In this document: in pieces, positions 1-64,000 of the stretch
How the letters are laid out: every line of letters begins with the position of its first letter
Numbering within the stretch: position 1 is the first letter of the stretch
NCBI RefSeq assembly: GCF_964204645.1
Contig: NW_027437471.1
Location: 5,463 to 69,462, forward strand
Origin: Tubulanus polymorphus
Taxonomy: Eukaryota > Animalia > Nemertea
Direction: 5' to 3'
DNA: 64,000 nt
The notes under the pieces: generated by a model
The model's input: only the letters and a program-made list of their open reading frames with translations
What the model was told of the DNA's origin: nothing
Database searches by the model: none
Made by a program: the position numbers and the translations under genes

Positions 1-464
1 AGTGTTCAGTGCTAAGGTTGAGAGGTTTTGTTATTTTGTTCGTATAGGTTGTTCTAGTTATTTCTTCATTATACTTTTATTACTTTGATTCTTGATAAAT
101 GAATTTTGCCTTAAATTTGCATATAGCAGGGTTTAAATTATATATTCTATGCCCGAGTCGGGCTATTATTCTATTAGCAAAAATGACACCACAGCTTTGA
201 GAGATCAGGGGATCAGGGGATGACTCTATTGTTTTTATGGATATGTGATACACAGTCAAACCATCATAAACAGAACAACAGTAGGCTGCCCATACCGGTC
301 GGCACATATGAACCATATTCATTTGGCTTTAAACTTAAAAATTGCAGATCTGAAATAAGTGGCAGCATATCAATCTCCAGGTAGATGGCTGGTTCCTGTC
401 CCTGTCAAATGGCAAATTGGTCCCGATCCCAACTTCGTCCTAGAATAGAGAAAACTTGCGTCAG

Positions 465-625
465 GGATCATCCATTTATTACGTACGCATAAAATTTGAA
501 TTTTTCAACCCCCTCCCCCTCTATACGCAAAATCGGCGAATTTTTTCATATACATTAAGCATTACAGTAGCACTGACCCCTCCCCCTACCCTCCTCTCCC
601 CCTCCCCTAATGCGTACGTAATATG
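465..625. mobile_element. MITE-like insertion present only in duplication copy A
   Basis: ATTACGTACGCA / TGCGTACGTAAT inverted repeat; missing at ~13145 in copy B. Confidence 0.6.
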
Positions 626-2220
626 TTCGATTGAATTAGCAGCAGCATCAGCCTCACTTCTTTCCGGAGAATCACACATAAAAATTCTGTACAGAATAAT
701 TATGATGAAATACTCACCATTTCTAAACTCATATCAGATTAGTTCAGTGCCATCTAGCAGGATTTCACTTCCAACAGTCATTATGTCATGAAGTTAAGAG
801 AACTGATGATTTTCTGAGAAAATAAATTCTTAAAACGATAGCAGCAGCTTCAGCAACTAGAGCTTCTTTACTCTTTGAAGGTGAATATTTTTAATTTCTC
901 CAGTTCCAATAAGTGTTGGGCGTATTGCATTCTGGAAAGAGAAAATTATGCCAGAAAATGGTTAATGAAATAGATAGAAACTGCAACTGTTCAATTGACA
1001 GAAAACCTACCGGGTTAATGAGTAGTTTATCACAATGTGTCGAGTATATGCAGATTTCTGAGAGGTTTGATGGTAGCTTTAGACTGCGTCCTCAAGTAAA
1101 ACGTTGATACCTGCCAACATTGACCGATCAAAACATCATTTTCTGGACTTGATTTGAAGATCACCACAAATTACTGCAATAAATCAATATAAAACTCACC
1201 GACCAGAATAGAAGTGATTGAAATTTCGCCTTCACTGATTAATGTAGCTTCTAATCAGGAAATGAGTTTATAAATGTACAGTCAAACAGAGACTAGAATC
1301 TGTAGAGATATTTACCGGTACTGTATTGGTTTTGAGGATCTAAAGCGATGTCCATCTTAAACAAATGTGAAGTGAATTCCCAATGTTTACTGTTCACAGA
1401 TTCTATCAAGGGTTCCAGTTATTTCAGCTCCTAAATACAAATTTTAGAAATTGTCAGTTAAGTTGTTATGAAATAAGAGCAGTTTCACACCAAATCAAAC
1501 TAAGCCGTGATCTTTGATTGATTGAATGCTGGAAACATAAACAGATAGAATAATTTATATAGAACAGTTCTCTAAAAATAATGAATTTCCAAACAGGTTT
1601 TACCTGCTACTGCTGCTGTTGCAGCTGCTGGTGGCGCTGTTGCTGCATGGTGCTGGTACTGCGGGTACTGCCAGTGCTGTTGCTGCTGCTGTTGCTGGTG
1701 GCGCTGTTGCTCCATGGTGCTGGTACTGCGGGTACTGCCAGTGCTGCTGTTGCTGCTGCTGCTGCGGTGTGTATCTCATCCTGTAACTGAGAGTAAAACA
1801 GTAATTTTTAGTTCAAAAATAATTAAAAATATCCACAGAGACTGTGAAGAATTCTGTGGAGAAATTCATTACCAGTTTTGTACTTACCTTTAAATGAGCC
1901 TGTTTAAATAGTAAATTCTATTGCATTCATTTCATTCTGAAAAGAAAAATAAGCAATAATCAGTGACAATAGAGCAGAATGTAACATCTCAAATTATCAA
2001 TCAATCAGACAGAAACAGTACAGGATTTCTGTAGATTAAACTGCTGTACTTATTTCATACTGATTGAACAGTTACAGATACATGTAACATTGTGTACAGA
2101 TACAGAGATACAGATCACTGCATTACTTCATCCTGTGATTGAACAGTGATTTAATGTTCTCTCATCTTCATTAGATTCCCATCCATCTAACTAAAACATC
2201 AGAACATTTTAACTCATCTA

Positions 2221-2520
2221 ACCTCCCGACCCGACCCTCCCAGACCCCTTCCCTCCCGGACTCCTTCCCTCCCGCCCTCCCAAACCCCTTCCCTCCCGCC
2301 CTCCCTGACCCCTTCCCTCCCGCCCTCCTGGACCCCTCCCTCAATGCCCTCCCACCTGGCCCTCCCTCAATGCCCTCCCACCTGGCCCACCCTCAATGCC
2401 CTCCCACCTGGCCCACCCTCAATGCCCTCCCACCTGGCCCTCCCTCAATGCCCTCCCACCTGGCCCACCCTCAATGCCCTCCCACCTGGCCCTACCTCAA
2501 TGCCCACCCATCATGCCTCC
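2221..2520 (+). repeat. C-rich tandem repeats (21- and 26-bp units); similar tracts at 5720-5970, 15478-15610, 18790-19100
   Basis: cccttccctcccgccctcc and ccctcaatgccctcccacctggccca units. Confidence 0.85.
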
Positions 2521-3874
2521 TCAACTCTTTTGTCTCCTCTTCACACACCACTCATCTGTACAATAACTACAAAACGATTTGCCATTTTTCACGATCATAT
2601 CAATTTCATTTATAAATCAAAATCCTTAATCAATTGCATCATTGATGGGACTCACAGATACTTTCTCTACACATTTTGGAGGCATTCAGATGACCTCAAA
2701 TGATCATATGCCTGGGTTGGTCTTGAAAATCACAGGGCTTCATTTTTACAGATGATTTCTTTATCAATTTCATCAAATTATTCCTATTATTTCTACTCCC
2801 TCTAATAAGTATTCACAATATATCTCAGTTTCACGACAAGTTGCAGCAGTCGTCTGTAAACAGATTTCATTTCATCAAATGATGCGAGTTTGAGTTGTAG
2901 AGGTTTCATCTACAAAACATCAAACTAAACCTGAGGAACTTAATGTTGTAAGGGAGGGGGAGGTATATGGAGGGTTCACCCGAACCGAGGAAATAAACCC
3001 GAACCAAACCTCCACACTCACAAAATGTCGTGAGAAAGGCAAACACAAACCAAGGACAAGAATGATGGCTGAGATCAAAACAATTAATGCTATTTATGTT
3101 GCTTCACCAATTCAACATGACGTCACTAAATGGAACCATTGTGGACTATTTCAATACTCTCTACCAGAGGTTTCATATAAGCAAGTAGTTTATGGAATCC
3201 TATTCATAAAAGTTATTAATCAATGTTTTTAAACTGCTGATGCAAAACATATACGTCATAAATAATCTGTTTGATTGTCTTTTCAAGTTAACACTTAAAC
3301 CCAGTGGAACAAATCAAACTCCAGCCATTTTTCCTTCATTTGCCATTTTTCGTTTTTACTCTTTTCTCTGATTTTTAGCACTTGAGTCGAGGTAGGAATA
3401 GACCCCTGCGCGCTCGCTAAGCGTGCAGGACACTAAACCTTCGAATTGCTCTCGACCCTTCTCTTTATATTTCATCTTTTTTGAGTCGAGGTAGGAATAG
3501 ACCCCTGCCCGCCCTCTAAGCGTGCAGGACACTAAACCTTCGAATTACTCTCGGACCCCACTCTTTATATCAGCATTTCATGCTGTTTTATTTTATTCAC
3601 GCATTCGCTTTACATTTTTTCATATGGCTTTTCCTTATTTGTCGTCTCACTAAAATTCTCATCAGTTCCGACAGGGATCAAGTTTAATCTTTTAGAGACA
3701 AACAGCAAAAGGTTGTGTTAGTTGCACCAGCAGCAGCAGCAGCAGCTGCAGCAGCACCAGCAGCAACACTGATACAGATGAATCTTTCATTAACTACGTC
3801 ATTTGTTCCATTCTCAAATATTGAGTCATGAAGGCAACAGAATAACTTTAAAAAACGTTAAATCTTTCATTTAT

Positions 3875-4252
3875 GGCCTTGGTTTAGTGACCTAAGCGTC
3901 AAAGTTTGGTTCATAGCCCAGGTTGAGTGACCAAAGAGTCAAAGTTTGGTTCATGGCCCAGGTCTGGTGACCAAAGAGTCAAAGTTTGGTTCATAGCCCA
4001 GGTTTGGTGACCAAAGAGTCAAAGTTTGGTTCAAAGCCCTGTTTTGGTGACCAAAGAGTCAAAGTTTGGTTCATAGCCCAGGTTTGGTGACCAAAGAGTC
4101 AAAGTTTGGTTCATGGCCCAGGTCTGGTGACCAAAGAGTCAAAGTTTGGTTCATAGCCCAGGTTTAGTGACCAAAGAGTCAAAGTTTGGTTCATAGCCCT
4201 GTTTTGGTGACCAAAGAGTCTAAGTTTGGTCTATGGTTCTGATTTGGTGACC
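3875..4252 (+). repeat. 40-bp minisatellite (also 16943-17320)
   Basis: gtgaccaaagagtcaaagtttggttcatagcccaggtttg units. Confidence 0.9.
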
Positions 4253-7029
4253 ACGGAGGGTAAATATAGCTCATGGCCCTCGTTAAAGGTAAGTCAGTTT
4301 TATGGCTCTGGTTTGATTAGCAAATAACATGAGAAATTGAGCGTTGCATATGTTGAATAGGGGAATTGGACTAAACACTCATCACTAGAATAAAGTGAAG
4401 AATTATGTTCACACTGAATGGGCTCAAAATCTTGTACTAATTGATAAAGTCTGAAATAATTCTGACTAATTTGAGTCTATCGGAAAATGATGCATTGATC
4501 GAATTCTAAAAGCTATAAACTGACAAATTGATCGAGCACTGATAATATTTTAAATAACAGCGGAGGATGAAATAACTTTCATAAACTGATATGATCGTGA
4601 AAAATGGCAAAATACACTAGATATCCCCGCTTTATCAGAGTCTCATTGTAGTAGGAAGATTGCCGTAGACTAACTGTAAAAACTACAACTACATCTGGTT
4701 GAATATCATTTGTTTTTACGGCTTTTAAATTCAGTAAAATATTTCCTGATAGAAGTATAATTAGTTCGCAGCCCCTTAAATTCTGTCTAGAATAGAATTA
4801 TAAGTCACGGGTAGAAATAGAATATTATCCTATTCTAAAATGAATATAATAATAGAACAATAGTCTCTCCGTGTCAATCTTTGTCCCACCTAAAAATTGT
4901 ACAGTTTATTTCAGAAAATATGTCCCATCTTTTTGAAAACGATAACTTATTATTAAGGATATCTATGAATAGTGATATACTGTGCCATGAAGGCAAATGA
5001 AGAAGTGTGTCAATAAAAGTGATTACAAAACATATCACTTATTCTAATGAGTTCTATACTCTTCTTCCAAAAATGAAGAGTAGGTCTCTGTCTAAGAATC
5101 TGCAGAAAAAAGAGGAAGCAGCAATGAATGTGAACTGCATCTCGACTCTCGTCAATAATTTTGTAAGTCGTCCTATACAGTTCTCAGTATTTACAGCCGT
5201 TTTTAAAATAGCACAGAAGAAAATACATCTTTCAGCTGGAAATGTATCAGTAAACCGCCAGATATCAACAGTAATTATTACGTATGATTGTTGTTTCATT
5301 CAATTATTAATGAAACCGTGTTTTGATCGGAGCCAAGGAGCAGAACTTGTGATCATTCAAAAAATATCTCTCATTCCTGACCACATTAAATAATGGCCCT
5401 AAAAATTGAAACGTCCCAATTCAAAAATCTGGGGCAATTATCTCATAACGATTGAGAGAAGTGACGGTGAAATAACGTGCGCACTCACCGGGGATCAAAC
5501 CCGGGTCTCATAGAAATAACAACCAGTAAAATAGAACGAGTCCAATTGGCCGATGGTTATACAGCTTGTCATGCATAACAACTGAAACATGACATGTTGC
5601 AGTCACGTGTTTCATAGTGATTAATCATTTCTTAGAATAATAAAAAGATGGGACACAATTTCTGAAATATCCTGAACTTCAAGACTAAAACTACGACTAA
5701 ACCACCTGTACCTGTACCTAAACCCTAAACCCCCACCCTATATTGCTCCCTCCAAAGTCCTAACACCACCCCTACATCCCTCCCACCCTCCGGGACCCCA
5801 TCCCTCCCGGACCCCTTCCCTCCTGCCCTCCCTCCCACACCCCTTCCCTCCCGCCCTCCCTCACCCCATCTCTCCCACCCTTCCTCCCAGACCCCTTCCC
5901 TCCCACCGTCCCCCACCCCAACCCTCCCTCCCTCTACCCCTTCCCTCCCCCCAACCCTACCCACCCTCCCTAAATCCCGTGGTTAGGTGAGTTGAATGTT
6001 CTGATGTTTTAGTTAGACGGATGGGAATCTAATGAAGATGAAAGAACATTAAATCACTGTTCAATCACAGGATGAAGTAATGCAGTGATCTGTACTCTGT
6101 ATCTGTACACAATGTTACAATGTATCTGTAACTGTTCAATCAGTATGAAATAAGTACAGCAGTTTAATCTATAGAAATTCTAACTCTTAAGATACACATG
6201 ATCTGATTATCACGAAGGAACATGATTGATAACAGTTGTATTATTGACATCAGGAACCAGTTTCATATTGATTAGAAATAACATTTGAGTTGATCACAAT
6301 TTAGAAAACCTGTAAACCCGCTTACAGAAATAACAATCCCAACCATGAACTGATTATAGTCAAATATTCATCAAAAGAAATTTGAAATGATTGAATAACT
6401 GCAACAGGTTTCTGAGATTTCATTTCAAAACATGGTTTATAACAAACAATATAAAATTGGTCCCTTAAAATCAATTCAACACCCGATAAATAAAGATTAA
6501 TGTTACTTATCTTGAATTTCCACATAGGCTTTAGTGATTCCTGATGTCATGCTGAATCCAAGAGTGATTCCCGATGTCCTGTGCTAAATCAAAAAAAGTC
6601 TGGTAGTAAAACACTGATTCCTTGTTGTCCTGTGCTGAATCAAAGAATGATTCCCGATGTCCGGCGCGAAACCAAAAGTCTGATTGTGAAACACTGATTC
6701 CTTGTTGTCCTGTGCTGAATCCAAGAGTGATTCTTGTTTTCCTGTGCTGAATCAAAATTCCCGTTGAACATGTTGAAGTGATACCTATAATAGACAAATC
6801 TTAGATTGTTTTCTTTCCTTAGAAATAACTGCAGAAATATCAAATCTAAAATTCAAACTTACAAATTAGATTGTTCGCTCCAATCTGCAGTTCATTTATT
6901 CACGGGGTTTTTCTATCCACAGTTTAGGTTTTGCATCTAGAGTTGAACATGAAATATAAACAAAAAGGTAATGAAAAAATGAAGTTTAAATATTATCTGT
7001 TTCTGAAACCAATGATCATGAAACCAATG

Positions 7030-7468
<439 letters not shown>

Positions 7469-8785
7469 ATATCACAGACGAATGGAGGCAAGTAGGACAT
7501 CAATCCTCCTGCGGCAGGGACTCGAACCTGATGGCATCCAGATTGCCACGGTACGAAACCCTGCCACACTAGACCGAGTGCGCAGCAGCTACACGTGCAG
7601 CTTAGTTGATGTCATTAATAGCCAATTAGAAATTCAGTTTTATTTTAGCCCGGGTTTTCCCATTTATAGTTCTTCCGTGAAATTTACCTCAGCGATTAAC
7701 GAGCAATCTGATTGGTGCCGCAAGATTTCGCGCGGTAAAGCTGCGCATGTACCTGCGCACCCGGTCTAATGTGGCAGGGGTTCGTGCCGTGGCTGAGTGT
7801 AGCAAGCGATGTCATCAGGTTCAAATCCCTCCCATGGGAGGATGTTGGTGTCCCACATGTTTGACTGCGATTAATAGGCCTATAGGTTAAGCGACATATG
7901 AAGTAAACTTACACTGTTTGATGTAATCAGTCGATGGAATCATTTTAGAACAAATTCATCACAAAACAGCGAGGTGAAGCCCATCGTGGTCCAGATATAT
8001 CAGGATGGAATGACGTTATGCTCGACTGAGCGCCACCATATGTGCACCGTTTGTTTGTAGGATGTGACTCTGAAATAATATGATTTCCCACAATATCTGA
8101 GATGGAATATTTTTCGCCATTTAAACCAATGTTACAAACACTTACCAAATATTGAAATACTGATTTCAGGGGTCGGGAAGGAGGGTGGCAATGTTTAGGT
8201 GAGGTTTTTGCTTAATTTCGTGTTATATGGTAAAGCACGCCATTTTGATATTGCGTCATAGTGTACCTCAGATTGGGATTCCCGCCGCTAGACTGGTCAC
8301 CGCCACCTGTATTCGCAGGTAGAAATGGCAACCAGTCTATGCAGTCTCGGCTTCTTTTCGATTAGATTAGGTTTTATATTCTACGCAATATTCAAAGAAT
8401 TTATTCTAATGAAAACCACGCTCTTTACCAATCTAATCATTCGTTTCGAGGTTTCCGTAATTACTACTTTAGTTCACAGAAATTCCGCTATCGTTATTCA
8501 ATGGGGCAGCACTGAACGGTTGTAATTTGATGCAGTCTTGCTATTTTACTGCGGCATGTGAGGAATACAGATTTTTCTTAAGTCAAATTTCATTCATCAC
8601 TCAACACTAGTTTGTTAGAAATTAATAACTCAACCAACATTAGAGCTTTATATAAGGAGAGTAAATGGTATGATAGAATCTCCCTAATTCCGATCATTGG
8701 GACCAACAAAATTCATCCGTTTTACGGCAAATCCGGATTAAAAGTCATTTTCGTGTATATTAATGATTAAATTGACTGTAAATAT

Positions 8786-10603
8786 TATCCGGATTAGACC
8801 AAAAATCGGATTATGCCGATGCGGATTAAACGATTTAGTTTGACTGTATTAGCCAATAGAATCAGTCTTCGCCCATCGAACTGGCCCCAGGGTACAAAAA
8901 TTACCAAGAAACAAACACTGACGAGTGTTGGCCTGTTTAATAAACGCAGTAACCCTAGTGTGGGCCTGGTGAATAAACGCAGAAACCCTAGTGTTGGCCT
9001 GGTGAATAAACGCAGAAACCCTAGTGTTGGCCTGTTACCACACTGACCAACCATATTCACAAACCACGGCAGCCATCAGAACTCAGTGGTCTAGTGGTTA
9101 GCGTGCTCGGCTGGCATGCTGGAGTTCGCAGGTTCGAGTCCTGCTAGGGTTAGGGTTACGGTCGATGTAGGGTCAGGGTTAGTGCCTCAGGTTGGGGCTA
9201 GTTTTTGGCCCAGCGAGGTATTTGTAGTACGAGATGATCATCTGTTTGACTCGGGTTATTTTTTGGTCAATAGATTCTATACTAACTTATATATTTTGAA
9301 CACATATATTTGCTTTATCTAGTGGAGGCCAATTTATTTAAAAGATACTTCGCTCAATACAGTAGTTTATTTCTAAATGAATAAAAGAGTTGGTGACATT
9401 ATTCAATATATATAAAAACCACAATATCTACTTTACGGTTGGTATTTCCACTCTTTTCCATAGGTGTCGCTTTGGATAAATGTCTATATCTCTTGACCCA
9501 ATGGACCGATTACGATTAAACTTGATACACAGGAACTTTTATCAAGTAGCACTCGGGGTGGGTGAAATCGCTCTAGGTTGAAGTTACACTGTCCTAAAAT
9601 GGCTCCAAACAACGTGAAATTGGTAGTTAGGCCTACTACGAGTACGGGTAGAACACAGGGTAGAACACAGTATTATCCGGATTAGACCAAAATTCGGATT
9701 AAGCCGATGCGGATTAAACGATTTAGTTTGACTGTATTAGCCAATAGAATCAGTCTTGGAATACAGAAAGACGTTCACGATTGAGTTATGTACAAATACC
9801 GATATGAGAAAAGCTTAGATTCACCTCCTAAGCCATCACCCATGGAACTGGCCCCAGGGCACTAAAAAGGCAATTACCAAGAAACAACCAATGACGCGAG
9901 TGTTGGCCTGTTTGATAAACGCAGAAACCCTAGCGTTGGCCTGTTTGATAAACTCAGTAACCCTAGTGTTGGCCTTGTACCACACTGACTACAAGTATTC
10001 ACAAACTAGGACAGCCACCAGAACTCAGCGGTCTAGTGGTTAGCGTGCTCGGCCGGCATGCTGGAGGTCGATGGTTCGAGTCCTGCTAGGGTTAGGTTTA
10101 CGGTCGATCTAGGGTTAGGGTTAGTGCCTCAGGTTGGGGCTAATTTTTGGCTCAGCGAGGTGTTTGTAGTACGATGATCATCTGTTTGACTCGGGTTATT
10201 TTTTGGTCAATAGATTCTATACTTACTTATATATTTTGAACACAAATATTTGCTTTATCCTTAGAGGCCACTTTATTTAAAAGATACTTCGCTCAATACA
10301 GTAGTTTATTTCTGAATGAATGAAAGAGTTGGTGACATTATTCAATATATATAAAAACCACAATATCTACTTTACGGTTGGTATGCAACAATTTCCACTC
10401 TTTTCCATAGGTGTCGCTTTGGATAAATGTCTATATCTCTTGACCCAATGGACCGATTACGATTAAACTTGATACACAGGAACTTTTATCAAGTAGCACT
10501 CGGGGTGGGTGAAATCGCTCTAGGTTGAAGTTACACTGTCCTAAAATGGCTCCAAACAACGTGAAATTGGTAGTTAGGCCTACTACGAGTACGGGTAGAA
10601 CAC
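8786..10603 (+). repeat. Local tandem duplication (~8786-9657 and ~9671-10603)
   Basis: ttatccggattagacc...gagtacgggtagaacaca occurs twice. Confidence 0.8.
9078..9200 (+). mobile_element. tRNA-derived SINE-like head fused to TAGGGTTAGGG; copies at ~10020, ~22577, ~24550
   Basis: A-box GGTCTAGTGG, B-box GGTTCGAGTCC and T-stem GCAGG/CCTGC; no acceptor-stem 3' strand, replaced by telomere-like repeats. Confidence 0.7.
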
Positions 10604-11088
10604 ATTTTGAAATCGTATCGTTGTAGGTTATCGTAAAGAAGATGAATACGACGATTAACAGTACAAATATCGTTATAGACACGGTTTTAGTCGAGACATT
10701 GATGGCCGGGTTTAACTATTCCTGGATATGACCATGTTTCACAATTAAATTCATCTTCTGAATGAGGACGACCATCGAACACGTGTCTAATCGCGTCATA
10801 ATGGGTACGGGGTGTCCCGCGTTCGAACCAAGTAATTACTGATACTGGTTCAGAGTGGTCTTTGTACAGGGGTGTCCCGGGTTCGAACTGAGTAGTGGTC
10901 CAAGTTGTCCTGATGCTGAATGGAGGATGTACAGGGTTGTGTCCCGGGTTCGAGAACCAGTAATTACTGATACTGATTCAGAGTGGTCCTGATGCTGATT
11001 AGATGATGTACAGGGGTGTCCAGGGTTCGAACTCAGTAGTGGTCCAAGTTGTCCTGATGCTGAATGTAGGATGTACAAGGGTGTCCCG

Positions 11089-11256
11089 ACCGTACGGTGC
11101 TGCCGCTGTGCTCATCGTTAGCGGGATTTCCATACACTAACTGAAGTCAACTCTGGCAATCGTCGTGCTGTCCAGCTATACTCCGTAACCCTTGCTTGCA
11201 TACGTTAGTGTATGAAAATCCCGCTACCGATGAGCATAGAGGCAGCACCGTACGGT
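11089..11256. mobile_element. Palindromic MITE-like element, ~52-bp arms
   Basis: accgtacggtgctgcc...catacactaac / gttagtgtatg...ggcagcaccgtacggt, interrupting a tandem repeat at 10805-11420. Confidence 0.75.
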
Positions 11257-11565
11257 GAAATGTTGATATCTTAAAAGTAATTACTGATAACTGATTGGTC
11301 CTGATGCTGAATGGAGGATGTACAGGGGTATCCCGGGTTCGAACCAGTAATTACTGATACTGGTTCAGAGTGGTCTTGATACTGAATAGAGGATGTACAG
11401 GTGTCCTGGGTTCGACCCCGCCACGAAAAATGATTAAATAACGCACACACGACTTACAGCAACAATCATCTATATTTATTCCTCATTGTCATGTAACACA
11501 CCCGGCCCAGTTCCACAGTTGTGAGTTAGAGTTAAAGTTAATTCACTTTCAATGAGTTACCCCAG

Positions 11566-11672
11566 GGCCCAGTTTCACAAAAAGGTTTAACTCTTAAATC
11601 GATTTAATTTCTTCATTAATTCAGTTTATCTTAAATCGATTTAGGCCTTAATCCTTTTTGTGAAACTGGGCC
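11566..11672. mobile_element. MITE (GGCCCAGTTTCACAAAAAGG TIR, CAG target duplication; PIF/Harbinger-like) nested in a related MITE at 11504-11711
   Basis: TIRs and 3-bp CAG TSD visible directly. Confidence 0.8.
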
Positions 11673-14504
11673 CAGAGTTAAATCTTAACTCAACAACTGT
11701 GGAACTGGACCCTGCCCTTTTAAGAATAGTAGTTGGACCATCGAATTGAAACCCTCGCATACCAGGGTAAGACAGAAAAAATGAATCCCTCGAGTAGAAA
11801 CCAGGGGTCGCAGTTTCACAAAAAACGATGCATTAACTGAATTTGTGAAGAAATTTAATCTGGATCAAATCTCACAAAAACAGATGAACTTCATGAACTC
11901 AGTTTCTCTTTTTTGTTGATCTTTGATAACTAATCCGAATATGTGAAACCGTACCCTCGGTAGGATTTGGTTTATGATGCGAGGGTTTCAATCAGATTTA
12001 GATGCCGCAGTTTCGCATACTGAATAGCGAGTGTCCAGTTTCACAGAGAAAGTATGAATCAATTTCAACTAGGGATTTACTTTTTTCTTCAAAATAAAAT
12101 GTTTGAACACAATTGGTTTGTGAAACTCTATACCCTAGGCCCAGTTTCTTCAAAAATATTCATTCATTGAGGCGGTGAAGTCGAATTGAGTAAAGTTTTA
12201 TGAGTAAATTATTTCTATGAAACTGAACCCGTGGGATTTACGAGTGACGCACTGAGTGTGTGTGAAACTGCTGGCGTCTGTAATCACAACTAAAACAACA
12301 CAGAAAATTCATCTTTATTTCAAATAAAACAGAACAACAGTTCACACGAAATATTACGTATAGTCACATAATAAAGAAAACCTGTCGATATTTCAACTTT
12401 ATGGTTTCATTGATTGAGTGACTTAAAACATGTCCATATTACATCATTATACAATATGTGTATCATACAATTTTTTACAAAACCAGACCAATAAAACTGG
12501 GTCGTGGGGTACAAACAATTACAAACTAATGCAACCAGTTATCGCTGCTTTACAGCTACATTTAATCTTCAATTTCAATTTTCACTAAAACTTTAAAACC
12601 CACTATATAGAAACTTAATAGAAATAAAAGACACAACATTTTGGAGTCTCTGTAGAGACCATTATCAAGTCTGAAGAATAACTAAAACAGGGAAAAACAA
12701 GTTCATTAGGAAAGTAAAGCGAGTGTTCAGTGCTAAGGTCGAGAGGTTTTGTTATTTTGTGCGTATAGGTAGTTCTAGTTATTTCTTCATTATACTTTTG
12801 TTATTTTGATTCCGATTCTTGATAAATGAATTTTGCCTTTTAAATTTGCATATAGCAGGGTTTAAATTATATATTCTATGCCCGAGTCAGGCTATTATTC
12901 TATTAGCAAAAATGACACCACAGCTTTGAGAGACGAATCAGGGGATGACTCTATTGTTTTTATGGATATGTGATACACAGTCCATCAAACCATCATAAAC
13001 AGAACAACAGTAGGCTGCCCGTGCCGGTCGGCACTTATGAACAATATTCATTTGGCTCCAGGTAGATGGTTGGTCACTGTCCCTGTCAAATGGCAAATTG
13101 GTCCCGATCCCCACTTCGTCCTAGAATAGAGAAAACTTGCGTCAGCAAATATTACATAGAAAATGTTCGATTGAATTAACAGTCAAATGGGAATTGTTTT
13201 CATGACATAATTCGGTAACTAGAATTTATAATTACCTTATAATTCTAGATAATTCAACACCATTATTCAATCTTTGATCACTTTTCAAACTGTTCTATTG
13301 GACAAATTTCATGCTGCAAAAAATCATTATACTATGAAAATACTAAGTAATGTATTTATAGCAGTCTGAAATTGGGGCTAAATTCTATTAGAAAATCAAT
13401 CATTTTCAAACTTGTGTTTAGCAGAATTAAGAATCACACATAAAAATCCTGTACAGAATAATTAAATGTTAGAATATTATGAAATTAGAGCACAGTGGAG
13501 TGATGAAATACTCACCATTTCTAAACTCATATCAGATAAGTTCAGTGCCATCTAGCAGGATTTCACTTCCAACAGTCATAATGTCATGAAGTTAAGAGAA
13601 CTGATGATTTTCTGAGAAAATAAATTCTTAAAACGATAGCAGCAGCTTCAGCAACTAGAGCTTCTTTACTCTTTGAAGGTGAATATTTTTAATTTCTCCA
13701 GTTCCAATTAGTGTTGGGCGTATTGCATTCTGGAAAGAGAAAATTATGCCAGAAAATGGTTAATGAAATAGATAGAAACTGCAACTGTTCGATTGACAGA
13801 AAACCTACCGGGTTAATGAGTAGTTTATCACAATGTGTCGAGTATATGCAGATTTCTGAGAGGTTTGATGGTAGCTTTAGACTGCGTCCTCAAGTAAAAC
13901 GTTGATACCTGCCAACATTGACTGATCAAAACATCATTTTCTGGACTTGATTTGAAGATCACCACAAATTACTGCAATAAATCGATATAAAACTCACCGC
14001 TTCTGATTTGATTGATTTGTGGAGCGCGATGTTAACTGCAAGTTCAGCTTTATTTTAGACCCTAGAATACATCAGTTGTATAATTTTGATGATTCGAACT
14101 TTGACCAGAATAGAAGTGATTGAAAATTCGCCTTCACTGATTAATGTAGCTTCTAATCAGGAAATGAGTTTATAAATGTACAGTCAAACAGAGACTAGAA
14201 TCTGTAGAGATATTTACCGGTACCGTATTGGTTTTGAGGATCTAAAGCGATGTCCATCTTAAACAAATGTGAAATGAATTCCCAATGTTTACTGTTCACA
14301 GATTCTATCAAGGGTTCCAGTTATTTCAGCTCCTAAATACAAATTTTAGAAATTGTCAGTGAAGTTGTTATGAAATAAGAGCAGTTTCACACCAAATCAA
14401 ACTAAGCCGTGATCTTTGAGTGATTGAATGCTGGAAACATAAACAGATAGAATAATTTATATAGAACAGTTCTCTAAAAATAATGAATTTCCAAACAGGT
14501 TTTA

Positions 14505-15025
14505 CCTGCTGCTGCTGCAGCTGCTGGTGGCGCTGTGGCTGCATGGTGCTGGTACTGCGGGTACTGCCAGTGCTGCAGTTGCAGCTGCTGGTGGCGCTGT
14601 TGCTGCATGGTGCTGGTACTGCGGGTACTGCCAGTGCTGCAGTTGCAGCTGCTGGTGGCGCTGTTGCTGCATGGTGCTGGTACTGCGGGTACTGCCAGTG
14701 CTGCTGCTGGTGGCGCTGTTGCTGCATGGTGCTGGTACTGCAGGTACTGGTGCTGCTGCTGTTGCTGCTGCTGGTGGCGCTGTTGCTGCATGGTGCTGGT
14801 ACTGCGGGTACTGCCAGTGCTGCTGCTGGTGGCGCTGTTGCTGCATGGTGCTGGTACTGCAGGTACTGGTGCTGCTGCTGTTGCAGCTGCTGGTGGCGCT
14901 GTTGCTGCATGGTGCTGGTACTGCGGGTACTGCCAGTGCTGCTGTTGCAGCTGCTGGTGGCGCTGTTGCTGCATGGTGCTGGTTTGCAGGTACTGCTAGT
15001 GCTGCTGTTGCTGCTGCTGCTGCGG
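14505..15025 (+). repeat. CTG-rich minisatellite (short version at 1605-1765)
   Basis: Repeating gctggtggcgctgttgctgcatggtgctggtactgcgggtactgccagt units. Confidence 0.9.
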
Positions 15026-18000
15026 TGTGTATCTCATCCTGTAACTGAGAGTAAAACAGTAATTTTTAGTTCAAAAATAATTCAAAATATCAACAGAGAC
15101 TGTGAAGAATTCTGTGGAGAAATTCATTAACAGTTTTATACTTACCCTTAAATGAGCCTGTTTAAATAGTAAATTCTATTGCATTCATTTCATTCTGAAA
15201 AGAAAAAGAAACAATAATCAGTGACAATAGAGCAGAATGTAACATCTCAAATTATCAATCAATCAGACAGAACAGTACAGGATTTCTGTAGATTAAACTG
15301 CTGTACTTATTTCATACTGATTGAACAGTTACAGATACATGTAACATTGTGTACAGATACAGAGTACAGATCACTGCATTACTTCATCCTGTGATTGAAC
15401 AGTGATTTAATGTTCTCTCATCTTCATTAGATTCCCATCCATCTAACTAAAACATCAGAACAGTTTAACTCATCTAACCTCCCGACCCGACCCTCCCAGA
15501 CCCCTTCCCTCCCGGACCCCTTCCCTCCCGCCCTCCTGGACCCCTCCCTCAATGCCCTCCCTCAATGCCCTCCCACCTGGCCCTCCCTCAATGCCCTCCC
15601 TCAATGCCTCCTCAACTCTCTTGTCTCCTCTTCACACACCACTCATCTGTACAATAACTACAAAACGATTTGCCATTTTTCACAATCATATCAATTTCAT
15701 TTATAAATCAAAATCCTTAATCAATTGCACCATTGATGGGACTCACAGATACTTTCTCTACACATTTTGGAGGCATTCAGATGACCTCAAATGATCATAT
15801 GCCTGGGTTGGTCTTGAAAAATCACATGGCTTCATTTTTACAGATGATTTCTTTATCAATTTCATCACATTATTCCTATTATTTCTACTCCCTCAAATAA
15901 GTATTCACAATATATCTCAGTTTCACGACAAGTTGCAGCAGTCGTCTGTAAACAGATTTCATTTCATCAAATGATGCGAGTTTGAGTTGTAGAGGTTTCA
16001 TCTACAAAACATCAAACCAAACCTGAGGAACTTAATGTTGTAAGGGAGGGGGAGGTAAAGGAAATAAACCCGAACCAAACCTCCACACTCACAAAATGTT
16101 GTGAGAAAGGCAAACACAAACCAAGGACAAGAATGATGGCTGAGATCAAAACAATTAATGCTATTTATGTTGCTTCACCAATTCAACATGACGTCACTAA
16201 ATGGAACCATTGTGGACTATTTCAATACTCTCTACCAGAGGTTTCATATAAGCAAGTAGTTTATGGAATCCTATTCATAAAAGTTATTAATCAATGTTTT
16301 TAAACTGCTGATGCAAAATATATACGTCATAAATAATCTGTTTGATTGTCTTTTCAAGTTAACACTTAAACCCAGTGGAACAAATCAAACTCCAGCCATT
16401 TTTCCTTCATTTGCCATTTTTCGTTTTTACTCTTTTCTCTGATTTTTAGCACTTGAGTCGAGGTAGGAATAGACCCCTGCGCGCTCGCTAAGCGTGCAGG
16501 ACACTAAACCTTCGAATTGCTCTCGACCCTTCTCTTTATATTTCATCTTTTTTGAGTCGAGGTAGGAATAGACCCCTGCCCGCCCTCTAAGCGTGCAGGA
16601 CACTAAACCTTCGAATTGCTCTCGGACCCCACTCTTTATATCAGCATTTCATGCTGTTTTATTTTATTCACGCATTCGCTTTACATTTTTTCATATGGCT
16701 TTTCCTTATTTGTCGTCTCACTAAAATTCTCATCAGTTCCGACTGGGATCAAGTTTAATCTTTTAGAGACAAACAGCAAAAGGTTGTGTTAGTTGCACCA
16801 GCAGCAGCAGCAGCTGCAGCAGCACCAGCAGCAACACTGATACAGATGAATCTTTCATTAACTACGTCATTTGTTCCATTCTCAAATATTGAGTCATGAA
16901 GGCAACAGAATAACTTTAAAAAACGTTAAATCTTTCATTTATGGCCTTGGTTTAGTGACCTAAGCGTCAAAGTTTGGTTCATAGCCCAGGTTGAGTGACC
17001 AAAGAGTCAAAGTTTGGTTCATGGCCCAGGTCTGGTGACCAAAGAGTCAAAGTTTGGTTCATAGCCCAGGTTTGGTGACCAAAGGGTCAAAGTTTGGTTC
17101 ATGGCTCAGGTTTAGTGACCAAAGAGTCAAAGTTTGGTTCAAAGCCCTGTTTTGGTGACCAAAGAGTCAAAGTTTGGTTCATAGCCCAGGTTTGGTGACC
17201 AAAGAGTCAAAGTTTGGTTCATGGCCCAGGTCTGGTGACCAAAGAGTCAAAGTTTGGTTCATAGCCCAGGTTTAGTGACCAAAGAGTCTAAGTTTGGTCT
17301 ATGGTTCTGATTTGGTGACCACGGAGGGTAAATATAGCTCATGGCCCTCGTTAAAGGTAAGTCAGTTTTATGGCTCTGGTTTGATTAGCAAATAACATGA
17401 GAAATTGAGCGTTGCATATGTTGAATAGGGGAATTGGACTAAACACTCATCACTAGAATAAAGTGAAGAATTATGTTCACACTGAATGGGCTCAAAATCT
17501 TGTACTAATTGATAAAGTCTGAAATAAAACTGACTAATTTGAGTCTACCGGAAAATGATGCATTGATCGAATTCTAAAAGCTATAAACTGACAAATTGAT
17601 CGAGCGCTGATAATATTTTAAATAACAGCGGAGGATGAAATGACTTTCATAAACTGATATGATCATGAAAAATGGCAAAATACACTAGATATCCCCGCTT
17701 TTTCAGAGTCTCATTGTAGTAGGAAGATTGCCGTAGCCTCACTGTAAAAACTACAACTACATCTGGTTGAATATCATCTGTTTTTATGGCTTTTAAATTC
17801 AGTAAAATATTTCCTGATAGAAGTATAATTAGTTCGCAGCCCCTTAAATTCTGTCTAGAATAGAATTATAAGTCACAGGTAGAAATAGAATATTATCCTA
17901 TTCTAAAATGAATATAATAATAGAACAATAGTCTCTCCGTGTCAATCTTTGTCCCACCTAAAAATTGTACAGTTTATTTCAGAAAATGTGTCCCATCTTT

Positions 18001-21000
18001 TTGAAAAGGATAACTAATTATTAAGGATATCTATGAATAGTGATATACTGTGCCATGAAGGCAAATGAAGAAGTGTGTCCATAAAAGTGATAACAAAACA
18101 TATCACTTATTCTAATGAGTTCTATACTCTTCTTCCAAAAATGAAGAGTAGGTCTCTGTCTAAGAATCTGCAGAAAAAAGAGGAAGCAGCGATGAATGTG
18201 AACTGCATCTCGACTCTCGTCAACAATTTTCTAAGTCGTCCTATACAGTTCTCAGTATTCACAGCCGTTTTTAAAATAGCTCAGAAGAAAATACATCTTT
18301 CAGCTGGAAATGTATCAGTAAACCGCCAGATATCAACAGTAATTATTACGTATGATTGTTGTTTCATTGAATTATTAATGAAACCGTTTTTTGATCGGAG
18401 CCAAGGAGCAGTTTGTGATCATTCAAAAAATATCTCTCATTCCTGACATCATTAAATAATGGCCCTCAAAATTGAAACGTCCCAATTCAAAAATCTGGGG
18501 CAATTATCTCATAACGATTGAGAGAAGTGACGGTGAAATAACGTGCGCACTCACCGGGGATCAAACCCGGGTCTCATAGAAATAACAACCAGTAAAATAG
18601 AACGAGTCCAATTGGCCGATGCTTATACAGCTTGTCATGCATAACAACTGAAACATGACATGTTGCAGTCACGTGTTTCATAATGATTAATCCTTTCTTA
18701 GAATAATAAAAAGATGGGACACATTTTCTGAAATATCCTGAACTTCAAGACTAAAACTACGACTAAACCACCTGTACCTGTACCTAAACCCTAAACCCCC
18801 ACCCTATATCGCTCCCTCCAAAGTCCTACCACCACCCCTACATCCCTCCCACCCTCCCAAGTCCAACCACCACCCCTACATCCCTCCCACCCTCCGGGAC
18901 CCCATCCCTCCCGGACCCCTTCCCTCCTGCCCTCCCGGACCCCTTCCCTCCCGCCCTCCCTCCCACACCCCTTCCCTCCCGCCCTCCCTCACCCCATCTC
19001 TCCCACCATTCCTCCCAGACCCCTTCCCTCCCACCGTCCCCCACCCCAACCCTCCCTCCCTCTACCCCTTCCCTCCCCCCAACCCTACCCACCCTCCCTA
19101 AATCCCGTGGTTAGGTGAGTTGAATGTTCTGATGTTTTAGTTAGACGGATGGGAATCTAATGAAGATGAAAGAACATTAAATCACTGTTCAATCACAGGA
19201 TGAAGTAATGCAGTGATCTGTACTCTGTATCTGTACACAATGTTACATGTATCTGTAACTGTACAATCAGTATGAAATAAGTACAGCAGTTTAATCTATA
19301 GAAATTCTAACTCTTAAGATACACATGATCTGATTATCACGAAGGAACATGATTGATAACAGTTGTATTATTGACATCAGGAACCAGTTTCATATTGATT
19401 AGAAATAACATTTGAGTTGATCACAATTTAGAAAACCTGTAAACCCGCTTACAGAAATAACAATCCCAACCATGAACTGATTATAGTCAAATATTCATCA
19501 AAAGAAATTTGAAATGATTGAATAACTGCAACAGGTTTCTGAGATTTCATTTCAAAACATGGTTTATAACAAACAATATAAAATTGGTCCCTTAAAATCA
19601 ATTCAACCACCGATAAATAAAGATTAATGTTACTTATCTTGAATTTCCACATAGGCTATAGTGATTCCTGATGTCATGCTGAATCCAAGAGTGATTCCCG
19701 ATGTTCTGTGCTAAATCAAAAAAAGTCTGGTAGTAAAACACTGATTCCTTGTTGTCCTGTGCTGAATCCAAGAATGATTTCCGATGTCCGGCGCAAAACC
19801 AAAAAAGTCTGATTGTGAAACACTGATTCCTTGTTGTCCTGTGCTGAATCCAAGAGTGATTCTTGTTTTCCTGTGCTGAATCAAAATTCCCGTTGAACAT
19901 GTTGAAGTGATACCTATAATAGACAAATCTTAGATTGTTTTCTTTCCTTAGAAATAACTGCAGAAATATCAAATCTAAAATTCAAACTTACAAATTAGAT
20001 TGTTCGCTCCAATCTGCAGTTCATTTATTCAAGGGGTTTTTCTATCCACAGTTTAGGTTTTGCATCTAGAGTTCAACATGAAATATAAACAAGAAAGTAA
20101 TGAAAAAACGAACAGTTTAAATATTATCTGTTTCTGAAACCGATGAAGATCATCATCATCATCATCATCATTAATATCACAGACGAATGGAGGCAAGTAG
20201 GACATCAATCCTCCTGCGGCAGGGACTCGAACCTGATGGCATCCAGATTGCCACGGTACGAAACCCTGCCACACTAGACCGAGTGCGCAGCAGCTACACG
20301 CGCAGCTTAGTTGATGTCATTAATAGCCAATTAGAAATTCAGTTTTATTTGAGCCCGGGTTTTCCCATTTATAGTTCTTCCGTGAAATTTACCTCAGCGA
20401 TTAACGAGCAATCTGATTGGTGCCGCAAGATTTCGCGCGGTAAAGCTGCGCATGTACCTGCGCACCCGGTCTAGTGTGGCAGGGGTTCGTGCCGTGGCTG
20501 AGTGTAGTGAGCGATGTCATCAGGTTCAAATCCCTCCCATGGGAGTATGTTGGTGTCCGACAAGTTTGACTGCGATTAATAGGCCTATAGGTTAAGCGTC
20601 AGATGAAATAAACTTACACTGTTTGATGTAATCAGTCGATGGAATCATTTTAGAACAAATTCATCACAAAACAGCGAGGTGAAGCCCATCGTGGTCTAGA
20701 TATATCAGGATGGAATGACGTCATGCTTGACTGAGCGCCACCAGTCCAAGTACACCGTTTGTAGGATGTGACTGAAATAATATGATTTCCCACAATATCT
20801 GAGATGGAATATTTTTCGCCATTTAAACCAATGTTACAAACACTTACCAAATATTGAAATACTGATTTCAGGGGTGGGGAAGGAGGGTGGCAATGTTTAG
20901 GTGAGGTTTTTGCTTAATTTCGTGTTATGGTAAAGCACGCCATTTTGATATTGCGTCATAGTTGTACCTCAGATTGGGATTCCCGCCGCTAGACTGGTCA

Positions 21001-21627
21001 CCGCCACCTGCATTCGCAAGTAGAAATGGCAACCAGTCGATTGCAGGTCTCGGCTTCTTTTCGATTAGATTAGGTTTTGTATTCTACGCAATATTCAAAG
21101 AATTTATTCTAATGAAAACCACGCTCTTTACCAATCTAATCATTCGTTTCGAGGTTTCCGTAATTACTACTTTAGTTCACAGAAATTCCGCTATCGTTAT
21201 TCATAGGGGCAGCACTGAACGGTTATAATTTGATGCAGTCTTGCTATTTTACTGCGGCATGTGAGGAATACAGATTATTCTTAAGTCAAATTTCATTCAT
21301 CACTCAACACTAGCTTGTTAGAAATTAATAACTGTACCAACATTAGAGCTTTATATAAGGAGAGTAAATGGTATGATAGAATCTCCCTAATTCCGATCAT
21401 TGGGACCAACAAAATACATCCGTTTTACGGCAAATCCGGATTAAAAGTCATTTTCGTGTATATTAATGATTAAATTGACTGTAAATATTATCCGGATTAG
21501 ACCAAAATTCGGATTAAGCCGATGCGGATTAAACGATTTAGTTTGACTGTATTAGCCAATAGAATCAGTCATCGCCCATCGAACTGGCCCCAGGGCACTA
21601 AAATTACCAAGAAACAAACACTGACGA

Positions 21628-22532
21628 GTGTTGGCCTGTTTAATAAACGCAGAAACCCTAGTGTTGGCCTGGGTGAATAAAAGCACAAACCCTAGTGTTG
21701 GCCTGTTTAATAAACGCACAAACCCTAGTTTTGGCCTGGTGAATAAACGCACAAACCCTAGTGTTGGCCTGTTTAATAAACGCACAAACCCTAGTTTTGG
21801 CCTGGTGAATAAACGCACAAACCCTAGTTTTGGCCTGTTTAATAAACGCACAAACCCTAGTTTTGGCCTGGTGAATAAACGCAGAAACCCTAGTGTTGGC
21901 CTGGTTAATAAACGCAGAAACCCTAGTGTTGGCCTGGTTAATAAACGCAGAAACCCTAGTGTTGGCCTGTTTAATAAACGCACAAACCCTAGTTTTGGCC
22001 TGGTGAATAAACGCACAAACCCTAGTGTTGGCCTGTTTAATAAATGCAGAAATCCTAGTTTTGGCCTGGCGAATAAACGCAGAAACCCTAGTTTTGGCCT
22101 GGTGAATAAACGCAGAAACCCTAGTGTTGGCCTGTTTAATAAACGCACAAACCCTAGTTTTGGCCTGGTGAATAAACGCACAAACCCTAGTTTTGGCCTG
22201 TTTAATAAACGCAGAAACCCTAGTTTTGGCCTGGTGAATAAACGCAGAAACCCTAGTGTTGGCCTGGTTAATAAACGCAGAAACCCTAGTGTTGGCCTGT
22301 TTAATAAACGCAGAAACCCTAGTGTTGGCCTGGGTGAATAAACGCACAAACCCTAGTGTTGGCCTGTTTGATAAACGCAGTAACCCTAGTGTTGGCCTGG
22401 GTGAATAAACGCAGTAACCCTAGTTTTGGCCTGTTTAATAAACGTAGAAACCCTAGTTTTGGCCTGGTGAATAAACGCAGAAACCCTAGTTTTGGCCTGG
22501 CGAATAAACGCAGAAACCCTAGTTTTGGCCTG
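21628..22532 (+). repeat. 30-bp minisatellite containing AACCCTAG (short versions at 8925-9035 and 9900-9975)
   Basis: aaccctagtgttggcctggtgaataaacgcag, ~30 copies. Confidence 0.95.
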
Positions 22533-22716
22533 TTACCACACTGACCACACATATTCACAAACCATGTCAGTCACCAGAACTCAGCGGTCTAGTGGTTAGC
22601 GTGTTCGGCCGGCATGCTGGAGGTCGCAGGTTCGAGTCCTGTTAGGGTTAGGGTTAGTGCCTCAAGTTGGGGCTAATTTTTGGCCCAGCGAGGAATTTGT
22701 AGTACGATAATCATCG

Positions 22717-23345
22717 ACAGAGTACTGGTTTGCGATTTTGATAGTTTTGTATCAACTAACGGACCCCTTCTAAATACCCGAGAAGTTTGAGAGAACTAGG
22801 GCCACTATTAAGGTCGTGCTGGAAGTTGAAAAAGGTCGCTTTTCAGCTCTTAAATTTGTGCATTTTCGCGTATATTGACACTGATTTTCGCGGTTTAGGC
22901 AGGGAACGGCTAGGCTCAACGGAGCCCGGGGTCCAGGATTTTAATAGTTCTGTATCAACTACAGGACCCCTTCCAAATACCCGAGTGGTTTAGGAGCCCT
23001 AGGGCCAGAGTACTGTACCGACAGAGTACTGTGTACCGACAGAGTACCGTGTACCGACAGAGTACTGTGTCCCGACGGTGTACTGTGTACCGACAGAGTA
23101 CTGTGTACCGACAGAGTACTGGTTTGAGCAGGGGACGCCTAGGCTCAACGGAGCCCCGCGACCAGTATTTTAATGGTTCTATATGAACTATATGACCCCT
23201 TCTAAATACCCGAGAAGTTTCAGAGCCCTAGGGCCACTATTAGGGTCGTGCAGGAAGTTAGAAAAAGGTCGCTTTTCAGGTCTCAACTTAGTTCATTTTC
23301 GCGAATTATTTGACACTGATTTTCGTGGTTTGAGCAGGGGACGCC
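22717..23345 (+). repeat. Degenerate ~230-bp tandem repeats with an embedded 20-bp minisatellite (23006-23121)
   Basis: gaccccttctaaatacccgag x3; gtaccgacagagtactgt units. Confidence 0.75.
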
Positions 23346-23844
23346 TAATTTCTAACAAGTAATGACAATGTTATGAAATTTTCATGACAGGTAATGACGA
23401 CGACGCAATTTTATCGACAATGATTCTCTTTAATTGTTTTTTTAAAAAACACAAATCGTTTATTTATCCAGTACACGCCGCTTTATTCGGTAACGTTGCG
23501 ACAGATGTAGATAAATTACCTAAGTTCACAATGAGGGAGATAGAAACATTTTAAATAGTTAATTGTTAATTCTGGGACTGGGTGTCATCGATACGTGTAA
23601 TAACGAATGCCGTGTTATGTATGTCATCGTACAATGTTATGACATTATGACATTGTCATAACAAGTCATAACATTGTCATAACAAGTAATGACAATGTTA
23701 TGAATTAACGACATAGTAAAATTAACAACTAAAAGCCTGCTTAAAAAAGTGTGTTTTCAATGATCTTTTAAAACATTCAACCTTTTCAATTGAACTAAGA
23801 GAACTTGGTAAAATATTCCACACGTTAGGAGCATTAACTCTAAA

Positions 23845-23975
23845 CGATACGATACGATACGATACGATACGATACGATACGATACGATACGATACGATAC
23901 GATACGATACGATACGATACGATACGATACGATACGATACGATACGATACGATACGATACGATACGATACGATAC
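23845..23975 (+). repeat. (GATAC)n microsatellite
   Basis: Pure pentamer tract. Confidence 0.98.
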
Positions 23976-26900
23976 ATGTTTTATATGTCTCGATTGATAC
24001 GTTCTATTTTTCGATGCGGGTTTTTGATTTTTCACATTCAAATGCACCTAGGCCCTATATTCTATATAATGTTATATTAACTGCGCCCGATATTAGAATT
24101 CCTGAAATAAACCACGTGATATACTCCGAGATTTTAACACCGAAGATTCTGATATTTCTTACTCTACCTGATGTGGGCTTTCATACCGAACATATTTTTA
24201 CGAGTCGATTGTGACCCTTAGCCTAATTCTGTCTCTGTATCATTTAAATACATCAATATTGTCAAAATAGAACAAATTCAGCTGGTAAATTTTGATAGCG
24301 TTGATAGAAGAGAAAGGCTTTAATTCATTACTGGCGGCGGCAATTTAGATCAGGTCTGATTAGAAACTGTTGTAATCAGAGAATAATAGCGGGTAGTCAT
24401 TGAAGAGTCACCACATCTGACTGGTCGCCAGTCACCACAACCTGACTGATCATCACATTTGACTGATTGGTTCACTGGTCACCACACCTGACCGGTCACT
24501 GGTTAACACAATGACGAGACAAACTTACAAACTGCGCAAATCGTTACTGGTGTATGGTCTAGTGGTTAGCGTGCTCGGCTGGCATGCCGGAGGTCGCAGG
24601 TTCGAGTCCTGCTAGGGTTAGGGTTACGGCCTACCTAAGGTTAGGGTTGGCGAGCCAGGTCCATTTGGGCTTATTTTGCCGACTATTTTGCCTTTGTTGA
24701 GGCTATTTCATGATTCCTGTCGTCCCCTAAATGCCATTTTGGTGGAAAAAGGCTAATTTATTATTGGCGGCGATGGGGTCTTTAAAGAATTGTTGTTATC
24801 ACAAAAATGATAGCGTTTCGATAGTTTACAAATAAGATAAACTTGTTCGACTTTTATAAAACAGAAGTAAACCGTATGACGTAAACATCAAGCGATTAAA
24901 ATATTCACTTAAGTTTTATTCAGCAAAAATCATCGAGTTGATTTTGTACGTTACAATTAAGTTGTTCAATTAAACAACTTAGTATTAAAAAAATGATTGT
25001 TGGGTTTATAATTTTCAATATAAATGGTGGAACTTACTTTTTAGAATATTTGATAATCGATGCTTTAAAAAATACTAATAGAAAAGGAGAAATGGAAGAT
25101 GAAATGAAATAATTTTCAGATTGACTAGAGAGATTGAGATCTTCTGGTGTTCTACATCTTATGTTCAAAATACACGTATTTATTATAATGGTACCTGGTT
25201 TATCGTGGGCTGATTATATGTACAGTCCGTCTGATATTCAAAAGGTTAACTAAATCTGATAAACATGTAGTCCAAAACCTGGGCCCTATAAGTGTCACTT
25301 TCGTAATCTTAATTTGCTCTAACTGACATTGAATCACATAACTACGTGATAAGGGGAAATGTTCGTATTTTCAAAGCGTGGATTCCCGAACATCATCTAC
25401 GGTGAATCAAACAGTGAATCGGTCGATACCGTATACAACTAGTGAAGATGGAGATATTCAATTTGATCAGTGTCATTAATTCAAGTCAATTACAGATAAT
25501 ACAGTCGTCTGTCAACAAAACGGTTACTATTATCAGTCACCAGCTGTCCTTGTACAACAACGCGCGTCACACATATAGACAATACAGATGTTTATTACTG
25601 TAGAAATTGTTTTTTAATTTCGAGGTTTTACTTGAAAAAGCCGCCATCTTGATTTTGATCTTTTAAAGGACATTTGACATTTAAAATGTAGTTTCAGATT
25701 TAAATAGCTATATCAGACAGGAATAAAACACGTTATTGATAGTTTATATCATTATGATGATATTTATGTAAAGAAGACAGGTTCTGTTACGGGTGATGAA
25801 GCTCTGCAGTTTTACACCCGGAGACGGTTTAGGACGGCGTCCAGAATAGACTGAACGAGCTCCAGAGTGTGGAAGGTTTTTGTATTGTATCGAGTTTGCC
25901 GGGTTTTGATCGTCAGTTTGTACGTAAACATCGACCATGATTTGTGGAACATCACGTATTGTATTCTAATTTATATCTTGAGTGTAAAAAAAACGTAAAA
26001 TTTATTTTAGATTAACACAATGTATTTCTCAAGTTGAGTGTGAACTGTTGGTTTGATCTGAATGCTGTGGAACACGATATCTGAGTGACTGTTAAAACCC
26101 TTCCAGGATTGGCACTGTCCCCCAGAGATGAATGTCTCTAGTAAACTTTGCATCATTCAGAATCTACTCAACCAAAATAAATAAACTTGAAACCAAATTT
26201 TAGAATCTACTGGGCTTCATTTCTGAATGATTGTTGTTTGTTTTGACTGGTGCGTTGCCATGGTGATGGCAAGGTGATATTCTGGATCCGATGTCTGGAA
26301 AAATAGTAATTCCTGACAACAGAGCCAAATTTCATACTGAAATGAATAACTACACTTATTTTCATCGATATAATAACAGAATGAATTTTTAGCAAAAAAT
26401 TTCACAGATATTTGTTAAAGAAATAGAAAACTTGTGGATACTCTCAGCCGCGCCCCGCTGAAAAAAACTATTAGGTTAAATACGTGTTGTGAGTCACCAA
26501 TTCAACTTATAAGATTATTGATTTTTTCATTAATTGGGAATAATTTTAGAATGTTTTATTCGAACTATAGCCCGGAAGTTCACTAGAATTGCTACGTATT
26601 GCTAATTCCGTGGAATTCATTACCCCGCTAGTAATCCGGAGCGGTACCTAAAGCCATCCGCGGCTAGAACCGTGAACTCTTTAGTTGGTGCTCGGAGCGC
26701 AAAGCCTGAGTCCGAGTTGACCTCGAGCTGCGCGGTCTGCAGAACTAGCATGGCGGACGAATAAATCGCTATTTTCACTTGAAATATTTAGAAGCTTCTC
26801 TTTCAACTAAGATGCGTCAGAATGTGTTCAAACCATTTCAACATTGAAATACAGTAAGTAAATTTACTTATGAATCGAATACTTGTGATGTATGAAGGTG

Positions 26901-26997
26901 ATTCGAGATGGAGAGCGACATAAAACACTCCGGTTTAACCCCACGAGCAGCAGCAATCTCTATTCACTGATGCGTGCTGTAAAACCATCATCATTCA

Positions 26998-27312
26998 GTA
27001 ATAATAATAATATTAATATGTGTCTTATATAGTGCTAAATCCAGCCAGGCTGCTCAGAGCGCTTTACATTTTTCGGTATTATTACCCCGGCCAATTTTAA
27101 TACTCTAACATGTATCAGTCATCTCTCCCTTTTGAGAAGTAACACCGAGCTGCTAACAAACGCTCAGGAGTCTTCTATCAGACCAGGTACCCATTTACTC
27201 CTGAGTGGAGAGAGGCAATGAGGATAAGTGTCTTGCCCGAGGACACAACGGGGATCGAACCCACGACTTGGCTTCCCAGAGCTGAACGCTCTAACCACTA
27301 GCCCTCACCGCA
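26998..27312 (-). mobile_element. tRNA-derived SINE with conserved central motifs, LINE-like tail and (TTA)n end; second copy ~31171-31486
   Basis: Minus strand TAGTGGTTAGAGCG A-box, GGGTTCGATCCC B-box, GTGTCCTCGGGCAAGACAC, TAAATGGGTACCTGG. CAGTAA target duplication. Empty site in paralog at ~33738. Confidence 0.85.
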
Positions 27313-28162
27313 GTAAAAAGTATCAAGAACATAAAGAGTGGATCGAGGCCTAAACTATTACTATCAATACAGATGTAGCATTTGACCCCGCGGATACCCT
27401 GGATTTTAGAGTGATTTCTCTGACAGGTTTCTATGTTTATTTCAGGGTGATGCTCTACTAATTAACTGCAGTCATCAGGAAGTTCAAGGAATAACTGTTT
27501 GGCGATGAAGTGAACAAGTGGTCCCTCAATTCAGGTAGATATATCTTAGGCCCTAATCACAGACCTCTACAAACCAGTTTCAGTGGTGTTTTAAAACAGA
27601 GTTAACCAAAATCCAAGCAGGTTTTCAGCGCCGTTCTCAAATCATTGATGCCATCATGATTTGAAAGCTTGTCAAAGATTGCGGCTCAATTTACTGTGGA
27701 AATATCAAACATGTTTGAATGGTGCGATTCACCTGCAGCTGAGCAACGAACACGCTGCAAATTTCATTGTGAAATCTGTAATTTCAGACGGTGTGGGAAT
27801 AAATTCATATAGTGTTCCCTGCTCTAAGTTTGAACCAATTTACCGTTAAGTCTTGTATGAAAAAAAATTCTAAGCCTGTGACTGAAACCTGTGACACGTC
27901 TACACCTGAAATTGACCTAGTTCTAAACACTGCGCATAAACCAGATCAAGTGGTTACTGTCATTTAACCGTAATGACAAGGACATATGGTAAGGCTTATC
28001 GGGTGAAATACAGGATATCGACAAATTCAAGTTCTGAAATTACTCGTTTGATGGCGCTAGTCAGAAACAGAAATTGGAACCTAAATCCACCACGCGCGAG
28101 ATTTTTATTGCAAATTTAACCATGAAAAATGCTAATTCTCATGTGTTTATCTTGTGTTTCAG

Positions 28163-28879
28163 TTTCATACACGTTACGGTCACCTACCACAGCACAAGAG
28201 GAATATGGTAATAGCCGGTGGTGTAACTGCGTCTGTTATCGTAGCGCCAGTTGTCGCTAGTTTAGCCGTTGGTATCGGTGTACCGATATTATTGGCGTAT
28301 GTTTATGGCGTGGTACCGATATCGCTGTGTCGCAGCGGTGGTTGCGGCGTATCGATGACTGACTCCGGGCGGAGTTCGATTTGAGTTCGAAGAGAACGAA
28401 GGAAGTGGCCCATCGGGGCCTTATGCCCGTAAGTACTTAAACCATACTTTTCATATAGTGCAGGGTCCGGAATCGGCTGTTTTTCTAGGATTCATAAGGG
28501 ATAATTTGATGATGTCATAGGGGGATTAACTGATAAAGCCACGTTGTCTGGTGTGGCTGCTATATAAATCCCCCTATGACGTCATTTAAGTTAGTTCAGT
28601 ACTAGTATGAGTGAATGTTTATATTTGTTGTAGCTGATTCTCACAGTATAGAAACGACCAGTCACCGGGTAGCGAACCCCAGTATCGGACCTAGTATCGG
28701 TGAGATGTCTATGGCTATGACTGGCAGTCTTAGCGCTAGCGAAGCCACATCTACCGACTCGGGATAATCCGCGATGAGAGCAATCGCTAATCGGCTAGTA
28801 ACAGAGCGATTGCTGGCTCCAGTTTGAACGGTAGTTTATCGGGAAGCGCCGTTGCCGGACCGAGCGGATTCCAAAACAG
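28163..28879 (+). pseudogene. RNF19: Two disabled exons (28163-28428, 28634-28879) of an RNF19A/B (Dorfin)-like RBR E3 ligase, transmembrane and post-TM region
   Basis: [59 protein letters not shown] and NPSIG..TGSLSAS(G)SH..AIAGSSLNGSLSGSA..NR match RNF19 as recalled. AG/GT boundaries are intact. Lesions: +1 frameshift near 28368, -1 frameshift near 28741, in-frame TAA near 28788. Confidence 0.88.
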
Positions 28880-30298
28880 GTAAGAGATTTTCCCGACTAC
28901 AATCTCACGAATCACGTGGATCCCCTGAGAAAATTGGAGGAGGGCACGGCGAAGAAACGGGTGCAGATTTAGGAAAATCTTAAAGAGAAGGAAGAGCAGT
29001 TCTCTGAGAAAGCAGGATTAAGGCTGACTTATGTCGACAAGCAACGCGATGCCTACCGACACAACTGGGTTTATCGCCGATTAACGGCCTACGAGAGGCC
29101 GCCAGTTTCTGCTCTATCTGTTCAACATAAGCCGGCTTGCGACGGCAACCCGACGCCTACCGACTCGTCGCAAGCCGTATCCGGCTAGTTGCCCGTGTTC
29201 TACTCCGGCCTACGGTAGGCCAACAGTTGCTTTCGATCGCAACTGACACAAACTGCTGTGATATGCACGGCGTTGCACCACTTTTAGTTGACAAATAAAA
29301 AACCCACAGTAGATTTGTAGAAACAGTTTCGAAGTTAAAAACTGTGGTGTTTTAAAACCGAGTTAACCAAAATCCAACCAGGTTTTCAGCGCCGTTCTCA
29401 AATCATTGATGCTATCATGATTTGAAAGCTTGTCAAAGATTTCGGCTCAATTTACTGTGGAAATATCAAACATGTTTGAATAGTGCGATTCACCTGCTGC
29501 TGAGCAACGAACACGCTGAAAATTTAGGTGTGAAATCTGTAATTTCAGACGGTGTGGGAATAAATTCTTATAGTGTTCCCTGCTCTAAGTCTGAACCAAT
29601 TTACCGTTAAGTCTTGTATGAAAAAACAATTGTAACACTGAAAATTCTTGGAACTAAAAGCATTTTGAATCAGGGTGTCTGATATATACTGATGAATAGT
29701 TACTGCAACATGATCGCCACCTATTGGATATCTGCTGAACCACCAAATTATTGGATTAATACGAATATACTGTATATCACATATGCCATCTATTGGAAAT
29801 TTAGAAATTTATATCTTGAGTCAAAATAAACGTGAAATGCATTTCAGATAAACAAAAATTGTTCTCAAATTGAGTCTGATCTGAATGCAGTGGAACACAA
29901 TATCTGAGTGACTGTTAAAACCCTTCCAGGATTGGCACTGTCTTCCAGAGATGATTTTGATAAAACCAATGTCTCTAGTAAACTTTGCATCATTCAAAAT
30001 CTAATCAACTAAAATAAATAAACTTGAAACCAAATTTAAGAATCTACAGGGCTTCTTTTCTGAATGATTGTTGTTTAGTTTTGACTGGTGCGTTGTCATG
30101 GTGATGGCAAGGTGATATTCTGGATCCGATGTCTGGAAAAATAGTAATTCCTGAAAACAGAGCCAAATTTCATACTGAAATGAATAACTACACTTATTTT
30201 CATCGATATAATAACAGAATGAATTTCACAGATATTTGTTAAAGAAATAGAAAACTTGTGGATACTCTCAGCCGCGCCCCGCTGAAAAAAACTATTAA

Positions 30299-30642
30299 AG
30301 GCGTTTTTACGAGCATCCGATTTTTGCGATCGATTTCGTGAACGATTTGCTTCGATCGTACGATCGAATCGAACGTTCGTAAAAATGACGATGGATTTGG
30401 CTAATCACATGACATAAATATGGCGACGTTGAGGAAAATAATGTATGGTTTTGAACTACCCGGTGCCGCCATCTTGGAAATCAAATCGCCAAATCGCTCG
30501 CCGAGCGAGTTGGTCGATTTCAAAAATCGATCGGAAAATCGTGTTCGTAAAAACGCCGATCGTGAAATCGATCGCAAAAATCGGTGCTCGTAAATGCGTT
30601 CCTACGATCGATCGCAAAAATCGGATGCTCGTAAAAACGCCT
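30299..30642. mobile_element. MITE with ~35-bp TIRs
   Basis: AGGCGTTTTTACGAGCATCCGATTTTTGCGATCGAT / exact reverse complement; absent at paralogous sites 26470 and 33180. Confidence 0.9.
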
Positions 30643-33600
30643 TAGGTTAAATACGTGTTGTGAGTCACCAATTCAACTTATAAGATTATTTGATTGTTTT
30701 ATTAATTGGGAATAATTTTAGAATGTTTTATTCGAACTATAGCCCGGAAGTTCATTAGAATTGCTACGTATTGCTAATTCCGTGGAATTCATTACCCCCG
30801 CTAGTAATCCGGAGCGGTATCTAAAGCCATCCGCGGCTAGAACCGTGAACTCTTTAGTTGGTGCTCGGAGCGCAAAGCCTGAGTCCGAGTCGACCTCGAG
30901 CTGCGCGGTCTGCAGAACTAGCATGGCGGACGAATAAATCGCTATTTTCACATGAAATATTTAGAAGCTTCTCTTTCAACCAAGATGCGTCAGATTGTAT
31001 CCAAACCATTTCAACATTGAAATACAGTAAGTAAATTTACTTATGAATCGAATACTTGTGATGTATGAAGGTGATTCGAGATGGAGAGCGACATAAAACA
31101 CTCCGGTTTTACCCCACGAGCAGCAGCAATCTCTATTCACTGATGCGTGCTGTAAAACCATCATCATTCAGTAATAATAATAATATTAATATGTGTCTTA
31201 TATAGTGCTAAATCCAGCCAGGCTGCTCAGAGCGCTTTACATTTTTCGGTATTATTACCCCGGCCAATTTTAATACTCTAACATGTATCAGTCATCCCTC
31301 CCTTTTGAGAAGTAACACCGAGCTGCTAACAAACGCTCAGGAGTCATCTATCAGACCAGGTACCCATTTACTCCTGGGTGGAGAGAGGCAGTGAGGATAA
31401 GAGTCTTGCCCGAGGACACAACGGGGATCGAACCCACGACCTGGCTTCCCAGAGCTGAACGCTCTAACCACTAGCCCACACCGCAGTAAAAAGTATCAAG
31501 AACATAAAGAGTGGATCGAGGCCTAAACTATTACTATCAATACAGATGGAGCATTTGACCCCGCTGATACCCTGGATTTTAGAGTGCTTTCTCTGACAGG
31601 TTTCTATGTTTATTTCAGGGTGATGCTCTACTAATTAACTGCAGTCATCAGGAAGTTCAAGGAATAACTGTTTGGCGATGAAGTGAACAAGTGATCCCTC
31701 AATTCAGGTAGATATATCTTAGGCCCTAATCACAGACCTCTACAAACCAGTTTCAGTGGTGTTTTAAAACAGAGTTAACCAAAATCCAAGCAGGTTTTCA
31801 GCGCCGTTCTCAAATCATTGATGCCATCGTGATTTGAAAGCTTGTCAAAGATTGCGGCTCAATTTACTGTGTTTGGGACTTAGCAAAAATATTTGCTGCG
31901 ACAAAATTAACTGTGGAAATATCAAATATGTTTGAATGGTGCGATTCACCTGCTGCTGAGCAACGAACACGCTGCAAATTTCATTGTGAAATCTGTAATT
32001 TCAGACGGTGTGGGAATAAATTCATATAGTGTTCCCTGCTCTAAGTCTGAACCAATTTACCGTTAAGTCTGGTATGAAAAAAAATTGTAGCACTGAAAAT
32101 TCTTGGCACTAAAAGCATTTTGAATCTTGTTGAATCTGTTTTCATTTTTTATCTGATGAAGAAATAATGATTTTCAGTGTTTTGTATTATTTCAGATGTA
32201 GGCGTAACGCTAGAGTTTTGTTTATTCTACTCAAAAGAAGGTGATGTTTAGATCAGGTTCGTTTAGTTACTCTTATTCATGTCGAATATTTGATATGATT
32301 TTTGTGAATTGCTCTAATGATGTTATAATGAATGTTGTTTGATTTATATTCAGTCTAATGGAGGAGGATCTCAATAACTGAAACCTGCGACACGTCTACA
32401 CCTGAAATTGACTGTGCGTCAAGTGAATGAATTATTCATTCTAAATGACTGATGTTTCATGCTGTTTAGAGGATTCGTAGGAAATGTTCCAAGTTCAAAC
32501 CCAGTGATTCTGATCAGATGATAAACCAGGGTGTCTGATATATACTGATGAATAGTTACTGCAACATGATCGCCACCTATTGGATATCTGCTGAACCACC
32601 AAATTATTGGATTAATACGAATATGTATTCGTATTGGATTAAACTGTATATCACAGACGCCATCTATTGGAAATTTAGAAATTTATATCTTGATTGTCAA
32701 ATAAATGTGAAATTCATTTTAGATAAACACAAAATAGTTCTCAAGTTGAGTCTGAGCTTTTTTTTTATCTGAATGCAGTGGAACACAATATCTGAGTTAC
32801 TGTTACAGGATTGGCACTGTCCCCTAGAGATGATTTTGATAAAACCAGTGTCTAGTTAACTTTGCATCATCCAGAATCTACTCAATCAAAATAAAGAAAC
32901 TTGAAACGAAATTTAAGAATCTACAGGGCTTCATTTATGAATGATTGTTGTTTGTTTTGACTGGTGCGTTGTCATGGTGATGGCAAGGTGATGGATTCGA
33001 TGTCTCGAAAAATAGTAATTCCTCAAAACAGAGCCGAATTTCAAACTGAAATGAAGAACTTCACTTATTTTCATCGATATGATAACAGAATGAATATATT
33101 TGAGCAAAAAATTTCACAGATATTTGTTACAGAAATACAAAACTTGTCGATACTCTCAGCCGCGCCCCGCTGAAAAAACTATTCGGTTAAATACATGTTG
33201 TGAGTCACCAATTCAACTTAAAAGATCATTTGATTGTTTCATTAATTGGGAATAATTTTAGAATGTTTTATTCGAACAATAGCTCGGAAGTTCATTAGAA
33301 TTGCTACGTATTGCTAATTCCGTGGAATTCATTACCCCTAGTAATCCGGAGCGGTATCTAAAGCCATCTGCGGCTAGAACCGTGAACTCTTTAGTAAGTG
33401 CTCGGAGCGCAAAGCCTTAGTCCGAGTCGACCTCGAGCTGCGCGGTCTGCAGAACTAGCCCTCCCAAGTGGAGTATGTCCCATTTAAGATTGATCGCGGA
33501 CGAATCAATCGCAATTTTCACTTGAAATATTTAGAAGCTTCTCGTTCAACGCAGAAGCGACAGAATGTGTTCAAACCATTTCAACATTGAAATACAGTAA

Positions 33601-34123
33601 GTAAATTTACTTATGAATCGAATACTTGTGATGTATGAAGGTGATTCGAGATGGAGAGCGACATAAAACACTCCGGTTTAACCCCACGAGCAGCAGCAGC
33701 AATCTCTATTCACTGATGCGTGCTGTAAAACCATCATTCAGTAAAAAGTATCAATAACATAAAGAGTGGATCGAGGCCTAAACTATTACTATCAATACAG
33801 ATGGAGCATTTGACCCCGCGGATACCCTGGATTTTAGAGTGCTTTCTCTTGACAGGTTTCTATGTTTATTTCAGGGTGATGCTCTACTAATTAACTGCAG
33901 TCATCAGGAAGTTCAAGAAATAACTGTTTGGTGATGAAGTGAGTAATGACAAGGACATATGATAAGGCTTATCGGGTGAAATACAGGATATCGCCAAATT
34001 CAAGTTCTGAAATTACTCGCTTGATGGCACTAGTCAGAACCGGAAATTGGAACCTAAATCCACCACACGCGAGATTTTTACTATGAAAAATGCTATTTCT
34101 CATGTGTTTATCTTGTGTTTCAG

Positions 34124-34311
34124 TTACATACACGTTACGGTCACCTACCACAGCACAAGAAGAATATGGTAATAGCCGGTGGTGTAACTGCGTCTGTTAT
34201 CGTAGCGCCAGTTGTCGCTAGTTTAGCCGTTGGTATCGGTGTACCGATATTATTGGCGTATGTTTACGGCGTGGTACCGATATCGCTGTGTCGCAGCGGT
34301 GGTTGCGGCGT
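34124..34311 (+). pseudogene. RNF19: Second copy of the RNF19-like exon, truncated by telomere addition
   Basis: Near-identical to 28163-28351 up to GGTTGCGGCGT, then switches to TAGGG repeats. Confidence 0.9.
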
Positions 34312-34359
34312 TAGGGTTAGGGGTTAGGGTTAGGGTTAGGGGTTAGGGTTAGGGTTAGG
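34311..34359 (+). repeat. Telomeric repeat tract (TTAGGG with two TTAGGGG variants)
   Basis: ttaggg ttagggg ttaggg ttaggg ttagggg ttaggg ttaggg ttagg. Confidence 0.95.
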
Positions 34360-34937
34360 TTTAGAGATAGAGGTTAGGGGACCAAACCGAAGGTTTGGAG
34401 ACCCCACTAGTGCACGGGCAGCGGGTTATCCCTGTAAAAAAGTAGTGAGAGTTAATTGTTGTAGTGAGGCGGTCTACGGGACGTTCATGCCTCGGGGCGT
34501 GTTCGTGTCGAGTCGTCGTATCCAGTCTTGTTCGGCTGCTTCGCGGATCGGTCTCGTGGAGCCTGGTAGGTGTTGGAGACCGTACACCCGAAAGTGTTCG
34601 CGGGTGTGGTCGACTTGGTTGAAGTGGTCCGAGACTGGAGTCGAATTCTTCGTTCTGATGCGTGAGACGTGATGAGTGACGCGTTCTCGTAGAGACATTC
34701 CGGTTTGGCCGACGTACAGCATGTTGCACTTGGTGCATTCGATGCAGTATACAATTTCACGGGTCGCGCAATTAATTGTGCTGCGGATCGCGTGCATTTT
34801 GTTGTGGCTGCGGCAAACGGTTGTTTCTCGGACGAGTGGACACGTACGACATCTCGGTGTTCTGCATTTCTCGGTGCCTCGACGTCGGGTTGACGGAGTT
34901 CTTTGAGTAGACCTGGAAATAGAAGAATTGGAAACAA
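34353..34937 (-). mobile_element. 5'-truncated Penelope-like element fragment (GIY-YIG region + 3' end), flanked by telomeric repeats on both sides
   Basis: Matches 34951-35535 (offset 598). Begins at GGTTAGG shared with the preceding telomere tract and ends at ...GAAACAA followed by GGGTTAGGGTTAG. Encodes the 107-aa GIY-YIG C-terminus (34474-34797). Confidence 0.95.
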
Positions 34938-34957
34938 GGGTTAGGGTTAGGGTTAGG
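34938..34957 (+). repeat. Short telomeric spacer between truncated and full PLE copies
   Basis: gggttagggttagggttagg, not present at the equivalent position of the full element. Confidence 0.9.
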
Positions 34958-35071
34958 TTTAGAGATAGAGGTTAGGGGACCAAACCGAAGGTTTGGAGAC
35001 CCCACTAGTGCACGGGCAGCGGGTTATCCCTGTAAAAAAGTAGTGAGAGTTAATTGTTGTAGTGAGGCGGT

Positions 35072-37531
35072 CTACGGGACGTTCATGCCTCGGGGCGTGT
35101 TCGTGTCGAGTCGTCGTATCCAGTCTTGTTCGGCTGCTTCGCGGATCGGTCTCGTGGAGCCTGGTAGGTGTTGGAGACCGTACACCCGAAAGTGTTCGCG
35201 GGTGTGGTCGACTTGGTTGAAGTGGTCCGAGACTGGAGTCGAATTCTTCGTTCTGATGCGTGAGACGTGATGAGTGACGCGTTCTCGTAGAGACATTCCG
35301 GTTTGGCCGACGTACAGCATGTTGCACTTGGTGCATTCGATGCAGTATACAATTTCACGGGTCGCGCAATTAATTGTGCTGCGGATCGCGTGCATTTTGT
35401 TGTGGCTGCGGCAAACGGTTGTTTCTCGGACGAGTGGACACGTACGACATCTCGGTGTTCTGCATTTCTCGGTGCCTCGACGTCGGGTTGACGGAGTTCT
35501 TTGAGTAGACCTGGAAATAGAAGAATTGGAAACAACGGAAGTATTTCTGTTACGATGCGGTGAAGAGGGGACTCGGGGAGGGGGTGGCTCCGTGGGTTTG
35601 AGCTGCGACGAAGTTAGGAGATCTTTGAGACTCTTGTGCTTGGTGTAGGCGGTGACCGTGGTTACCTCGTCAGACCGGCCGGTGGCCGTAGCCAGTTCCG
35701 TAAATCTGGTTCGGATGTTACGGGCTAGGGTTCGGTTGGCTTCGGAGTGAGGTAAGATAAGCGGTAAACGCTTTTTCGGCGGTTCGTCGGCCCGTTGTTG
35801 TTCTCGTAGATCTCGTTCGGCGTGGTGCCGTAGAGCTTGGCTTTTGATGTGTCGCAGTTCGCGGTCTTTGTAGCCACGACCTCTGAGTACTTTAAGGACG
35901 GTTCCGGACGCTGCGTGTAAGTCCGAATCGTTATTGCAGATGCGCCGGAACCGGAGAATTTGACTTTTAACTATACCGGAAAATGTGTGTTTAGGGTGAA
36001 ACGAGGATCGATGTAGTAATTGATGCGAATCGGTTGGTTTGAAGTAGACTTTGGTGTCTACTGTGCCACTTGTCTCGAATCGCGGGCCTTTGAAAGTGGT
36101 TACGTCCAGGAAGTTGACGCTGGTGTCGCTGATTTCGAACTTGAGTTTGATGGATCGGCTCACTGTTTGTAGGACGTCGATGAATTGCATCAACGTTTCG
36201 CGGCCGTGTTCCCAAACTATGTAGATGTCGTCGATGAACCGAGCGTATAGCGATGGTTGGAGTTCGCTTCTGGACAGACCTTCTTTTTCCCATTCGGCTA
36301 CAAAGATATTGGCATAAGAAGGAGCAAAACGCTTACCCATTGCGGTACCTTTTACCTGTAAATATGTGTTTTCGTTAAAGTTAAAGTCATTTTTCTTCAG
36401 GCTGATTTCGAGTAGTTTCAGTAGCTCGGCATCCGGGCGTCCCGGGTTCGGGTTATCTCGGAGAGCTTGTCGGATGCTGGCGATACCCTCTTCGTGGGGG
36501 ATGTTGGTGTAGAGCGAATCGATGTCCATGGTGACGAGTAACGCATCGGCGCTAAATTGTTTACCGGCCAAAATATCTAGAAAGTGGTTGGTATCTTTGA
36601 CGTACGACGGGTGACCGCGGGCGATCGGCTGCAAATAGTAGTCGATCCATTCCGAAATTTCGTAGGTTTCGGAGCCGCAGTCGGAGACGATCGGTCTCCC
36701 CGGCGGTACGCGATCGGGTACCGTCCACTTCTCGCGTTCTTTATGGATTTTGGGAAGCAGATAGAACTGCCTCTGTTTCGGATTATCGGGCGGTAATAGA
36801 TATTCGGCGGTTTTTAGCGGGATGATTTTTCGTCGAGCCATATTTTCGATGATTTCGCGAATTTCTTCCCCGGTCTGTTCGAAAATCGGTTGCTGCAGCG
36901 GCTGATAATACTCGAGATCGGCTAGTTGGCGCATGGCTTCGTGGACGTAGTCGTCGCGGTCCATGATAACCGTAGCGGAACCCTTATCGGCGGCTTTGAT
37001 GACAATATTAGTGTTGTCACGCAGCTGCTGGAGGGCTTCGCGTTCCTGTTTAGTGAGGTTATCATTTACGCGACGCGTATCCCTGGTTTGTTGAGCCAAT
37101 TCGTGCGCGTCGTTGCAGAACCCGGCGATTACTGGTTCTATTTCATCCGGAGCCCAACTGCTGGGCAGACGGAAACGCGGAGCCTCGCGGTCCGGTTTGT
37201 CTCGGAAGTGATGGTCGAGTTTCACTAGCCGGTTGAATCGGCACACTCCCTTGGTGCGCTCGGTCGCGGCGGCATCAGAACCGATTTTTGGAGTCGGGCA
37301 ATAAGTGAGGCCCTTTCGGAGTAGCTGATGTTGCGCCGGACTTAGGCGGAGTGAACGTGTGAGGTTGACCACCGGGCTCCCGAGAGCGGTGACCGGATCG
37401 CGTCGCGCTTGGTTTGGTGCCGGTTCTTCGTGTTCGTCGGACCTGGAAATGGAAGAAATCAGAGAAGCATTGGTTAATTCCGGTTGATTTAACTCACCAA
37501 TAGTGGACCCGTTGGTCTCACTAATACTTAG
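35072..37531 (-). CDS. PLE reverse transcriptase + C-terminal GIY-YIG endonuclease (ORF2, unit 1). Frame is open from the slippery site at 37531; the ORF track starts it at GTG 37372
   Basis: PLE RT motifs KAADKG, YLLPKIHK, GRPIVS, MDIDSLYTNI, GTAMGKRFAPSYANIF, RFIDD. Cys linker CRTPRCRTC (Neptune-like). GIY-YIG: IVYCIECTKC..YVGQT..LRERVTHH..DHF..REAAEQDWI..GMN. Confidence 0.95.
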   Translation of the reverse strand, partial: LSISETNGSTIGELNQPELTNASLISSISRSDEHEEPAPNQARRDPVTALGSPVVNLTRSLRLSPAQHQLLRKGLTYCPTPKIGSDAAATERTKGVCRFNRLVKLDHHFRDKPDREAPRFRLPSSWAPDEIEPVIAGFCNDAHELAQQTRDTRRVNDNLTKQEREALQQLRDNTNIVIKAADKGSATVIMDRDDYVHEAMRQLADLEYYQPLQQPIFEQTGEEIREIIENMARRKIIPLKTAEYLLPPDNPKQRQFYLLPKIHKEREKWTVPDRVPPGRPIVSDCGSETYEISEWIDYYLQPIARGHPSYVKDTNHFLDILAGKQFSADALLVTMDIDSLYTNIPHEEGIASIRQALRDNPNPGRPDAELLKLLEISLKKNDFNFNENTYLQVKGTAMGKRFAPSYANIFVAEWEKEGLSRSELQPSLYARFIDDIYIVWEHGRETLMQFIDVLQTVSRSIKLKFEISDTSVNFLDVTTFKGPRFETSGTVDTKVYFKPTDSHQLLHRSSFHPKHTFSGIVKSQILRFRRICNNDSDLHAASGTVLKVLRGRGYKDRELRHIKSQALRHHAERDLREQQRADEPPKKRLPLILPHSEANRTLARNIRTRFTELATATGRSDEVTTVTAYTKHKSLKDLLTSSQLKPTEPPPPRVPSSPHRNRNTSVVSNSSISRSTQRTPSTRRRGTEKCRTPRCRTCPLVRETTVCRSHNKMHAIRSTINCATREIVYCIECTKCNMLYVGQTGMSLRERVTHHVSRIRTKNSTPVSDHFNQVDHTREHFRVYGLQHLPGSTRPIREAAEQDWIRRLDTNTPRGMNVP

Positions 37532-37537
37532 TTTAAA
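37496..37537 (-). promoter_or_regulatory. -1 programmed ribosomal frameshift signal (U_UUA_AAC + 7-nt spacer + hairpin/pseudoknot); also at +6339, +12693, +19047 and +25401
   Basis: ORF1 ends GGT TTA AAC TAA. The -1 frame is open for 53 codons into ORF2. Stem UAGUG(A)GACC/GGUCCACUA follows, with ACCAA able to pair with the next UUGGU. Confidence 0.85.
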
Positions 37538-39084
37538 CCACTGAGCCAGTGGTCCAGCAGGGTGTTAGCTGTACCACGGTTCCAGTGGATCCCGTCTCCA
37601 ACAACTCTGAAGCGTCGATCATCGATGGGTGGTATCGCGGTGACGTCGTCGTTATTCTCGAGGAATTCGTTGAACTTCCGGGCGAACTGCTGGTGTTCGC
37701 GGGTCGTGTTGAGTTGAACGAAGTGGACGAACGAGTGCTGATACTTCTTGACTGCGGCGTTGATCAGGCGCTGTGTGGTCTTCTTGGCGGTCGCTTCGAA
37801 GTTGTTGTCGCGGTTGTTGATTCCGACGCTGATGATCACCGTATCCGGGCGATCTCGGCGCTCCGGTACAGCATCGATCAGGTCGGCGAGATGAGCTATC
37901 TTGCAGCCGGGGAAGCTCTCGATCTGGACGTCATCCGGACGGCGGCTTGATGTGATGTTACTCAGATTTGAGTCACCAATCACCAGAATGGGTCGCCGGG
38001 TTGGTGGCAGACTCCAATCCTGTTTCTTCCGACCCGTTTTCGGATGACGGCGAACTTCCTGGGGCGCCATCGGTCTCGGTGTTGGCGTCGGACTTCGCGC
38101 TGGCAGTAGGCGCCCTGGTGACCTGTAATGAGACGGAGAGCTGGAAAGAGAAGAAGAGAGAGACGGCGTCGGACTGCTGGTTGGTGCGGTCGGCGTTCTC
38201 TGCGGCGGCGGCGTCGGGTTTCGAGGCGGCGGCGTCGGACTTCTCGGTGGTGTCGGACTTCTTGGTGGCGGCGGCGGCGTCGGCATCGGACTTCTCGGTG
38301 GTGGCGCCATTCTGGTTGGTGGCGTCCTGGTGACATCCGCGTAGCTTCTCGGTGACCTGGAATCAGAAAAAGAAGGAGACGCTGTGGGCGCGGCGGGCGC
38401 GGCTGCGGTTGGTGCAGGCGTCCTCGGCGTCGCGGGCTTTCGAATCTTCCGGCTCGGTCTCGGCGGCGGACGAATCTTCGGCTCCGTGGGTGCCTCCTGG
38501 TGGTGTGACCTGAAATGAGAAGGGGAAGAAGGTGGGTTAGATAGGACATTTCTGAGTTTGTCAGACAGAGCCTGACCGCGGAATTTCGACCGCAAATCCA
38601 GCGCGATGTTGAAAAGCCGGATCGTTCCGGGGCTCAGACGGGAGCCGAAATTCCTCCGGGCCCATGTCAGGGCGACATCCTGTGCTGATAGACAGTCCGG
38701 CAGAGGATCACCCATTAGCTCAACAAATGTGGCAGCATAATGGATGGTCAGCTCTTTCGAAACTGTCTCCATCCAGACGTCCGCGGCAGCGTGCAGCTGC
38801 ACCGTTACTGCTTCGGTGCAAGCCGCCGGCCGCAGGAACATCTTCAGATGGTCCTTCTTCCTCCGAATCGCTTTCGGACCAGAGCTCAACTGGGCAAGGT
38901 GGTGCGCCACTTGAAGAGCTCTATAATACGTTTTCGGCGACATCCCGGGTTGCTGGTGTCGCTCAGGGCGTCCTCCGCCCTTGCTGGTCTTCTCAGCTGG
39001 TGGTCGTTTCTTCTTTCGAGTAGATCGCTCCATTGACAGATATTTCGGCGAGGTTGCCTTCGTCAGTGTCAGTGCAGGAATCAT
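37528..39084 (-). CDS. PLE ORF1: basic/helical N-terminus, Pro/Ser/Arg-rich linker, C-terminal SGNH/GDSL hydrolase (esterase) domain; likely start ATG at 39033
   Basis: SGNH blocks ILVIGDSNL (Ser), SFPG, SVGINN, DGIHW (Asp/His); RSPTPPP repeats. Confidence 0.9.
   Translation of the reverse strand: MIPALTLTKATSPKYLSMERSTRKKKRPPAEKTSKGGGRPERHQQPGMSPKTYYRALQVAHHLAQLSSGPKAIRRKKDHLKMFLRPAACTEAVTVQLHAAADVWMETVSKELTIHYAATFVELMGDPLPDCLSAQDVALTWARRNFGSRLSPGTIRLFNIALDLRSKFRGQALSDKLRNVLSNPPSSPSHFRSHHQEAPTEPKIRPPPRPSRKIRKPATPRTPAPTAAAPAAPTASPSFSDSRSPRSYADVTRTPPTRMAPPPRSPMPTPPPPPRSPTPPRSPTPPPRNPTPPPQRTPTAPTSSPTPSLSSSLSSSPSHYRSPGRLLPARSPTPTPRPMAPQEVRRHPKTGRKKQDWSLPPTRRPILVIGDSNLSNITSSRRPDDVQIESFPGCKIAHLADLIDAVPERRDRPDTVIISVGINNRDNNFEATAKKTTQRLINAAVKKYQHSFVHFVQLNTTREHQQFARKFNEFLENNDDVTAIPPIDDRRFRVVGDGIHWNRGTANTLLDHWLSGLN
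39031..39074 (-). ncRNA. Minimal type-I hammerhead ribozyme (unit 1)
   Basis: Minus strand CACUGACA-CUGACGA-AGGCAACCUCGCC-GAAA-UAUC^UGUCAAUG: CUGANGA and GAAA cores, stem II GGC/GCC, stem I CACUGACA/UGUCAAUG, AUC cleavage triplet, vestigial palindromic stem III (AUAU). Confidence 0.8.
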
Positions 39085-39115
39085 GCTGAACTAGGATTAG
39101 ACACGGGTTTTTATA
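39085..39115 (-). promoter_or_regulatory. Putative Pol II core promoter (TATAAAA 39115-39109; Inr-like TTCAGC ~28 nt downstream); repeated at 45463-45469, 51817-51823, 58171-58177
   Basis: Minus strand gcgtgTATAAAAacccgtgtctaatcctagttcagcATG, at the AT-rich to GC-rich transition just upstream of the hammerhead and ORF1. Confidence 0.6.
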
Positions 39116-41410
39116 CACGCAGCGCGCAACAAGTGAACAGTATTTGAGTTAGAAGTTAAGTGACCATATGAGACCTTGTGATCTAGACTAATTGTACTTC
39201 TGTGATCAAGCTAATAGACAAACTAGGGGTCTGACTAATTATGCCTTTGATCCAGAGTGACTAGAAAACAGCACTAATTATGGCCCTTGATCTAGCTGTT
39301 GAATAGTTTGCTTTGATGTATAGTTCTAAAGATCTAAAGAACGGCGTGTCTAATATAGAATTGAAAAGTTTATTTCGATATAACCTAATAAATACTCAAA
39401 GTGTTTTCTATAAAGAGAAATCTAGAATATGTATTATTAATATACGTGAACCGGAATGTTCGAAATATGTCCGAGTTCAGTTTCAAAATTGCTTAATTCC
39501 TAATTAGTTTAGACGCGTTAATTAGCGGTGCGCGGCCGAGGCGTATTCCGATATACGCGTGTTTACTAAATAGTCGTAAATGGTGAAATCCGGCTCTTAG
39601 TTAATCAAGTTTTCTCCGTATTCTAAAGCTTTAAAGAGCGGATTTTGAAATATCTACGCGGTATTCTACCGAAAATTGGATGAATTAGACAGCGCGGCGT
39701 CGGCGATTTAGTAGGAAGTTATAACCCGTAAGATCTAAATTACTGAGTGAGCGCGGGTGGTTAATTAGCCCTAATTATGGGTGACGAGTTTTGATAAAAA
39801 TGTCTTACTGATACGTCTGTTTTAATTCTAAGTTCTTAAATATAATTCTATTAGATAAACTACGCTTATTTAGAGTTATTAGGATCGAGTAAAGCTATGT
39901 GAACTTGAATATGTGACAAATATATTCAGACCGGAGCGCGGGTATTCAGTAAATCGGTTTAAGCTTGCGTAGTTTGAGTGGTTCAAAAACACTATGATCT
40001 CTTCTTTAATCCGAAGGTTGAAATATATACGTGATATAAAACTCTTTTTGAATCGGGAATATTGGGCTGTGTTCTTTGAAAAAAAACTGATGAGTTTGAA
40101 GGCGTCATAACTGCGATTTTGTATAGAATTGAGTCGGATAATTAGTCAAGAGGCGCGGGTGGCCGATCGGTCACTAATTATGAGTGACTTGTAAACAGTG
40201 ATTGATGTCCGTGGACTATTATTTATCCTATAAACTTCTTATACTTCTACAACCTATAGTGCGGTTTTTGAATATAGCTACTAATACTTTTGAGCGATCT
40301 CATTAGAATTGTTATCCGAAATAAACTGTCTGTTTTAGAGAAATTTGAAACTTGACACCCGGATCTATATAGAGTATGTTCCAAGAGTTGGCGCGTAGAT
40401 ACGATAATAGTTAATTAGGACGTAGCGGGTTAGGTCCCCGACCGAACGTTATAGATTAAACGGAGGTTAATTAGGGTGCCGCGGGTTCGAGTCCCGACCA
40501 GGCGCCGTTTAGTAATTGAATAGTTCTATTCTAAATGTTTTTTACCTATTCTGGATTCCTTTTAATTCTGAATCTTTGACGGATACAATAGTACTTTTCA
40601 GATGTTTCTACGATATAATCTTAGTGCCGACGCATATTTTCAAAATAAATAAGAGCGGTGGACTGGTTACCGGTATCTAACGCGGGGCACCGGCAACCCG
40701 TCAGTACTAGCGGTTAATTTCGGAGCGGCGGGTACGGTTCCCGAGTATTCTCCGGAGCTTAATTCGGGTGCCGCGGGTTCGAGTCCCGATCAGGCGCGCC
40801 GTTTTAGTAATTGAGTATATTCTTACCTATTCTAGATTCCCTTTCTTTCTAAATTTATAATAGATTAATTAATACTTTTCGGGTGTTTTTATGATATAAT
40901 CTCAGTGCTGACGCATATTTTCGAAATAGATAATAGCGGTGGACTGGTTACCGGTTTCTATCGTCCCGGGACAGGCAACCAGTCTGTACTAGCGGTTAGG
41001 GTTCGGTTCCCGATATCGCGCTTTTGTTTATTTTTCTAACTGTTTCTGATATTTGGTCTGTCTTCTTACTTACTGAATTTCGATTGAGTTTTCAAAGTAA
41101 AGCAGAGAGAACTAATTAAAAGATAAAAGGTTGATGATTCCTGTGGAGCTTGTGATCTTGGAGTTTGTTTTGTACTCTGTCTCTGAGCGGGTTTCTGCTT
41201 CAGGCGACGGAGGATGATTCTGCAAATAGATTGATGATTAATAATTAATCAGTTAAGATAATTTACGAGGGAAACCTGGCACGGGCTAAGGTTAGGTTTA
41301 GAGATAGAGGTTAGGGGACCAAACCGAAGGTTTGGAGACCCCACTAGTGCACGGGCAGCGGGTTATCCCTGTAAAAAAGTAGTGAGAGTTAATTGTTGTA
41401 GTGAGGCGGT

Positions 41411-43870
41411 CTACGGGACGTTCATGCCTCGGGGCGTGTTCGTGTCGAGTCGTCGTATCCAGTCTTGTTCGGCTGCTTCGCGGATCGGTCTCGTGGAGCC
41501 TGGTAGGTGTTGGAGACCGTACACCCGAAAGTGTTCGCGGGTGTGGTCGACTTGGTTGAAGTGGTCCGAGACTGGAGTCGAATTCTTCGTTCTGATGCGT
41601 GAGACGTGATGAGTGACGCGTTCTCGTAGAGACATTCCGGTTTGGCCGACGTACAGCATGTTGCACTTGGTGCATTCGATGCAGTATACAATTTCACGGG
41701 TCGCGCAATTAATTGTGCTGCGGATCGCGTGCATTTTGTTGTGGCTGCGGCAAACGGTTGTTTCTCGGACGAGTGGACACGTACGACATCTCGGTGTTCT
41801 GCATTTCTCGGTGCCTCGACGTCGGGTTGACGGAGTTCTTTGAGTAGACCTGGAAATAGAAGAATTGGAAACAACGGAAGTATTTCTGTTACGATGCGGT
41901 GAAGAGGGGACTCGGGGAGGGGGTGGCTCCGTGGGTTTGAGCTGCGACGAAGTTAGGAGATCTTTGAGACTCTTGTGCTTGGTGTAGGCGGTGACCGTGG
42001 TTACCTCGTCAGACCGGCCGGTGGCCGTAGCCAGTTCCGTAAATCTGGTTCGGATGTTACGGGCTAGGGTTCGGTTGGCTTCGGAGTGAGGTAAGATAAG
42101 CGGTAAACGCTTTTTCGGCGGTTCGTCGGCCCGTTGTTGTTCTCGTAGATCTCGTTCGGCGTGGTGCCGTAGAGCTTGGCTTTTGATGTGTCGCAGTTCG
42201 CGGTCTTTGTAGCCACGACCTCTGAGTACTTTAAGGACGGTTCCGGACGCTGCGTGTAAGTCCGAATCGTTATTGCAGATGCGCCGGAACCGGAGAATTT
42301 GACTTTTAACTATACCGGAAAATGTGTGTTTAGGGTGAAACGAGGATCGATGTAGTAATTGATGCGAATCGGTTGGTTTGAAGTAGACTTTGGTGTCTAC
42401 TGTGCCACTTGTCTCGAATCGCGGGCCTTTGAAAGTGGTTACGTCCAGGAAGTTGACGCTGGTGTCGCTGATTTCGAACTTGAGTTTGATGGATCGGCTC
42501 ACTGTTTGTAGGACGTCGATGAATTGCATCAACGTTTCGCGGCCGTGTTCCCAAACTATGTAGATGTCGTCGATGAACCGAGCGTATAGCGATGGTTGGA
42601 GTTCGCTTCTGGACAGACCTTCTTTTTCCCATTCGGCTACAAAGATATTGGCATAAGAAGGAGCAAAACGCTTACCCATTGCGGTACCTTTTACCTGTAA
42701 ATATGTGTTTTCGTTAAAGTTAAAGTCATTTTTCTTCAGGCTGATTTCGAGTAGTTTCAGCAGCTCGGCATCCGGGCGTCCCGGGTTCGGGTTATCTCGG
42801 AGAGCTTGTCGGATGCTGGCGATACCCTCTTCGTGGGGGATGTTGGTGTAGAGCGAATCGATGTCCATGGTGACGAGTAACGCATCGGCGCTAAATTGTT
42901 TACCGGCCAAAATATCTAGAAAGTGGTTGGTATCTTTGACGTACGACGGGTGACCGCGGGCGATCGGCTGCAAATAGTAGTCGATCCATTCCGAAATTTC
43001 GTAGGTTTCGGAGCCGCAGTCGGAGACGATCGGTCTCCCCGGCGGTACGCGATCGGGTATCGTCCACTTCTCGCGTTCTTTATGGATTTTGGGAAGCAGA
43101 TAGAACTGCCTCTGTTTCGGATTATCGGGCGGTAATAGATATTCGGCGGTTTTTAGCGGGATGATTTTTCGTCGAGCCATATTTTCGATGATTTCGCGAA
43201 TTTCTTCCCCGGTCTGTTCGAAGATCGGTTGCTGCAGCGGCTGATAATACTCGAGATCGGCTAGTTGGCGCATGGCTTCGTGGACGTAGTCGTCGCGGTC
43301 CATGATAACCGTAGCGGAACCCTTATCGGCGGCTTTGATGACAATATTAGTGTTGTCACGCAGCTGCTGGAGGGCTTCGCGTTCCTGTTTAGTGAGGTTA
43401 TCATTTACGCGACGCGTATCCCTGGTTTGTTGAGCCAATTCGTGCGCGTCGTTGCAGAACCCGGCGATTACTGGTTCTATTTCATCCGGAGCCCAACTGC
43501 TGGGCAGACGGAAACGCGGAGCCTCGCGGTCCGGTTTGTCTCGGAAGTGATGGTCGAGTTTCACTAGCCGGTTGAATCGGCACACTCCCTTGGTGCGCTC
43601 GGTCGCGGCGGCATCAGAACCGATTTTTGGAGTCGGGCAATAAGTGAGGCCCTTTCGGAGTAGCTGATGTTGCGCCGGACTTAGGCGGAGTGAACGTGTG
43701 AGGTTGACCACCGGGCTCCCGAGAGCGGTGACCGGATCGCGTCGCGCTTGGTTTGGTGCCGGTTCTTCGTGTTCGTCGGACCTGGAAATGGAAGAAATCA
43801 GAGAAGCATTGGTTAATTCCGGTTGATTTAACTCACCAATAGTGGACCCGTTGGTCTCACTAATACTTAG
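41411..43870 (-). CDS. PLE RT + GIY-YIG (ORF2, unit 2)
   Basis: Same protein with one V>I change relative to unit 1. Confidence 0.95.
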   Translation of the reverse strand, partial: LSISETNGSTIGELNQPELTNASLISSISRSDEHEEPAPNQARRDPVTALGSPVVNLTRSLRLSPAQHQLLRKGLTYCPTPKIGSDAAATERTKGVCRFNRLVKLDHHFRDKPDREAPRFRLPSSWAPDEIEPVIAGFCNDAHELAQQTRDTRRVNDNLTKQEREALQQLRDNTNIVIKAADKGSATVIMDRDDYVHEAMRQLADLEYYQPLQQPIFEQTGEEIREIIENMARRKIIPLKTAEYLLPPDNPKQRQFYLLPKIHKEREKWTIPDRVPPGRPIVSDCGSETYEISEWIDYYLQPIARGHPSYVKDTNHFLDILAGKQFSADALLVTMDIDSLYTNIPHEEGIASIRQALRDNPNPGRPDAELLKLLEISLKKNDFNFNENTYLQVKGTAMGKRFAPSYANIFVAEWEKEGLSRSELQPSLYARFIDDIYIVWEHGRETLMQFIDVLQTVSRSIKLKFEISDTSVNFLDVTTFKGPRFETSGTVDTKVYFKPTDSHQLLHRSSFHPKHTFSGIVKSQILRFRRICNNDSDLHAASGTVLKVLRGRGYKDRELRHIKSQALRHHAERDLREQQRADEPPKKRLPLILPHSEANRTLARNIRTRFTELATATGRSDEVTTVTAYTKHKSLKDLLTSSQLKPTEPPPPRVPSSPHRNRNTSVVSNSSISRSTQRTPSTRRRGTEKCRTPRCRTCPLVRETTVCRSHNKMHAIRSTINCATREIVYCIECTKCNMLYVGQTGMSLRERVTHHVSRIRTKNSTPVSDHFNQVDHTREHFRVYGLQHLPGSTRPIREAAEQDWIRRLDTNTPRGMNVP

Positions 43871-45438
43871 TTTAAACCACTGAGCCAGTGGTCCAGCAGG
43901 GTGTTAGCTGTACCACGGTTCCAGTGGATCCCGTCTCCAACAACTCTGAAGCGTCGATCATCGATGGGTGGTATCGCGGTGACGTCGTCGTGAATCTCGA
44001 GGAATTCGTTGAACTTCCGGGCGAACTGCTGGTGTTCGCGGGTCGTGTTGAGTTGAACGAAGTGGACGAACGAGTGCTGATACTTCTTGACTGCGGCGTT
44101 GATCAGGCGCTGTGTGGTCTTCTTGGCGGTCGCTTCGAAGTTGTTGTCGCGGTTGTTGATTCCGACGCTGATGATCACCGTATCCGGGCGATCTCGGCGC
44201 TCCGGTACAGCATCGATCAGGTCGGCGAGATGAGCTATCTTGCAGCCGGGGAAGCTCTCGATCTGGACGTCATCCGGACGGCGGCTTGATGTGATGTTAC
44301 TCAGATTTGAGTCACCAATCACCAGAATGGGTCGCCGGGTTGGTGGCAGACTCCAATCCTGTTTCTTCCGACCCGTATTCGGATGACGGCGAACTTCCTG
44401 GGGCGCCATCGGTCTCGGTGTAGGCGTCGGACTTCGCGCTGGCAGTAGGCGCCCTGGTGACCTGTAATGAGACGGAGAGCTGGAAAGAGAAGAAGAGAGA
44501 GACGGCGTCGGACTGCTGGTTGGTGCGGTCGGCGTTCTCTGCGGCGGCGGCGGCGGCGGCGGCGTCGGGTTTCGAGGCGGCGGCGTCGGACTTCTCGGTG
44601 GCGTCGGACTTCTTGGTGGCGGCGGCGGCGGCGTCGGCATCGGACTTCTCGGTGGTGGCGCCATTCTGGTTGGTGGCGTCCTGGTGACATCCGCGTAGCT
44701 TCTCGGTGACCTGGAATCAGAAAAAGAAGGAGGCGCTGTGGGCGCGGCGGGCGCGACTGCGGTTGGTGCAGGCGTCCTCGGCGTCGCGGGCTTTCGAATC
44801 TTCCGGCTCGGTCTCGGCGGCGGACGAATCTTCGGCTCCGTGGGTGCCTCCTGGTGGTGTGACCTGAAATGAGAAGGGGAAGAAGGTGGGTTAGATAGGA
44901 CATTTCTGAGTTTGTCAGACAGAGCCTGACCGCGGAATTTCGACCGCAAATCCAGCGCGATGTTGAAAAGCCGGATCGTTCCGGGGCTCAGACGGGAGCC
45001 GAAATTCCTCCGGGCCCATGTCAGGGCGACATCCTGTGCTGATAGACAGTCCGGCAGAGGATCACCCATTAGCTCAACAAATGTGGCAGCGTAATGGATG
45101 GTCAGCTCTTTCGAAACTGTCTCCATCCAGACGTCCGCGGCAGCGTGCAGCTGCACCGTTACTGCTTCGGTGCAAGCCGCCGGCCGCAGGAACATCTTCA
45201 GATGGTCCTTCTTCCTCCGAATCGCTTTCGGACCAGAGCTCAACTGGGCAAGGTGGTGCGCCACTTGAAGAGCTCTATAATAGGTTTTCGGCGACATCCC
45301 GGGTTGCTGGTGTCGCTCAGGGCGTCCTCCGCCCTTGCTGGTCTTCTCAGCTGGTGGTCGTTTCTTCTTTCGAGTAGATCGCTCCATTGACAGATATTTC
45401 GGCGAGGTTGCCTTCGTCAGTGTCAGTGCAGGAATCAT
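43867..45438 (-). CDS. PLE ORF1 SGNH esterase (unit 2)
   Basis: 523 aa; 5 more prolines than unit 1. Confidence 0.9.
   Translation of the reverse strand: MIPALTLTKATSPKYLSMERSTRKKKRPPAEKTSKGGGRPERHQQPGMSPKTYYRALQVAHHLAQLSSGPKAIRRKKDHLKMFLRPAACTEAVTVQLHAAADVWMETVSKELTIHYAATFVELMGDPLPDCLSAQDVALTWARRNFGSRLSPGTIRLFNIALDLRSKFRGQALSDKLRNVLSNPPSSPSHFRSHHQEAPTEPKIRPPPRPSRKIRKPATPRTPAPTAVAPAAPTAPPSFSDSRSPRSYADVTRTPPTRMAPPPRSPMPTPPPPPPRSPTPPRSPTPPPRNPTPPPPPPPQRTPTAPTSSPTPSLSSSLSSSPSHYRSPGRLLPARSPTPTPRPMAPQEVRRHPNTGRKKQDWSLPPTRRPILVIGDSNLSNITSSRRPDDVQIESFPGCKIAHLADLIDAVPERRDRPDTVIISVGINNRDNNFEATAKKTTQRLINAAVKKYQHSFVHFVQLNTTREHQQFARKFNEFLEIHDDVTAIPPIDDRRFRVVGDGIHWNRGTANTLLDHWLSGLN
45385..45428 (-). ncRNA. 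Minimal hammerhead ribozyme (unit 2)
   Basis: Same sequence as 39031-39074. Confidence 0.8.
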
Positions 45439-47764
45439 GCTGAACTAGGATTAGACACGGGTTTTTATACACGCAGCGCGCAACAAGTGAACAGTATTCG
45501 AGTTAGAAGTTAAGTGACCATATGAGACCTTGTGATCTAGACTAATTGTACTTCTGTGATCAAGCTAATAGACAAACTAGGGGTCTGACTAATTATGCCT
45601 TTGATCCAGAGTGACTAGAAAACAGCACTAATTATGGCCCTTGATCTAGCTGTTGAATAGTTTGCTTTGATGTATAGTTCTAAAGATCTAAAGAACGGCG
45701 TGTCTAATATAGAATTGAAAAGTTTATTTCGATATAACCTAATAAATACTCAAAGTGTTTTCTATAAAGAGAAATCTAGAATATGTATTATTAATATACG
45801 TGAACCGGAATGTTCGAAATATGTCCGAGTTCAGTTTCAAAATTGCTTAATTCCTAATTAGTTTAGACGCGTTAATTAGCGGTGCGCGGCCGAGGCGTAT
45901 TCCGATATACGCGTGTTTACTAAATAGTCGTAAATGGTGAAATCCGGTTCTTAGTTAATCAAGTTTTCTCCGTATTCTAAAGCTTTTAAGAGCGGATTTT
46001 GAAATATCTACGCGGTATTCTACCGAAAATTGGATGAATTAGACAGCGCGGCGTCGGCGATTTAGTAGGAAGTTATAACCCGTAAGATCTAAATTACTGA
46101 GTGAGCGCGGGTGGTTAATTAGCCCTAATTATGGGTGACGAGTTTTGATAGAAATGTCTTACTAATACGTCTGTTTTAATTCTAAGTTCTTAAATATAAT
46201 TCTATTAGATAAACTACGCTTATTTAGAGTTATTAGGATCGAGTAAAGCTATGTGAACTTGAACATGTGACAAATATATTCAGACCGGAGCGCGGGTATT
46301 CAGTAAATCGGTTTAAGCTTGCGTAGTTTGAGTGGTTCAAAAACACTATGATCTCTTCTTTAATCCGAAGGTTGAAATATATACGGGATATAAAACTCTT
46401 TTTGAATCGGGAATATTGGGCTGTGTTCTTTGAGAAAAACCGATGAGTTTGAAGGCGTCGTAACTGCGATTTTGTATAGAATTGAGTCGGATAATTAGTC
46501 AAGAGGCGCAGGTGGCCGATCGGTCACTAATTATGAGTGACTTGTAAACAGTGATTGATGTCCGTGGACTATTATTTATCCTATAAACTTCTTATACTTC
46601 TACAACCTATAGTGCGGTTTTTGAATATAGCTATTAATACTTTTGAGCGATCTCATTAGAATTGTTATCCGAAAATAAACTGTCTGTTTTAGAGAAATTT
46701 GAAACTTGACACCCGGATCTATATAGAGTATGTTCCAAGAGTTGGCGCGTAGATACGATAATAGTTAATTAGGACGTAGCGGGTTAGGTCCCCGACCGAA
46801 CGTTATAGATTAAACGGAGGTTAATTAGGGTGCCGCGGGTTCGAGTCCCGACCAGGCGCCGTTTAGTAATTGAATAGTTCTATTCTAAATGTTTTTTACC
46901 TATTCTGGATTCCTTTTAATTCTGAATCTTTGACGGATACAATAGTACTTTTCAGATGTTTCTACGATATAATCTTAGTGCCGACGCATATTTTCAAAAT
47001 AAATAAGAGCGGTGGACTGGTTACCGGTATCTAACGCGGGGCACCGGCAACCCGTCAGTACTAGCGGTTAATTTCGGAGCGGCGGGTACGGTTCCCGAGT
47101 ATTCTCCGGAGCTTAATTCGGGTGCCGCGGGTTCGAGTCCCGATCAGGCGCGCCGTTTTAGTAATTGAGTATATTCTTACCTATTCTAGATTCCCTTTCT
47201 TTCTAAATTTATAATAGATTAATTAATACTTTTCGGGTGTTTCTATGATATAATCTCAGTGCTGACGCATATTTTCGAAATAGATAATAGCGGTGGACTG
47301 GTTACCGGTTTCTATCGTCCTGGGACAGGCAACCAGTCTGTACTAGCGGTTAGGGTTCGGTTCCCGATATCGCGCTTTTGTTTATTTTTCTAACTGTTTC
47401 TGATATTTGGTCTGTCTTCTTACTTACTGAATTTCGATTGAGTTTTCAAAGTAAAGCAGAGAGAACTAATTAAAAGATAAAAGGTTGATGATTCCTGTGG
47501 AGCTTGTGATCTTGGAGTTTGTTTTGTACTCTGTCTCTGAGCGGGTTTCTGCTTCAGGCGACGGAGGATGATTCTGCAAATAGATTGATGATTAATAATT
47601 AATCAGTTAAGATAATTTACGAGGGAAACCTGGCACGGGCTAAGGTTAGGTTTAGAGATAGAGGTTAGGGGACCAAACCGAAGGTTTGGAGACCCCACTA
47701 GTGCACGGGCAGCGGGTTATCCCTGTAAAAAAGTAGTGAGAGTTAATTGTTGTAGTGAGGCGGT

Positions 47765-50224
47765 CTACGGGACGTTCATGCCTCGGGGCGTGTTCGTGTC
47801 GAGTCGTCGTATCCAGTCTTGTTCGGCTGCTTCGCGGATCGGTCTCGTGGAGCCTGGTAGGTGTTGGAGACCGTACACCCGAAAGTGTTCGCGGGTGTGG
47901 TCGACTTGGTTGAAGTGGTCCGAGACTGGAGTCGAATTCTTCGTTCTGATGCGTGAGACGTGATGAGTGACGCGTTCTCGTAGAGACATTCCGGTTTGGC
48001 CGACGTACAGCATGTTGCACTTGGTGCATTCGATGCAGTATACAATTTCACGGGTCGCGCAATTAATTGTGCTGCGGATCGCGTGCATTTTGTTGTGGCT
48101 GCGGCAAACGGTTGTTTCTCGGACGAGTGGACACGTACGACATCTCGGTGTTCTGCATTTCTCGGTGCCTCGACGTCGGGTTGACGGAGTTCTTTGAGTA
48201 GACCTGGAAATAGAAGAATTGGAAACAACGGAAGTATTTCTGTTACGATGCGGTGAAGAGGGGACTCGGGGAGGGGGTGGCTCCGTGGGTTTGAGCTGCG
48301 ACGAAGTTAGGAGATCTTTGAGACTCTTGTGCTTGGTGTAGGCGGTGACCGTGGTTACCTCGTCAGACCGGCCGGTGGCCGTAGCCAGTTCCGTAAATCT
48401 GGTTCGGATGTTACGGGCTAGGGTTCGGTTGGCTTCGGAGTGAGGTAAGATAAGCGGTAAACGCTTTTTCGGCGGTTCGTCGGCCCGTTGTTGTTCTCGT
48501 AGATCTCGTTCGGCGTGGTGCCGTAGAGCTTGGCTTTTGATGTGTCGCAGTTCGCGGTCTTTGTAGCCACGACCTCTGAGTACTTTAAGGACGGTTCCGG
48601 ACGCTGCGTGTAAGTCCGAATCGTTATTGCAGATGCGCCGGAACCGGAGAATTTGACTTTTAACTATACCGGAAAATGTGTGTTTAGGGTGAAACGAGGA
48701 TCGATGTAGTAATTGATGCGAATCGGTTGGTTTGAAGTAGACTTTGGTGTCTACTGTGCCACTTGTCTCGAATCGCGGGCCTTTGAAAGTGGTTACGTCC
48801 AGGAAGTTGACGCTGGTGTCGCTGATTTCGAACTTGAGTTTGATGGATCGGCTCACTGTTTGTAGGACGTCGATGAATTGCATCAACGTTTCGCGGCCGT
48901 GTTCCCAAACTATGTAGATGTCGTCGATGAACCGAGCGTATAGCGATGGTTGGAGTTCGCTTCTGGACAGACCTTCTTTTTCCCATTCGGCTACAAAGAT
49001 ATTGGCATAAGAAGGAGCAAAACGCTTACCCATTGCGGTACCTTTTACCTGTAAATATGTGTTTTCGTTAAAGTTAAAGTCATTTTTCTTCAGGCTGATT
49101 TCGAGTAGTTTCAGCAGCTCGGCATCCGGGCGTCCCGGGTTCGGGTTATCTCGGAGAGCTTGTCGGATGCTGGCGATACCCTCTTCGTGGGGGATGTTGG
49201 TGTAGAGCGAATCGATGTCCATGGTGACGAGTAACGCATCGGCGCTAAATTGTTTACCGGCCAAAATATCTAGAAAGTGGTTGGTATCTTTGACGTACGA
49301 CGGGTGACCGCGGGCGATCGGCTGCAAATAGTAGTCGATCCATTCCGAAATTTCGTAGGTTTCGGAGCCGCAGTCGGAGACGATCGGTCTCCCCGGCGGT
49401 ACGCGATCGGGTATCGTCCACTTCTCGCGTTCTTTATGGATTTTGGGAAGCAGATAGAACTGCCTCTGTTTCGGATTATCGGGCGGTAATAGATATTCGG
49501 CGGTTTTTAGCGGGATGATTTTTCGTCGAGCCATATTTTCGATGATTTCGCGAATTTCTTCCCCGGTCTGTTCGAAGATCGGTTGCTGCAGCGGCTGATA
49601 ATACTCGAGATCGGCTAGTTGGCGCATGGCTTCGTGGACGTAGTCGTCGCGGTCCATGATAACCGTAGCGGAACCCTTATCGGCGGCTTTGATGACAATA
49701 TTAGTGTTGTCACGCAGCTGCTGGAGGGCTTCGCGTTCCTGTTTAGTGAGGTTATCATTTACGCGACGCGTATCCCTGGTTTGTTGAGCCAATTCGTGCG
49801 CGTCGTTGCAGAACCCGGCGATTACTGGTTCTATTTCATCCGGAGCCCAACTGCTGGGCAGACGGAAACGCGGAGCCTCGCGGTCCGGTTTGTCTCGGAA
49901 GTGATGGTCGAGTTTCACTAGCCGGTTGAATCGGCACACTCCCTTGGTGCGCTCGGTCGCGGCGGCATCAGAACCGATTTTTGGAGTCGGGCAATAAGTG
50001 AGGCCCTTTCGGAGTAGCTGATGTTGCGCCGGACTTAGGCGGAGTGAACGTGTGAGGTTGACCACCGGGCTCCCGAGAGCGGTGACCGGATCGCGCCGCG
50101 CTTGGTTTGGTGCCGGTTCTTCGTGTTCGTCGGACCTGGAAATGGAAGAAATCAGAGAAGCATTGGTTAATTCCGGTTGATTTAACTCACCAATAGTGGA
50201 CCCGTTGGTCTCACTAATACTTAG
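47765..50224 (-). CDS. PLE RT + GIY-YIG (ORF2, unit 3)
   Basis: Translation identical to unit 2. Confidence 0.95.
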   Translation of the reverse strand, partial: LSISETNGSTIGELNQPELTNASLISSISRSDEHEEPAPNQARRDPVTALGSPVVNLTRSLRLSPAQHQLLRKGLTYCPTPKIGSDAAATERTKGVCRFNRLVKLDHHFRDKPDREAPRFRLPSSWAPDEIEPVIAGFCNDAHELAQQTRDTRRVNDNLTKQEREALQQLRDNTNIVIKAADKGSATVIMDRDDYVHEAMRQLADLEYYQPLQQPIFEQTGEEIREIIENMARRKIIPLKTAEYLLPPDNPKQRQFYLLPKIHKEREKWTIPDRVPPGRPIVSDCGSETYEISEWIDYYLQPIARGHPSYVKDTNHFLDILAGKQFSADALLVTMDIDSLYTNIPHEEGIASIRQALRDNPNPGRPDAELLKLLEISLKKNDFNFNENTYLQVKGTAMGKRFAPSYANIFVAEWEKEGLSRSELQPSLYARFIDDIYIVWEHGRETLMQFIDVLQTVSRSIKLKFEISDTSVNFLDVTTFKGPRFETSGTVDTKVYFKPTDSHQLLHRSSFHPKHTFSGIVKSQILRFRRICNNDSDLHAASGTVLKVLRGRGYKDRELRHIKSQALRHHAERDLREQQRADEPPKKRLPLILPHSEANRTLARNIRTRFTELATATGRSDEVTTVTAYTKHKSLKDLLTSSQLKPTEPPPPRVPSSPHRNRNTSVVSNSSISRSTQRTPSTRRRGTEKCRTPRCRTCPLVRETTVCRSHNKMHAIRSTINCATREIVYCIECTKCNMLYVGQTGMSLRERVTHHVSRIRTKNSTPVSDHFNQVDHTREHFRVYGLQHLPGSTRPIREAAEQDWIRRLDTNTPRGMNVP

Positions 50225-51792
50225 TTTAAACCACTGAGCCAGTGGTCCAGCAGGGTGTTAGCTGTACCACGGTTCCAGTGGATCCCGTCTCCAACAACTC
50301 TGAAGCGTCGATCATCGATGGGTGGTATCGCGGTGACGTCGTCGTGAATCTCGAGGAATTCGTTGAACTTCCGGGCGAACTGCTGGTGTTCGCGGGTCGT
50401 GTTGAGTTGAACGAAGTGGACGAACGAGTGCTGATACTTCTTGACTGCGGCGTTGATCAGGCGCTGTGTGGTCTTCTTGGCGGTCGCTTCGAAGTTGTTG
50501 TCGCGGTTGTTGATTCCGACGCTGATGATCACCGTATCCGGGCGATCTCGGCGCTCCGGTACAGCATCGATCAGGTCGGCGAGATGAGCTATCTTGCAGC
50601 CGGGGAAGCTCTCGATCTGGACGTCATCCGGACGGCGGCTTGATGTGATGTTACTCAGATTTGAGTCACCAATCACCAGAATGGGTCGCCGGGTTGGTGG
50701 CAGACTCCAATCCTGTTTCTTCCGACCCGTATTCGGATGACGGCGAACTTCCTGGGGCGCCATCGGTCTCGGTGTAGGCGTCGGACTTCGCGCTGGCAGT
50801 AGGCGCCCTGGTGACCTGTAATGAGACGGAGAGCTGGAAAGAGAAGAAGAGAGAGACGGCGTCGGACTGCTGGTTGGTGCGGTCGGCGTTCTCTGCGGCG
50901 GCGGCGGCGGCGGCGGCGTCGGGTTTCGAGGCGGCGGCGTCGGACTTCTCGGTGGCGTCGGACTTCTTGGTGGCGGCGGCGGCGGCGTCGGCATCGGACT
51001 TCTCGGTGGTGGCGCCATTCTGGTTGGTGGCGTCCTGGTGACATCCGCGTAGCTTCTCGGTGACCTGGAATCAGAAAAAGAAGGAGGCGCTGTGGGCGCG
51101 GCGGGCGCGACTGCGGTTGGTGCAGGCGTCCTCGGCGTCGCGGGCTTTCGAATCTTCCGGCTCGGTCTCGGCGGCGGACGAATCTTCGGCTCCGTGGGTG
51201 CCTCCTGGTGGTGTGACCTGAAATGAGAAGGGGAAGAAGGTGGGTTAGATAGGACATTTCTGAGTTTGTCAGACAGAGCCTGACCGCGGAATTTCGACCG
51301 CAAATCCAGCGCGATGTTGAAAAGCCGGATCGTTCCGGGGCTCAGACGGGAGCCGAAATTCCTCCGGGCCCATGTCAGGGCGACATCCTGTGCTGATAGA
51401 CAGTCCGGCAGAGGATCACCCATTAGCTCAACAAATGTGGCAGCGTAATGGATGGTCAGCTCTTTCGAAACTGTCTCCATCCAGACGTCCGCGGCAGCGT
51501 GCAGCTGCACCGTTACTGCTTCGGTGCAAGCCGCCGGCCGCAGGAACATCTTCAGATGGTCCTTCTTCCTCCGAATCGCTTTCGGACCAGAGCTCAACTG
51601 GGCAAGGTGGTGCGCCACTTGAAGAGCTCTATAATAGGTTTTCGGCGACATCCCGGGTTGCTGGTGTCGCTCAGGGCGTCCTCCGCCCTTGCTGGTCTTC
51701 TCAGCTGGTGGTCGTTTCTTCTTTCGAGTAGATCGCTCCATTGACAGATATTTCGGCGAGGTTGCCTTCGTCAGTGTCAGTGCAGGAATCAT
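50221..51792 (-). CDS. PLE ORF1 SGNH esterase (unit 3)
   Basis: Identical to unit 2. Confidence 0.9.
   Translation of the reverse strand: MIPALTLTKATSPKYLSMERSTRKKKRPPAEKTSKGGGRPERHQQPGMSPKTYYRALQVAHHLAQLSSGPKAIRRKKDHLKMFLRPAACTEAVTVQLHAAADVWMETVSKELTIHYAATFVELMGDPLPDCLSAQDVALTWARRNFGSRLSPGTIRLFNIALDLRSKFRGQALSDKLRNVLSNPPSSPSHFRSHHQEAPTEPKIRPPPRPSRKIRKPATPRTPAPTAVAPAAPTAPPSFSDSRSPRSYADVTRTPPTRMAPPPRSPMPTPPPPPPRSPTPPRSPTPPPRNPTPPPPPPPQRTPTAPTSSPTPSLSSSLSSSPSHYRSPGRLLPARSPTPTPRPMAPQEVRRHPNTGRKKQDWSLPPTRRPILVIGDSNLSNITSSRRPDDVQIESFPGCKIAHLADLIDAVPERRDRPDTVIISVGINNRDNNFEATAKKTTQRLINAAVKKYQHSFVHFVQLNTTREHQQFARKFNEFLEIHDDVTAIPPIDDRRFRVVGDGIHWNRGTANTLLDHWLSGLN
51739..51782 (-). ncRNA. Minimal hammerhead ribozyme (unit 3)
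   Basis: Same sequence as 39031-39074. Confidence 0.8.
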
Positions 51793-54118
51793 GCTGAACT
51801 AGGATTAGACACGGGTTTTTATACACGCAGCGCGCAACAAGTGAACAGTATTCGAGTTAGAAGTTAAGTGACCATATGAGACCTTGTGATCTAGACTAAT
51901 TGTACTTCTGTGATCAAGCTAATAGACAAACTAGGGGTCTGACTAATTATGCCTTTGATCCAGAGTGACTAGAAAACAGCACTAATTATGGCCCTTGATC
52001 TAGCTGTTGAATAGTTTGCTTTGATGTATAGTTCTAAAGATCTAAAGAACGGCGTGTCTAATATAGAATTGAAAAGTTTATTTCGATATAACCTAATAAA
52101 TACTCAAAGTGTTTTCTATAAAGAGAAATCTAGAATATGTATTATTAATATACGTGAACCGGAATGTTCGAAATATGTCCGAGTTCAGTTTCAAAATTGC
52201 TTAATTCCTAATTAGTTTAGACGCGTTAATTAGCGGTGCGCGGCCGAGGCGTATTCCGATATACGCGTGTTTACTAAATAGTCGTAAATGGTGAAATCCG
52301 GTTCTTAGTTAATCAAGTTTTCTCCGTATTCTAAAGCTTTTAAGAGCGGATTTTGAAATATCTACGCGGTATTCTACCGAAAATTGGATGAATTAGACAG
52401 CGCGGCGTCGGCGATTTAGTAGGAAGTTATAACCCGTAAGATCTAAATTACTGAGTGAGCGCGGGTGGTTAATTAGCCCTAATTATGGGTGACGAGTTTT
52501 GATAGAAATGTCTTACTAATACGTCTGTTTTAATTCTAAGTTCTTAAATATAATTCTATTAGATAAACTACGCTTATTTAGAGTTATTAGGATCGAGTAA
52601 AGCTATGTGAACTTGAACATGTGACAAATATATTCAGACCGGAGCGCGGGTATTCAGTAAATCGGTTTAAGCTTGCGTAGTTTGAGTGGTTCAAAAACAC
52701 TATGATCTCTTCTTTAATCCGAAGGTTGAAATATATACGGGATATAAAACTCTTTTTGAATCGGGAATATTGGGCTGTGTTCTTTGAGAAAAACCGATGA
52801 GTTTGAAGGCGTCGTAACTGCGATTTTGTATAGAATTGAGTCGGATAATTAGTCAAGAGGCGCAGGTGGCCGATCGGTCACTAATTATGAGTGACTTGTA
52901 AACAGTGATTGATGTCCGTGGACTATTATTTATCCTATAAACTTCTTATACTTCTACAACCTATAGTGCGGTTTTTGAATATAGCTATTAATACTTTTGA
53001 GCGATCTCATTAGAATTGTTATCCGAAAATAAACTGTCTGTTTTAGAGAAATTTGAAACTTGACACCCGGATCTATATAGAGTATGTTCCAAGAGTTGGC
53101 GCGTAGATACGATAATAGTTAATTAGGACGTAGCGGGTTAGGTCCCCGACCGAACGTTATAGATTAAACGGAGGTTAATTAGGGTGCCGCGGGTTCGAGT
53201 CCCGACCAGGCGCCGTTTAGTAATTGAATAGTTCTATTCTAAATGTTTTTTACCTATTCTGGATTCCTTTTAATTCTGAATCTTTGACGGATACAATAGT
53301 ACTTTTCAGATGTTTCTACGATATAATCTTAGTGCCGACGCATATTTTCAAAATAAATAAGAGCGGTGGACTGGTTACCGGTATCTAACGCGGGGCACCG
53401 GCAACCCGTCAGTACTAGCGGTTAATTTCGGAGCGGCGGGTACGGTTCCCGAGTATTCTCCGGAGCTTAATTCGGGTGCCGCGGGTTCGAGTCCCGATCA
53501 GGCGCGCCGTTTTAGTAATTGAGTATATTCTTACCTATTCTAGATTCCCTTTCTTTCTAAATTTATAATAGATTAATTAATACTTTTCGGGTGTTTCTAT
53601 GATATAATCTCAGTGCTGACGCATATTTTCGAAATAGATAATAGCGGTGGACTGGTTACCGGTTTCTATCGTCCTGGGACAGGCAACCAGTCTGTACTAG
53701 CGGTTAGGGTTCGGTTCCCGATATCGCGCTTTTGTTTATTTTTCTAACTGTTTCTGATATTTGGTCTGTCTTCTTACTTACTGAATTTCGATTGAGTTTT
53801 CAAAGTAAAGCAGAGAGAACTAATTAAAAGATAAAAGGTTGATGATTCCTGTGGAGCTTGTGATCTTGGAGTTTGTTTTGTACTCTGTCTCTGAGCGGGT
53901 TTCTGCTTCAGGCGACGGAGGATGATTCTGCAAATAGATTGATGATTAATAATTAATCAGTTAAGATAATTTACGAGGGAAACCTGGCACGGGCTAAGGT
54001 TAGGTTTAGAGATAGAGGTTAGGGGACCAAACCGAAGGTTTGGAGACCCCACTAGTGCACGGGCAGCGGGTTATCCCTGTAAAAAAGTAGTGAGAGTTAA
54101 TTGTTGTAGTGAGGCGGT

Positions 54119-56578
54119 CTACGGGACGTTCATGCCTCGGGGCGTGTTCGTGTCGAGTCGTCGTATCCAGTCTTGTTCGGCTGCTTCGCGGATCGGTCTC
54201 GTGGAGCCTGGTAGGTGTTGGAGACCGTACACCCGAAAGTGTTCGCGGGTGTGGTCGACTTGGTTGAAGTGGTCCGAGACTGGAGTCGAATTCTTCGTTC
54301 TGATGCGTGAGACGTGATGAGTGACGCGTTCTCGTAGAGACATTCCGGTTTGGCCGACGTACAGCATGTTGCACTTGGTGCATTCGATGCAGTATACAAT
54401 TTCACGGGTCGCGCAATTAATTGTGCTGCGGATCGCGTGCATTTTGTTGTGGCTGCGGCAAACGGTTGTTTCTCGGACGAGTGGACACGTACGACATCTC
54501 GGTGTTCTGCATTTCTCGGTGCCTCGACGTCGGGTTGACGGAGTTCTTTGAGTAGACCTGGAAATAGAAGAATTGGAAACAACGGAAGTATTTCTGTTAC
54601 GATGCGGTGAAGAGGGGACTCGGGGAGGGGGTGGCTCCGTGGGTTTGAGCTGCGACGAAGTTAGGAGATCTTTGAGACTCTTGTGCTTGGTGTAGGCGGT
54701 GACCGTGGTTACCTCGTCAGACCGGCCGGTGGCCGTAGCCAGTTCCGTAAATCTGGTTCGGATGTTACGGGCTAGGGTTCGGTTGGCTTCGGAGTGAGGT
54801 AAGATAAGCGGTAAACGCTTTTTCGGCGGTTCGTCGGCCCGTTGTTGTTCTCGTAGATCTCGTTCGGCGTGGTGCCGTAGAGCTTGGCTTTTGATGTGTC
54901 GCAGTTCGCGGTCTTTGTAGCCACGACCTCTGAGTACTTTAAGGACGGTTCCGGACGCTGCGTGTAAGTCCGAATCGTTATTGCAGATGCGCCGGAACCG
55001 GAGAATTTGACTTTTAACTATACCGGAAAATGTGTGTTTAGGGTGAAACGAGGATCGATGTAGTAATTGATGCGAATCGGTTGGTTTGAAGTAGACTTTG
55101 GTGTCTACTGTGCCACTTGTCTCGAATCGCGGGCCTTTGAAAGTGGTTACGTCCAGGAAGTTGACGCTGGTGTCGCTGATTTCGAACTTGAGTTTGATGG
55201 ATCGGCTCACTGTTTGTAGGACGTCGATGAATTGCATCAACGTTTCGCGGCCGTGTTCCCAAACTATGTAGATGTCGTCGATGAACCGAGCGTATAGCGA
55301 TGGTTGGAGTTCGCTTCTGGACAGACCTTCTTTTTCCCATTCGGCTACAAAGATATTGGCATAAGAAGGAGCAAAACGCTTACCCATTGCGGTACCTTTT
55401 ACCTGTAAATATGTGTTTTCGTTAAAGTTAAAGTCATTTTTCTTCAGGCTGATTTCGAGTAGTTTCAGCAGCTCGGCATCCGGGCGTCCCGGGTTCGGGT
55501 TATCTCGGAGAGCTTGTCGGATGCTGGCGATACCCTCTTCGTGGGGGATGTTGGTGTAGAGCGAATCGATGTCCATGGTGACGAGTAACGCATCGGCGCT
55601 AAATTGTTTACCGGCCAAAATATCTAGAAAGTGGTTGGTATCTTTGACGTACGACGGGTGACCGCGGGCGATCGGCTGCAAATAGTAGTCGATCCATTCC
55701 GAAATTTCGTAGGTTTCGGAGCCGCAGTCGGAGACGATCGGTCTCCCCGGCGGTACGCGATCGGGTATCGTCCACTTCTCGCGTTCTTTATGGATTTTGG
55801 GAAGCAGATAGAACTGCCTCTGTTTCGGATTATCGGGCGGTAATAGATATTCGGCGGTTTTTAGCGGGATGATTTTTCGTCGAGCCATATTTTCGATGAT
55901 TTCGCGAATTTCTTCCCCGGTCTGTTCGAAGATCGGTTGCTGCAGCGGCTGATAATACTCGAGATCGGCTAGTTGGCGCATGGCTTCGTGGACGTAGTCG
56001 TCGCGGTCCATGATAACCGTAGCGGAACCCTTATCGGCGGCTTTGATGACAATATTAGTGTTGTCACGCAGCTGCTGGAGGGCTTCGCGTTCCTGTTTAG
56101 TGAGGTTATCATTTACGCGACGCGTATCCCTGGTTTGTTGAGCCAATTCGTGCGCGTCGTTGCAGAACCCGGCGATTACTGGTTCTATTTCATCCGGAGC
56201 CCAACTGCTGGGCAGACGGAAACGCGGAGCCTCGCGGTCCGGTTTGTCTCGGAAGTGATGGTCGAGTTTCACTAGCCGGTTGAATCGGCACACTCCCTTG
56301 GTGCGCTCGGTCGCGGCGGCATCAGAACCGATTTTTGGAGTCGGGCAATAAGTGAGGCCCTTTCGGAGTAGCTGATGTTGCGCCGGACTTAGGCGGAGTG
56401 AACGTGTGAGGTTGACCACCGGGCTCCCGAGAGCGGTGACCGGATCGCGTCGCGCTTGGTTTGGTGCCGGTTCTTCGTGTTCGTCGGACCTGGAAATGGA
56501 AGAAATCAGAGAAGCATTGGTTAATTCCGGTTGATTTAACTCACCAATAGTGGACCCGTTGGTCTCACTAATACTTAG
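54119..56578 (-). CDS. PLE RT + GIY-YIG (ORF2, unit 4)
   Basis: Translation identical to unit 2. Confidence 0.95.
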   Translation of the reverse strand, partial: LSISETNGSTIGELNQPELTNASLISSISRSDEHEEPAPNQARRDPVTALGSPVVNLTRSLRLSPAQHQLLRKGLTYCPTPKIGSDAAATERTKGVCRFNRLVKLDHHFRDKPDREAPRFRLPSSWAPDEIEPVIAGFCNDAHELAQQTRDTRRVNDNLTKQEREALQQLRDNTNIVIKAADKGSATVIMDRDDYVHEAMRQLADLEYYQPLQQPIFEQTGEEIREIIENMARRKIIPLKTAEYLLPPDNPKQRQFYLLPKIHKEREKWTIPDRVPPGRPIVSDCGSETYEISEWIDYYLQPIARGHPSYVKDTNHFLDILAGKQFSADALLVTMDIDSLYTNIPHEEGIASIRQALRDNPNPGRPDAELLKLLEISLKKNDFNFNENTYLQVKGTAMGKRFAPSYANIFVAEWEKEGLSRSELQPSLYARFIDDIYIVWEHGRETLMQFIDVLQTVSRSIKLKFEISDTSVNFLDVTTFKGPRFETSGTVDTKVYFKPTDSHQLLHRSSFHPKHTFSGIVKSQILRFRRICNNDSDLHAASGTVLKVLRGRGYKDRELRHIKSQALRHHAERDLREQQRADEPPKKRLPLILPHSEANRTLARNIRTRFTELATATGRSDEVTTVTAYTKHKSLKDLLTSSQLKPTEPPPPRVPSSPHRNRNTSVVSNSSISRSTQRTPSTRRRGTEKCRTPRCRTCPLVRETTVCRSHNKMHAIRSTINCATREIVYCIECTKCNMLYVGQTGMSLRERVTHHVSRIRTKNSTPVSDHFNQVDHTREHFRVYGLQHLPGSTRPIREAAEQDWIRRLDTNTPRGMNVP

Positions 56579-58146
56579 TTTAAACCACTGAGCCAGTGGT
56601 CCAGCAGGGTGTTAGCTGTACCACGGTTCCAGTGGATCCCGTCTCCAACAACTCTGAAGCGTCGATCATCGATGGGTGGTATCGCGGTGACGTCGTCGTG
56701 AATCTCGAGGAATTCGTTGAACTTCCGGGCGAACTGCTGGTGTTCGCGGGTCGTGTTGAGTTGAACGAAGTGGACGAACGAGTGCTGATACTTCTTGACT
56801 GCGGCGTTGATCAGGCGCTGTGTGGTCTTCTTGGCGGTCGCTTCGAAGTTGTTGTCGCGGTTGTTGATTCCGACGCTGATGATCACCGTATCCGGGCGAT
56901 CTCGGCGCTCCGGTACAGCATCGATCAGGTCGGCGAGATGAGCTATCTTGCAGCCGGGGAAGCTCTCGATCTGGACGTCATCCGGACGGCGGCTTGATGT
57001 GATGTTACTCAGATTTGAGTCACCAATCACCAGAATGGGTCGCCGGGTTGGTGGCAGACTCCAATCCTGTTTCTTCCGACCCGTATTCGGATGACGGCGA
57101 ACTTCCTGGGGCGCCATCGGTCTCGGTGTAGGCGTCGGACTTCGCGCTGGCAGTAGGCGCCCTGGTGACCTGTAATGAGACGGAGAGCTGGAAAGAGAAG
57201 AAGAGAGAGACGGCGTCGGACTGCTGGTTGGTGCGGTCGGCGTTCTCTGCGGCGGCGGCGGCGGCGGCGGCGTCGGGTTTCGAGGCGGCGGCGTCGGACT
57301 TCTCGGTGGCGTCGGACTTCTTGGTGGCGGCGGCGGCGGCGTCGGCATCGGACTTCTCGGTGGTGGCGCCATTCTGGTTGGTGGCGTCCTGGTGACATCC
57401 GCGTAGCTTCTCGGTGACCTGGAATCAGAAAAAGAAGGAGGCGCTGTGGGCGCGGCGGGCGCGACTGCGGTTGGTGCAGGCGTCCTCGGCGTCGCGGGCT
57501 TTCGAATCTTCCGGCTCGGTCTCGGCGGCGGACGAATCTTCGGCTCCGTGGGTGCCTCCTGGTGGTGTGACCTGAAATGAGAAGGGGAAGAAGGTGGGTT
57601 AGATAGGACATTTCTGAGTTTGTCAGACAGAGCCTGACCGCGGAATTTCGACCGCAAATCCAGCGCGATGTTGAAAAGCCGGATCGTTCCGGGGCTCAGA
57701 CGGGAGCCGAAATTCCTCCGGGCCCATGTCAGGGCGACATCCTGTGCTGATAGACAGTCCGGCAGAGGATCACCCATTAGCTCAACAAATGTGGCAGCGT
57801 AATGGATGGTCAGCTCTTTCGAAACTGTCTCCATCCAGACGTCCGCGGCAGCGTGCAGCTGCACCGTTACTGCTTCGGTGCAAGCCGCCGGCCGCAGGAA
57901 CATCTTCAGATGGTCCTTCTTCCTCCGAATCGCTTTCGGACCAGAGCTCAACTGGGCAAGGTGGTGCGCCACTTGAAGAGCTCTATAATAGGTTTTCGGC
58001 GACATCCCGGGTTGCTGGTGTCGCTCAGGGCGTCCTCCGCCCTTGCTGGTCTTCTCAGCTGGTGGTCGTTTCTTCTTTCGAGTAGATCGCTCCATTGACA
58101 GATATTTCGGCGAGGTTGCCTTCGTCAGTGTCAGTGCAGGAATCAT
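56575..58146 (-). CDS. PLE ORF1 SGNH esterase (unit 4)
   Basis: Identical to unit 2. Confidence 0.9.
   Translation of the reverse strand: MIPALTLTKATSPKYLSMERSTRKKKRPPAEKTSKGGGRPERHQQPGMSPKTYYRALQVAHHLAQLSSGPKAIRRKKDHLKMFLRPAACTEAVTVQLHAAADVWMETVSKELTIHYAATFVELMGDPLPDCLSAQDVALTWARRNFGSRLSPGTIRLFNIALDLRSKFRGQALSDKLRNVLSNPPSSPSHFRSHHQEAPTEPKIRPPPRPSRKIRKPATPRTPAPTAVAPAAPTAPPSFSDSRSPRSYADVTRTPPTRMAPPPRSPMPTPPPPPPRSPTPPRSPTPPPRNPTPPPPPPPQRTPTAPTSSPTPSLSSSLSSSPSHYRSPGRLLPARSPTPTPRPMAPQEVRRHPNTGRKKQDWSLPPTRRPILVIGDSNLSNITSSRRPDDVQIESFPGCKIAHLADLIDAVPERRDRPDTVIISVGINNRDNNFEATAKKTTQRLINAAVKKYQHSFVHFVQLNTTREHQQFARKFNEFLEIHDDVTAIPPIDDRRFRVVGDGIHWNRGTANTLLDHWLSGLN
58093..58136 (-). ncRNA. Minimal hammerhead ribozyme (unit 4)
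   Basis: Same sequence as 39031-39074. Confidence 0.8.
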
Positions 58147-60472
58147 GCTGAACTAGGATTAGACACGGGTTTTTATACACGCAGCGCGCAACAAGTGAAC
58201 AGTATTCGAGTTAGAAGTTAAGTGACCATATGAGACCTTGTGATCTAGACTAATTGTACTTCTGTGATCAAGCTAATAGACAAACTAGGGGTCTGACTAA
58301 TTATGCCTTTGATCCAGAGTGACTAGAAAACAGCACTAATTATGGCCCTTGATCTAGCTGTTGAATAGTTTGCTTTGATGTATAGTTCTAAAGATCTAAA
58401 GAACGGCGTGTCTAATATAGAATTGAAAAGTTTATTTCGATATAACCTAATAAATACTCAAAGTGTTTTCTATAAAGAGAAATCTAGAATATGTATTATT
58501 AATATACGTGAACCGGAATGTTCGAAATATGTCCGAGTTCAGTTTCAAAATTGCTTAATTCCTAATTAGTTTAGACGCGTTAATTAGCGGTGCGCGGCCG
58601 AGGCGTATTCCGATATACGCGTGTTTACTAAATAGTCGTAAATGGTGAAATCCGGTTCTTAGTTAATCAAGTTTTCTCCGTATTCTAAAGCTTTTAAGAG
58701 CGGATTTTGAAATATCTACGCGGTATTCTACCGAAAATTGGATGAATTAGACAGCGCGGCGTCGGCGATTTAGTAGGAAGTTATAACCCGTAAGATCTAA
58801 ATTACTGAGTGAGCGCGGGTGGTTAATTAGCCCTAATTATGGGTGACGAGTTTTGATAGAAATGTCTTACTAATACGTCTGTTTTAATTCTAAGTTCTTA
58901 AATATAATTCTATTAGATAAACTACGCTTATTTAGAGTTATTAGGATCGAGTAAAGCTATGTGAACTTGAACATGTGACAAATATATTCAGACCGGAGCG
59001 CGGGTATTCAGTAAATCGGTTTAAGCTTGCGTAGTTTGAGTGGTTCAAAAACACTATGATCTCTTCTTTAATCCGAAGGTTGAAATATATACGGGATATA
59101 AAACTCTTTTTGAATCGGGAATATTGGGCTGTGTTCTTTGAGAAAAACCGATGAGTTTGAAGGCGTCGTAACTGCGATTTTGTATAGAATTGAGTCGGAT
59201 AATTAGTCAAGAGGCGCAGGTGGCCGATCGGTCACTAATTATGAGTGACTTGTAAACAGTGATTGATGTCCGTGGACTATTATTTATCCTATAAACTTCT
59301 TATACTTCTACAACCTATAGTGCGGTTTTTGAATATAGCTATTAATACTTTTGAGCGATCTCATTAGAATTGTTATCCGAAAATAAACTGTCTGTTTTAG
59401 AGAAATTTGAAACTTGACACCCGGATCTATATAGAGTATGTTCCAAGAGTTGGCGCGTAGATACGATAATAGTTAATTAGGACGTAGCGGGTTAGGTCCC
59501 CGACCGAACGTTATAGATTAAACGGAGGTTAATTAGGGTGCCGCGGGTTCGAGTCCCGACCAGGCGCCGTTTAGTAATTGAATAGTTCTATTCTAAATGT
59601 TTTTTACCTATTCTGGATTCCTTTTAATTCTGAATCTTTGACGGATACAATAGTACTTTTCAGATGTTTCTACGATATAATCTTAGTGCCGACGCATATT
59701 TTCAAAATAAATAAGAGCGGTGGACTGGTTACCGGTATCTAACGCGGGGCACCGGCAACCCGTCAGTACTAGCGGTTAATTTCGGAGCGGCGGGTACGGT
59801 TCCCGAGTATTCTCCGGAGCTTAATTCGGGTGCCGCGGGTTCGAGTCCCGATCAGGCGCGCCGTTTTAGTAATTGAGTATATTCTTACCTATTCTAGATT
59901 CCCTTTCTTTCTAAATTTATAATAGATTAATTAATACTTTTCGGGTGTTTCTATGATATAATCTCAGTGCTGACGCATATTTTCGAAATAGATAATAGCG
60001 GTGGACTGGTTACCGGTTTCTATCGTCCTGGGACAGGCAACCAGTCTGTACTAGCGGTTAGGGTTCGGTTCCCGATATCGCGCTTTTGTTTATTTTTCTA
60101 ACTGTTTCTGATATTTGGTCTGTCTTCTTACTTACTGAATTTCGATTGAGTTTTCAAAGTAAAGCAGAGAGAACTAATTAAAAGATAAAAGGTTGATGAT
60201 TCCTGTGGAGCTTGTGATCTTGGAGTTTGTTTTGTACTCTGTCTCTGAGCGGGTTTCTGCTTCAGGCGACGGAGGATGATTCTGCAAATAGATTGATGAT
60301 TAATAATTAATCAGTTAAGATAATTTACGAGGGAAACCTGGCACGGGCTAAGGTTAGGTTTAGAGATAGAGGTTAGGGGACCAAACCGAAGGTTTGGAGA
60401 CCCCACTAGTGCACGGGCAGCGGGTTATCCCTGTAAAAAAGTAGTGAGAGTTAATTGTTGTAGTGAGGCGGT

Positions 60473-62932
60473 CTACGGGACGTTCATGCCTCGGGGCGTG
60501 TTCGTGTCGAGTCGTCGTATCCAGTCTTGTTCGGCTGCTTCGCGGATCGGTCTCGTGGAGCCTGGTAGGTGTTGGAGACCGTACACCCGAAAGTGTTCGC
60601 GGGTGTGGTCGACTTGGTTGAAGTGGTCCGAGACTGGAGTCGAATTCTTCGTTCTGATGCGTGAGACGTGATGAGTGACGCGTTCTCGTAGAGACATTCC
60701 GGTTTGGCCGACGTACAGCATGTTGCACTTGGTGCATTCGATGCAGTATACAATTTCACGGGTCGCGCAATTAATTGTGCTGCGGATCGCGTGCATTTTG
60801 TTGTGGCTGCGGCAAACGGTTGTTTCTCGGACGAGTGGACACGTACGACATCTCGGTGTTCTGCATTTCTCGGTGCCTCGACGTCGGGTTGACGGAGTTC
60901 TTTGAGTAGACCTGGAAATAGAAGAATTGGAAACAACGGAAGTATTTCTGTTACGATGCGGTGAAGAGGGGACTCGGGGAGGGGGTGGCTCCGTGGGTTT
61001 GAGCTGCGACGAAGTTAGGAGATCTTTGAGACTCTTGTGCTTGGTGTAGGCGGTGACCGTGGTTACCTCGTCAGACCGGCCGGTGGCCGTAGCCAGTTCC
61101 GTAAATCTGGTTCGGATGTTACGGGCTAGGGTTCGGTTGGCTTCGGAGTGAGGTAAGATAAGCGGTAAACGCTTTTTCGGCGGTTCGTCGGCCCGTTGTT
61201 GTTCTCGTAGATCTCGTTCGGCGTGGTGCCGTAGAGCTTGGCTTTTGATGTGTCGCAGTTCGCGGTCTTTGTAGCCACGACCTCTGAGTACTTTAAGGAC
61301 GGTTCCGGACGCTGCGTGTAAGTCCGAATCGTTATTGCAGATGCGCCGGAACCGGAGAATTTGACTTTTAACTATACCGGAAAATGTGTGTTTAGGGTGA
61401 AACGAGGATCGATGTAGTAATTGATGCGAATCGGTTGGTTTGAAGTAGACTTTGGTGTCTACTGTGCCACTTGTCTCGAATCGCGGGCCTTTGAAAGTGG
61501 TTACGTCCAGGAAGTTGACGCTGGTGTCGCTGATTTCGAACTTGAGTTTGATGGATCGGCTCACTGTTTGTAGGACGTCGATGAATTGCATCAACGTTTC
61601 GCGGCCGTGTTCCCAAACTATGTAGATGTCGTCGATGAACCGAGCGTATAGCGATGGTTGGAGTTCGCTTCTGGACAGACCTTCTTTTTCCCATTCGGCT
61701 ACAAAGATATTGGCATAAGAAGGAGCAAAACGCTTACCCATTGCGGTACCTTTTACCTGTAAATATGTGTTTTCGTTAAAGTTAAAGTCATTTTTCTTCA
61801 GGCTGATTTCGAGTAGTTTCAGCAGCTCGGCATCCGGGCGTCCCGGGTTCGGGTTATCTCGGAGAGCTTGTCGGATGCTGGCGATACCCTCTTCGTGGGG
61901 GATGTTGGTGTAGAGCGAATCGATGTCCATGGTGACGAGTAACGCATCGGCGCTAAATTGTTTACCGGCCAAAATATCTAGAAAGTGGTTGGTATCTTTG
62001 ACGTACGACGGGTGACCGCGGGCGATCGGCTGCAAATAGTAGTCGATCCATTCCGAAATTTCGTAGGTTTCGGAGCCGCAGTCGGAGACGATCGGTCTCC
62101 CCGGCGGTACGCGATCGGGTATCGTCCACTTCTCGCGTTCTTTATGGATTTTGGGAAGCAGATAGAACTGCCTCTGTTTCGGATTATCGGGCGGTAATAG
62201 ATATTCGGCGGTTTTTAGCGGGATGATTTTTCGTCGAGCCATATTTTCGATGATTTCGCGAATTTCTTCCCCGGTCTGTTCGAAGATCGGTTGCTGCAGC
62301 GGCTGATAATACTCGAGATCGGCTAGTTGGCGCATGGCTTCGTGGACGTAGTCGTCGCGGTCCATGATAACCGTAGCGGAACCCTTATCGGCGGCTTTGA
62401 TGACAATATTAGTGTTGTCACGCAGCTGCTGGAGGGCTTCGCGTTCCTGTTTAGTGAGGTTATCATTTACGCGACGCGTATCCCTGGTTTGTTGAGCCAA
62501 TTCGTGCGCGTCGTTGCAGAACCCGGCGATTACTGGTTCTATTTCATCCGGAGCCCAACTGCTGGGCAGACGGAAACGCGGAGCCTCGCGGTCCGGTTTG
62601 TCTCGGAAGTGATGGTCGAGTTTCACTAGCCGGTTGAATCGGCACACTCCCTTGGTGCGCTCGGTCGCGGCGGCATCAGAACCGATTTTTGGAGTCGGGC
62701 AATAAGTGAGGCCCTTTCGGAGTAGCTGATGTTGCGCCGGACTTAGGCGGAGTGAACGTGTGAGGTTGACCACCGGGCTCCCGAGAGCGGTGACCGGATC
62801 GCGTCGCGCTTGGTTTGGTGCCGGTTCTTCGTGTTCGTCGGACCTGGAAATGGAAGAAATCAGAGAAGCATTGGTTAATTCCGGTTGATTTAACTCACCA
62901 ATAGTGGACCCGTTGGTCTCACTAATACTTAG
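60473..62932 (-). CDS. PLE RT + GIY-YIG (ORF2, unit 5)
   Basis: Translation identical to unit 2. Confidence 0.95.
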   Translation of the reverse strand, partial: LSISETNGSTIGELNQPELTNASLISSISRSDEHEEPAPNQARRDPVTALGSPVVNLTRSLRLSPAQHQLLRKGLTYCPTPKIGSDAAATERTKGVCRFNRLVKLDHHFRDKPDREAPRFRLPSSWAPDEIEPVIAGFCNDAHELAQQTRDTRRVNDNLTKQEREALQQLRDNTNIVIKAADKGSATVIMDRDDYVHEAMRQLADLEYYQPLQQPIFEQTGEEIREIIENMARRKIIPLKTAEYLLPPDNPKQRQFYLLPKIHKEREKWTIPDRVPPGRPIVSDCGSETYEISEWIDYYLQPIARGHPSYVKDTNHFLDILAGKQFSADALLVTMDIDSLYTNIPHEEGIASIRQALRDNPNPGRPDAELLKLLEISLKKNDFNFNENTYLQVKGTAMGKRFAPSYANIFVAEWEKEGLSRSELQPSLYARFIDDIYIVWEHGRETLMQFIDVLQTVSRSIKLKFEISDTSVNFLDVTTFKGPRFETSGTVDTKVYFKPTDSHQLLHRSSFHPKHTFSGIVKSQILRFRRICNNDSDLHAASGTVLKVLRGRGYKDRELRHIKSQALRHHAERDLREQQRADEPPKKRLPLILPHSEANRTLARNIRTRFTELATATGRSDEVTTVTAYTKHKSLKDLLTSSQLKPTEPPPPRVPSSPHRNRNTSVVSNSSISRSTQRTPSTRRRGTEKCRTPRCRTCPLVRETTVCRSHNKMHAIRSTINCATREIVYCIECTKCNMLYVGQTGMSLRERVTHHVSRIRTKNSTPVSDHFNQVDHTREHFRVYGLQHLPGSTRPIREAAEQDWIRRLDTNTPRGMNVP

Positions 62933-64000
62933 TTTAAACCACTGAGCCAGTGGTCCAGCAGGGTGTTAGCTGTACCACGGTTCCAGTGGATCCCGTCTCC
63001 AACAACTCTGAAGCGTCGATCATCGATGGGTGGTATCGCGGTGACGTCGTCGTGAATCTCGAGGAATTCGTTGAACTTCCGGGCGAACTGCTGGTGTTCG
63101 CGGGTCGTGTTGAGTTGAACGAAGTGGACGAACGAGTGCTGATACTTCTTGACTGCGGCGTTGATCAGGCGCTGTGTGGTCTTCTTGGCGGTCGCTTCGA
63201 AGTTGTTGTCGCGGTTGTTGATTCCGACGCTGATGATCACCGTATCCGGGCGATCTCGGCGCTCCGGTACAGCATCGATCAGGTCGGCGAGATGAGCTAT
63301 CTTGCAGCCGGGGAAGCTCTCGATCTGGACGTCATCCGGACGGCGGCTTGATGTGATGTTACTCAGATTTGAGTCACCAATCACCAGAATGGGTCGCCGG
63401 GTTGGTGGCAGACTCCAATCCTGTTTCTTCCGACCCGTATTCGGATGACGGCGAACTTCCTGGGGCGCCATCGGTCTCGGTGTAGGCGTCGGACTTCGCG
63501 CTGGCAGTAGGCGCCCTGGTGACCTGTAATGAGACGGAGAGCTGGAAAGAGAAGAAGAGAGAGACGGCGTCGGACTGCTGGTTGGTGCGGTCGGCGTTCT
63601 CTGCGGCGGCGGCGGCGGCGGCGGCGTCGGGTTTCGAGGCGGCGGCGTCGGACTTCTCGGTGGCGTCGGACTTCTTGGTGGCGGCGGCGGCGGCGTCGGC
63701 ATCGGACTTCTCGGTGGTGGCGCCATTCTGGTTGGTGGCGTCCTGGTGACATCCGCGTAGCTTCTCGGTGACCTGGAATCAGAAAAAGAAGGAGGCGCTG
63801 TGGGCGCGGCGGGCGCGACTGCGGTTGGTGCAGGCGTCCTCGGCGTCGCGGGCTTTCGAATCTTCCGGCTCGGTCTCGGCGGCGGACGAATCTTCGGCTC
63901 CGTGGGTGCCTCCTGGTGGTGTGACCTGAAATGAGAAGGGGAAGAAGGTGGGTTAGATAGGACATTTCTGAGTTTGTCAGACAGAGCCTGACCGCGGAAT
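62929..64000 (-). CDS. PLE ORF1 SGNH esterase (unit 5, 5' part outside window)
   Basis: C-terminal portion identical to unit 2. Confidence 0.9.
   Translation of the reverse strand, partial: FRGQALSDKLRNVLSNPPSSPSHFRSHHQEAPTEPKIRPPPRPSRKIRKPATPRTPAPTAVAPAAPTAPPSFSDSRSPRSYADVTRTPPTRMAPPPRSPMPTPPPPPPRSPTPPRSPTPPPRNPTPPPPPPPQRTPTAPTSSPTPSLSSSLSSSPSHYRSPGRLLPARSPTPTPRPMAPQEVRRHPNTGRKKQDWSLPPTRRPILVIGDSNLSNITSSRRPDDVQIESFPGCKIAHLADLIDAVPERRDRPDTVIISVGINNRDNNFEATAKKTTQRLINAAVKKYQHSFVHFVQLNTTREHQQFARKFNEFLEIHDDVTAIPPIDDRRFRVVGDGIHWNRGTANTLLDHWLSGLN

Follow-up and report, generated by a model that had tools for sequence, protein, structure and literature searches.

Head-to-tail array of a telomere-attached Penelope-like element in Tubulanus polymorphus with a genomic unit offset from its predicted promoter

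Penelope-like elements (PLEs) occur as tandem or partial-tandem copies, with the promoter and a hammerhead ribozyme within the pseudo-LTR (PMC8557442, PMC4209133). A ligated, ribozyme-cut circle was proposed for PLEs by Cervera and de la Pena in 2014 (PMC4209133), and multi-copy read-through RNA with internal initiation of reverse transcription was reported for one PLE by Frangieh et al. in 2024 (PMC11167929). Hammerhead retrozymes also carry tandem hammerhead motifs, and ligation of their unit-length RNA to circles was proposed as the origin of multimeric cDNA (PMC7761336). Retrozymes are, however, 150–1000 nt long, non-coding and non-autonomous, with circles shown experimentally, whereas the element described here is 6.35 kb long and codes for protein in two long ORFs.

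The right half of the window (the whole 64-kb stretch of T. polymorphus DNA that was analyzed) is a head-to-tail PLE array on the minus strand with about 4.6 units, a count that covers the 64-kb window only, since the distal array end lies beyond it. TTAGGG repeats adjoin the 6.34–6.35-kb element at two independent starts within the window. The sequence GGTTAGGTTTAGAGATAGAGG is present six times on the plus strand (34353, 34951, 41290, 47644, 53998 and 60352); the copies at 34353 and 34951 are preceded by TTAGGG repeats, and the other four are internal to the array. The join sequence CTAAGGTTAGGTTTAG occurs exactly four times (41286, 47640, 53994 and 60348), while it was not found in any of 100 shuffles. 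The first-pass annotation had described these two telomere-joined starts and the seamless unit joins without telomere repeats, and both hold; the unit end that it placed at 41369 overshoots 80 nt into unit 2.

The array is preceded by a short telomere tract, (TTAGGG/TTAGGGG)n, at 34310–34359 on the plus strand, whose last GGTTAGG (34353–34359) is common to the element 3' end. Attached to this tract is U0 (34353–34936, minus strand), a 5'-truncated copy with the last ~580 nt of the element and the same sequence as U1 across its whole length. Three TTAGGG repeats (34937–34957, plus strand) separate U0 from U1, and the GGTTAGG at 34951–34957, which complements CCUAACC of the RNA, is the U1 cDNA start site. 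U1 is one full genomic unit of 6339 nt (34951–41289, minus strand), with the sense order spacer X, ORF1, ORF2 and 3' module. U2–U5 follow on the same strand (41290–64000), with three units of 6354 nt each (41290–47643, 47644–53997 and 53998–60351) and a fifth cut by the window end. Judged from the G-rich telomere strand, which runs rightward, the chromosome end is to the right of the window. A segmental duplication of ~13 kb lies in the left half of the window.

Only one SNP distinguishes U2–U5 among themselves across about 22 kb, whereas U1 differs from them by 26 substitutions and 4 indels (0.4%) scattered through ORFs and spacer. Since U1-type and U2-type differ in the spacer as well as in the ORFs, the spacer appears to be inherited together with the ORFs. 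The switch between the two sequence types maps to 40968–42760, an interval that includes the unit boundary and leaves out the ribozyme site. Despite this difference, the U1/U2 join is identical to the other joins. The block that spans it (41273–41303, minus strand), with CUCUAAACCUAACC followed across the boundary by UUAGCCCGUGCCAGGUU, is kept in L011, another organism's element, and a small stem, AACCU/AGGUU, is possible across the boundary.

ORF2 (35072–37372, minus strand) is open upstream to about 37566, overlapping the end of ORF1 in the −1 frame. Against Pfam, it matched RVT_1 with E = 1e-7 and GIY-YIG with E = 3e-4 (21.3 bits, slightly below the 22.6-bit cut-off). It has 3322 homologues, the best one with 97% identity and from T. 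polymorphus, and these carry the precomputed families PF28514, PF26215, PF00078 and PF01541. The translation contains the motifs AADKGSATV and FIDD, as in PLE/telomerase-related reverse transcriptases, and the GIY-YIG motif EIVYCIECTKCNMLYVGQT, in which a pair of cysteines lies between GIY and YIG. The linker CRTPRCRTC (CX4CX2C), which precedes the GIY motif, agrees with the CX2-5CxxC pattern of Neptune and Nematis. ORF2 encodes a reverse transcriptase (RT) with an apparently intact C-terminal GIY-YIG nuclease, which identifies the element as a PLE; this assignment and the likeness to Neptune/Nematis are based on motifs and profile matches. ORF1 (37528–39084, minus strand, ATG at 39084) codes for 518 aa, or 523 aa in U2–U5, with a proline-rich middle and a GDSL/SGNH-esterase-like C-terminus; exact-protein look-ups for ORF1 gave no match, and neither did a fragment search. 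The slippery heptamer U_UUA_AAC (37531–37537, minus strand) lies immediately 5' of the ORF1 stop and is a likely −1 frameshift site linking ORF1 to ORF2.

Downstream of the ORF2 stop at 35072 (minus strand) is the 3' module (34951–35071, minus strand), which contains the motif CCCGTGCA, a perfect hairpin, GGGG..CCAAACC-UUCG-GGUUUGG..CCCC (34975–35003, minus strand), and the telomere-complementary sequence CCCCUAACC...CUCUAAACCUAACC. The element 3' end is accordingly telomere-like (CCCCUAACC...CCUAACC), with two junctions to TTAGGG repeats. No hammerhead core was found in this 115-nt region, where the structure is a plain hairpin; the hammerhead is 4.1 kb upstream. The architecture of the module is kept in L002 and L004 with a different hairpin sequence, and both have (CCCTAA)n at the end, after the homologous 3' module. 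The GGTTAGG site is 115 nt past the ORF2 stop, as first proposed, and L001, an independent copy lying inside a T. polymorphus chromosome, has the same end, ...CTCTAAACCTAA, followed by unrelated AT-rich DNA. The position of the cDNA start, as read from the genomic junctions, is confirmed by this copy.

Spacer X (39085–41289, minus strand; 2.2 kb, 62% A+T) corresponds to the PLE pseudo-LTR. It has no ORF of at least 65 aa, and it holds two direct repeats of ~250 nt, the only GTAAGT of the unit (~41075) and an AATAAA at ~41031. The only sense-strand TATAAAA of the unit (39115–39109, minus strand) precedes the ORF1 ATG by 31 nt and is the predicted core promoter. A single TATAAAA is about the chance expectation in 2.2 kb of AT-rich DNA and is notable for its position only; the transcription start is predicted from this one TATA box. 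The mid-unit promoter of the first-pass annotation is retained in this form, as a prediction.

The same annotation had placed a ribozyme near 39.1 kb, and the motif was recovered by a descriptor as a minimal type-I hammerhead at 39034–39071 (minus strand) with a predicted cut between 39039 and 39038, the cut position of that annotation. It is formed by helix I (UGACA/UGUCA), the core CUGACGA, an extra A, helix II (GGC/GCC), GAAA, a palindromic UA and the cleavage site UC. The descriptor was composed after the candidate was seen, with features drawn from published PLE minimal hammerheads (an extra base between positions 9 and 10.1, a G10.1–C11.1 pair and a palindromic mini helix III); it gave one match per unit, on the sense strand only, with predicted cleavage after 39039, 45393, 51747 and 58101, and no match in 200 whole-window shuffles on both strands. 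Rfam gave no hammerhead match, 300-nt slices included, and a stricter hammerhead descriptor did not match the motif. In an unconstrained fold, helices I and II form and the core stays open (z = −2.4). The same layout is present upstream of ORF1 in L006, L007 and L011 with different paired sequences, and the predicted ribozyme corresponds to the minimal type-I hammerhead expected in a PLE pseudo-LTR.

The predicted promoter and hammerhead are ~2.2 kb (2.25 kb for the hammerhead) from the cDNA start point. The preferred reading, to which we give about an even chance, is that of a telomeric PLE array, primed by the telomere internally on a linear, longer-than-unit read-through RNA and showing the pseudo-LTR offset. 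The element's anatomy, the hammerhead motif, the joins and the conservation in relatives are read directly from sequence, while the transcription start, ribozyme activity and template form belong to the model. The 3' end of the telomeric G-strand would pair with CCUAACC of the RNA just downstream of the conserved hairpin and would prime cDNA synthesis, as proposed for nuclease-lacking telomeric PLEs. Since the cDNA would start 115 nt after ORF2, with the likely promoter and hammerhead 2.2 kb further, in the next unit, the genomic unit would be offset from the transcription unit. The template would most likely be a linear RNA that spans more than a single unit, arises by read-through of a tandem master copy and escapes cleavage by the weak, dimer-dependent hammerhead. 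Reverse transcription would begin at an internal site of this RNA.

Were the RNA to begin at about 39.09 kb, as the TATA box predicts, or at the ribozyme cut (39038), copying 39085–41289 would need a template longer than one unit. A 42-nt boundary-spanning block matches L011 with 86% identity (E = 2e-5), which suggests that the template RNA runs on past the cDNA start. L008, a distant relative, is likewise arranged in seamless tandem; its spacer measures 2.3 kb, and the spacer boundary abuts a microsatellite in one case and, without a seam, the next unit in the other. With the four identical joins and the co-inheritance of spacer and ORFs, these two observations favor a longer-than-unit template. 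Of the claim that the unit is permuted through copying from circular or concatemeric RNA, the longer-than-unit template is thus supported by the L011 block and the L008 tandem, while no circle-specific feature was found. The logic of offering a circle or a multimeric RNA is sound if the RNA begins at one of the two positions named above, and both were already published for PLEs (PMC4209133; PMC11167929).

Copying from a circle would proceed by hammerhead cleavage of multimeric RNA to 6.35-kb monomers, closure by a host ligase and repeated circling of the RT, and starting from the internal telomere-complementary site it would yield seamless multimers. The idea has been put forward for tandem PLEs (PMC4209133), and small hammerhead retrozymes are known to form circles (PMC7761336). 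The single hammerhead motif per unit, the seamless joins and the near-identity of U2–U5 fit this route. One circle, however, would give identical units, and since U1 carries 26 substitutions and 4 indels relative to U2–U5, a single circle cannot explain the whole array. Minimal hammerheads of PLEs cleave weakly and need a second copy close by, while here the copies are 6.35 kb apart; the known ribozyme circles span a few hundred bases rather than 6 kb. In addition, uncut RNA was the main substrate in the one PLE tested, with no reads ending at the cut site (PMC11167929), and a sequence feature specific to circles was not found in the window. It is quite improbable that this autonomous, protein-coding 6.35-kb PLE is copied at chromosome ends by rolling circle from hammerhead-processed, ligated RNA, which, if true, would mean that a full-size retrotransposon can live as retrozymes do and would account for PLE tandems generally. 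Amplification at the DNA level is also unlikely as the main explanation, though somewhat less so: RT would have made only a dimer, or U1 and one unit, and U2–U5 would have arisen by unequal sister-chromatid exchange or break-induced replication, or by collapse or expansion of a telomeric repeat in the assembly. The single SNP among U2–U5 against 0.4% for U1 is in favor, as are the exchange-prone nature of subtelomeres and the duplication in the left half of the window, and unequal exchange could account for the near-identity of U2–U5. It leaves unexplained the first spacer-to-3'-end join and the same join and architecture in L008 and L011, relatives from other samples. It adds to an RNA-based model rather than replacing one.

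A doubtful but more plausible alternative is that the unit is not permuted at all, with transcription starting at ~41289 and spacer X as a long 5' leader. The start would be driven by the 3' end of the upstream neighbor, as in Drosophila HeT-A, or from within the first 200 nt, the leader perhaps having a ~2-kb intron (GTAAGT at 41075 to AG at 39091), and arrays would grow as full-length cDNAs were added one after another to the chromosome end, or through jumps from the end of one template to the next. At its start the spacer reads UUAGCCC, which resembles a decayed telomere repeat and is what past contact of an RNA 5' end with telomere repeats at this point should leave. The U1-to-U2 switch includes the boundary but not the ribozyme site, terminal GG/CC microhomology accounts for the join, and the joins equally fit a unit-length RNA with the 5' end CCUUAGCCC. 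The only GTAAGT of the unit is matched by a good acceptor just 5' of the ATG, and the Penelope intron ends at helix I of its hammerhead (PMC4209133). In L003, the motif GTGCCAG is only ~75 nt upstream of ORF1, a hint that this motif may mark a 5' end, with the long spacer serving as leader. On the other hand, independent additions at the end would not usually produce four identical joins, all free of extra bases and of 5' truncation; the two remaining starts in the window do show truncation and telomere repeats. Neither a TATA box nor another start signal was seen near 41289, while the strongest TATA box adjoins ORF1, and a hammerhead 2.25 kb into the transcript would sever the leader.

The array resembles HeT-A/TART of Drosophila, which also stand head to tail on chromosome ends, the 3' end of each copy facing the centromere. 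Each HeT-A copy is transcribed from a promoter in the 3' end of its upstream neighbor, which shifts the transcription unit relative to the transposed one. HeT-A/TART are, however, non-LTR elements of the jockey clade that carry poly(A) tails and whose host lacks telomerase, and they have no ribozyme, GIY-YIG nuclease or telomere repeats, unlike the element here.

Closer in protein are Penelope/Poseidon (PAc of Anolis), Neptune and Nematis, with RT, a C-terminal GIY-YIG nuclease and its CCHH-type insert, as here, and in Neptune and Nematis also the CX2-5CxxC linker. Nuclease-containing PLEs share with this locus pseudo-LTR tandems, frequent 5' truncation (here, 4.6 units, truncated U0 and L001, and tandem L008) and a minimal type-I hammerhead beside the ORF start; their unit is also offset from the ORF, and reverse transcription is proposed to start within multi-copy RNA (PMC8557442, PMC4209133, PMC11167929). 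The cDNA of PAc starts ~110 nt downstream of the hammerhead, within the ORF, whereas here its start closely follows ORF2 and precedes the hammerhead by 2.25 kb. The element also departs from canonical members in its telomere-complementary start site and telomeric location, its extra ORF1 joined via a −1 frameshift site and its hammerhead helix II of 3 bp instead of 6–8 bp, with 7–8 bp the usual length in PLE hammerheads.

These departures, except the short helix, recall Athena, Coprina and Terminons, which attach to the G-rich telomere strand by 3' reverse-complement telomere repeats adjacent to an RNA fold. They line up head to tail on chromosome ends, some copies being separated by short stretches of telomere repeats, and they carry GDSL-esterase accessory ORFs as well as an ORF1 linked through a frameshift (PMC6431247, PMC8557442). 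Terminal telomere-like repeats as in Athena/Coprina are found here at two TTAGGG junctions and in L002 and L004. Athena/Coprina lack the nuclease, while GIY-YIG is fused to RT here, and their hammerhead is directly upstream of the terminal repeats, where this element has the plain hairpin; an interior copy (L001) and a nemertean host with TTAGGG repeats are further differences. The offset is the known pseudo-LTR habit of the PLE family, unusually clear here, and not a new replication mechanism. What looks new, judging from the genomic copies, is telomere attachment in the manner of nuclease-lacking PLEs by an element that is Neptune-like, contains the nuclease and has an esterase-like ORF1. 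Relatives from other samples are attached in the same way.

Since the telomere-repeat junction at a chromosome end marks the start of cDNA synthesis unambiguously, the array directly shows the copied unit to be 2.2 kb out of register with the unit of predicted promoter, candidate ribozyme and ORFs. The telomere tract, (TTAGGG/TTAGGGG)n at 34310–34359, has its G-rich strand on the plus strand, which puts the chromosome end on the right-hand side. To the right of the tract stands a 5'-truncated copy of about 580 nt, U0 (minus strand, ending at 34936), followed by three TTAGGG repeats (34937–34957) and the first full unit, U1 (34951–41289, minus strand, 6339 nt). After U1, the array continues head-to-tail on the minus strand with U2–U4, each 6354 nt long, and U5, which runs off the window end. 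In sense order, a unit consists of the spacer (39085–41289 in U1; 2.2 kb, 62% A+T, without any ORF of at least 65 aa), ORF1, ORF2 and a 3' region of 115 nt. A string search of the window found GGTTAGGTTTAGAGATAGAGG at all six unit starts. The seamless joins described in the first-pass annotation were recovered as four identical copies of CTAAGGTTAGGTTTAG, that between U1 and U2 included; this string occurs exactly four times in the window and in none of 100 shuffles. No copy of the unit or spacer was found in window positions 1–34345. The left subtelomeric DNA (1–24000) contains a segmental duplication of about 13 kb (for example, 1604–4230 and 14507–17298), an (ATC)146 microsatellite at 7030–7468, a minisatellite of 33-bp repeats (27 copies) at 21627–22532 and (ACGAT)26 at 23844–23975.

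Two sequence types are present in the array. U1 differs from U2–U5 by 26 substitutions and 4 indels, while a single SNP accounts for all variation among U2–U5. The spacer holds 14 of the substitutions and two 1-nt indels, and the ORFs hold 12 substitutions. The other differences lie in a GGC-rich repeat of ORF1 (proline-rich in sense), where U1 lacks 12 and 3 bases (38201–38270 vs. 44528–44680); both indels are in frame, giving 518 aa against 523 aa, and ORF1 and ORF2 are intact in every array copy. Substitution density is twofold lower in the ORFs than in the spacer (0.31% vs. 0.64%), consistent with recent activity under selection. Since the types differ in both spacer and ORFs, each of two sub-lineages has passed on its spacer along with its ORFs. 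The switch from one type to the other maps to 40968–42760, an interval with the unit boundary (41289/41290) inside and the ribozyme site outside, and the join between the unlike U1 and U2 is the same as those between like units.

The insertion had been proposed to begin at GGTTAGG, 115 nt past the ORF2 stop, and this holds in three independent copies with the same 3' terminus: two in the window, each joined to telomere repeats at its start, and L001, an interior copy in a T. polymorphus chromosome. The latter spans unit sense positions 3569–6345 and terminates in ...CUCUAAACCUAA, followed by unrelated AT-rich DNA without a spacer. Its 5' junction shows a 10-nt inverted duplication (GCGTTCGCGG...CCGCGAACG; about 10193–10222 of L001), and its 3' end (12990–13000) adjoins ACCC and then AT-rich DNA. 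These junctions suggest insertion by the nuclease with short telomere-like microhomology. The 3' region itself contains the motif CCCGTGCA, a perfect hairpin and the telomere-complementary CCCCUAACC...CCUAACC. In two relatives from other sequencing runs, L002 (61% ORF2 identity) and L004, a homologous 3' module leads into terminal (CCCTAA)n, with the hairpin stem kept and its sequence changed. The end shared by three copies and these telomeric ends confirm the insertion site and mark telomere attachment as a trait of the element's lineage. Apparent wobble-compatible pairing of UUAGCCC to the telomere strand was weighed as a sign of an extended primer-binding site and dismissed for lack of significance, since pairing survives all but one of the six possible transitions in CCCTAA. 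A further relative, L011, is a JGI metagenome contig whose host has a CCCTAAA-type telomere repeat. At 7915–8405, it carries a full copy of a Penelope-like element (PLE) followed by stacked 5'-truncated 3' ends with (CCCTAAA)n between them. The telomere-attaching habit thus recurs in a host whose telomere repeat differs, and its chromosome end is shared by two PLE families.

ORF1 and ORF2 were searched as separate sequences. ORF2 (766 aa from the first GTG) matches Pfam RVT_1 and, weakly, GIY-YIG, a domain layout of the Neptune/Nematis type described in PMC8557442. A word search with ORF2 gave 3322 homologues, the best of them 97% identical and annotated in the palaeonemertean Tubulanus polymorphus. 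This homologue sits among host genes within a 32-Mb chromosome. The window is therefore most likely a chromosome end of that ribbon worm, and the contig is not human. ORF1 gave no strong Pfam match. Its C-terminal third (37528–38100, minus strand) reads as GDSL/SGNH esterase-like, with the motifs VIGDSN, GINN and DGIHWN and a Lipase_GDSL_2 match at E = 0.013; a weak precomputed match to the GDSL esterase is also present in ORF1 relatives. Giant telomeric Terminons carry esterase ORFs as well (PMC6431247, PMC8557442). A word search with whole ORF1 returned distant relatives only, exact look-ups of both versions (518 and 523 aa) and a search with the N-terminal 200 aa returned nothing, and the more distant relatives have a NADAR-type domain (PF08719) in place of the esterase. 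Immediately 5' of the ORF1 stop (37528–37530) lies a coronavirus-type slippery heptamer, U_UUA_AAC (37537–37531, minus strand), and the ORF2 reading frame, −1 relative to ORF1, is open through both. A local hairpin begins 7 nt downstream of the heptamer, in a region with no fold advantage over shuffled sequence (z = 0.64). The GT-AG stretch of 55 nt that lies between the ORFs (37443–37497, minus strand) was considered as an intron and is unneeded, since the two ORFs overlap, with a −1 shift, at UUUAAAC.

The ribozyme site expected from the first-pass annotation coincides exactly with the predicted cleavage of a candidate hammerhead, between 39039 and 39038. According to PMC4209133, minimal hammerheads of PLEs typically have a helix I of 4–5 bp, carry one unpaired base that separates A9 from G10.1, conserve the G10.1-C11.1 pair and replace helix III proper with a palindromic stretch at 15.2–16.2. 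Every one of these features is shown by 39071–39034 (minus strand), which reads UGACA / CUGACGA / A / GGC-aaccuc-GCC / GAAA / UA / UC / UGUCA; helix II has 3 bp only. In an unconstrained fold, helices I and II form with the core open (z = −2.4). An initial strict descriptor without the extra base after A9 had no match and was superseded using PMC4209133; the resulting descriptor, composed after the candidate was seen, gave one match per unit, always on the sense strand, and none in 200 whole-window shuffles searched on both strands. Rfam, at the gathering threshold and at E <= 10, reported no ribozyme family in the whole unit or in slices of 300–700 nt, and no match to an HDV-like ribozyme at 39038. 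Since its models fit minimal PLE hammerheads poorly, this silence is not evidence of absence. With a relaxed descriptor, which itself imposes the pairing, motifs of the same layout were found 5' of ORF1 in three more distant relatives, at about 150 nt in L006, 140 nt in L007 and 900 nt in L011; all share the core, the extra A and G10.1-C11.1 with the window element but differ in their paired sequences.

The predicted core promoter is a TATAAAA, present once per unit in sense orientation (39115–39109), 31 nt upstream of the ORF1 ATG. One occurrence is about the chance expectation in an AT-rich spacer, and only its position stands out. A transcription start about 30 nt downstream would nearly coincide with the first ORF1 ATG; the second in-frame ATG (39033, five bases past the predicted ribozyme cut) may be used instead, which would place the hammerhead within the leader. 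In other PLEs, the hammerhead is found beside or across the ORF start (PMC11167929). Among splice-like signals, the sole GTAAGT of the unit is at 41075, 215 nt into the spacer, and a pyrimidine-rich AG acceptor is at 39091, 7 nt upstream of the ORF1 ATG. Introns are retained in PLEs. An AATAAA stands at about 41031. The spacer of every unit also has two direct repeats of about 250 nt, 80% identical (about 40461–40998). Each repeat, read on the plus strand, has a tRNA-like T-arm and acceptor with TTT(T) after them (about 40767–40804 and 40468–40500). ARAGORN found no tRNA, and the best Rfam match of these arms was tRNA-Sec (16.6 bits, E = 2.2). They may represent a tRNA-derived insertion that has decayed or, in antisense, a pol III unit.

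For an RNA starting near 39.09 kb, copying of the spacer would require a template longer than one unit. The unit had been interpreted as permuted relative to its transcript and therefore as copied from a circular or a concatemeric RNA. The observed offset and seamless joins are confirmed and the interpretation is partly supported; a single rolling circle for the whole array is ruled out by the substitutions and indels between U1 and U2–U5. A 42-nt block spanning the boundary is kept in L011 (86% identity, E = 2e-5), reading CUCUAAACCUAACC / CAGCGAGUGCCAGGUU there and CUCUAAACCUAACC / UUAGCCCGUGCCAGGUU in the window element. Since it is conserved on both sides of the boundary, the template RNA seems to continue beyond the cDNA start. 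A small stem, AACCU/AGGUU, could form across the boundary within the block. A metagenome scan with the block gave no match and missed even the L011 contig. In L008, a marine metagenome contig with about 48% ORF2 identity, a tandem dimer has a period of 6256 and a spacer of 2330 nt; the boundary ...CCCGTGCAAATAGGATATCGAAAA continues once into a (TGTA)n microsatellite and twice seamlessly into the spacer, the same pattern as in the window array.

Taken together, the sequence leans towards a linear read-through template, and a circular template of 6.35 kb is improbable. A unit-length RNA starting at the boundary is a possible alternative, in which the spacer would be a leader, perhaps with an intron of about 2 kb from the GTAAGT at 41075 to the AG at 39091; the TATAAAA beside ORF1 would place the start at the other end of the spacer. 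Units 2–5, nearly identical as they are, may have been multiplied by DNA-level exchange. The element bears on the cause of PLE tandems, the role of the hammerhead and the start of reverse transcription. In addition, a nuclease-containing PLE, like its relatives in at least three other samples, uses the telomere attachment hitherto ascribed to nuclease-lacking clades. The line separating dispersed PLEs that have the nuclease from telomeric PLEs that lack it is blurred as a result, which also bears on how PLEs relate to telomerase.

The pseudo-LTR/tandem architecture that defines PLEs (PMC8557442) is shared by the window element, and both of the templates proposed in the first-pass annotation have already been published as hypotheses for PLEs. 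In the proposal of Cervera and de la Pena (PMC4209133), PLE RNAs cut by the hammerhead may be ligated into circles that are templates for more-than-unit reverse transcription, which would explain head-to-tail copies. For a Poseidon element, Frangieh et al. (PMC11167929) reported that reverse transcription began at an internal AC-rich stem-loop and that uncut RNA was the main substrate, with no RNA-seq reads terminating at the cut site, and they proposed a multi-copy mRNA. A limited search found no description in the literature of a lineage such as the present one. The Athena and Coprina clades, which lack the nuclease, are described as attaching to telomeres through a 3' end of reverse-complement telomere repeats (PMC8557442, PMC6431247), whereas the window element has a fused, apparently intact nuclease and at least one interior copy. 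Its telomere-like motif is adjoined by a plain hairpin, not a hammerhead. Its cDNA begins 2.25 kb upstream of the hammerhead, whereas that of PAc, an Anolis PLE of the Penelope/Poseidon type, begins about 110 nt downstream of it. Thus, the phenomenon is already known for the PLE family, and the element itself is a new form of it.
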